Source of the DNA: Microcystis aeruginosa NIES-2549
Lineage (GTDB): Bacteria; Cyanobacteriota; Cyanobacteriia; Cyanobacteriales; Microcystaceae
Assembly (NCBI RefSeq): GCF_000981785.2
Contig: NZ_CP011304.1
Location: 2,880,001-2,912,000 of the forward strand
Length of the DNA: 32,000 bases
Direction of reading: 5' to 3'
Position numbers and translations under genes: made by a program
Notes under the pieces: generated by a model
Told to the model about the DNA's origin: nothing
The model's database searches: none
What the model saw: only the letters and a program-made list of their open reading frames with translations
In this document: positions 1 through 32,000 of the stretch, in pieces
How the letters are laid out: each line of letters opens with the position of its first letter
Position numbering within the stretch: the first letter of the stretch is position 1

Positions 1-2353
1 TTTCTCCCACCAAAGCGACAAAGGTGCCGGCGGGGAATTCTAAATTGACGTTGTATAGTTGCAGGGCGCCGTGGGGATTGAAGCGGAAAGCGAGGTTTTC
101 GTAGGTGACATGGCCTTTAATTAAGGGCATGGGTATATTTTGGCGATCAAGTTCCGCTTCTTGGGGAGTATCGACGATATCGGCTAATCTTTCCAGGGAT
201 AAGCCGGTTTCTTGGAAGTTTTGCCAGAGTTGGGTCAAACGCAGAATCGGCGAGGTAACGTAGGAAGCGATAATCCGGAAGGCGATTAATTGACCAAGGG
301 TGAGTTTTTGGTCCAAAACTAAGGCCGCCCCCACCCACAGCACTAATAAACCCGATAATTGGTTAAAGAAGTGACTAAAGGAACCGGCCAAAGTGGAGGT
401 CATTACCGTTTGAAAACCTTCGGCCACATAGCGCGCATAACGTTCTTGCCACTGCCAACGGGAACGCAATTCGATATTCTGTGCTTTCACCGTTTGAATT
501 CCCGTCATTACCTCCACTAGATAGGATTGGGTTTCGGCATTTCGTTCGGCTTTTGCTCGCAGTTGTCGCCGCACGATCGGTGCGAAAATAGCTGTGGAGA
601 GAACTAAAATCGGCACGACTCCCAGGGCCCAAACGGTTAGGATCGGGCTATAGATCAACATAACCACGATGTAGATAACCGAGAAAATGGCATCTAACAC
701 CACTGTTAGGGCTGTCCCCGTTAAAAATTGCCGAATATTCTCTAATTCGTTGATTCTTGTCGAAATTTCCCCCACTGGCCGCCGTTCAAAGTATTTCAGG
801 GGTAAGCGCAGCAGGTGATCGATAATTTCTGAACCAAGGGTCATGTCGATGCGGTTAGTGGTATCGACAAACAGGGATGTTCTCAAAAAGGTTAAAATTC
901 CCTCAAAAACGGCAATTACCAAGAGGAAAACCCCGAGGGTGTTCAGAGTTTCCGGGCTATTCTGCACGATCACTTTATCGATGATCACCTGAATCATCAA
1001 GGGATTGGCCAGGGCAAATAACTGCACGAAGAAAGAAGCAATAAAAACTTCTATTAAGACTCGTTTATGTTTCTTGACAGAAGGCCAAAACCATGATAGG
1101 CCAAAACGCTGTTGCTGGGTGTGTTTGGTGGGTTTAAGCAGAATTACTTCCCCTTTTTCGCCCCAAGATTCCAGAAATTCGCTGGTTTTGCGTTTAATTA
1201 TCCCCCGTTCGGGAACGGCGATCGTGGTTTCCCGTTGATTAATTTCGTAGAGGATAACGATGCTATCTTGCCAGCGAATTAGGGCAGGAGGGTTGATATT
1301 GGGCAAGGAAGAAGCATTTAGGGGTACTAATTGGCTATCGAGTCCTACTACCTCGGCCACAGCCCCACACAGGGGCAGGGAAAGGCTGCCAGTTCTTTGC
1401 AGTTGATCCCCTAGAATGCGTTGGATCACGTCCTTGCGAAAGGGGATATTAAAATATTTGCAGAGCATCTGAAAACAGGCACTCACCGCTTCTAGTTCCG
1501 TTTTTCCCCTGAAAAAAGGATAGGATTTGCCGTTTTTCTTGACAGTTTTTTCAAGGTCGATATCGCTGGTGATGTCGCTTATTCTTCCTTGGGGGATATC
1601 TAATACCTGGGTGGGTTTATTTCCCTTGATGACTTGGGTTTCTAGGATATCATCCGTTTCTGTTGCTGCGGCCGCTTCGGTTTCCACTGTCAAGAATTCA
1701 TCTAACTGGTCGGAGGAAAGACCTAATAATCTGGTGTTAGTCAGATTATTCTGGGTGATAACTGTGCCGATAGGATAATTATCGGTATTTTCGCTGACTA
1801 ACCAGAGATAATCATCGTCAATCTGGTTGTAGGACACACAAGCTTTGTTTAAAAGAGCCTGAGCAATTTCTTTGAGGTCGCCCCCACCCCAGGCCTGTTG
1901 ATTAAGATAGGAGCCTAGGACAGCATAAACTTCAGCGATCGAGCTTTGTTTAAAGAAATATTGCTTAAATTCAGGATAATTATTGATTAAAGACCAAAAA
2001 TCCTCTTGTTTTAAGGTTAAACAGATAGTGACTTCCGAAGAAGCGATGACTGTTTCACAGGGGGTACCGCGCAGAAGACTGATCCACCCGAATAAATCTC
2101 CTGGCTGCAATTTAGCCAAAGTGACCGGCAGCGGATTGTTAACCCTAGCATCGTAACCCAAAAGTCTGGCCTCTCCCTCGTAGAGAAGGACGAGGTGAGA
2201 GGGTAAGAGATCGCACTTGAGCATCGCATTGCCCATCTCATAGCGAAAGGGTTGTAATTTCTGGCCAAGGGAACGTCTAACCTCGACGGGCAGGCGATCA
2301 AAGGGCTGTACAGTCTCCAGAAAAGCGGTAAAATCTAAAGTGGTGTAACTCAT
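1..2353 (-). CDS. ABC-type exporter (HlyB/bacteriocin-exporter-like permease-ATPase) with an N-terminal cyclic-nucleotide-binding-like domain and a C39-peptidase-like domain; partial, the nucleotide-binding domain runs off the 5' edge of the window
   Basis: Absent from the ORF track because it is open at the window edge. Hand translation of the minus strand from ATG (2353..2351) gives MSYTTLDFTAFLETVQPFDRLPVEVRRSLGQKLQPFRYEMGNAMLKCDLLPSHLVLLYEGEARLLG (cNMP-binding-like). Further on it gives VLIEVFIASFFVQLFALANP (ABC membrane domain, nt ~1001-1060). It ends at nt 2-58 with LYNVNLEFPAGTFVALVGE, just entering Walker A. The listed small ORFs in 147..2301 are in other frames or on the other strand. 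Confidence 0.8.
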   Translation of the reverse strand, partial: MSYTTLDFTAFLETVQPFDRLPVEVRRSLGQKLQPFRYEMGNAMLKCDLLPSHLVLLYEGEARLLGYDARVNNPLPVTLAKLQPGDLFGWISLLRGTPCETVIASSEVTICLTLKQEDFWSLINNYPEFKQYFFKQSSIAEVYAVLGSYLNQQAWGGGDLKEIAQALLNKACVSYNQIDDDYLWLVSENTDNYPIGTVITQNNLTNTRLLGLSSDQLDEFLTVETEAAAATETDDILETQVIKGNKPTQVLDIPQGRISDITSDIDLEKTVKKNGKSYPFFRGKTELEAVSACFQMLCKYFNIPFRKDVIQRILGDQLQRTGSLSLPLCGAVAEVVGLDSQLVPLNASSLPNINPPALIRWQDSIVILYEINQRETTIAVPERGIIKRKTSEFLESWGEKGEVILLKPTKHTQQQRFGLSWFWPSVKKHKRVLIEVFIASFFVQLFALANPLMIQVIIDKVIVQNSPETLNTLGVFLLVIAVFEGILTFLRTSLFVDTTNRIDMTLGSEIIDHLLRLPLKYFERRPVGEISTRINELENIRQFLTGTALTVVLDAIFSVIYIVVMLIYSPILTVWALGVVPILVLSTAIFAPIVRRQLRAKAERNAETQSYLVEVMTGIQTVKAQNIELRSRWQWQERYARYVAEGFQTVMTSTLAGSFSHFFNQLSGLLVLWVGAALVLDQKLTLGQLIAFRIIASYVTSPILRLTQLWQNFQETGLSLERLADIVDTPQEAELDRQNIPMPLIKGHVTYENLAFRFNPHGALQLYNVNLEFPAGTFVALVGE

Positions 2354-2428
2354 TAGCTAGGCGAAAATTGACTAAGTTGGCAAATAATTAGGCGAGAAGA
2401 CTGGGTTTACCCAGTGTTGCAAGGGATG

Positions 2429-3190
2429 CTATATAAGTGATAGCTGCTCGCCATTGACTGGGGTTGATTCGGAGATAAATTTCACTGTTTGCATTTGAGC
2501 CGTTAACCATTGTTGGAATAAATCATTGCGTAAGCGTTGACGGGTGGGAGGATCCAGTTCACAGGATAAATATTTTTCTAGCCGGACAATCACGACCCAT
2601 TCTCCCACTTGCGTCGGTGGCCACACTTGCCCCGGTTTACTTGCCTTGAGAATTTGCCCAATCTGGGGATGGGGGGCGCTCAGTTCCACCGGTCCAATTA
2701 GTCCTCCAGTTTCCGCTTCTGAGCCTTGGGAGTATTTTTTGGCTAGTTCAGCGAAGCTATTTTCTCGATCCTGTATCCGGAAAAATAGTTCCTGGGCAAT
2801 GCCGAGATTTTTTGTCCGAATCAGCGAATAAACCACCTTATCCAACTGATTTTTGACTTGCAAGAAGTAGGATTCTACTTTGTTATCCCAAGTCTCCTGT
2901 TTAAATTTTTCCAATTTAATGTCCCGAAGAATTAGATATTCTAGTTGTTCGGAATCCATTCCGTTTTGTTGTAACCAAGATTTCATTTGTTCATCGTTGG
3001 CAATTTGATTATTTTGATAGAAACGGGAATAGGCGGCGTTTCTTTCTTCGGGATTGCAGCTGATATTGGCGATCGCTTTCTCGATAATTACTTCCCGGAT
3101 TAACTGCGGTAACATACCATATTTTGCCAAAAGAGGCAATACCTGTGACTCGCTAACTTTTTGGTCGCCGATTTCAATAATTGAACTCAT
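2429..3190 (-). CDS. Parvulin-type peptidyl-prolyl cis-trans isomerase (SurA/PrsA-like), 253 aa
   Basis: The C-terminal half (FAELAKKYSQGSEAETGGLIGPVELSAPHPQIGQILKASKPGQVWPPTQVGEWVVIVRLEKY) matches the rotamase/PpiC pattern. It is co-oriented with the downstream ABC exporter with a 75-nt gap, so it is probably in the same operon. Confidence 0.7.
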   Translation of the reverse strand: MSSIIEIGDQKVSESQVLPLLAKYGMLPQLIREVIIEKAIANISCNPEERNAAYSRFYQNNQIANDEQMKSWLQQNGMDSEQLEYLILRDIKLEKFKQETWDNKVESYFLQVKNQLDKVVYSLIRTKNLGIAQELFFRIQDRENSFAELAKKYSQGSEAETGGLIGPVELSAPHPQIGQILKASKPGQVWPPTQVGEWVVIVRLEKYLSCELDPPTRQRLRNDLFQQWLTAQMQTVKFISESTPVNGEQLSLI

Positions 3191-3501
3191 AATAAATACA
3201 TTTTCCTCACAGAAAGGCTTAAAACTATAAACTCTAGAAGCTTCTAAATTTTATTGAGGTGATTATACGTCAAAAGAGGGATTTCAAGGTATTCCCCCCT
3301 ATTCTAATTTGAGTTTTCCCCCGTGAAAGCCGAAAATTACAGAAATTAAAGGAATAAGTCGGTCCTCTTGGTGGGGGTGGTGAGGGGAATTGGCCCGGCC
3401 AGTAGGCCTGCCTAAAATCCTGCTCAGAAACCCCTAATCACGCCTCTAATTGACTAGAATAGACTTCTTGCAGAAGTGGGGGAAGGGGAAAAGCGGAAAT
3501 T

Positions 3502-3523
3502 TTAACCCTTAACCCTTAACCCT
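3502..3523. repeat. Heptanucleotide tandem repeat (TTAACCC) x3
   Basis: Read directly: ttaaccc ttaaccc ttaaccc t, in the intergenic region between the PPIase gene and tRNA-Ser. Confidence 0.9.
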
Positions 3524-3580
3524 ATAATATGCACCCCTTTTGCCTACATTTGCGGAAAATTTTTTGATTTATGCAAGAGA

Positions 3581-3586
3581 TATAAT
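3581..3586 (+). promoter_or_regulatory. Candidate -10 box (TATAAT) for tRNA-Ser
   Basis: A perfect TATAAT lies 25 nt upstream of the mature tRNA 5' end. No convincing -35 sits at canonical spacing. Confidence 0.25.
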
Positions 3587-3611
3587 GATAGGATATAGGT
3601 CTAGCTGCCTT

Positions 3612-3696
3612 GGAGAGGTGGCAGAGTGGTCGATCGCGCTCGACTTGAAATCGAGTAACCAGCAATGGTTCGTGGGTTCAAATCCCACCCTCTCCG
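3612..3696 (+). tRNA. tRNA-Ser (anticodon UGA), class II with long variable arm
   Basis: Acceptor stem GGAGAGG/CCTCTCC with discriminator G. Anticodon stem CTCGA/TCGAG with loop CTTGAAA (anticodon TGA). Long variable arm. T arm GTGGG-TTCAAAT-CCCAC. CCA is not encoded. Confidence 0.92.
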
Positions 3697-3803
3697 TACT
3701 CAACCAATCAAATTGAGACTCAGGTTGCCCGATTGTTCGTAGACAGGGGAAAATAAAATATACTAGGCTAAAAAGATAACATTGAGGCAGTAGCCCCCCC
3801 GGC

Positions 3804-4319
3804 ATGGTTTTTTGGAAAAGATTGTTTAATAGCTCGGAAGTCACTGCATCACCTGACTATTCGGGAGACTTGGTAGAGGTTGGCCAGAATGACCTCGGAC
3901 AGACGCGAGTGTTTTTTAGTACCGATCGAGAGCTAGATCTGTATGAGTTAGAAGAACTTTGTGACTCGGTAGGTTGGGCCCGTCGTCCTTTACGCAAAGT
4001 TAAAAAGGCGATCGAATGTAGTTTTTTAGTGGTATCGATGTGGGAAGTGCGAGGTAATCGCCGTCGTTTAGTGGGTTTTGCTCGTGCCACTTCCGATCAC
4101 GCTTTTAATGCCACGGTCTGGGATGTGGTTGTTCATCCTCACTATCAAAGTAAAGGCTTTGGTAAAGCATTAATGAAATTTATGATCAGGAAGTTGCGGG
4201 GCGAGGATATCAGTAATATAACTCTTTTCGCCGATCCACAGGTGGTGGATTTCTATCGTCGTCTCGGTTTTGTTCTCGATCCCGAAGGTATCAAAGGTAT
4301 GTTTTGGTATCCCGATTAA
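3804..4319 (+). CDS. GNAT-family N-acetyltransferase, 171 aa
   Basis: Acetyl-CoA binding motif region [27 protein letters not shown] (Q/RxxGxG/A pattern), followed by [15 protein letters not shown], which is typical of the GNAT fold. Confidence 0.8.
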
Positions 4320-4359
4320 GAATGCCGCTCTTAGGCTATACTAAAAAAGGAATTCACTT

Positions 4360-4433
4360 CGGGATGTAGCGCAGCTTGGTAGCGCGCCTGCTTTGGGAGC
4401 AGGATGCCGCAGGTTCAAATCCTGTCATCCCGA
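4360..4433 (+). tRNA. tRNA-Pro (anticodon UGG)
   Basis: Acceptor stem CGGGATG/CATCCCG with discriminator A. Anticodon stem CCTGC/GCAGG with loop TTTGGGA (anticodon TGG). T arm GCAGG-TTCAAAT-CCTGT. Confidence 0.92.
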
Positions 4434-4482
4434 CTGGAGAAAAAATTATTAAAATCTTAACCTTGTCTCCTTTCCGGTTGAC

Positions 4483-4502
4483 AAAAAAGGCTGCCTTCTT
4501 TT
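4483..4502. terminator. Candidate bidirectional stem-loop between tRNA-Pro (+) and the rpoC2 3' end (-)
   Basis: aaaaaagg-ctg-ccttctttt forms an A/T-flanked short hairpin readable on both strands. The stem is weak. Confidence 0.3.
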
Positions 4503-4652
4503 ATTGCCAAACGGAGGTGAATTAGCCAGAAAATTAGGGACTTTGGGGAGAAAAGCAGGAGATTTTTGGGGAATAACAAGGATTTTTCTCTAGAAAAATT
4601 GCCCTTGCCTCCCCGTGTCTCCCACTGCTCTTTGTAATATCTCGACAGACGA

Positions 4653-7600
4653 TTATTCTTCTTCTTCGTAATCCTCCTCGAAATCTTCTTCCTCCCCTTC
4701 CTCATCAGCTGCTGACCAGCTGTCGCTGATAGGTTGGCGACTAAAGCGACTGCTGCCGCGGGAGGAGAGGAAAGCCATCTCATCATCCTCTAAATCGACC
4801 ACATCACCCTCAGCGTAGGCGCGAGCGGTTTGATCGTCAAGAATCATATCGCTATCGTCACTACTATCGCCGAAACCGGGACGGGGGGGGAAGCCGATCG
4901 CGCCGGGGGCAGCGTAATAGCTACGATTGTTGTAGTTATATTCCTCCTCTGGGGGGGTGTAATCGCTGATCCCCGCCGTGTTTTCGTGGGAATTGAAGCC
5001 AGTACCCGCCGGAATCAGACGACCGATAATCACGTTTTCCTTGAGACCGCGTAACCAGTCGGACTTGCCTTCGATCGCCGCTTCGGTGAGGACGCGGGTG
5101 GTTTCTTGGAAGGAGGCGGCACTGATAAAGCTATCGGTATTCAAGGAAGCTTTGGTGATCCCCAGTAGTACAGGCGTATATTTAGCCGCCGCCCCACCGG
5201 TGATCGACATGGCTTCGTTTACTGTTTCCACCTGTCGCAGTTCCAACAATTCCCCGGGTAACATACTGGTATCGCCGCCGTCATCGATCCGCACCTTAGA
5301 GGTCATCTGACGCACAATCACTTCAATATGTTTATCGGCAATATCGATCCCCTGGGACTGATAGACCGACTGTACCTGATCGACGAGGAACATCTGGGTT
5401 TTTTCCAAGGCTTTCAGGGCTGCCTCGTAACTGCCCAAGCTATCCACATAATAATTAAAGAACACCTCTAAAATCTCGTGCGGATTAGCCTGACCATCGG
5501 TTAACGCCTGACCCACATCAATACGCTGATTATCGCTCACCAGAGGGTTTTGACTGCCTAAAAGCGGATATTCACTGATCGTGCCGTCATCCTCGACCAC
5601 CTTAATATCGACGATCTCAGAATCTTGGTACTCCACTTGACAAAATCCCGGTTTGCGTGCTAGGACACAAGCCTCTTTCGGCTTACGCGCTTCGAGCAGT
5701 TCTTCGATTCTGGGTAAACCTTGAATGATATCCCCAGTTTTCGAGCGCTCAAACACCAACAGGACCAAATTATCGCCCCTTTGGACTAGATCTCCCTCAT
5801 CGATGTGCAGAATGGCCCCCGCCGATACTCGGTAGGGTCGGGCGCTACGCAGACGGATTTCGTAGCCGGTGGCGGTTTTGTCAACGGCCAGCACTTGACC
5901 GGAATTGGGGGCTAAAACTCCGGCACCGATCTCGGTTTCGGCGATCACCAGATCCCCAGCTTTGACGGTGGGAGCAACAGCCTTGCCCTGAGCTACGTCG
6001 AAGGGGAGCGGGAGAATAAACTCGTCACGGTCACTCACAATTAAAAGACGGCGCACCGCTTCGCTACCCTTGCGAATCCCGCGAATTTCTCCAACTTCCT
6101 TACACTGGATCTCGGTTCTGGCCACCACTGCTCCAGGTGGAATTTCATCGCCATCTTGGACGAGAACGCGAGTCTGAATATTCCCCCCTAAAGGATCACT
6201 ATCACTATCCCGACGCAGCACCAGAGATTCCAGAATAACTAACTGTAAACGCTGACAATCGCTGTCCTCAATCGGTTCTAACTCGATATCAGCCGTCAGA
6301 TGGGAGACTGATTCTGGTTCTTCGCTAGAAATTTCTAGGACTAATTGGGTGCTAATCAGTTGACAACCCTCAACGGATTTAACTCTTTCCCCGTCTTTAA
6401 AGAAGATGCGCTGCACCGATCGCAGTTCGATATGTCGTCCTCCTTCTTGGTTAGCGGAACCTTGGGTGGGAGAAGTGGATTGGTCCTGTACGGTGAACTC
6501 CTGTACCGGTCGCAGCAGTAACCCCAAACCCTCGTTAGTTTCTACCCATTCGGCTTGCCGTAACTCCTCGATCGTCACTTCGGGAGTCAACTGTGTTCCG
6601 GGGTAAATTAACTGTTCTTGGGCAATTCCGGAGGATTCTGGTTCGAGATCCATAAATAACAGCCCCGGTTTGACAATAATCTCCCGGAGGATGTCATTTT
6701 TCTGGATAACTTCCACCACACCGCTAGAGTTACAGAAGATGTCTTTAACCACTTCTTCCCCTGCCTCCACATACTGCCCATCTTCCACCTGTAAGAGGGA
6801 GATATCTTTATTGACTTCGTGGGTTTCTTCGGGAATCCAGAGGATCGTGCCGCCTTTAGTGATTTCATAACCCTGTTTGCGGCTGCCTTTGGAGACTTCG
6901 ATATCGACGTATTTAATCATGCCGCCGGTGTGGGTTTGATAGCGATCATCGATTAACTCAGCGACAATGGCATGATTCTGTACTTTTGTCCCCGGAGTGG
7001 TTTTCAGCAGGAAGCGTTGACCATCGGCCGTATGAATAATAAATTGTTCCCGACCGGCACTACTTTCTACTTTTACTTCGGCCTGATCCAAAGACACGGA
7101 AGCGGTGACGATATCGATTTCCCGGCTATTGGGGGCTAAACGCACCAAACCGCCGTTAGTGGATACCAACTTAGTTTCCGCCAGAACATCCCCCACTTGT
7201 ACTTGATCGCCGTTACTGACCACGGGTTCAGCCCCTGGGGGCAAGTTATACACTTCTCCGGAGAGAATCCATAGTAATCCCCCCCGTTGGGCGATGCGGG
7301 TGGTGTTGCCTTGGCGATCGGTTTTTTCTTCTGGGACTAATTGGGAGAATAGCACCTCGCCGGCTAAGTCACTGGTTACGTCTTTTGTGGCTTTTTCCGT
7401 GGATTTTTGGACTTTATCGGAGGTAATTTCCGCTAGTAACTGTTCCTCGCTTACTGTTGCCCCATCGGTGACGAATAGCAGCGACCCCGGAGTCAAAGAG
7501 TAGGTGACGGTTTCCTTAGTTTTATCCTTGGGCGTTAATTTAATTTCCCCCGGTGCCTCCACTTGATCCCGTTCATCCCCGTGGCGAGTGCGCACGTTAC

Positions 7601-8684
7601 GGATACTTAACCCCGGCAGAAAACGCACAGTTCCCTCGAAGGGACTCCGCACTTGCCGGGCCACTTCTCCGGTAAATACGCCCCCGGTGTGGAAGGTACG
7701 CATGGTTAACTGAGTCCCCGGTTCTCCGATCGATTGGGCGGCAATAATTCCCACTGCTTCCCCCATATCCACCGGATGACCGTGGGCCAGACTCCAACCG
7801 TAACAGGTTTGACAAACCGAGCGGGCTGCTTCACAGGTTAAGGGGCTGCGGACTTTGATTTTATCGACCAGTTTGCCCAATTTTTCGGCGGTTTCGTCAT
7901 CGATAATCTGGTTGCGGGTGGCGATCACTTCTCCATTGACCACCACATCTTCGGCCAGGGAACGACCTAATAGGCGATCGCTTAAGGGAATTAACACACG
8001 ATCGCCATCGGTCATGGCGGTTAATTCGATGTAACGATTGGTGCCACAATCGGCCTCGCGGACGATGACATCTTGGGACACATCGACGAGACGACGGGTC
8101 AGATAACCGGAATCTGCCGTCCGTAAGGCTGTATCAACTAAACCTTTGCGGGCCCCGTAGGAGGAAATAACGTATTCGGTAACGGTCAATCCTTCCCGGA
8201 AGTTAGTCTTAATCGGGAGGTCGATAATTTCCCCCTGGGGATTAGCCATTAATCCCCGCATTCCCACTAACTGACGCACTTGGCTCATATTACCCCGCGC
8301 TCCGGAGAAAGCCATCATATAGACGGAGTTGAGGGGATCGGTGACTTGGAAGTTGCGAATTACTTCATCTTTAAGGGATTCAGATGTACTATTCCAAGTG
8401 TCAATTACTTTTTGGAAGCGTTCCACTTCAGTGATTTCCCCGCGCACATAACGCTGTTCGGTTTGCCGGATTTCCTGTTCGGCACTTTCGATCATTTGTC
8501 GTTTAGCTGGCGGTACGGTTAAATCATCCACACTAATGGAAACCCCTGCTTTGGTAGCGAAACGAAAACCGAGGTTTTTCAATTCATCGGCCATTTGTGA
8601 ACAGCGCGCCGAACCGTAGTTTTGATAGGCCCAAGCGATCAGTTTTTTCAGTTTTCCTTTGTCAACAGTTTGGTTATAAAACAT
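4653..8684 (-). CDS. rpoC2: DNA-directed RNA polymerase subunit beta-prime (cyanobacterial C-terminal split half, with the large lineage-specific insertion)
   Basis: 1357-aa ORF with beta-prime C-terminal signatures ([30 protein letters not shown] trigger-loop region; [40 protein letters not shown]). I place the start at ATG 8684 ([20 protein letters not shown]). The 14 extra codons in the track run into heptamer repeats. Confidence 0.97.
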
Positions 8685-8714
8685 CTCGATCCGGGTAACA
8701 AGTAAACAGCTATT

Positions 8715-8744
8715 AGCTATCAGCATTCAGCATTCAGCTATCAG
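8715..8744. repeat. Heptamer tandem repeat AGCTATC/AGCATTC x4
   Basis: agctatc agcattc agcattc agctatc ag, read directly, immediately upstream of the rpoC2 start. Confidence 0.9.
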
Positions 8745-8752
8745 TTAGAAAA

Positions 8753-8789
8753 GGGAACAGGAAACAGGGAATAGGAAACGGGGAATAGG
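8753..8789. repeat. Heptamer tandem repeat GGGAACA/GGAAACA/GGGAATA x5
   Basis: gggaaca ggaaaca gggaata ggaaacg gggaata gg, read directly. Confidence 0.9.
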
Positions 8790-8861
8790 CAAATTTTTAC
8801 TTTACTGTCCTTTTTTTGGCTTTTTCCTGGAAAATTCTCTCCTGTCTCCTGACTGGAAAGA

Positions 8862-8892
8862 GGGTGTAGGGTGTGGGGTGTGGGGTGTGGGG
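8862..8892 (+). repeat. Heptamer tandem repeat (GGGTGTG) x4; G-quadruplex-type motif on the + strand
   Basis: gggtgta gggtgtg gggtgtg gggtgtg ggg gives five G3 runs separated by 4-nt loops. The + strand is the template strand for rpoB/rpoC2 transcription. Confidence 0.9.
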
Positions 8893-8956
8893 AAAGAAAC
8901 CTCTTTCATCTGTGGGGGTGAAAATTTTTTCATCGGGACTGACTCCTGACTTCTCA

Positions 8957-8988
8957 CTGATAACTGATAACTGATAACTGATAACTGA
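8957..8988. repeat. Heptamer tandem repeat (CTGATAA) x4.5
   Basis: ctgataa x4 followed by ctga. It ends 2 nt from the rpoB stop codon (tta at 8991..8993 on +). Confidence 0.9.
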
Positions 8989-8990
8989 AA

Positions 8991-11900
8991 TTACACTTCC
9001 GATTCTTCTTCCTCAAGGTCTTCCGTGGTTAAGGATTCGTAGGTGGGGCGAGAGGGGGCGCGACGGCCGACATCGACCATCAGATCCACCTCCACATCGC
9101 GGGAAGTACCATCGGGGGCATTTTCCACCTTGTGAACGGCGATATCGAGGCCGAGGGATTGCAATTCTCGCATCAAAACCTTAAAGGATTCTGGCGTACC
9201 CGGGCGGGGAATCGGCTTGCCTTTTACGATCGCATTTAAAGCCTCATTCCGTCCTTGCATATCGTCGGATTTCACCGTTAGCAATTCCTGCAAGGTATAG
9301 GCCGCCCCGTAGGCCTCCAGGGCCCAGACTTCCATTTCTCCGAAGCGCTGGCCTCCCTGTTGAGCTTTACCGCCCAAGGGTTGCTGAGTAACCAAGGAGT
9401 AGGGACCGGTAGAGCGGGCGTGAATTTTATCATCAACCAGGTGAACCAGTTTTAACATATAGGCCATACCGACGGTAACGGGACGGTCAAAGGGTTCGCC
9501 GGTGCGACCATCATAAACCGTGACTTTGCCGGCGTGTTCTTCCTTGAACACCCAATCGCGATTGGGTTTTTTCGAGGCATTTTCGAGCAATCCGTGAACG
9601 GTTAAACGGCTGGCTTCTTCCCCATACATTTCGTCAAAGGGAGTAATCTTAAAGCGTACGCCCAGATTTTCGCCGGCCCAACCCAGTAAACATTCAAACA
9701 CCTGACCGACGTTCATGCGACTGGGAACCCCTAGGGGATTGAGAACGATATCGACGGGGCGACCATCGGGTAGGTAGGGCATATCTTCTAGGGGCAGAAT
9801 GCGAGAAATAATCCCTTTATTGCCGTGACGACCCGCCATTTTATCGCCCACTTGGATTTTGCGTTTTTGGGCAACGTAGACCCGCACCACCATATTAGCC
9901 CCGGGGGGTAATTCATCCCCCTGTTCGCGGGTAAATACCCGCACATCTACTACCCGGCCTTTTTCGCCGTTGGGGACGCGGAGGGAGTTATCGCGTACAT
10001 CCCGTGCCTTTTCGCCGAAAATTGCCCGCAGTAGTTTTTCTTCAGGAGGTTGGTCTGATTCGCCTTTCGGGGTGACTTTCCCGACGAGGATATCGCTGGC
10101 TTCTACCCAGGCACCGACGCGAATAATGCCGCGTTCATCGAGGTTTCGCAGGGCATCTTCACCGACGTTGGGAATTTCCCTGGTGATTTCCTCAGGTCCA
10201 AGTTTAGTTTGACGGGCTTCGATTTCGTATTTTTCGATGTGGATACTGGTATAGACATCTTGTGCCACCAGTCTTTCACTGATTAAAATTGCGTCTTCGT
10301 AGTTATAGCCTTCCCAGGGCATATAGGCGACGAGGATATTCTGGCCGAGGGCGATTTCTCCTCCTTCGGTGGCGGAACCATCGGCGAGGATCTGTCCGGG
10401 GACAACCTGTTCACCTTGATAGACTAAAGGACGCTGATTTAAGCAGGTATCTTGGTTAGAGCGTTGATATTTCTGAATTTCGTACTCGATCTCGCTCTTG
10501 CCAAAAATCTCTTTGTCTTGATCCGCTACTTTGATGCGAATCCGGTTAGCATCGACGTAGGAAACGACCCCATTGGTACGCGAAACGATGACCATGCCAG
10601 AGTCGCGAGCGGCCTGTGCTTCCAATCCCGTTCCCACAAGGGGACGTTCGGGACGCAGCAGGGGAACCGCTTGTCGCTGCATATTAGAACCCATGAGGGC
10701 GCGGTTAGCGTCGTCGTGTTCGAGGAAGGGAATCAGGGAAGTGGCCACCGAGACAATTTGCACGGGGGAAACGCAAACGTAGTCCACTTGTTCGGGGGAA
10801 GTGGTGGAGAATTCCTGCCGATAGCGCACTGGGATAGTTTCGCCGAGGATATAACCATTTTCATCGGTGGCCACGTCTCCCGGTGCGACTCTGAGATCGT
10901 CTTCTTCGTCGGCGGTGAGGTATTTAACGGGGAGATCGTAGCGGACTCGGCCATTTTCCACCACATAACAGGGGGTTTCAATAAAACCGTAGTCGTTGAC
11001 GCGAGCGTAGGTGGCCAGGGAACCGATTAAACCGGCGTTGGGGCCTTCTGGGGTTTCCACCGGACAAATGCGACCGTGGTGGGAGGGGTGAATGTCGCGC
11101 ACGGCAAAACCGGCCCGTTCCCGGGTGAGACCGCCGGGGCCAAGGGCGGAAATGCGGCGTTTATGGGTCAATTCCGCTAGGGGGTTGGTTTGATCCATGA
11201 ACTGGGAGAGTTGCGAGGAACCAAAGAATTCTTTAATCGCCGCTACTAGGGGTTTCGGGTTGACTAGGGAAGCGGGGGTGAGGTTTTGGGATTCGCTGAC
11301 GGTCATCCGTTCCCGAATGATTCTTTCTAAGCGGTTTAAACCTACTCGCACTTGGTTTTGTAGCAGTTCACCCACGGAACGGACGCGACGATTGCCGAGG
11401 TGGTCGATGTCGTCGGTGTTGCCGATGTCAAATTCGAGGTTAATTAGGTAGTCGATCGCCGCTAAGATGTCGGTGGTGGTGAGAACGCGCTGGTTATCGG
11501 GGACGTTGAGGCGTAGTTTTTTGTTGAGTTTATAACGACCAACGCGCCCGAGATCGTAGCGTTTATTGTCAAAAAAGCGCGATTCGAGCAGTTGTTGTCC
11601 GCCGGTGACGGTGGGAGGTTCTCCGGGGCGTAGTTTGCGGTAGAGGTCGAGGAGGGACTCTTCTTCGCTGGGATTGCCTTCTTTGTCGAGGGTTTTTTGG
11701 TAAAATTCGGGATGGCGTAGGGAGTCAAAGATTTCGTTATCGCTCAATCCGATCGCTTTCAGGAGAACTTGGGCGGATAGTTTGCGAGTTTTGTCGATTC
11801 TGACCCAGACTAAGCCGTTTTTGTCGGTTTCAAATTTTAACCAAGCTCCTCGGTTGGGAATCAGGGAAGCAGAGTAGGTGCGGCGACCGTTTTTGTCGAT

Positions 11901-12302
11901 TTCGGCTTTGTAGTAAACGCCGGGGGAACGGACGATCTGATTGACGATGACTCGTTCGGCCCCGTTAATGATAAAAGTCCCCCGTTCGGTCATCAGGGGT
12001 AAATCGCCGATAAAGACTTCCTGTTCGATGTTTTCTCCCGTTTCTTTGTTGATTAAACGGGTGGGAACGTACATCTGAACGGAATAGGTGCTATCGCGTC
12101 GTTTGGCTTCATCGACGTTGTATTTTGGTTCTTTGAGTCTGTAGTCCTGGCCGAGAAAATGTAGTTCTAATTTACCTGTATAGTCGCTGATGGGGGAAAA
12201 GCTGTTCAGTTCCTCGATTAGTCCTTCTTCCAAAAACCACCGAAAACTGGAGTGTTGGATTTCGATGAGGTCGGGTAAGAGATTAAAGGTAAGATTGTTC
12301 AT
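8991..12302 (-). CDS. rpoB: DNA-directed RNA polymerase subunit beta
   Basis: ORF of about 1100 aa with canonical beta motifs ([25 protein letters not shown]; [16 protein letters not shown]; [32 protein letters not shown]). Start chosen at ATG 12302 ([28 protein letters not shown]). The track start at 12326 is a GTG 8 codons upstream. Confidence 0.97.
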
Positions 12303-12376
12303 TATGGTTACAAGGGCTGATGACACGATAGCGACGGTCGGATATCAGTGAGCAGTTTTCTTTGGTTCAGTTATTT

Positions 12377-12402
12377 CTGTTTCCTGAATCCTGTTTCCTG
12401 TC
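12377..12402. repeat. CTGTTTCC motif pair upstream of rpoB (reverse complement of the GGAAACAG heptamer family at 8753-8789)
   Basis: ctgtttcctgaatcctgtttcctgtc, read directly. The nearby tatcagtgag (12343..12352) is the reverse complement of ctcactgata at 8953..8962. Confidence 0.8.
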
Positions 12403-12418
12403 TAATAAACTATGTTTT

Positions 12419-13201
12419 TTAACTGGGGAGTTGAAATAAGTTGCGGGCGTTGTGGGTGGTTTGTTCGGCTAGGGTTTCGACCGGATAGCCGCGCAGGCGG
12501 GCGACGGTTTCGGCCACATGGAAGACGAAAGAGGGTTCACAGGGTTTACCGCGGTGGGGATTGGGGGAGAGAAAGGGGCAATCGGTTTCGATCAGTAGGC
12601 GATCGCTGGGGACGATTTGGGCGGCAGCTTGCACGGTTTTACTGTTTTTGAAGGTGACAATGCCGCTAAAGCTGATGTAAAAACCCAAATCTAAAAACCA
12701 TTGAGTTTCTTCGGGGTTGCCCGTCCAGCAGTGCATCACGCCGCGAATTTGGCCCACTTGTTGCCGAAAGGCGCTGATTTCCTCCCGCATGACCATGGCC
12801 GCATCTCGACAATGGATAATCACGGGTTTATCGAGACGATGGGCGATTTCTAGTTGCGTCCAAAAGACCTGTTTTTGCTGCTCTTGATTATCCGCTTTAT
12901 AGAAATCTAAACCCATTTCCCCGATCGCCACAACGCGCCGATCAGATCGGGCTAGGGATTCGATCTGATCGGCACTATTATCTCGCCATTTTTGGGCATC
13001 TAGGGGATGTAAACCGACGGCGAAGGAAATTTCCTCAAATTGATCAGCAATGGCTTTAATCGCCGCAAATTCTTCCGGTTCAACACAGGAGTGAACCAGA
13101 TGAACGACTCCTACACTTCGCCAACGTTCGGAGATAGCGGGCAAGTCGGCTTGCAAAACGTCAAAGTTCAGATGAACGTGCGTATCTATTAATTGCATCA
13201 A
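12419..13201 (-). CDS. tatD: TatD-family metal-dependent deoxyribonuclease/hydrolase, 260 aa
   Basis: N-terminal [10 protein letters not shown] metal-binding motif, an internal IGEMGLDFY motif, and IIHCRDA and ETDCPFL motifs typical of TatD/YcfH hydrolases. Confidence 0.88.
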
Positions 13202-13248
13202 CCCCCGATCGCTTGTTGCGTCTGTCCTGATTACAGCTTACTCGTTTC

Positions 13249-13542
13249 TTAGGAAGCTTGGCTAACTTTTTGCAAAGCTTTGGCTAAACTGGCTTTTTTT
13301 CTAGCACCGTTGTTTCGGTGCAAGACGTTGCGCTTGACGGCTTTATCGATTTTACTGTAGGCTTCAGATAGAGCTTGTTGGGCGCTTTCTAAGCCTTCTG
13401 GGCTGGGGTTGGCTCCGTAGGCCGAGACAGCGACAAGACATTTTTTGATCAGGGTTCTTACGGCTGACTTGTACGCTTTGTTGCGTAGACGATTTCTTTC
13501 GGAGATTTGGACTCGTTTGAGTGCAGACTTTGTATTAGCCAC
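13249..13542 (-). CDS. rpsT: 30S ribosomal protein S20
   Basis: The 97-aa basic protein begins [30 protein letters not shown], the canonical S20 N-terminus. Confidence 0.95.
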
Positions 13543-13594
13543 AGTCGTTTCTTGTTCTCAATACTGGTATGGTTAATCGGGACACAGACAAACC

Positions 13595-13624
13595 ATCATA
13601 ACAGATTTGTGCTATTTGTTGCAA
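13595..13624 (-). promoter_or_regulatory. Candidate sigma70-type promoter for rpsT
   Basis: On the minus strand: TTGCAA (13624..13619), an 18-nt spacer, then TATGAT (13600..13595), about 50 nt upstream of the rpsT ATG. Confidence 0.35.
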
Positions 13625-13830
13625 GAGTTTTCTGGACAAGATTGACGCAACCCCACAGACGGGGAAGGATTGAGGGTTAAGGGGACTGCTAAACCTAAAT
13701 TCACGTTCAGGGGATTTTGCCGTGACTGTGCCGATAACTAATGGCCAAACTTGTCCTGAGGGGCTAAAGTGTGCTATAAGCAGTCAGACCCTACCCTGGT
13801 CTTTATTCTTTCCGATTAGGTAAATTACTA

Positions 13831-14913
13831 ATGACTCAACCGAAACGCGCCCTCATTACCGGCATCACCGGTCAAGATGGTTCCTATCTGAGCGAATTGT
13901 TACTAGAAAAAGGCTATCAAGTCCACGGTATCATCCGTCGTACCTCAACTTTTAACACCGATCGCATCGATCATATCTACACTGACCCCCACCAGCCCGA
14001 TACTAAATTATTTCTTCATTATGGCGACCTCACCGACGGGACGACCCTGCGGCGTATTCTCGAACAAGTGCAGCCGGTAGAAGTGTATAATTTAGGGGCC
14101 CAATCCCATGTGCGGGTTAGTTTTGATGCCCCAGAATACACCGTTGATGCTGTGGGGGTGGGAGTTTTAAGATTACTAGAAGCAATTCGGGATTACCAAA
14201 AAAGAACCGGCATCGAAGTGCGTTTCTATCAAGCAGGTTCCTCGGAAATGTTCGGGAAAGTCATGGAAGTTCCCCAAAAAGAAACCACGCCATTTTATCC
14301 CCGCAGTCCCTACGCTTGTGCGAAAGTTTACGGTCACTGGCAAACAATCAACTATCGGGAATCCTACGACTTATTTGCCTGTAACGGCATTTTATTTAAC
14401 CATGAATCCCCCCGGCGTGGAGAAACTTTTGTCACGCGCAAAATTACCCGCGCTTTGGCCCGAATTATTGCTGGACAACAGAAAAAACTCTATTTAGGAA
14501 ATCTCGATTCTAAAAGGGATTGGGGTTATGCTAAGGATTATGTGCGGGCGATGTGGTTAATGTTACAACAGGAAGAACCGGATGATTATGTAGTGGCGAC
14601 AAATGAAACCTATTCTATCCGGGAGTTTCTCGATATTTCTTTCCAATACGTTAATTTAAATTGGCAGGATTATGTGGAGTTTGATGAACGTTATTTGCGT
14701 CCGGCGGAAGTGGATTTATTAATAGGAGATTCCACAAAAGCCAGGGATAAATTAGGTTGGCAGCCGTCGGTGACGTTCGAGGGACTGGTAAAATTAATGG
14801 TAGATGCGGATTTAGCGGCTTTGGGGATTAATCTTAATAACGCTGGTGATAGCGAACAGTTATTAAAAGATTTGGCTTATCTTCGCAATCGTTCCTTAAT
14901 TGCCGTCGATTAA
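13831..14913 (+). CDS. gmd: GDP-mannose 4,6-dehydratase, 360 aa
   Basis: [44 protein letters not shown], then GSSEMFG, YACAKVY and [20 protein letters not shown]. These are textbook Gmd motifs. Confidence 0.95.
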
Positions 14914-14919
14914 AAAGTC

Positions 14920-14948
14920 GGGTGGGTTAGGGAAGCGCAACCCATCCC
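14920..14948. terminator. Stem-loop between convergent gmd (+) and GT2 (-); member of a small hairpin repeat family
   Basis: GGGTGGGTT-agggaagcgc-AACCCATCC(C), a 9-bp stem with one G-T pair. A related hairpin lies at 16548..16572. Confidence 0.4.
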
Positions 14949-14981
14949 CCGTCTTGATCCATCGCCATTTTTACCTGACTT

Positions 14982-15938
14982 TTAGGAATAAATAGGGTCT
15001 TTTTCCAGCAAACCTAGCAATTTTTGCATTTTAATCCAAGCCCTTCTCATTTGCCAGAATTTACTTTTTTCCATTGCGGCTATTTTACTGTCAGCTTCTC
15101 GATAATCCAATTGGGTTTTTTGCAATTCTTGTTGCAATTCTTGTTCATGAATTTCTAATTGTTTAATTCGTTCTCTAGCCTGTTCCAACTGAGCGAATAT
15201 ATCGACTTTTAAGGTGACTAAAGCGGCAAAAATGGCTTGGATATTTTGGGAGTAAAGTTGGGGATGATTATAGAAAAGCTGCGTATAGGAATAAATATAG
15301 TGTTCTGCGGTCATTGAGCGACTCATAGAATCAGCTTTTTGTCGATAGAAAAATAACACTTCTGGGATACGATAGACTTCTCGACCTAATTCGATCAGAG
15401 ATAACCAAAAATCGTGATCTTCCCAACCATAAATTAAATTAGTATTATAGCCCCCCACAGTTTCCCAGTCGGATTTCCGAAACAAACCGGAGCAAAATAT
15501 CATATTATCTACTAATATATCTGGAAATTTATACTCAGGCAGCGGCCAAATTCCTTGTCTATCCCCAAAATACTCCGCTTCGCAATAAACTATCCCTAAT
15601 TGCTCATTACTTTCTAGCAAAGTAACCGCTTTTTCTAGATAAGAATCGGCAATTTTATCATCGGCATCAAGGGGAAGAATATAGGTTCCTTGCGCTTGGG
15701 CAATTCCTAGATTTCTCGCTGTGGCAACCCCTTGATTTTCTGTGCGGATGATCCGGGTTTTTGGCTGTTGATAATCTTGTAAAATCTCGATGGTTTCCGG
15801 TTCTGTGGAGCCATCATCGATGACAAGGATTTCAAGGCTTTGGTATTTTTGTACTAAAAGAGATGAGATCGCATCATCAAGATAGCGACCTTGATTATAG
15901 CAAGGAATAATTACGGAAACTTGAGGAGCATGACTCAT
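14982..15938 (-). CDS. Family 2 glycosyltransferase with a C-terminal coiled-coil extension, 318 aa
   Basis: VSVIIPCYNQGRYLDDAISSLLVQKY..LEILVIDDGSTE...LPLDADD gives the GT-A DxD signature. The tail is heptad-rich (QLEIHEQELQQELQKTQLD). Confidence 0.85.
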   Translation of the reverse strand: MSHAPQVSVIIPCYNQGRYLDDAISSLLVQKYQSLEILVIDDGSTEPETIEILQDYQQPKTRIIRTENQGVATARNLGIAQAQGTYILPLDADDKIADSYLEKAVTLLESNEQLGIVYCEAEYFGDRQGIWPLPEYKFPDILVDNMIFCSGLFRKSDWETVGGYNTNLIYGWEDHDFWLSLIELGREVYRIPEVLFFYRQKADSMSRSMTAEHYIYSYTQLFYNHPQLYSQNIQAIFAALVTLKVDIFAQLEQARERIKQLEIHEQELQQELQKTQLDYREADSKIAAMEKSKFWQMRRAWIKMQKLLGLLEKDPIYS

Positions 15939-16206
15939 TGGGGCAATTCTCTCCTACTCGATCAAAAACTAGGTTATCAATAGCTTATCCCAAAAGTTCC
16001 CCTTTCTCGTTTTTCTACGTCAAGGAAGTGTTGATATCCCCACTAGCAATTTCGGGATAGTAGGACATATTCTGGATAAATCCTTAAATTATTCTGATGG
16101 TTGGACAAAATCACCCAATTGGGTGATCCCCGTGAGGGAAGTATCTCTTTTTAATAGAGGATAAGTTATTCAATAATCCGATTATCGTTACAAATGATCC
16201 TTAGTC

Positions 16207-16398
16207 ATGGAAGCTCATCAACAAAAACAACTCCGCACTTTCCTCTTGGAAAAATTAGCCATTTCCCCCCGTTCCTTCGATATGGCTGTGCGTCTCTGTG
16301 AAGCATCGGTGGGTTCTTTGCCGATGGTTTTATGGCAGTACGGTTTAATAGATTTGTCGCAATTGAATCAAGTTTTTGACTGGATGGAAACTGTCTAA
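16207..16398 (+). CDS. Small conserved cyanobacterial protein (DUF2949-like), 63 aa
   Basis: The pattern LRTFLLEKLAISPRSFDMAVR....LPMVLWQYGLIDLSQLNQVFDWMET matches my memory of the DUF2949 family. Not verified by search. Confidence 0.5.
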   Translation: MEAHQQKQLRTFLLEKLAISPRSFDMAVRLCEASVGSLPMVLWQYGLIDLSQLNQVFDWMETV

Positions 16399-16547
16399 TT
16401 ATTTTTCAAGATAGGACATTAATTATCATTTTTATTAAGAAAATTGACCAAGCTCTAGAGCTGCAAGTTACTGCAATTTAAGTAGGTGGGTGAAATTAAA
16501 TATAAGATAGACTTAGATTAGATTGAGGGGGAAAACCGAACAACCGC

Positions 16548-16572
16548 ATGGGTTACGCTGTCGCTAACCCAT
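16548..16572. repeat. Hairpin repeat ATGGGTTA-n9-TAACCCAT
   Basis: A perfect 8-bp inverted repeat. It shares the TGGGTTA...AACCCATCC core with 14920..14948. Confidence 0.7.
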
Positions 16573-16687
16573 CCTAGAAATAATTATGCTTTCCCACTTA
16601 TTTAATTTTATACCCCTTGATCGTCATTTTGCTTGTCATGACAGTAAGATAGGAAAAAACTTAATTAATATGGCATAGGTTCTTGAG

Positions 16688-17146
16688 TTAGGCATCGACT
16701 AAATGGAACTCTTTCAGGGCCGGATAGAAGTTGAGATTTTCGTGACCCAGACGACTAAGTTTAATCAGGGCAAAACGTTGGGATGGTTGCAATTTTTGCC
16801 ATTGTTCTAAACTAATTTCGATCTGGAATTCTCGGGCTTTTTGTAGGACTGTATCGGGAATCTGGCTATCATCTAGCCAAGCGGGATGGGGATCTATCGC
16901 TAGTTCTCCTGGGGGATTACCAGTTTTTTCGATGATTAATTTTTGCAGAAAATCTCGATAGATTTTGGCTTCTGCTGCCGTCGTACAAGCCATATTAACT
17001 AATACCATTCTTTCCGGTTGACTCAACTGCATCCAATGGGATAATTTTAATTTAACTCCACAGGTATCTAGTTTCATTCTCACGGTCATCGGGATACAAC
17101 GCAAGGAGTCAACAAATTCGGCTTCAAAGTCGAAAAAGGTGGTCAT
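16688..17146 (-). CDS. Nitrate reductase-associated protein family, 152 aa
   Basis: N-terminus FDFEAEFVDSLRCIPMTVRMKLDTCGVKLKLSHWMQLSQPER resembles the cyanobacterial nitrate-reductase-associated protein family. This is from memory; no nar genes are in the window. Confidence 0.55.
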   Translation of the reverse strand: MTTFFDFEAEFVDSLRCIPMTVRMKLDTCGVKLKLSHWMQLSQPERMVLVNMACTTAAEAKIYRDFLQKLIIEKTGNPPGELAIDPHPAWLDDSQIPDTVLQKAREFQIEISLEQWQKLQPSQRFALIKLSRLGHENLNFYPALKEFHLVDA

Positions 17147-17220
17147 ATCATTTCATCGGTTTACTGAGGATAAATTTATGATACAGTGTCGCGGGATAAC
17201 TGCTAATCAAAATGATATTT

Positions 17221-18060
17221 TTATTGAATAAAATTGGCTCGATATTGATGACTAGAGACGAGAATTTTCTCTAGTTCCTGCCATTTTTCTCCTGCAATAT
17301 AGTCAATAACTTTATCAAGATTTTGCCGATAATTGGTCAAGGATATCAATAAAGCTTGACGATTGTATTTAGCCATCATTAAACCTAATTCGGGATTACC
17401 GCCACCGACGCGACTGGTATCGCGAAAACCAGAACTAGCTAAATTTTCCGCTAATTCGCGAATATTCAGGTCTTGTTCTTTCGCACAAGCTTGGATTAAA
17501 CTGGTACTAATCATTACTGGCAGATGGGAAATCCAAGCCACGGCTCGATCGTGTTCTTCGGGGGAAGAATAATAAATTTGACAGCCTAATTGTTGTACTA
17601 TTTCGGTTAAGATTTCCACGGCAAAATTAGGAGTAGATTCAAGGGGAGTAATCAGATATGGGGCATTGACAAATAAATCAAATTGTGCCGCATTAATTCC
17701 CTGTTCGGTTTTCCCTGCCATAGGATGACTACCGACAAAATTTGGCCATAATTGACTACAATTGTCCACAATTGCCCCTTTAACCGATCCCACATCGGTG
17801 ACAATGGCTTGGGGTTTTAAATAGGGAGTTAATTTTTGCAAAGTTGGCACAATTAAATGTATGGGAGTACAGATAAAGATTAAATCGGCAGTAGCCAATA
17901 ACTCTAAACTGGTACTAGATTCATCTACCACGCCTTTTTGTACAGCGATATCACAGGTGGATTGTTGACGGGAAACTCCCAAAACCTTATAAGCTTGCGA
18001 TCGAAAATCTAACCCCAAAGAACCACCGATTAAACCCAGTCCAATAATGCCAATATTCAT
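17221..18060 (-). CDS. tyrA: Prephenate/arogenate dehydrogenase, 279 aa
   Basis: Rossmann N-terminus MNIGIIGLGLIGGSLGLD, the GSHPMAG motif and the HDRAVAWISHLP motif are characteristic of TyrA. Confidence 0.85.
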   Translation of the reverse strand: MNIGIIGLGLIGGSLGLDFRSQAYKVLGVSRQQSTCDIAVQKGVVDESSTSLELLATADLIFICTPIHLIVPTLQKLTPYLKPQAIVTDVGSVKGAIVDNCSQLWPNFVGSHPMAGKTEQGINAAQFDLFVNAPYLITPLESTPNFAVEILTEIVQQLGCQIYYSSPEEHDRAVAWISHLPVMISTSLIQACAKEQDLNIRELAENLASSGFRDTSRVGGGNPELGLMMAKYNRQALLISLTNYRQNLDKVIDYIAGEKWQELEKILVSSHQYRANFIQ

Positions 18061-18065
18061 TAGTT

Positions 18066-18428
18066 TTACTCAAAGATAATTTCGTCTTCCACTCGCCAAG
18101 CGGGATCAACAATGCACAAAAAAATTAAGGGTTCCTCGCCACAATTATGAATATATTGTTTAGCTAGAGGAGGTATATAAATGGCGGCACCGACAGTCAC
18201 TAATTGCACTTCCTCATCGATGTGCATTTCCCCTTGTCCTTGCAAAATATAATAAACTTCCGCAGTTTTTAAAGCGTGGGGAGTAGAAGTTTCCCCCACA
18301 TCTACCTGGGCGTGGGCTAAACTATAACGTAGATTTAACGGCTGTTTATCGGGATGCAATAACTCCCGCAATCGGGTATGATCACCGGCGATGAATTCCT
18401 CGCATTCGAGCAGTTTTCTGATTAACAT
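18066..18428 (-). CDS. Cupin-domain protein, 120 aa
   Basis: Size and the motif pair HAL.TAEVYYILQGQGEMHI ... GAAIYIPPLAKQYIHNCGEEPL match the two-motif cupin barrel. It lies 5 nt downstream of tyrA. Confidence 0.6.
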   Translation of the reverse strand: MLIRKLLECEEFIAGDHTRLRELLHPDKQPLNLRYSLAHAQVDVGETSTPHALKTAEVYYILQGQGEMHIDEEVQLVTVGAAIYIPPLAKQYIHNCGEEPLIFLCIVDPAWRVEDEIIFE

Positions 18429-18532
18429 GGTAGAGTTAAACCTCGAAGATTGTTTTTATTTTATCATTGAGTCAAAGGCTAAAGACTAATAGCCGTTATC
18501 ATAGAAATATTCAGCATCGCCAGAATTAACGA

Positions 18533-18985
18533 ATGACTTGGTTAGAACATAGTGTACAGGTAGAAGTGGACGCGCCGATCGATCTGGTTTGGGATCTCTG
18601 GTCAGATTTGGAACAAATGCCCCAGTGGATGAAATGGATCGAATCGGTGAAAATTCTCGAGGAGGATCCAGAGCTTTCCCGTTGGAAGTTAGCCAGTGGT
18701 GGTCTAGAATTTACTTGGTTGTCACGGATAATGAAAATTGTCCCCCACCAGATGATTCAATGGGAATCCGTGGACGGTTTGCCTAACCGCGGGGCGATTC
18801 GTTTTTATGACCGTCATGGTAGGAGTATTGTGCGACTGACAGCAGCCTATGCTATACCGGGTTGGTTAGGAAAATTGATGGATAATCTTTTCCTCGGTCG
18901 AGTGGTGGAATCGACCCTGCAAGCTGATCTAGAGCGTTTTCGCCTTTATGCGCTCAATATTGTCAATAATACGCCGCCAAGCTGA
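18533..18985 (+). CDS. SRPBCC-superfamily protein (polyketide cyclase/dehydrase-like), 150 aa
   Basis: N-terminal VEVDAPIDLVWDLWSDLEQMPQWMKWI is the typical START/SRPBCC signature. Confidence 0.65.
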   Translation: MTWLEHSVQVEVDAPIDLVWDLWSDLEQMPQWMKWIESVKILEEDPELSRWKLASGGLEFTWLSRIMKIVPHQMIQWESVDGLPNRGAIRFYDRHGRSIVRLTAAYAIPGWLGKLMDNLFLGRVVESTLQADLERFRLYALNIVNNTPPS

Positions 18986-19064
18986 GGTAATCATCCGTAG
19001 TAAGCTGTTGACTATCTAAAGCACTTGTTAAGACTGTCTATGAGTAAGGAGAAGGCGAGCAGTT

Positions 19065-19097
19065 GTACTGTCTTAATACCAAGTTTTAAGGCAGTAC
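19065..19097. other. 12-bp stem-loop downstream of the SRPBCC gene
   Basis: GTACTGTCTTAA-taccaagtt-TTAAGGCAGTAC with one G-T pair. No U-tract follows, so terminator function is uncertain. Confidence 0.3.
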
Positions 19098-19318
19098 AGC
19101 TTATTGCTGACTACGGACGACCGACTCCCCAAAACGGAAACTTCCTACCTCACCATGAAGATAACTGCCATAAGATTTAAGAGCCTGTTTAACTATAAAC
19201 TGGGTACACTCGCTTAACAAAAATTTTTTTAGACAGATCTTGGACAGAATCGGGAATCCAGTGTTAAACTGCCTCGATAAGATGATGTCACTCTCAAAGC
19301 CCTTCACTATATAATCCA

Positions 19319-20149
19319 ATGGTAATACAATCGGTCAGTTTAACAGTTAAGGACTATAAGTCTAACATTCCCGTGGCCATCTTGTGTGGTGGCAAAGGAA
19401 CCCGACTACGGGAAGAAACCGAATTTCGACCTAAGCCGATGATTGCCATCGGAAATCGACCGATTATTTGGCATATCATGAAAACTTATGCCCAATATGG
19501 GTTAACTGACTTTATGCTCTGTCTAGGGTATAAAGGGGAAATAATCCGGGACTATTTCTTTAACTATGATTGGAATCAAAGTGATGTCCTCTTAGAGTTA
19601 GGCAATAAAAAAGTGACCAAACTCGATAGTGGACACCAGGAGGAAGACTGGCGTATTTGGTTAATTGATACGGGACCCGAAACCATGACGGGAGGCCGTC
19701 TTAAACGTCTCACCCCTTACATAGAGAGAAGTGGAAGCGAGATCTTTTTGGCCACCTATGGGGACGGGGTTTGTGATGTGAATATTGCGGATCTGTTGGA
19801 CTTTCATTACTCTCATGGGAAATTAGCCACGATGACGGCGGTTCGTCCTTCTTCTCGCTTTGGCGAGTTAATCATTGAGGGTAATTTAGTCACCCAATTC
19901 CAAGAAAAGCCCCAAACGGCTGAAGGATGGATTAATGGGGGGTATTTTGTCTTAAATCGCAAGGTTTTGGATTTAATTGAGGGGGATGCGACGACTTTTG
20001 AAGCACAGCCCCTAAGAACCCTGGCTGCTTTGGGAGAACTCGCCGTCTATAAGCATGAAGGGTTTTGGCAGTGTATGGATACTTATCGAGAAATGGAAAT
20101 GCTCAATCACCTTTATGACACTGGACAAGCTAGATGGAAAATATGGTAA
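19319..20149 (+). CDS. rfbF: Glucose-1-phosphate cytidylyltransferase, 276 aa
   Basis: VAILCGGKGTRLREETEFRPKPMIAIGNRPIIWHIMKTYAQYGLTDFMLCLGYKG, with the C-terminal GFWQCMDTYREMEMLNHLYDTGQARWKIW typical of RfbF/DdhA. Confidence 0.9.
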   Translation: MVIQSVSLTVKDYKSNIPVAILCGGKGTRLREETEFRPKPMIAIGNRPIIWHIMKTYAQYGLTDFMLCLGYKGEIIRDYFFNYDWNQSDVLLELGNKKVTKLDSGHQEEDWRIWLIDTGPETMTGGRLKRLTPYIERSGSEIFLATYGDGVCDVNIADLLDFHYSHGKLATMTAVRPSSRFGELIIEGNLVTQFQEKPQTAEGWINGGYFVLNRKVLDLIEGDATTFEAQPLRTLAALGELAVYKHEGFWQCMDTYREMEMLNHLYDTGQARWKIW

Positions 20150-20329
20150 AGGAAGCATTTTAGCCTGGCAAAAAAGTCTTTATTACTGGTCATACGGGCT
20201 TTAAGGGGTCTTGGCTGGCCTTTTGGTTACTCCATCTGGGGGCAGCGCTAAAAGGCCTCAGTTTAGCTCCCAATACCACCCCCGCCTTATTTGACCAATT
20301 AGACTTAGCTCAGAACCTGAGTCATCATA
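20060..20329 (+). repeat. Direct repeat copy 1 (270 bp) of the rfbF-3'/rfbG-5' junction
   Basis: Aligns without gaps to 21956..22225 (offset 1896), with about 13 mismatches by eye (~95% identity). Confidence 0.9.
20134..20329 (+). pseudogene. Truncated 5' fragment of CDP-glucose 4,6-dehydratase (rfbG) with a premature stop
   Basis: Same reading frame as the intact rfbG start at 22030. TGG (22057..22059) is TAG here (20161..20163). Homology ends at 20329. Confidence 0.85.
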
Positions 20330-20422
20330 ACCGAACTCAAGTCATTGACAGATAATCAATCCTTTAATAGCAGGGGGGACTAAGTGGACATAGTGAATTC
20401 AATACATCTCCAGATTAAGCAG

Positions 20423-21703
20423 ATGCTCAAAAAGCCATCAAAAATTGATGGCAGATTTTTGGTAATTGCTGCAGTCTTAGGATATTTTGGGTTATTGTAT
20501 GTAGCTAATTTTTTTGTTCCCTATCACAATTTTTGGTGGAGACTTGGGGTTCCTGCGGCTACAAACCCCTTTATCGATCTTGCAGCCGTATTAGGTGCTT
20601 TTGATTGTGATCGATTGACTGAGGAAGTTTCGCTAACAAATAATTCTTGCTTCAATCAAATATCTTATCCTAGTAGTTGGTCTTCGTTAACTTGGCTGGG
20701 GTTAGAGCAGCGTGATACTATATTTTGGGGAGTTTTCTTTGCTTTAATCTTTTATGGGATAACTTTAATTATCATTGGCAGATTAAATTATCAAGAAGCT
20801 GTAGTTTATGCCCTAATTTTATGCTCACCACCGGTAATGCTTTTAGTGGAACGTGGCAACGTAGATATTGTTATCTATTCTTGGCTGGGTGTCGCACTAA
20901 TGATAATTAAGAATAGCCGAGAATTAATTTTTAGGTTGTGTGCCTACTTATTAATATTTTTTTGGGGAGTTGTTAAACTATTTCCCATTTTCGGTCTGGC
21001 AGTAATTATTAAAGAAAAAAGAAATCTATTTCTGTTCTTGTCGGCTATTTTTACCACTGCTTTTATTACTTATTTTCTCGCTAGTATAGGGCAGTTGAAA
21101 ACTATCTCAAGCGTTCATGATGGGAGAATTTGGTATAGTTTTGGCTATAAAGTCCTCTTTGGTGCAGTCACATATATTCTATCAAAGCTTACTAGCGGCG
21201 AAACTGATCTTAAAAATACGATCATATATATGATGTATATAATTATGATTTTATTTACTATGTCAATCTTGACCAGATTTTTATTGTCGAAATTTAAAAT
21301 TTTTCGAGAATGGCTTAGGTCTGATTTTGTGTCAGCAGATTCGAGCAAATCTTTAGATAAAAGTCCATATATTGATTACTTCCGTCTTGCGGCAGCAATT
21401 CATTTAGGAAATTTTCTTGTTATTGGCATGCTTTATGATTACAAATTAACTTTTCTAATCTTTGCCCTTCCTCAAATCTTGGATTGGATTAAGCAAGAAA
21501 ATCAATTGAGCTTACCTGCCAGTATGGGTTTAGTCGCTATGGTGGCAACCTTTTACGCAAGTCCATTTTTATATCCTTGGTTAGTTGATGAAATGATCAA
21601 TTGGCTCTTAGCTGCCAATTTATTATACATGGCAATTCTCTCTATGCCTGAATGGCTAAAAAGTTTAGTCCATAGGAGATTATCTGGCAAATTTTCCGTA
21701 TAA
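20423..21703 (+). CDS. Polytopic integral membrane protein of unknown function (possibly GT-C-fold glycosyltransferase or O-antigen polymerase-like), about 426 aa
   Basis: The long ORF has roughly 10 or more hydrophobic segments, is visibly AT-rich, and lies inside the insertion between the duplicated rfbF/rfbG junctions. I prefer ATG 20423; the track start 20384 is GTG. The D-rich loop plus SYPSSW after the first TM only loosely resembles GT-C motifs. Confidence 0.6.
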   Translation: MLKKPSKIDGRFLVIAAVLGYFGLLYVANFFVPYHNFWWRLGVPAATNPFIDLAAVLGAFDCDRLTEEVSLTNNSCFNQISYPSSWSSLTWLGLEQRDTIFWGVFFALIFYGITLIIIGRLNYQEAVVYALILCSPPVMLLVERGNVDIVIYSWLGVALMIIKNSRELIFRLCAYLLIFFWGVVKLFPIFGLAVIIKEKRNLFLFLSAIFTTAFITYFLASIGQLKTISSVHDGRIWYSFGYKVLFGAVTYILSKLTSGETDLKNTIIYMMYIIMILFTMSILTRFLLSKFKIFREWLRSDFVSADSSKSLDKSPYIDYFRLAAAIHLGNFLVIGMLYDYKLTFLIFALPQILDWIKQENQLSLPASMGLVAMVATFYASPFLYPWLVDEMINWLLAANLLYMAILSMPEWLKSLVHRRLSGKFSV

Positions 21704-21795
21704 AAGTTTAACCCCGGGCTAATATATAGCAAAATTAGATGAATTGTCAAATCCCCTTAAGCAATTGACATCCTCGGTCAAGTTCCTGTATAGTA

Positions 21796-21850
21796 GCTCC
21801 CAAAGAGTTAGGGGGATGGGTTTAAGCCTTGACGAAAACTCTTTGGGAGC
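21796..21850. repeat. Perfect 14-bp inverted repeat (GCTCCCAAAGAGTT / AACTCTTTGGGAGC) with a 27-nt loop
   Basis: Read directly. It lies 93 nt downstream of the membrane-protein stop and about 105 nt inside the right edge of the insertion. Confidence 0.85.
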
Positions 21851-21955
21851 GATTACTTGCACAAAGCTGCTGCAATTAACTGAAAACCCAGTATAGCGAG
21901 TCTATTTGACTTGTGAACAATAATAGCTCCCCTCTCCTTCCAGGATGAGCCTGAT

Positions 21956-22045
21956 GGGTTTTGGCAGTGTATGGATACTTACCGAGAAATGGAAATGCTC
22001 AATCACCTTTATGACACTGGACAAGCTAGATGGAAAATATGGTAA
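21956..22045 (+). pseudogene. Orphan 3' fragment of rfbF (last ~29 codons)
   Basis: Translates to GFWQCMDTYREMEMLNHLYDTGQARWKIW*, identical in protein to the end of the intact rfbF. A stop codon lies shortly upstream in frame. Confidence 0.8.
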
Positions 22046-22225
22046 AGAAAGCATTTTGGCCGGGCAAAAAGGTCTTTATTACTGGTCATACGGGCTTTAA
22101 GGGGTCTTGGCTGGGGTTTTGGTTACTCCATCTAGGAGCAGAGGTAAAAGGCCTCAGTTTAGCTCCCAATACCACCCCCGCCTTATTTGAGCAATTAGAC
22201 TTAGCTCAAAACCTGAGTCATCATA
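21956..22225 (+). repeat. Direct repeat copy 2 (270 bp) of the rfbF-3'/rfbG-5' junction
   Basis: See copy 1. This copy carries the intact rfbG 5' end. Confidence 0.9.
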
Positions 22226-23148
22226 TAGGAGATATTCGAGAGCCTGAGTTAGTGGCTCGTTTAATCGCTTCATGGCAGCCGGATGTAGTCTTTCATTTAG
22301 CGGCACAACCCCTAGTGCGGCTTTCTTATCTTGAGTCGGTGGAAACGTGGAACACAAATGTTATGGGGACTATTCACGTTTTAGAGGCCCTCAAGAGCCT
22401 GAATCATCCCTGTGCCGCCGTGTTTATTACTAGCGATAAGTGCTATGAGAATCGGGAATGGGTCTATGGTTATCGGGAAAATGACCCCTTAGGGGGTTAT
22501 GATCCCTATAGTTCTAGCAAAGCGGGGGCGGAACTGGCGATCGCATCTTGGCGCAGTTCCTTCTTTAAAACTCCTCAAACCGCCATCGGCATTGCCAGCG
22601 CCAGGGCCGGAAATGTCATCGGTGGCGGAGATTGGTCTCTAGACCGGATTGTACCCGATGCAATGCGGGCCTTGATGAAGTCCGAAGCGATTCCGGTGCG
22701 GAACCCTCTAGCGACTCGCCCTTGGCAGCACGTTTTAGAGCCTTTAGGGGGCTATTTACGGTTAGCTGAGTCGATTTATGAGCAGTTGATGACGGCTAAT
22801 TGGCAGCAAGACAGCCGGGGGTTATATGGGGCGTTTAATTTCGGTCCGTCTCTGACTTCTAATCGTCCGGTTAAAGAGTTAGTTGAGTCTATCCTACAAC
22901 TTTGGCCGGGGACTTGGCTCGATCAAAGTGATCCGAAGGCTGTTCATGAGGCTAAATTGCTTAATCTAGTCACAGATAAGGCTTTCCATACCCTAAAATG
23001 GCAACCCGTCTGGGATTTTCGGCAAACCCTCAAGGAAACCGTGACATGGTATTATCAAGCGGCGCAAATGGACTCTCAAGATAAGGCACAATTCCAGGAA
23101 CTTACCCGCCAACAAATCGAATATTATCAAAGTTGTCTGAGCGATTAG
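22030..23148 (+). CDS. rfbG: CDP-glucose 4,6-dehydratase, 372 aa
   Basis: FWPGKKVFITGHTGFKGSWLGFWLLHLGAEVKGLSL, ITSDKCYEN and YSSSKAGAEL (SDR YxxxK) match RfbG/DdhB. An alternative start is ATG 22039. Confidence 0.9.
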   Translation: MENMVKKAFWPGKKVFITGHTGFKGSWLGFWLLHLGAEVKGLSLAPNTTPALFEQLDLAQNLSHHIGDIREPELVARLIASWQPDVVFHLAAQPLVRLSYLESVETWNTNVMGTIHVLEALKSLNHPCAAVFITSDKCYENREWVYGYRENDPLGGYDPYSSSKAGAELAIASWRSSFFKTPQTAIGIASARAGNVIGGGDWSLDRIVPDAMRALMKSEAIPVRNPLATRPWQHVLEPLGGYLRLAESIYEQLMTANWQQDSRGLYGAFNFGPSLTSNRPVKELVESILQLWPGTWLDQSDPKAVHEAKLLNLVTDKAFHTLKWQPVWDFRQTLKETVTWYYQAAQMDSQDKAQFQELTRQQIEYYQSCLSD

Positions 23149-23222
23149 TGAACTCAAGGCTGATAATAGTGCAAATTAAGTGATAATTAAGTTCAAATTT
23201 CTCCCCTGAAAGGAAATTAACC

Positions 23223-24563
23223 ATGACTCAATCTATTTCTCCCCTCAATACCAATACTGAAGCAGAACTGCGAGAGCAAGTCTTTCAAGCCGTACAAGAA
23301 TATTATAAGCACAAATTTCACCCCCGGGCTTTTGTGGCGGGGCAGACCTATATTCCGGCATCGGGTAAGGTATTTGATGAGCAAGAATTAGTCAAATTAG
23401 TGGATTCTTCCCTAGATTTTTGGTTAACGACGGGCAGATATGCGGCAGAATTTGAGGAACGTTTTGCCCAGTGGATGGGGGTAAAACATTGTTTATTAGT
23501 CAATTCCGGCTCTTCGGCCAATTTAGTGGCCTTAAGTGCCTTAACTTCCCCTAAACTGGGGGAAAAACAACTTAAACCGGGGGATGAAGTCATTACCGTC
23601 GCCGCAGGTTTCCCGACTACAGTTAATCCCATCTTTCAAAATCAGCTAATTCCGGTCTTTTTAGACGTTAAATTACCCGGTTATGACCTTGATATTGATC
23701 AACTGGAATCGGCCTTGTCAGAGAAGACTAAAGCGATTATGATCGCTCATACCTTGGGAAATCCGTTTAATTTAGAAGCGGTGATGGCTTTTGCCGAAAA
23801 ACATGACCTCTGGGTAGTCGAGGATAACTGTGACGCGGTGGGAAGTCTCTATAAAGGGCAAAAAACTGGCACCTTTGGGCATTTAGCAACGGTTAGCTTT
23901 TATCCTGCTCATCACATGACTATGGGAGAAGGGGGAGCGGTTTTAACCAGCGATACCCGCTTGAAAAAGATTGTCGAGTCATTCCGTGACTGGGGGAGAG
24001 ATTGTTGGTGTCCTCCGGGTGTAGATAATACCTGTAATAAGCGCTTTGGTTGGCAGTTAGGAGATTTACCCTTTGGTTATGACCATAAGTACACCTATTC
24101 TCATGTGGGTTATAACCTGAAGATGACCGATATGCAAGCCGCCGTCGGGGTAGCGCAACTGGATAAATTGCCCGGATTTATCAAAAAGCGTCGGGAAAAT
24201 TTCGACTTTTTGCATCAAAAGTTACAGGAGCTTCAAGATGTTTTAATTCTGCCTGAAGCCAGCCCGGATTCTGAACCGAGTTGGTTCGGGTTTCCGATTT
24301 TTGTTAAGGAAAATGCTCCTTTTAGCCGCAATGATTTGGTTAAGCATTTGGAGGAAAAACGCATCGGCACAAGGCTATTATTTGGGGGAAATTTACTGCG
24401 ACAACCTCTTTATAAGGGGTTAAATTATCGAGTTATTGGGGATTTAAGTAATGCCGATAAAATCATGAGTAGTGTTTTTTGGCTGGGCATTTATCCCGGA
24501 TTAACCGAGGAAATGTTAACCTATGTAGCAACGACCATCAGAGAATTTTGTCATGGCCAATAA
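23223..24563 (+). CDS. rfbH: CDP-6-deoxy-L-threo-D-glycero-4-hexulose 3-dehydrase (E1; RfbH/DdhC/AscC-type), 446 aa
   Basis: DegT/DnrJ-fold protein in which the usual Schiff-base Lys position reads [14 protein letters not shown] (His, 23910..23915). It has a C-x-C-x7-C motif [12 protein letters not shown] (24003..24035), as in the Fe-S, PMP-dependent E1 dehydrase. Confidence 0.85.
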
Positions 24564-24675
24564 AATTACCGAACTTTTGGGACAAAAGTTCAGGTTAAGG
24601 AAAATATGGCGGCTCTTCTCGTTTCTGTGTGGAAGGAAGAAGAATAGGGATGATTTTCCAAAAGTATAATGTTCA

Positions 24676-24696
24676 AAGTCTTGCTAGGCAAGACTT
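24676..24696. other. Perfect 9-bp stem-loop AAGTCTTGC-tag-GCAAGACTT in the rfbH/SDR intergenic region
   Basis: Read directly. A weaker A/T-rich hairpin (GAACTTTT-gggac-AAAAGTTC) lies at 24571..24591, right after the rfbH stop. Confidence 0.3.
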
Positions 24697-24743
24697 CTAG
24701 GAATTATAAGCACTGATTATAGAAAGTCGAGAAGACTCAAAAT

Positions 24744-25679
24744 ATGAAAGTATTGATTACTGGTGCCAGTGGTTTTGTTGGTTCCCATGTAGCAAGGCTT
24801 TTAATAGCCGAAGGGTGTGAGGTACACGCACTTGTGCGAGAAAACGGCGAACAATGGCGAATTCAAGATATTCTTCCATCACTACATTTATGGCAATCTG
24901 ACTTAGTAGCATTTGAAACAGTGAATGCTTATTTACAGAAAATCAAGCCTGAATTGTGTATTCACTTAGCTTGGTATGTTGGGTCAGGAAAACAACTAAA
25001 TTCTCGGGAAAACTTGAATTCATTTCAGGCAAGTCTTAATTTATTCTCTCAACTAGCTGAAGTAGGTTGTAAGCGGTTTGTGGGTATAGGGACTTGTTTT
25101 GAGTATGATTTCAATCTAGGATATTTTTCTGAATCAAGTCCGACAAAACCCATCACCTTATATGCAGCGACCAAGGTGGCACTATTCACTATTTTACAAC
25201 AACTAGCCCAGAGCGCCGAAGTAGAGTTAACATGGGTTCGTTTGTTTTATCAGTATGGTCCAATGGAGGATGAGCGACGGTTAATTCCGTCGGTTATTTG
25301 TTCACTGCTGCGGGATGAAGTGGTAAAAACAACTAAAGGTGAACAAGTTCTGGATTTCCTTCATGTTGAGGATATAGCATCGGCAATTTGGGCAGTTGCG
25401 AAGAGCAACGTTTCAGGTGTAGTTAATGTTGGTTCTGGTCAACCTGTAACCGTTGGACAAATAGCACTTGAACTTGGTAATTTATTAGGTAAACCTGATT
25501 TAATTCATCTGGGTGCTTTACCTTACCGTCCCAATGATCCCATGTTTATTTGTGCTAATAATGAGTTGCTTAGGAGAAAGACTGATTGGACACAAAAATA
25601 TAATTTAACGACGGGATTAAAAAATACAATTGAATGGTATAAAGACCATTTAAACATAAATAAAATTGAGGAAATTTAA
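24744..25679 (+). CDS. NAD(P)-dependent extended-SDR epimerase/reductase (candidate CDP-3,6-dideoxyhexose synthase, RfbS/RfbJ-like), 311 aa
   Basis: MKVLITGASGFVGSHVARLL (GxxGxxG) and YAATKVA (YxxxK). The position immediately after rfbF-G-H suggests the 4-keto reductase step. The specific sugar cannot be assigned. Confidence 0.7.
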   Translation: MKVLITGASGFVGSHVARLLIAEGCEVHALVRENGEQWRIQDILPSLHLWQSDLVAFETVNAYLQKIKPELCIHLAWYVGSGKQLNSRENLNSFQASLNLFSQLAEVGCKRFVGIGTCFEYDFNLGYFSESSPTKPITLYAATKVALFTILQQLAQSAEVELTWVRLFYQYGPMEDERRLIPSVICSLLRDEVVKTTKGEQVLDFLHVEDIASAIWAVAKSNVSGVVNVGSGQPVTVGQIALELGNLLGKPDLIHLGALPYRPNDPMFICANNELLRRKTDWTQKYNLTTGLKNTIEWYKDHLNINKIEEI

Positions 25680-25680
25680 G

Positions 25681-26628
25681 ATGAGTAAAAAATTAATTAG
25701 TGTTGTTACTCCCTGCTACAATGAACAAGATAATGTTGAGTTTTCATATACTGAGGTCAAAGATATTTTTGCAAGATTAGGAAAGTATGAATACGAACAT
25801 ATTTTTATTGATAATGACTCTCAAGATAAAACAGTCAGTATATTAGAGAAAATCTCTCAAAGCGACTCTAGAGTCAAAATTATCATTAACGCTAGGAATT
25901 TTGGCTTTGTTCGTTCTACCTATTACGGCCTCTTACAAGGAACTGGAGATGCGGTTATTTTAGTCTTCGCCGATTGTCAAGATCCTCCCGAACTAATCGT
26001 CGATTTTTTAGAAAAATGGGAGGAAGGCTATCAAGTTGTTAAAGGAATTAAAAGCTCGAGTCAAGAGAATTCTTTGGTCTATGGTATAAGAAAATTTTAT
26101 TATTTTTTAGTTAGGACTCTATCAGAAGAGATTGACTTAACTGCTAATTTTACGGGCTTCGGTTTATATGATCACAAAGTGATAGAAGCATTGCGTTTGA
26201 TCGATGATCCTTATCCCTACTTAAAGGGTCTTATTTCAGAAGTCGGTTTTAAGAGCACTAAAATCGAATATCATCAGCAAGTCAGAAAACGAGGTAAGAG
26301 TAGTTTCAATTTTTATCGAATGTACGATCTGGCAATGCTGGGCATCACTACCTATTCTAATTTTCCGCTAAGATTGGCGACAATGATCGGGTTCGCTCTA
26401 TCTCTAGTGAGTTTTCTGGTCGGTCTGGTGACTTTGATTTTGAAGCTTCTGTTTTGGAACCTTTTCCCCATAGGAATAGCAGCGATCATTATCGGATTGT
26501 TTCTTTTTTCTTCTGTACAGTTATTTTTTATAGGTATTTTAGGAGAATATATTGGTTTGATAAATAGACGAAGCTTAAAAAGACCTCTAGTGGTAGAGAG
26601 AGCGCGAGTCAACTTTGATATTAAATAG
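25681..26628 (+). CDS. GtrB/ArnC/DPM1-like family 2 glycosyltransferase (polyprenyl-phosphate sugar synthase) with two C-terminal TM helices, 315 aa
   Basis: ISVVTPCYNEQDNV...IFIDNDSQDKT...FADCQDPPELI, plus a C-terminal hydrophobic pair (LATMIGFALSLVSFLVGLV...IAAIIIGLFLFSSVQLFFIGILGEYIG). ATG 25681 is preceded by GAGGA. The track start 25666 is TTG. Confidence 0.85.
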   Translation: MSKKLISVVTPCYNEQDNVEFSYTEVKDIFARLGKYEYEHIFIDNDSQDKTVSILEKISQSDSRVKIIINARNFGFVRSTYYGLLQGTGDAVILVFADCQDPPELIVDFLEKWEEGYQVVKGIKSSSQENSLVYGIRKFYYFLVRTLSEEIDLTANFTGFGLYDHKVIEALRLIDDPYPYLKGLISEVGFKSTKIEYHQQVRKRGKSSFNFYRMYDLAMLGITTYSNFPLRLATMIGFALSLVSFLVGLVTLILKLLFWNLFPIGIAAIIIGLFLFSSVQLFFIGILGEYIGLINRRSLKRPLVVERARVNFDIK

Positions 26629-26676
26629 TGAACAGTATTTTTAGACAATTTCGTACCGAAATGAGAATTTATTAAC

Positions 26677-27685
26677 ATGGAACGCCATACTAAAATCAGA
26701 TTTATTAGCACAATTATAGTTATAGGCTTTGCCATCGCCGTTTTTTATCACTACAGGATGGGAGCTTATTTAGGCAATCAACATCCTCTTAATACTTTTT
26801 TATTTACACCTAACGATAAGTTTAATGACTTTTGGAACATGGTTAAATTTATCAAAGAACTTAATCCCTACAGAAGTGATGTTTATATTTTTGGTATATA
26901 TAGCAAAGAGCGGGGTGGTTAGGACAATCAATCGCTGAAACCCTTGACCGATAAGAGTTTGAAAATTGAAAGCGTCCTAACTAACTCGTTCTATGCCATA
27001 TTATCCATTGGGGGAGTTATTTTTCTTCCCGTTTACTATATTTAAGAGCAGAGATTTAGCACTATTAGTATTTTTGAGTATTTTTGGCTCTACCGAACCT
27101 GTCATGTAAAACTATCAACAATTCGTGCTTGTAAAGTTTGTATACTAAGGCTTTGAGTTTTTGTTAGATTGATATTTATCAACTTTAGAGCATTGCTGGG
27201 CAGAGAGGGAGCTTGAGGAATTTTCTACAGTGTAAGTTCGGAAGAACCTTTTTGATTGGGTTTCACTACTTTTGAGACCCTATTCTGTACTATCGTTAAT
27301 AATAGTAGGATTGGTAAGTTTATACATTCTGACTAAGGAGAAACTTTTCTGGAAAAAACTAGCTCTTTTAGTTTTTGTGATGAATGTTATCCCCCCCACA
27401 TCAGGAGATTATCGACTGCTCAATCTTTTTATTCCTTTGGCTTTTTTTATTAATGAACCAAAGTCAAGTAAGTTTGATTTAGCCTATCTGATCCTGTTTG
27501 GTCTTTTGCTCATTCCCAAAAATTACTTTATTATTCCAGCCATGACCGATATCGGACTTAGCATAGGAGTTATTATTAATCCATTGTTAATGTTAATATT
27601 TGGGTTTTTGATTATTAAGGAAGGATTAAGTAAGACAACAAGAGATATACCCAAACAAAGCCTTGATAGGTCAGTTCGAGAATAA
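26677..27685 (+). pseudogene. Fragmented membrane protein gene, probably a GT-C-fold (DUF2029-like) glycosyltransferase partner of the GtrB-like enzyme
   Basis: There are three co-linear pieces. Piece 1 is 26677..26922 (TM helix, then PNDKFNDFWNMVKFIKELNPYRSDVY). Piece 2 is 26981..27109 in the +1 frame (MPYYPLGELFFFPFTIF...ALLVFLSIFGS). Piece 3 is 27236..27685 (four or more TM segments). The DF...NPY...YPPL-like pattern resembles GT-C enzymes. Several stops lie between the pieces. Confidence 0.45.
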
Positions 27686-27741
27686 GTTTAACCTGATTGC
27701 CCAATTGTGAGAGACAATAGACAAAATATGACTAATACTGA

Positions 27742-27783
27742 CAATTGAGAGCGCTAGGGGTTGACATTGATGATAGTTTATGA
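27742..27783 (+). pseudogene. Orphan remnant of a Uma2-gene C-terminal tail (QLRALGVDIDDSL*)
   Basis: caattgagagcgctaggggttgacattgatgatagtttatga parallels the tail ends of the genes ending at 28541 and 29448 (LRALGVEVDDSV*). An in-frame TGA immediately precedes it. Confidence 0.6.
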
Positions 27784-27821
27784 TAGGAAAGTAGCACCAG
27801 TTGTTCACCCCAACTAATCCA

Positions 27822-28541
27822 ATGGCTGAAGAAACCCTCCTAATTGCAGCTAACCCACAAGGGATCAAGCTACCACCGACCCAAGATGAGCTACCTTCTG
27901 ATGATGGTATTCCCATGGAAACCCAGCGACACGGACTGCAAATGCAGTTATTAGTTAGACCTCTCTCCCAATGGTTAAAAACTCAGGGACGAGAAGCGTT
28001 TGTCGGAGGCAATATGTTTGTTTACTTTAGCCCTAATCAAGTGCGTAACGAGGATTATCGCGGGCCCGATGTATTTGTAGTTGTGGACGTGCCTCGAAAA
28101 GAAAGGAAAAGCTGGGTCGTCTGGGAAGAAGAGAAAGCCCCTGATGTGGTGATTGAGTTGCTCTCTGAAAGTACAGCGCAAAAAGATAAAGAAGAGAAAA
28201 AACTCATCTATCAGAATCGTTTGCGGGTGACAGAATACTTTTGGTATGATCCCTTTGACCCAGAAGATTTAGCGGGACATCGCTTAGAAGGGGGTGTTTA
28301 TAAATCTTTAAACCCAGATGCTCAAGGCAGGTTCAGCAGCGAAATATTAGGGCTAGTGTTAGTGCGGTGGCAGGGAATTTATGGGGATGAACAAGAGCCG
28401 ATTACTTGGCTACGTTGGGCAACAGCAGAGGGGCAATTGCTCCCCACCATAGAGGAGTTGGCCGAGCAGGAAAAGCAACGGGCTGAACGCTTGGCAGCAA
28501 AATTAAGAGCGCTAGGAGTTGAAGTTGATGATAGTGTATGA
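27822..28541 (+). CDS. Uma2-family (DUF820) putative PD-(D/E)xK endonuclease with a C-terminal coiled-coil tail, divergent paralog
   Basis: LPSDDGIPMETQRH...GPDVFVVVDVP...APDVVIELLSESTAQKDKEEKKLIYQNRLRVTEYFWYDP is the Uma2 pattern as I recall it. Tail: EQEKQRAERLAAKLRALGVEVDDSV. ATG 27822 is preferred over TTG 27801. Confidence 0.75.
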   Translation: MAEETLLIAANPQGIKLPPTQDELPSDDGIPMETQRHGLQMQLLVRPLSQWLKTQGREAFVGGNMFVYFSPNQVRNEDYRGPDVFVVVDVPRKERKSWVVWEEEKAPDVVIELLSESTAQKDKEEKKLIYQNRLRVTEYFWYDPFDPEDLAGHRLEGGVYKSLNPDAQGRFSSEILGLVLVRWQGIYGDEQEPITWLRWATAEGQLLPTIEELAEQEKQRAERLAAKLRALGVEVDDSV

Positions 28542-28656
28542 AATAATTGCAGGCATTGTCCACCTACAGGTCTATTTGATAATTAATTTAATGCACCTAC
28601 TTAGTCGTGGACAGTTTATGAGAGCTTATTAAATATAGGAAGGACTGTTTACGACA

Positions 28657-29448
28657 ATGACACCATCTACAATTAATTTGTTCAAAAAATCAACGATAAT
28701 CACCTGGGAAAAACTGCCAGATGATTTTATTCTACCTGACGAACCTGTGGACAACAACTTGCAACCCCTATTAGCAGCAGCTTTACGAGAATCGTTAGAA
28801 TTAGCAGGACTAATTCTAGAATCGATGCTAATTGCCTCTAATTTTGGCTTGTGTGCTACCGTTAAAACTCAAACTGTTGTCAAAGCACCTGATTGGGTTT
28901 ATATTCCCTCAGTAAAACCGATTGCTAGTGGAGAAATTCGGCGCAGTTATACTCCCCATCTCCAAGGAGAAATTCCTACCATCGTCCTAGAGTTTATCTC
29001 GGAAACCGAAGGGGGTGAGTATTCCATCAATCCTCACTATCCCTATGGAAAATGGTATTTTTACGAGCAAATCTTACAAGTACCTGTCTATGGAATATTT
29101 CAGCCAAAAACAGGAGAATTAGAAATTTATCGATTGAATCAAGGAAGGTATGAACAACAAAAACCTGATGAAAACAATCGTTATTGGATAGCAGAGATTA
29201 ACTTATTTTTGGGAGTCTGGCAAGGAACCAAAGCTGAATTTACTACTAATTGGTTGCGCTGGTGGGATAAGTCGGGCAATCTGTTATTATGGGGGAGTGA
29301 GTTAGTAGAGCAAGAAAAGCAACGGGCAGAGCAAGAAAAGCAACGAGCCGCGCAAGAAAAACTGAAGGCCGAGCAAGAAAAGCAACGGGCCGAACGCTTG
29401 GCGGCACAATTGCGATCGCTGGGAGTTGAAGTTGATGATAGTGTATGA
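28657..29448 (+). CDS. Uma2-family putative endonuclease, tandem paralog A, 263 aa
   Basis: WEKLPDDFILPDEPVDNNLQP...KAPDWVYIPSV...IPTIVLEFISETEGGEY...YGKWYFYEQILQVPVYGIFQP. The tail has a 4x heptad repeat and ends RLAAQLRSLGVEVDDSV. Confidence 0.75.
   Translation: MTPSTINLFKKSTIITWEKLPDDFILPDEPVDNNLQPLLAAALRESLELAGLILESMLIASNFGLCATVKTQTVVKAPDWVYIPSVKPIASGEIRRSYTPHLQGEIPTIVLEFISETEGGEYSINPHYPYGKWYFYEQILQVPVYGIFQPKTGELEIYRLNQGRYEQQKPDENNRYWIAEINLFLGVWQGTKAEFTTNWLRWWDKSGNLLLWGSELVEQEKQRAEQEKQRAAQEKLKAEQEKQRAERLAAQLRSLGVEVDDSV
29308..29391 (+). repeat. In-frame 21-bp tandem repeat x4 (EQEKQRA heptads) in the tail of paralog A
   Basis: Units at 29308, 29329, 29350 and 29371: gagcaagaaaagcaacgggca / gagcaagaaaagcaacgagcc / gcgcaagaaaaactgaaggcc / gagcaagaaaagcaacgggcc. 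The gene ending at 28541 has a single unit. Confidence 0.9.
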
Positions 29449-29564
29449 GATAATTGCAGGCATTGTCCACCTAGATGTCTATTTTATAATTAATTTAATG
29501 CACCTACTTAGTTGCGGGCAGTTTATGAGAGCTTATTAAATATTAGGAAGGACTGTTTACGACA

Positions 29565-30332
29565 ATGACACCATCTACAATTAATTTGTTCAAAAAATCA
29601 ACGATAATCACCTGGGAAAAACTGCCAGATGATTTTATTCTACCTGACGAACCTGTGGACAACAACTTGCAACCCCTATTAGCAGCAGCTTTACGAGAAT
29701 CGTTAGAATTAGCAGGACTAATTCTAGAATCGATGCTAATTGCCTCTAATTTTGGCTTGTGTGCTACCGTTAAAACTCAAACTGTTGTCAAAGCACCTGA
29801 TTGGGTTTATATTCCCTCAGTAAAACCCATTGCTAGTGGAGAAATTCGGCGCAGTTACACTCCCCACCTCCAAGGAGAAATTCCTACCATCGTCCTAGAG
29901 TTTATCTCGGAAACCGAAGGGGGTGAATATTCCATCAACCCTCACTATCCCTATGGAAAATGGTATTTTTACGAGCAAATCTTACAAGTACCTGTCTATG
30001 GAATATTTCAGCCAAAAACCGGAGAATTAGAAATTTATCGATTGAATCAAGGAAGATATGAACAACAAAAAACTAATGAAAACAATCGTTATTGGATAGC
30101 AGAGATTAACTTATTTTTGGGAGTCTGGCAGGGAAAAAAAGCGGAAGTAACAGCCTATTGGTTACGTTGGTGGGATAAGTCGGGCAATCTGTTATTGTGG
30201 GGGAGTGAGTTAGTGGAGCAAGAGCGTCAACGAGCCGAACAAGCTGAGTTAGAACTTGAGCAAGAACGAATTTCTCGCCAACGTTTGGTGCAAAAGTTAA
30301 AAGAGTTGGGAGTCAATCCTGAAAATCTATAG
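29565..30332 (+). CDS. Uma2-family putative endonuclease, tandem paralog B, 255 aa
   Basis: Residues 1-168 are identical in protein to paralog A. It differs in the patch QQKTNENN...GKKAEVTAYW and in the tail (..ELGVNPENL). Confidence 0.75.
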   Translation: MTPSTINLFKKSTIITWEKLPDDFILPDEPVDNNLQPLLAAALRESLELAGLILESMLIASNFGLCATVKTQTVVKAPDWVYIPSVKPIASGEIRRSYTPHLQGEIPTIVLEFISETEGGEYSINPHYPYGKWYFYEQILQVPVYGIFQPKTGELEIYRLNQGRYEQQKTNENNRYWIAEINLFLGVWQGKKAEVTAYWLRWWDKSGNLLLWGSELVEQERQRAEQAELELEQERISRQRLVQKLKELGVNPENL

Positions 30333-30366
30333 CCCATTTTAGATATTTGAATTAGTGAAATTACTT

Positions 30367-31113
30367 ATGACAGCCATGCAACTACTTCAGTCAAACCCCT
30401 TACCAACTATTACCTGGGAAAAACTGCCAGAAGATTTCATTCTACCTGACGAACCTGTGGACAACAACTTGCAACCCCTATTAGCAGCAGCTTTACGAGA
30501 ATCGTTAGAATTAGCAGGACTAATTCTAGAATCGATGCTAATTGCCTCTAATTTTGGCTTGTGTGCTACCGTTAAAACTCAAACTGTTGTCAAAGCACCT
30601 GATTGGGTTTATATTCCCTCAGTAAAACCCATTGCTAGTGGAGAAATTCGGCGCAGTTACACTCCCCACCTCGAAGGAGAAATTCCTACCATCGTCCTAG
30701 AGTTTATCTCGGAAACCGAAGGGGGTGAGTATTCCATCAATCCTCACTATCCCTATGGAAAATGGTATTTTTACGAGCAAATCTTACAAGTACCTGTCTA
30801 TGGAATATTTCAGCCAAAAACGGGAGAATTAGAAATTTATCGATTAAATCAAGGAAGGTATGAACAACAAAAACCTGATGAAAACAATCGTTATTGGATA
30901 GCAGAGATTAACTTATTTTTGGGAGTCTGGCAAGGAACCAAAGCTGAATTTACTACTAATTGGTTGCGCTGGTGGGATAAGTCGGGCAATCTGTTATTAT
31001 GGGGGAGTGAACGAGTCGCACAAACTGAATATCAACTCGAACAGGAGCGAATGTTACGGCAAAAATTAGCTGAAAAATTAAGAGAATTAGGCGTTGAACC
31101 AGAAACCTTGTAG
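30367..31113 (+). CDS. Uma2-family putative endonuclease, tandem paralog C, about 248 aa
   Basis: Distinct N-terminus (MTAMQLLQSNPLPTI). The core is near-identical to A and B. It has the A-type variable patch (PDENN...GTKAEFTTNW) and a B-like tail class (..ELGVEPETL). ATG 30367 is preferred over GTG 30355. Confidence 0.75.
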   Translation: MTAMQLLQSNPLPTITWEKLPEDFILPDEPVDNNLQPLLAAALRESLELAGLILESMLIASNFGLCATVKTQTVVKAPDWVYIPSVKPIASGEIRRSYTPHLEGEIPTIVLEFISETEGGEYSINPHYPYGKWYFYEQILQVPVYGIFQPKTGELEIYRLNQGRYEQQKPDENNRYWIAEINLFLGVWQGTKAEFTTNWLRWWDKSGNLLLWGSERVAQTEYQLEQERMLRQKLAEKLRELGVEPETL

Positions 31114-31174
31114 GAGACTTGTCAAATGCTGATAAAATCATGGAAGGAATCTTGGTAATGATTCGGGGCTGAAG

Positions 31175-32000
31175 ATGCAACCTAACCTAACAAATGACTT
31201 AAATCACATTCTTGCCCATACTAAAACCCTGTGGGAGGAATTGCGGGGACAACGGATATTTATTACCGGAGGTACAGGCTTTTTTGGCTGTTGGCTTCTG
31301 GAAAGTTTTATCTGGGCCAATGATCAGCTAGACTTAAAAGCATCGGCAGTGGTTTTAACCAGAAATCCTGATAGTTTCAGGCAAAAAGCTCCTCATTTAG
31401 CCAATCATCCCGCTATTCAATTCCATAGCGGTGATGTTAGGTCATTTCAGTTTCCTGAAGGGGAGTTTTCTTATATTATTCATGGTGCCACTGAAGCGAG
31501 TGCCAAGCTCAATCAAGAAGATCCCTTACTAATGTTTGATACGATTATTGAGGGAACACGACATACTTTAGAATTTGCTAAATTTTGTCAGGCTAAAAAG
31601 TTCTTATTAACCAGTTCCGGTGCCGTTTATGGCAAGCAGCCATCAGAAATCACCCATGTTTCTGAAGACTATTTAGGCTCTCCTGATTTAACTAATCCGG
31701 GTTATGCTTATGCAGAAGGAAAACGAGCCGCGGAAATGCTCTGTACTCTTTATGCTAAACAACAGGGATTAGAAACGAAAATTGCTCGTTGCTTTGCCTT
31801 TGTCGGTCCCTATTTGCCCCTGGATACCCATTTTGCTATTGGTAATTTCATTCGAGATGGTATGACGGGGGGGCCGATTCTCATCCAGGGGGATGGTACT
31901 CCTTATCGTTCTTACCTCTATGCGGCGGATTTGGCGATTTGGCTGTGGACAATTTTGTTTAAGGGAAAATCATGCTACCCTTACAATGTCGGTTCAGATG
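31175..32000 (+). CDS. NAD-dependent epimerase/dehydratase (extended SDR), 5' partial; continues beyond the window
   Basis: Not in the track because it is open at the window edge. Hand translation: [49 protein letters not shown]...[10 protein letters not shown]...[12 protein letters not shown] (GxxGxxG and YxxxK). Confidence 0.8.

Follow-up and report, generated by a model that had tools for sequence, protein, structure and literature searches.

The stretch of the Microcystis aeruginosa NIES-2549 chromosome analyzed here (the window, 32,000 nt, positions 2,880,001 to 2,912,000 of NZ_CP011304.1) carries a set of genes for CDP-dideoxyhexose glycosylation, all of the features described below lying on the + strand. 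Three of the genes matched NCBIfam equivalog families over their full length: rfbF (19319..20149, intact, 276 aa, glucose-1-phosphate cytidylyltransferase) matched TIGR02623 (3.2e-103, 344.6 bits, cut-off 300.25), rfbG (22030..23148, intact, 372 aa, CDP-glucose 4,6-dehydratase) TIGR02622 (2.3e-143, 477.6 bits, cut-off 278.45), and rfbH (23223..24563, CDP-4-keto-6-deoxyglucose 3-dehydrase) NF011936 (2.9e-230, 764.4 bits, cut-off 423). The module continues downstream (24744..26628) with two more genes, one (24744-25679) for an SDR epimerase/reductase and the other (25666-26628) for a PgfS/ArnC-type GT2 polyprenyl-phosphate glycosyltransferase. No partner reductase for RfbH (RfbI/DdhD type) was present among the window ORFs scanned, and it may be encoded elsewhere in the genome. 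A literature search found no published work on this Microcystis cluster.

The duplicated rfbF/rfbG junction

A repeat search detected one single family of direct repeats in the window, a pair of 281 nt with 94% identity and an offset of 1896 (20049-20329 and 21945-22225), and a base-by-base comparison of both copies found no similarity past either end. The repeat is clear from 20060 in copy 1 and from 21956 in copy 2. The first-pass annotation had aligned 20060-20329 with 21956-22225 without gaps and with about 13 mismatches; the count is exactly 13, and 16 from 20049 onward. As it also stated, the repeat consists of the last 29 codons of rfbF and codons 1-65 of rfbG, which the ORF list and the alignment bear out in copy 1. 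This copy completes the functional rfbF and leaves a dead 5' relic of rfbG (20134-20329), in which a TAG is found at 20161-20163 where copy 2 reads TGG. Copy 2 has the reverse composition, a dead 3' relic of rfbF (21956-22045) without an in-frame start codon and the beginning of the functional rfbG. We looked for further rfbF remnants upstream of copy 2, and the local alignment of 21704-21955 to rfbF and to the spacer that precedes rfbF was no better than shuffles, so the left boundary of the repeat at about 21945-21956 is real.

Direct repeats of a contiguous target segment at both sides of intervening DNA are what a single reciprocal recombination leaves behind, and on this point the annotation, which read the locus as the scar of a Campbell-type insertion, was right. 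Campbell-type integration and tandem duplication by unequal crossover generate the same topology, and both need a single novel joint. Neither a recombinase nor a transposase was found among the larger window ORFs scanned, in agreement with the annotation. Repeats of ca. 280 nt are longer than short reads, and most public contigs with the gene between the repeats are only 1.5 to 2.5 kb long, which suggests breaks at this locus, as would be expected if the window contained a collapsed or mis-joined repeat. However, a complete chromosome (CP097576.1, L001), NIES-2521 (L004), and several metagenome assemblies obtained independently all show the same order, which excludes an assembly artefact of the window, and the copies differ by 5 to 8%, enough for reads to be separated. 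We consider a misassembly hardly credible.

Gene X and its flanking spacers

The insert was described as AT-rich (36% G+C versus 44% for the window) and as containing one membrane-protein gene, and both statements hold. The gene, here called X (20384..21703), codes for an all-helical membrane protein of 439 aa and has 35% G+C. X has no Pfam or NCBIfam match, and PF09594 was not hit even at E<=1. Its distant homologue P0108 does match PF09594 (1.1e-10), and five more homologues have a precomputed match to this family (P0097, P0100, P0101, P0102, and P0111). Another homologue, P0082, is 53% identical to X. The AF2 structure model (pLDDT 86, pTM 0.88) shows a GT-C fold whose nearest relatives are PimE and the GT87 family; the top PDB folds were the PimE structures 9dm5 and 9dm7 (E 2e-4, prob 1.0, with a moderate TM of 0.46-0.53), and GPI mannosyltransferase I (9wno) was a further match. 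At the sequence level, the searches connected X neither with Pfam nor with any solved structure, and the profile of the X family matches no PDB sequence. In GT-C enzymes of the GT87 family, the first extracytoplasmic loop carries the catalytic acidic residue, and the sugar donor is lipid-linked. In X, D65 and the motif E156/N159/D161 are invariant in 27 homologues, and the modeled fold makes it a putative polyprenyl-phosphate-sugar-dependent glycosyltransferase. The combination of an ArnC/PgfS-type GT2 and a GT-C-fold membrane protein in the same module resembles the periplasmic glycosylation systems GtrA/GtrB/GtrC, ArnC/ArnT, and PimE. Unlike the three-component systems, no GtrA homologue was identified within the window, and the sugar would be a CDP-derived dideoxyhexose. 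In one locus of the comparison (L006), an X homologue comes after a GtrA-like gene. The alleles of X are also far more diverse (75 to 99% amino acid identity) than rfbF, rfbG, and rfbH (91 to 99%).

The spacer after X (21704..21944) contains at 21756/21757 the point at which seven other loci carry a 1.48-kb segment with an ORF of 300 aa (ORF300). Shortly after it comes the best match of the region to a sigma-70 promoter, at 21765..21794 and directed toward rfbG (TTGACA-18-TATAGT, 11 of 12 positions, a consensus match only). With this near-consensus promoter ahead of copy 2, rfbF-relic-X and rfbG-rfbH and the genes that follow are probably separate transcription units, and rfbG would have a dedicated promoter. 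The perfect inverted repeat of 14 nt that had been noted in the insert is present (21796-21809 and 21837-21850, with a loop of 27 nt, spanning 21796..21850). We discarded its reading as a terminator, and likewise as a repeated element, given that there is no T-run, that it is single copy in the window, and that its fold z-score is -2.0. The post-X spacer has a weak likeness to the rfbG-rfbH spacer (3/300 shuffles, about rank 4 of 1590 windows); that it is a copy of this spacer plus the start of rfbH is only suggestive and was not used as evidence. The low-G+C stretch at 26600-27800 was compared with X-family proteins and with the Cyanothece locus described below and gave no match.

Relics and their decay across Microcystis

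We compared the locus with 14 further public Microcystis contigs, about 11 of them independent after merging duplicates. The relic and gene X were present in every contig that reaches the relevant side: six span both relics (L001, L004, L087, L088, L172, and L174), in three only the rfbF side is visible (L089, L090, and L092), and in five only the rfbG side (L002, L003, L007, L173, and L175). One scan per collection found no empty rfbF-rfbG site in the Microcystis contigs examined; the search for it, proposed by the annotation, recovered contiguous rfbF-rfbG only in other genera, at 81% amino acid identity or less. The joint between the relic and the pre-X spacer (GCGGCGCAA followed by TGAGCG) is identical in L087, L088, L089, L090, and L174, and the joint between the post-X spacer and the rfbF relic is identical in the window, L004, L007, L087, L172, and L174. 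Since both novel joints are common to all the strains that reach them, the event is old, and a recent or strain-specific insertion does not hold. According to the annotation, a duplicated architecture shared by all relatives, with no empty site and with the two copies evolving as ancient paralogous segments, would speak against its insertion. The shared architecture and the lack of an empty site are what we found in the contigs examined, but the copies do not evolve separately, since they exchange sequence.

The 270 bp taken as the extent of the duplication are not the original one either. In most strains (seven, among them L087, L088, L089, L090, and L174), the rfbG relic in copy 1 has 93 codons, and the window and L004 share an extra deletion of 94 nt that ends at 20329/20330. 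Relics are damaged in many different ways. The TAG at codon 10 is present in the window, L001, L087, and L089, while L004 has an insertion of 5 nt, L172 multiple frameshifts, L001 a transposase gene, and L088, L089, and L092 small inserts. The non-functional halves evolve faster than the functional copies: strains differ by 10.9% in the relic versus 6.4% in the gene for the rfbG part, and by 7.1% versus 3.0% (2.3 times) for the rfbF part. At the same time, copy 1 and copy 2 have 22 shared polymorphisms and no fixed difference across strains. The phylogeny of both copies that the annotation had called for gave an NJ tree in which they intermix across strains. Sequence exchange between copies occurs. 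The divergence of ca. 5% is therefore neither a clock nor a donor signature, contrary to its attribution to a donor allele or to age. It should be noted that part of the mosaic between copies could stem from short-read assemblies that mix both repeats.

Past the 93-codon relic, the sequence resembles the last codons and the 3' flank of rfbG, and when the end of rfbG was used as a query against 71 kb of Microcystis DNA, the best non-self match was the region preceding X. In the window, the pre-X spacer (20330..20383) contains GAACTCAAG at 20333-20341, a sequence with two matches in the window (0.21 expected), the other one being 2 nt past the stop of rfbG (23150). The pre-X spacer may be what is left of the 3' flank of rfbG. 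However, the likeness is short, and a related motif, ACCGAACT, is also found 3' of rfbH, so that it could be a recurrent intergenic motif. A tblastn match that continued the relic in register to codon 117 (L087 and L090) was treated as noise; in DNA alignments past codon 93, the in-register continuation scores below the match to the 3' end of rfbG.

Another reading is that the repeats have been kept as homology arms, so that X cassettes could be gained, lost, swapped, or amplified by RecA-dependent recombination, i.e., a switch for surface glycosylation without any dedicated recombinase. The mosaic polymorphisms inside the repeats, the diversity of X relative to its neighbors, and L087, with two different intact X alleles in tandem and a hybrid junction between them, are all in its favor. 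However, L087 is a metagenome contig that could be a chimera assembled across the repeat; with two different alleles and a chimeric path possible, we gave it less weight as proof of an unequal crossover. None of the loci examined showed a deletion product, the lesions in many relics would inactivate rfbG after most crossovers, and the faster evolution of the relics relative to the functional copies speaks against their being under selection. We regard such a switch as very improbable. A related idea, a speculation to which we give little credence, is that the two junction repeats, with conserved rfbF and rfbG on their outer sides, serve as portable homology arms by which ordinary homologous recombination adds, stacks, swaps, or drops GT-C and ORF300 cassettes. 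If so, cassettes would move between co-occurring Microcystis strains or among the genome copies of a polyploid cell. The cell-surface glycan would thereby be diversified by a cassette system that needs no recombinase, with defense against cyanophages as one example, and the tandem X alleles of L087 would be one product.

Outgroups and origin of the gene order

The nearest outgroups have a different order. In Cyanothece sp. BG0011 (L005), it is rfbF-rfbG-X-rfbH (amino acid identities of 76% for RfbF, 79% for RfbG, 84% for RfbH, 68% for the GT2, and 39% for X), and in L176, it is rfbF-rfbG-X (79, 81, and 40%, respectively). In both, X starts 12 to 13 nt past an intact rfbG and has 32 to 34% G+C. 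More generally, rfbG comes immediately after rfbF in 64 of 69 other species, and the order rfbF-rfbG-rfbH also exists among outgroups. With X behind an intact rfbG in the two nearest outgroups, it is likely that rfbG, together with 89 nt of rfbF, was duplicated behind X, i.e., judging from these comparisons, rfbG probably moved and X did not. The direction of the event is what we infer from these two clusters; among the outgroups, X is present only in them and is 39 to 40% identical, so an independent recruitment of X is possible.

The annotation saw the insert as foreign DNA that had added a gene to the operon without inactivating it. The second part stands, with rfbF and rfbG intact, but X is not foreign to the pathway, given the homologue of equally low G+C behind rfbG in the two nearest outgroup clusters. 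Low G+C was also rejected as a mark of foreign origin, the X genes of the outgroups and the GT2 region downstream being just as AT-rich. In the insertion as originally proposed, a circle with X and ca. 0.3 kb of the rfbF/rfbG junction would have entered an intact junction by a single crossover, adding a foreign gene. This fits the topology, the integrity of both pathway genes, and the lower G+C of the insert relative to the window. Against it are the absence of an empty site in the Microcystis contigs examined and the age indicated by the shared joints, as well as a relic that once had at least 93 codons, possibly followed by rfbG 3'-flank sequence, the outgroup X genes behind intact rfbG, and the 32 to 36% G+C of other cluster genes besides X. 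Besides, two illegitimate joints would be required in the donor, which has no visible source. A search for the insert elsewhere found 111 X homologues whose context could be read, all of them (111/111) in chromosomal polysaccharide clusters and none with X plus the junction segment in a circle, plasmid, phage, or episome. We find this insertion unlikely.

Instead of marking a recent insertion, the repeats are probably pseudogene relics left by a single old segmental duplication, by which the gene order of this CDP-dideoxyhexose glycosylation module was changed. The ancestral order would have been that of the nearest outgroups, rfbF-rfbG-X-(rfbH). A single reciprocal recombination would then have generated a second rfbG behind X, preceded by the last ca. 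30 codons of rfbF, either by unequal crossover (tandem duplication) or by the topologically identical integration of a circularized rfbF'-rfbG-X fragment. Deletion would have removed most of the upstream rfbG, by then redundant, of which 93 codons were left at first and fewer later, and the relics would have decayed by nonsense mutations, frameshifts, deletions, and IS or MITE insertions, with gene conversion or recombination between the copies leading to partial homogenization. From the order in L005 and L176, the present one can be reached by one duplication plus deletions, and the rfbG relic behind rfbF and the rfbF relic ahead of rfbG lie where the lost copies are expected; the rfbG 3'-flank remnant is only suggestive. 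None of the loci examined contained an intermediate in which both rfbG copies are complete, and the spacer between rfbG and rfbH, of 74 nt, holds no relic of a second X, so the tandem-duplication route needs a clean second deletion. No such deletion of X is needed, in a single step, if the larger circle rfbF'-rfbG-X came from a donor with the rfbF-rfbG-X order and was integrated, Campbell-type, into an X-less rfbF-rfbG-rfbH recipient, with subsequent decay of the upstream rfbG. This would give the original structure we infer, including a spacer between rfbG and rfbH from which X was absent all along, and both donor-type and recipient-type orders exist in outgroups. However, no X-less cluster was found among the Microcystis contigs examined, and the present sequence is the same as that expected from tandem duplication plus loss. 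We see this variant as possible, on the doubtful side.

Remnants of this kind have been described in the dideoxyhexose O-antigen (rfb) clusters of Salmonella enterica, where the wzy remnants between wbaV and wbaU vary from lineage to lineage as a result of serial deletions and of insertions of IS elements (Reeves et al. 2013, PMC3715488). There, too, in clusters with the same ddh/rfbFGH pathway, a non-functional fragment of a cluster gene has stayed in place after the function shifted to another copy. In Microcystis, a cyanobacterium, the functional replacement is instead in the same cluster and carries a piece of the neighboring gene, so that a third gene is enclosed by two relics in direct repeat, and the glycosyltransferase is of the GT-C type and not Wzy.

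The locus shares with a Campbell-type product the contiguous segment directly repeated on both sides of intervening DNA, but neither an empty site nor a free or alternative form of the insert was found in the loci examined, nor a recombinase among the ORFs scanned. The event is also ancient and eroded, and what remains is probably only a small part of the segment that was duplicated. The tandem-duplication/random-loss model is best known from animal mitochondrial genomes. The change from rfbF-rfbG-X to rfbF-(rfbG relic)-X-(rfbF relic)-rfbG, with relics at the expected sites of the lost copies, follows it, with the differences that here the change took place in a bacterial chromosome, that a relic of a second X was not found, and that gene conversion between relic and functional copy is ongoing.

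The locus points to neither a new mobile element nor a new mechanism. It is probably a clean bacterial case of gene-order change by duplication and loss in which both relics are still readable. In practical terms, short-read assemblies break here because of the repeats, which can also yield chimeric contigs, and the relic gives spurious "epimerase" fragments in annotation pipelines. For the Microcystis cluster, the outcome is that rfbG has been uncoupled from rfbF, probably with its own promoter. The locus also flags an uncharacterized family of putative GT-C glycosyltransferases linked to a CDP-dideoxyhexose pathway in bloom-forming cyanobacteria, with highly variable alleles, a variability that is relevant to the diversity of surface antigens and phage receptors.

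The duplicated rfbF/rfbG junction and its distribution

A repeat search recovered a single long direct repeat in the window, 281 nt with 94% identity and an offset of 1896, formed by 20049-20329 (copy 1) and 21945-22225 (copy 2). Base-by-base comparison gave 13 mismatches within 20060-20329; similarity ends abruptly at 20329/22225 and fades gradually over 20049-20059. Copy 1 spans the 3'-terminal 29 codons of rfbF (19319-20149) as well as codons 1 to 65 of rfbG, with a TAG at 20161-20163 (the rfbG relic). Copy 2 carries a 3' piece of rfbF without an in-frame start (the rfbF relic) and the 5' part of the intact rfbG (22030-23148). Both intact genes, and likewise rfbH, score above the NCBIfam equivalog cut-offs. 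Between the copies lie a 439-aa membrane-protein ORF with 35% G+C (20384-21703, here X) and a perfect 14-nt inverted repeat (21796-21809/21837-21850), and no recombinase or transposase was found among the larger window ORFs scanned. The features described by the first-pass annotation (repeat, dead stubs, insert gene, inverted repeat and lack of a recombinase) were all confirmed.

We compared 14 further Microcystis contigs, ca. 11 of them independent after merging duplicates (L-numbers denote the loci compared). Both relics are spanned in L001 (complete chromosome CP097576.1), L004 (NIES-2521), L087, L088, L172 and L174, only the rfbF side in L089, L090 and L092, and only the rfbG side in L002, L003, L007, L173 and L175. 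All 14 had the relic and X on each side reached and none had contiguous rfbF-rfbG, so the structure is neither an assembly artefact nor strain-specific. Among 111 X homologues, those at 75-99% identity with a source name were nearly all Microcystis, and the next best were at most 53% identical. X-bearing public contigs are mostly 1.5-2.5 kb, about the spacing of the two repeats and the expected product of short-read assemblers breaking at them; this breakage seems to be systematic here. In seven loci, the interval between X and copy 2 holds an extra 1.48-kb segment (window-equivalent 21756/21757) that the window, L001 and L004 lack. It encodes, on the minus strand, a 300-aa ORF with a DXD-like motif (FIDDDV) and no Pfam match (L174 5009-5908, L007 312-1211, L088 5356-6255, L087 10899-11798, L172 6679-7578); this ORF shows 96-100% identity among strains that differ by 12-25% in their X alleles.

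Outgroup gene order and the gene that probably moved

In 64 of 69 other species, rfbF is found immediately 5' of rfbG. Only two non-Microcystis clusters were found with X beside these genes, both ordered rfbF-rfbG-X: Cyanothece sp. BG0011 (L005; amino acid identities of 76% for rfbF, 79% for rfbG, 84% for rfbH, 68% for GT2 and 39% for X) and L176 (79% for rfbF, 81% for rfbG and 40% for X). There, X begins 12-13 nt past an intact rfbG and has a G+C content of 32-34%. The low G+C is thus typical of the family and no mark of recent import. The Microcystis X is also located 3' of rfbG, namely of its relic. Most simply, copy 1 would be the remainder of the original rfbG at its original place, and a second rfbG, with 89 nt of rfbF attached, would have come to sit behind X.

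Past the 93-codon relic of other strains, the sequence resembles the last codons of rfbG and its 3' flank. GAACTCAAG occurs in the window only at 20333 and 23150 (0.21 expected), and when the end of rfbG was searched against 71 kb of Microcystis DNA, the top non-self match was the region preceding X. This likeness hints that rfbG was the gene that moved, although a related motif also follows rfbH. Directly 3' of the rfbH stop there is a hairpin, GAACTTTTG-GGAC-AAAAGTTC (24563-24600), preceded by ACCGAACT, which is also present 3' of the rfbG relic (20330) and, in the form GAACTCAAG, of rfbG (23150); such a motif may recur behind genes of the operon. One strain (L172) has an extra 348-aa gene without a Pfam match between rfbG and rfbH (9732-10778), and its rfbG is annotated as 9 codons longer.

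One reciprocal event would suffice for the observed topology. Unequal crossover could have duplicated rfbF'-rfbG-X in tandem, after which the second X disappeared along with the body of the first rfbG. Alternatively, a circularised rfbF'-rfbG-X fragment could have integrated into an X-less cluster, the upstream rfbG decaying afterwards. Either route would fit the present sequence, and no intermediate stage and no remnant of a second X turned up among the loci examined. The first-pass annotation was right that one reciprocal recombination produces this topology; its narrower version of the event, a circle with only the junction and X entering an intact rfbF-rfbG junction, fits the data least well.

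Decay of the relics and exchange between copies

The rfbG relic is 93 codons long in L087, L088, L089, L090 and L174, always ending at the same joint (...GCGGCGCAA/TGAGCG...). The window and L004 have in common a further 94-nt deletion ending exactly at 20329/20330, so the 270 bp first taken as the extent of the duplication are an eroded remainder. The relic is broken at about codon 88 in L092. Other lesions are a TAG at codon 10 (window, L001, L087 and L089), a 5-nt insertion (L004), multiple frameshifts that heavily disrupt it (L172), small inserts (L088, L089 and L092) and, in the complete chromosome, a DDE transposase gene inside the relic (L001 4376-5644). The latter insertion left copy 1 truncated to 226 nt and X without its first 60 codons. 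Between strains, the non-functional halves are more variable than the functional ones in the set of nine copy-1 and six copy-2 sequences (rfbG part, 10.9% in the relic versus 6.4% in the gene; rfbF part, 7.1% versus 3.0%).

The two copies show no fixed differences and 22 shared polymorphisms and are intermixed in a neighbor-joining tree, which indicates that they exchange sequence, by what would be either gene conversion or between-strain recombination; short-read assembly could be the source of part of the mosaic. The divergence of ca. 5% in the window, previously ascribed to a donor allele or to age, can thus neither date the event nor point to a donor. Exchange of cassettes via the repeats without a recombinase appears improbable. 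Just 5' of copy 2 lies the region's best sigma-70-like site, by consensus match only (TTGACA-18-TATAGT, 21765-21794), so rfbG-rfbH may now be a transcription unit separate from rfbF-relic-X. Both copies are invariant over the final ca. 30 nt 5' of the rfbG start, a pattern that would fit an rfbF relic providing rfbG with its native translation-initiation region.

Gene X and its polysaccharide cluster

X has no match in Pfam or NCBIfam, nor does its family profile match PDB sequences. Its AlphaFold model (27 homologues) is confident (pLDDT 86, pTM 0.88) and all-helical, with GT-C enzymes as best PDB fold matches, PimE (GT87) and GPI mannosyltransferase I (prob 1.0, TM 0.45-0.53), and distant family members match PF09594. 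Homologues are located in polysaccharide clusters in every context read, in L006 directly 3' of a GtrA-like gene, and the window cluster also has an SDR gene and a GT2 gene of the ArnC/PgfS type. X is likely a lipid-phosphate-sugar-dependent transferase, with the putative role of adding a CDP-derived dideoxyhexose to a surface glycan. L087 contains two different intact X alleles in tandem (7161-8486 and 9316-10653; 94.6% DNA identity, N-terminal halves identical), parted by a hybrid junction (8733-9260) that begins copy-2-like, ends copy-1-like and holds a 161-nt MITE-like insert (8986-9146). This is either true cassette stacking via the repeats or a chimeric metagenome contig.

Upstream, ca. 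4 kb from rfbF, there are genes for a GDP-mannose 4,6-dehydratase and a second GT2 (13831-15938); housekeeping genes (prephenate dehydrogenase, cupin and SRPBCC) lie in between, so surface-sugar genes are scattered around the region. In the stretch after the GT2 gene of the cluster (26629-27800; low G+C, 0.34), the only ORFs are membrane-protein fragments (81 and 137 aa). The stretch may be another decayed gene; it matched neither the X family nor the Cyanothece locus. Directly downstream of the sugar cluster are four Uma2-family paralogs in tandem (27801-31113; putative restriction endonuclease-like genes), whose copy number varies by strain (at least four in L001, one in L004).

No publication on this Microcystis locus was found. 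Its nearest known parallel is in the Salmonella dideoxyhexose O-antigen clusters, which hold gene remnants decaying via lineage-specific deletions and IS insertions (PMC3715488); lineage-specific decay is common to both. The locus is neither a new element nor a new mechanism. It is best seen as one more case of a known kind, the relic left by duplication and loss in a surface-polysaccharide cluster, and its value is for annotation, assembly and the evolutionary record.

Follow-up and report, generated by a model that had tools for sequence, protein, structure and literature searches.

Why four genes of one family lie side by side within a surface-polysaccharide locus of the bloom-forming Microcystis aeruginosa NIES-2549, and why their ends are combined differently from copy to copy, is the question addressed here. 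According to its family description, Uma2 (DUF820/COG4636) has undergone expansion in cyanobacteria and lacks a known function. A preliminary description of the locus had proposed that the array works as a diversifying system of cassettes, in which the body stays constant and the 'address' ends vary. We analyzed the whole 32,000-nt stretch (the window) together with the same locus in other Microcystis and orthologous loci in other cyanobacterial genera.

Layout of the Uma2 array

Four Uma2-family (PF05685) genes lie back to back in the same orientation on the + strand at 27801-31113, as had been described. The Pfam Uma2 gathering score of 27 bits was passed by all four genes (G1, 81 bits; A, B, and C, 45-49 bits). 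The features of the array and its edges are as follows.

26629..27732 (+), decayed low-GC strain-specific segment from the GT2 gene to the array, with broken ORFs at 26677-26922 and 27272-27685
27733..27783 (+), X0 3' remnant (...LRALGVDIDDSL, stop) of a fifth, deleted A-type Uma2 gene; repeat families D7 and D8
27801..28541 (+), G1, divergent Uma2 paralog with T1 tail (...EQEKQRAERLAAKLRALGVEVDDSV)
28460..28698 (+), J1 copy 1: T1 tail of G1, 115-bp spacer (28542-28656), N1 codons of A; repeat families D3 and D4
28657..29448 (+), gene A, 263 aa: N1 leader, core 28699-29301, four 21-bp repeats, T1 tail
29308..29393 (+), 21-bp tandem repeat, 4.1 copies, heptad EQEKQRA (TRF period 21, score 116); repeat families D5 and D6
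29367..29606 (+), J1 copy 2: T1 tail of A, 116-bp spacer (29449-29564), N1 codons of B
29565..30332 (+), gene B, 255 aa: N1 leader, core 29607-30209, one heptad, T2 tail (...LVQKLKELGVNPENL)
30209..30408 (+), J2: T2 tail of B, 34-bp spacer (30333-30366), N2 codons of C
30367..31113 (+), gene C, 248 aa: N2 leader, core 30409-31011, heptad-free, T3 tail (...KLRELGVEPETL)
31175..32000 (+), SDR/epimerase gene (Pfam Epimerase, 4.4e-34), right bound of the array

All copies are intact, with full ORFs and start codons, and no silent cassettes are present in the array. For G1, ATG 27822 is a likelier start than TTG 27801, and gene C has an alternative GTG start at 30355. G1 orthologs are found at this position of the array in L001, L081, L082, L085, and L086. 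The GC content of the array (0.40-0.43) is the native composition.

The X0 remnant is the left edge of the array. Positions 27741-27790 are 100% identical to the end of the intact X0 of M. panniformis (L081, 4963-5012), the remnant also matches the X0 end in BLCC-F210, and homology to strain MC19 starts exactly at 27744. The remnant, at 27733-27783, had been overlooked in the preliminary description.

The segment at 26629-27732 lies outside the array and sets its left boundary. Its GC content is 0.35-0.37, no similarity to the same position in MC19 was found, and a dispersed repeat within it (ca. 27086-27248) also occurs at unrelated sites in L001, L081, and L084. It had been called a decayed glycosyltransferase gene; the decay is evident from the frame-broken ORFs, but these ORFs had no Pfam match, and the glycosyltransferase identity is only putative. 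The SDR gene on the right had been correctly named. It continues past the window end, and an SDR neighbor of 346-352 aa is also found in L081, L082, and L084-L088.

Mosaic structure of A, B, and C

The core common to A, B, and C is 603 nt long and free of gaps. The preliminary description had put it at 599 bp with about 20 A-B and 8 A-C mismatches; we counted 22 and 10, respectively, and 25 between B and C. The module patterns read earlier were all confirmed. A and B share the 5' spacer and N-terminus, from which C departs at ca. 45 sites. A and C share the internal patch, while the core of B carries the Pb allele (TNENN..GKKAEVTAYW). The tail of A equals that of G1 (28460-28636 vs 29367-29543, 92% match), and B and C end in PENL and PETL, respectively.

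Within the core, C is first B-like and then A-like, again in agreement with the earlier reading: B equals C at 28920, 28950, and 28959, and A equals C at 29019-29289, where 18 changes are confined to B. The order of private changes from one end of the core to the other is CCCAAACBB*CBBBBBBBBBBBBBBBBC (runs test, p=1.2e-4), and max-chi-square gave p<2e-4 for both A-B and B-C. The ends and internal SNPs of A, B, and C are a mosaic without a single-tree explanation. Since the window has three A-type copies and each variable site is private to one of them, the window alone lacks the power to separate conversion from locally accelerated change in B; the argument therefore leans on other genomes.

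The same locus in other Microcystis

Eight other Microcystis assemblies or metagenome contigs carried one to seven copies at the syntenic locus, built from the same few modules, in line with the strain variation expected earlier; arrays of three to seven copies were present in four long chromosome records. Among 19 cores from four genomes, the PHI test gave p<2e-4 and the Hudson-Kaplan Rm was at least 22 recombination events. Together with the runs and max-chi-square tests, these values uphold the reticulate history by repeated unequal crossing-over or gene conversion that had been claimed. Core identity was 0.941 within arrays and 0.922 between arrays, and gene C was nearest to gene A (0.983), with positional orthologs at 0.94-0.96. 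These relationships are a signature of concerted evolution. In 9 of 9 loci examined, the array ended with a 248-aa T3 gene, and next to it lay the SDR gene or an SDR remnant.

Repeats of 600 bp at 96-98% identity are difficult for short reads, and mis-joining of them could have produced a mosaic or copy number that is not biological. It is extremely unlikely that the array is such an assembly artefact, because the same architecture and the junction rule described below recur in the four long chromosome records and several independent contigs. Additionally, positions 27744-29357, which span G1, J1, and the 5' portion of A, are collinear with MC19 at 96%, and chimeric joins would break the reading frames and the 7-residue periodicity, both of which are kept in every copy.

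Junction blocks and the 21-bp repeat

The type of N-terminus followed the tail of the upstream gene in all 23 junctions (T1-to-N1, 12/12; T2-to-N2, 11/11; Fisher p=7e-7), and spacers were either 115/116 or 34/35 nt long. The true repeat unit is therefore a core plus a block composed of tail, spacer, and next N-terminus, and the N-terminus-by-tail combinations follow from core crossovers with no need for modular design. The rule could instead reflect co-adaptation of neighboring proteins, not mere physical linkage.

J1 spacers (n=9, five genomes) showed 94% identity and J2 spacers (n=11, six genomes) 96%. The spacer of J1 copy 1 contains a promoter-like TTGTCC-16-GATAAT (28556-28583) and a Shine-Dalgarno-like box (AGGAAGGA), and J1 copy 2 contains TTGTCC-16-TATAAT at 29463-29490. 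No promoter-like site was found in the J2 spacer, and from this sequence feature C is probably co-transcribed with B.

The EQEKQRA repeat is the length-variable part of the C-terminal helix. Tail lengths across strains fell only on 27+7k (T1) and 40+7k (T2) residues, and all 24 T3 proteins had a tail of 33 residues. At the extreme C-terminus, the motif (R/K)L(A/V)x(K/Q)L(R/K)xLG(V/I) was conserved in all tail types, in G1, and in one paralog of ca. 32% identity.

The array thus very probably arose by tandem amplification, specific to Microcystis, of one conserved cyanobacterial gene with a nuclease fold, and is shaped by unequal crossing-over and gene conversion and not by programmed cassettes. 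The period of ca. 0.8-0.9 kb, out of phase with the genes, comprises the near-identical core of ca. 600 bp and a junction block (tail of gene i, spacer, and first 14 codons of gene i+1). The block exists as J1 (T1 tail, 115-bp spacer in which a promoter-like site lies, N1 leader) or J2 (T2 tail, 34-bp spacer, N2 leader). Unequal crossing-over between cores would add, delete, and reorder junction blocks, gene conversion between cores would spread short tracts among copies, and slippage or unequal exchange of the 21-bp repeat would lengthen or shorten the charged helix by whole heptads. The terminal T3-tail copy beside the SDR gene or its remnant is the anchor copy and is never lost. In the window, an exchange at the shared EQE(K/R)QRAE that joined a B-like core and a G1-type tail may have given A its T1 tail and created the second J1 spacer, and later tracts may account for A=B over 28636-28919 and A=C over ca. 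28964-29299. Ordinary recombination between copies would then change their number and reshuffle their ends from strain to strain.

Selection on the array

All copies are under purifying selection. The dN/dS of the core was 0.13 overall, 0.065 at codons 1-140, and 0.16 at codons 141-201 (the patch). With a pS of 0.40 at the latter codons, the patch alleles are old and not fast-evolving. Spacers were more conserved than synonymous sites (pS 0.24), suggesting constraint or very frequent homogenization. The retention of three to seven intact copies under purifying selection argues that multiplicity matters, which neutral recombination leaves unexplained.

Under the cassette reading of the preliminary description, the array would exist to make nuclease variants from a constant catalytic body and swappable 'address' ends, in the manner of antigenic-variation cassettes. 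The reticulate mosaic and its variation from strain to strain, the varying helix length, and the presence of 11 of the 12 possible N-terminus/patch/tail combinations among 75 proteins would agree with such programmed diversification. Nevertheless, it is very unlikely, since only two or three alleles exist of each module, conservation extends to the terminal motif, the combinations follow from core crossovers under the junction rule, and dN/dS is low in core and patch alike. Full ORFs in all copies and promoter-like sites in J1 spacers leave no single expression locus, the ORFs scanned throughout the 32-kb window contained no recombinase or reverse-transcriptase domain, and the patch differences are not adenine-specific. 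The N-terminal end that had been taken for an 'address' is only a 14-residue leader, of which residues 1-11 have a pLDDT below 50. We saw no evidence that shuffling itself is the function.

Distribution beyond Microcystis

A-type orthologs outside Microcystis were 55-76% identical. In 75 loci of ca. 20 kb from other cyanobacterial genera, full-length A-type matches numbered only one per locus; beyond these, a few short fragments occurred. Phage homologs were not found, and plasmid copies were only four and distant. The orthologs adjoined wzm, wzt, pyruvyl-transferase, or glycosyltransferase genes in ca. one-fifth of the loci as a raw share, and most had unrelated neighbors.

These polysaccharide neighbors are consistent with Uma2 repeats, possibly also as nucleases, driving the exchange of polysaccharide cassettes at the locus. 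The segment left of the array is wholly different from that of MC19, with homology returning exactly at the X0 tail remnant. In M. panniformis, a gene for a 674-aa polytopic membrane protein lies between X0 and G1 and is followed by tail-like sequence, and M. wesenbergii has three tandem copies of that gene (the locus end truncates the first), with a tail remnant behind each of them. The related YhgA/Rpn family owes its name to recombination promotion (PMC10400941). However, any repeat supplies homology and nuclease function is not needed for this, M. protocystis keeps three intact Uma2 copies though the flanking polysaccharide genes are gone, and neighbors in other genera are mostly unrelated. 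A role as recombination anchor or promoter is therefore improbable.

Protein fold and possible role

The AlphaFold2 model of gene A (pLDDT 86.5) had the Uma2 crystal structures 9y1l and 6okh as top Foldseek matches (probability 1.0; target-normalized TM 0.50-0.59), followed by the restriction endonuclease BpuSI (probability 0.77). In phmmer searches of the PDB, G1 matched the same two Uma2 structures, and it aligned with the A-type profile in hhalign (97.7% probability). The candidate catalytic residues named earlier are conserved and lie on the expected structural elements: D79, S115, and K132 were invariant and E112 was at least 90% conserved among 129 sequences of both subfamilies. They align with the PD, E..S, and K of G1, of which E..S and K align to both 9y1l and 6okh, and PD to 6okh. 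The model thus shows a predicted PD-(D/E)xK nuclease fold with conserved D79/E112/S115/K132 and a long C-terminal helix. We infer that the array proteins are active metal-dependent DNA nucleases, in which the EQEKQRA run would form a charged helix of rigid shape and the LxxxLxxLG motif conserved at the C-terminus would serve in docking or pairing. The family had been called functionally uncharacterized, and in the literature searched no biochemical activity of any Uma2 protein was reported.

A defence or self/non-self role had been suggested for the array. The copies could be anti-phage defence paralogs, namely toxic or restriction-like PD-(D/E)xK nucleases whose helix length and tail confer self-only pairing or different triggers, as shown for Rpn; we regard this as possible though doubtful. 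Besides the modeled fold and the differing copy number, in most arrays no two copies had the same tail type and length, with the exception of L083. Rpn nucleases with variable numbers of 4-residue repeats in a helical oligomerization domain are anti-phage (PMC10400941), and other Uma2 genes are located in Microcystis type III CRISPR loci (PMC11855584). G1 weakly matched three profiles of the PADLOC candidate system PDC-S03 (38 bits; E, 2.5e-10 to 1.9e-8), whereas A and C had no match and B reached only E=0.004. The neighbors are sugar-nucleotide, transferase, and polymerase genes and not defence genes. The identity of A-type proteins across genera, about one copy per locus, and the low dN/dS are unlike typical fast-moving defence genes. 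The lack of phage homologs and the mere four, distant plasmid copies also speak against a defence role. In our reading of the tail sequences, an internal small ORF of the RpnS kind was not evident. We favor a nuclease directed at DNA, either housekeeping or defence-like, of which several copies are maintained.

Comparison with known systems

The array proteins agree with the Uma2 family (1wdj, 3ot2, 6okh, 9y1l) in Pfam score, superposition of the A model on 9y1l and 6okh, and the conserved D...E..S...K signature. Solved Uma2 structures have ca. 190 residues, to which the array proteins add a WLRW beta-hairpin region and a charged helix of 40-75 residues ending in a conserved LxxxLxxLG(V/I). 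A further difference is the tandem amplification of one subfamily at a single locus here.

Rpn (YhgA-like) proteins are likewise PD-(D/E)xK nucleases with a C-terminal helical region that varies by whole short repeats between strains (Zhong et al. 2023, PMC10400941), and their genes are also duplicated or in tandem. Thermosynechococcus has rpn arrays of 11, 3, and 3 copies (PMC9403480), and COG4636 and COG5464 are linked through gene neighborhood (PMC1913061). In contrast, Rpn belong to a different Pfam family, have a repeat of 4 residues (12 bp) against 7 (21 bp) here, and have an intragenic antitoxin (PMC10400941), while the array genes show no evident internal start for a small C-terminal protein, and their body is conserved throughout the phylum and subject to strong purifying selection. 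In the type I restriction protein HsdS of EcoR124I/II, by a secondary citation in PMC10400941, the number of short TAEL repeats in a nuclease-associated helical spacer also differs between strains; there, the repeat sets DNA half-site spacing in a known complex, whereas no methylase is adjacent to the array.

Neisseria pilE/pilS and Borrelia vlsE/vls also exchange related segments of arrays through gene conversion. However, they combine one expressed locus with partial cassettes that lack promoters, their hypervariable regions are positively selected, and they switch at high rates, whereas the array has complete copies, few alleles, and low dN/dS.

Concerted evolution of tandem paralogs, such as rRNA operons and tandem surface-protein genes, shares with the array copies that are more alike within an array than positional orthologs, variable copy number, tract-wise mosaics, and recombination concentrated in the most similar segment. 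Unlike these, the array keeps two alternating junction variants despite homogenization, a fixed terminal copy, and a readable rule, not usual in concerted evolution, by which the upstream tail predicts the N-terminus.

Organization of the Uma2 array and mosaicism among its copies

Four Uma2 ORFs, comprising a divergent paralog (G1) and three near-identical genes of another type (A, B, and C; A-type), are bordered on the left by a GT2 gene and decayed ORFs downstream of that gene, and on the right by an SDR/epimerase gene. All four exceeded the gathering score of Pfam Uma2 (PF05685; 27 bits), and no named model was matched in the NCBIfam search.

Features of the array and its borders (window coordinates)
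25666–27685, GT2 gene and decayed ORFs downstream of it, left of the four Uma2 ORFs
27801/27822–28541, + strand, G1 (Pfam Uma2, 81.4 bits)
28657–29448, + strand, gene A (Pfam Uma2, 46.3 bits)
29565–30332, + strand, gene B (Pfam Uma2, 49.0 bits)
30367–31113, + strand, gene C (Pfam Uma2, 45.4 bits)
31175 onward, + strand, SDR/epimerase gene, right of the four Uma2 ORFs

Rfam gave no match in the array, and its sole matches in the window were two tRNA genes far upstream (3612–3696 and 4360–4433). These flank a GNAT acetyltransferase gene and adjoin rpoC2 and rpoB, an ordinary housekeeping context ca. 20 kb upstream of the array.

A, B, and C have in common a 603-nt core without gaps, which spans ITWEKL to LWGSE, with 22 (A–B), 10 (A–C), and 25 (B–C) pairwise differences. 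In the three-way alignment, A equals B in the 5′ spacer and N-terminus, B equals C at three synonymous sites (28920, 28950, and 28959), A equals C at 18 sites within 29019–29289, and the tail of A is that of G1. This alignment reproduced every module pattern listed in the preliminary description. The repeat finder showed that 28460–28636 (G1 tail and spacer) recurs at 29367–29543 (A tail and spacer) with 92% identity, and that a 40–50-nt copy of the tail end (...LRALGVDIDDSL*) lies directly upstream of G1 at 27733–27783. TRF detected a 21-bp repeat encoding EQEKQRA in 4.1 copies at 29308–29393. The cyanobacterial HIP1 octamer GCGATCGC occurs inside the tail of A (..LRSLG..) at 29412–29419, and the G1 tail, otherwise homologous, has GAGCGCTA at this position.

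Along the core, the private changes of the three copies occur in the order CCCAAACBB*CBBBBBBBBBBBBBBBBC. Because three sequences make every variable site private to one of the copies, only spatial clustering is testable. Label permutation gave p = 1.2e-4 for so few runs, and the max-chi-square test gave p < 2e-4 for both A–B and B–C, with a breakpoint near core nt 524, indicating that the mosaicism proposed from reading the sequence exceeds chance.

A junction rule explains the combinations of modules

The same few modules recurred in many combinations among 75 Microcystis proteins. There were three leader types (MTPSTINLFKKS, MTPSAIDLPTKS, and MTAMQLLQS), two alleles of an internal patch (EFTTNW and EVTAYW), and three tails (T1, ...LGVEVDDSV; T2, ...LGVNPENL; T3, ...LGVEPETL), and protein length varied in 7-residue steps. 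The T1 tail was followed by a 115/116-nt spacer and an N1 leader at 12 of 12 junctions, three of which carried extra inserted DNA in the spacer, and the T2 tail by a 34/35-nt spacer and an N2 leader at 11 of 11. Across these 23 junctions, the association of tail and leader was significant (Fisher p = 7e-7). The repeat unit is therefore the core plus a junction block consisting of a tail, a spacer, and the next leader (J1 for T1–N1 and J2 for T2–N2), and the N-terminus and tail of one gene belong to two different blocks. Crossovers within the ca. 600-bp core would reorder the J1 and J2 blocks and thereby generate all combinations of N-terminus and tail; exchange at module borders would be unnecessary for those observed.

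Spacer identity across genomes was 94% for J1 and 96% for J2. J1 contains a conserved TTGTCC-16-(T/G)ATAAT element and a Shine-Dalgarno-like AGGAAGGA box, and J2 has neither. The overall promoter/terminator scan showed no enrichment (17 promoter-like sites vs 12.1 ± 3.2 in shuffles), and the promoter-like site of J1 thus rests on its conservation in nine spacers. Judging from these motifs, J1 probably starts a transcript and J2 probably joins two genes into one transcript. We considered a functional RNA hairpin for the J1 spacer (TGTCCAC...GTGGACA) and rejected it, since half of the copies have GCGGGCA as the 3′ arm, with no compensating change.

We then analyzed 19 A-type cores from four genomes (99 informative sites). 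The PHI test gave p < 2e-4 (0 of 5000 permutations), 1727 of 4095 site pairs failed the four-gamete test, and the Hudson-Kaplan Rm was at least 22. The preliminary description was thus right in inferring repeated unequal crossing-over and conversion. Identity was 0.941 within arrays and 0.922 between arrays; the nearest relative of C was its neighbour A (0.983), with the terminal genes of other strains at 0.94–0.96. These values indicate concerted evolution. The array is best regarded as a conserved Uma2 gene that was amplified in tandem within one lineage and evolves by ordinary homologous recombination. Its unit is a phase-shifted repeat, and its helix repeat is a heptad VNTR. The junction rule offers a natural example of unequal crossing-over in a conserved core creating apparent domain shuffling, and cautions against reading designed cassette systems into array mosaics.

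Copy number and gene content at the same locus in other Microcystis

We compared nine Microcystis loci, and the copy number varied from one to seven among strains.

Uma2 genes at the locus in Microcystis
L001, BLCC-F210: 6 copies
L081, M. panniformis FACHB-1757: 7 copies
L082, MC19: 6 copies
L083, M. protocystis FBCC-A270 (CP191407): 3 copies
L084, EAWAG127a: 3 copies
L085 and L086, M. wesenbergii: G1-type and one A-type; L085 has a second G1-type copy ca. 6.6 kb downstream
L087 and L088, metagenome contigs: 1 and 2 copies, respectively

The last copy was a 248-aa T3 gene in all nine loci, and in seven of them the SDR gene adjoined it. BLCC-F210 has an IS630-type transposase gene after the array in place of the SDR gene; the locus is decaying in this strain. 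The DegT-type aminotransferase gene upstream of the BLCC-F210 array (L001 8026–9362) is split into ORFs of 141 and 281 aa. In M. protocystis, only short ORFs stand where the SDR gene normally lies, and the NTP transferase, dehydratase, and DegT genes are missing left of the array, with three intact Uma2 copies kept. A further A-type gene, X0, is intact upstream of G1 in BLCC-F210 and M. panniformis. Since 27741–27790 of the window is 100% identical to the end of X0, this gene has been lost from the window. The closest proteins were from Microcystis (up to 96% identical), and no description of a Microcystis Uma2 tandem array was found in the literature searched.

Homology between the window and MC19 ends exactly at 27744, in the X0 tail remnant. 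The segment 26620–27743, between the GT2 gene and the array, is unrelated to its counterpart in MC19 (L082 2971–5542), and both flanks are 96–98% identical; its GC content is 0.35–0.37. From these alignments, a cassette appears to have been replaced here, with Uma2 sequence at its boundary. The array would then mark a cassette-exchange breakpoint in the Microcystis surface-polysaccharide cluster, with a bearing on cyanophage host range. A dispersed repeat of ca. 165 bp, which looks like a small mobile element or MITE, interrupts the decayed gene/ORF region at 27086–27248, and copies 93–95% identical occur at unrelated positions (L081 379–541, L001 3742–3904, and L084 18828–19007). Inserts enlarge J1 spacers to 256 bp in L081 (10772–11027) and to 308 bp in L088 (1117–1424). 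They have terminal inverted repeats (GGCTCTTC...GAAGAGCC and GGTTCTTCG...CGAAGAACC, respectively), and the L081 insert is flanked by duplicated AATAATTG; both resemble MITEs.

A gene for a polytopic membrane protein of 674–705 aa with ca. 10 hydrophobic segments lies inside or beside the array, between X0 and a G1-type gene.

Positions of the membrane-protein gene
L081, 5283–7307
L082, 3037–5174 (MC19; split into 529 and 190 aa)
L085, 1–610, 1105–3222, and 3717–5834 (M. wesenbergii; three tandem copies, the first truncated where the locus ends, with an X0-tail remnant after each)

The protein had no Pfam match and may be O-antigen polymerase- or ligase-like.

Predicted fold and candidate active site

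The first structure prediction, based on 47 close homologs, was poor (pLDDT 56, N-terminal half unmodelled). Addition of ca. 80 G1-type sequences (129-sequence alignment of both subfamilies) gave an AlphaFold2 model of A with pLDDT 86.5 and pTM 0.78. It comprises a low-confidence leader of 14 residues (residues 1–11, pLDDT <50), an alpha/beta core, a beta-rich region with an invariant WLRW, and a single long helix at 213–254 (pLDDT >88). The EQEKQRA repeat consists of four charged residues, two Gln, and one Ala, and this composition suggests a single charged helix or spacer rather than a classic coiled coil with a hydrophobic seam.

In the Foldseek search with the A model, the Uma2 crystal structures 9y1l and 6okh ranked top (E 1e-4, probability 1.0; target-normalised TM 0.50–0.59), followed by the restriction enzyme BpuSI. 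phmmer of A and the A-type profile against PDB sequences returned coiled-coil noise and a marginal match to 9y1l only, so that the link to solved structures runs via G1, hhalign, and the fold search. Across the 129 sequences, D79, S115, and K132 do not vary, and conservation of E112 is at least 90%. In hhalign these residues align to PD, ELLSE, and K of G1; ELLSE and K of G1 align to both 9y1l and 6okh, and PD of G1 to 6okh. In the model, D79 lies just before strand 80–83, E112 in strand 109–113, and K132 at the start of helix 132–140. The acidic and lysine signature anticipated for Uma2 (PD...E-x-x-S...K) is thus present, and the model predicts that A carries the restriction-endonuclease-like PD-(D/E)xK fold.

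Selection on the core and conservation of the ends

The preliminary description had proposed a diversifying cassette system with variable address ends. We estimated dN/dS by the Nei-Gojobori method for 28 cores and obtained 0.13 for the whole core, 0.065 for codons 1–140, and 0.16 for codons 141–201, which carry the patch alleles. Synonymous divergence was also highest in the patch region (pS 0.40), indicating that the patch alleles are old rather than fast-evolving. With dN/dS of 0.13–0.16 and two or three alleles per module, no diversifying selection on hypervariable segments was seen.

After LWGSE, the T1 tail has 27+7k residues, the T2 tail 40+7k, and the T3 tail 33, a length invariant in 24 of 24 proteins. 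The last ca. 12 residues follow the consensus (R/K)L(A/V)x(K/Q)L(R/K)xLG(V/I)(D/E/N) in T1, T2, T3, G1, and a Calothrix paralog ca. 32% identical, and across the 129 sequences L248 and L252 are either invariant or conserved to at least 90%. Because this consensus is kept across tails and paralogs, the ends are not hypervariable addresses.

Silent or partial donor cassettes with one expression site were not found; every copy is a full-length ORF with a start codon, and the J1 spacers carry the conserved promoter-like site. The main ORFs of the window, scanned with Pfam, matched RNA polymerase, TatD, sugar-nucleotide enzymes, glycosyltransferases, and similar proteins, and no recombinase, invertase, or reverse transcriptase. 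The missing reverse transcriptase and the lack of adenine bias among the substitutions led us to reject a DGR-type mechanism. The low dN/dS, the few alleles, and the conserved terminal motif argue against a designed diversifying cassette system.

Relatives outside Microcystis

The A-type gene was found with 55–76% identity in 75 loci from many cyanobacterial genera, each locus of ca. 20 kb containing a single full-length match, apart from a few additional short fragments among the loci; G1-type genes have a comparably wide distribution. In a Desertifilum MAG (L059 5341–5466), a second A-type match (74% over 42 aa) follows the first at a distance of 66 bp and is truncated where the contig ends, so that tandem duplication may not be strictly confined to Microcystis. 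Homologs were absent from 50,697 phage records, and cyanobacterial plasmids carried only four distant copies.

A polysaccharide gene lay immediately upstream of ca. 16 of 73 A-type orthologs (about a fifth), many of them from related genomes. The order wzm–Uma2–wzt was found in four loci (A-type match at ca. 10001 in L003, L013, and L021 and at 1432–2148 in L014), with a wzm-like ABC-2 permease 80–86% identical among them on one side and a Wzt-type ABC ATPase on the other. In five Microcoleus-type loci, a polysaccharide pyruvyl transferase gene is located just upstream (23 bp in L062). The association with polysaccharide genes outside Microcystis is only suggestive. Under the label 'MAG: Rhizobium sp. 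Q54', L021 (CALRKB020000058.1) contains a cyanobacterial A-type gene (76% identity) together with the wzm/wzt neighbours, and is probably a binning contaminant.

Functional context and comparison with known systems

Uma2/DUF820 is among the most expanded protein families in cyanobacteria. The preliminary description called it functionally uncharacterised, and indeed the literature searched assigns it no function and yielded no biochemical study of the family. The array is a tractable entry point: a major bloom-forming genus has, at one fixed position of its chromosome, amplified a single conserved subfamily to one to seven intact copies under purifying selection, and the copies differ mainly in C-terminal helix length. 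In practice, the array is likely to mislead assembly and could serve as a marker for strain typing.

Uma2 has been catalogued as a predicted endonuclease whose context is conserved in cyanobacteria (PMC3424549), tied by gene neighbourhood to YhgA/Rpn nucleases (PMC1913061), reported among the accessory genes of type III CRISPR loci in Microcystis (PMC11855584), and found to be transcriptionally responsive in blooms (PMC13485200). In PADLOC-DB 2.0, G1 weakly matched the candidate PDC-S03 (38 bits), and A, B, and C had essentially no match. No defence-island context was seen in the window, where the neighbours are sugar-nucleotide enzymes, glycosyltransferases, and housekeeping genes; M. protocystis retains its copies without the flanking sugar genes. 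Uma2 was the sole nuclease family in the Pfam scan, which found no YhgA/Rpn-like (PF04754-type) domain.

The closest functional counterpart of the array is the Rpn nuclease family. The helical oligomerisation domain of Rpn contains 4-residue repeats of variable number, which tune partner matching (RpnL–RpnS pairing) and accompany phage defence (PMC10400941). The strain-variable number of short repeats in the C-terminal helix is Rpn-like, the 21-bp repeat here being present in 0–7 copies. An in-frame Met is absent from the T1 and T2 tails and occurs once in T3, 18 residues from the end. The Rpn parallel keeps alive a more interesting functional reading, which we consider improbable: the array would be a panel of nucleases, each with a rigid charged EQEKQRA helix that varies in 7-residue length steps and is capped by a conserved docking motif, and helix length or tail type would decide pairing or cut distance. 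Each heptad repeat adds ca. 1 nm if fully helical. If such a panel existed, reshuffling between strains would change the specificity of defence, or else affect recombination at the surface-polysaccharide locus, and the array would provide a first lead to the function of the large Uma2 expansion in cyanobacteria. The TAEL repeats of EcoR124 reportedly set target spacing. The putative panel would parallel both these TAEL repeats and the 4-residue repeats of RpnL–RpnS.
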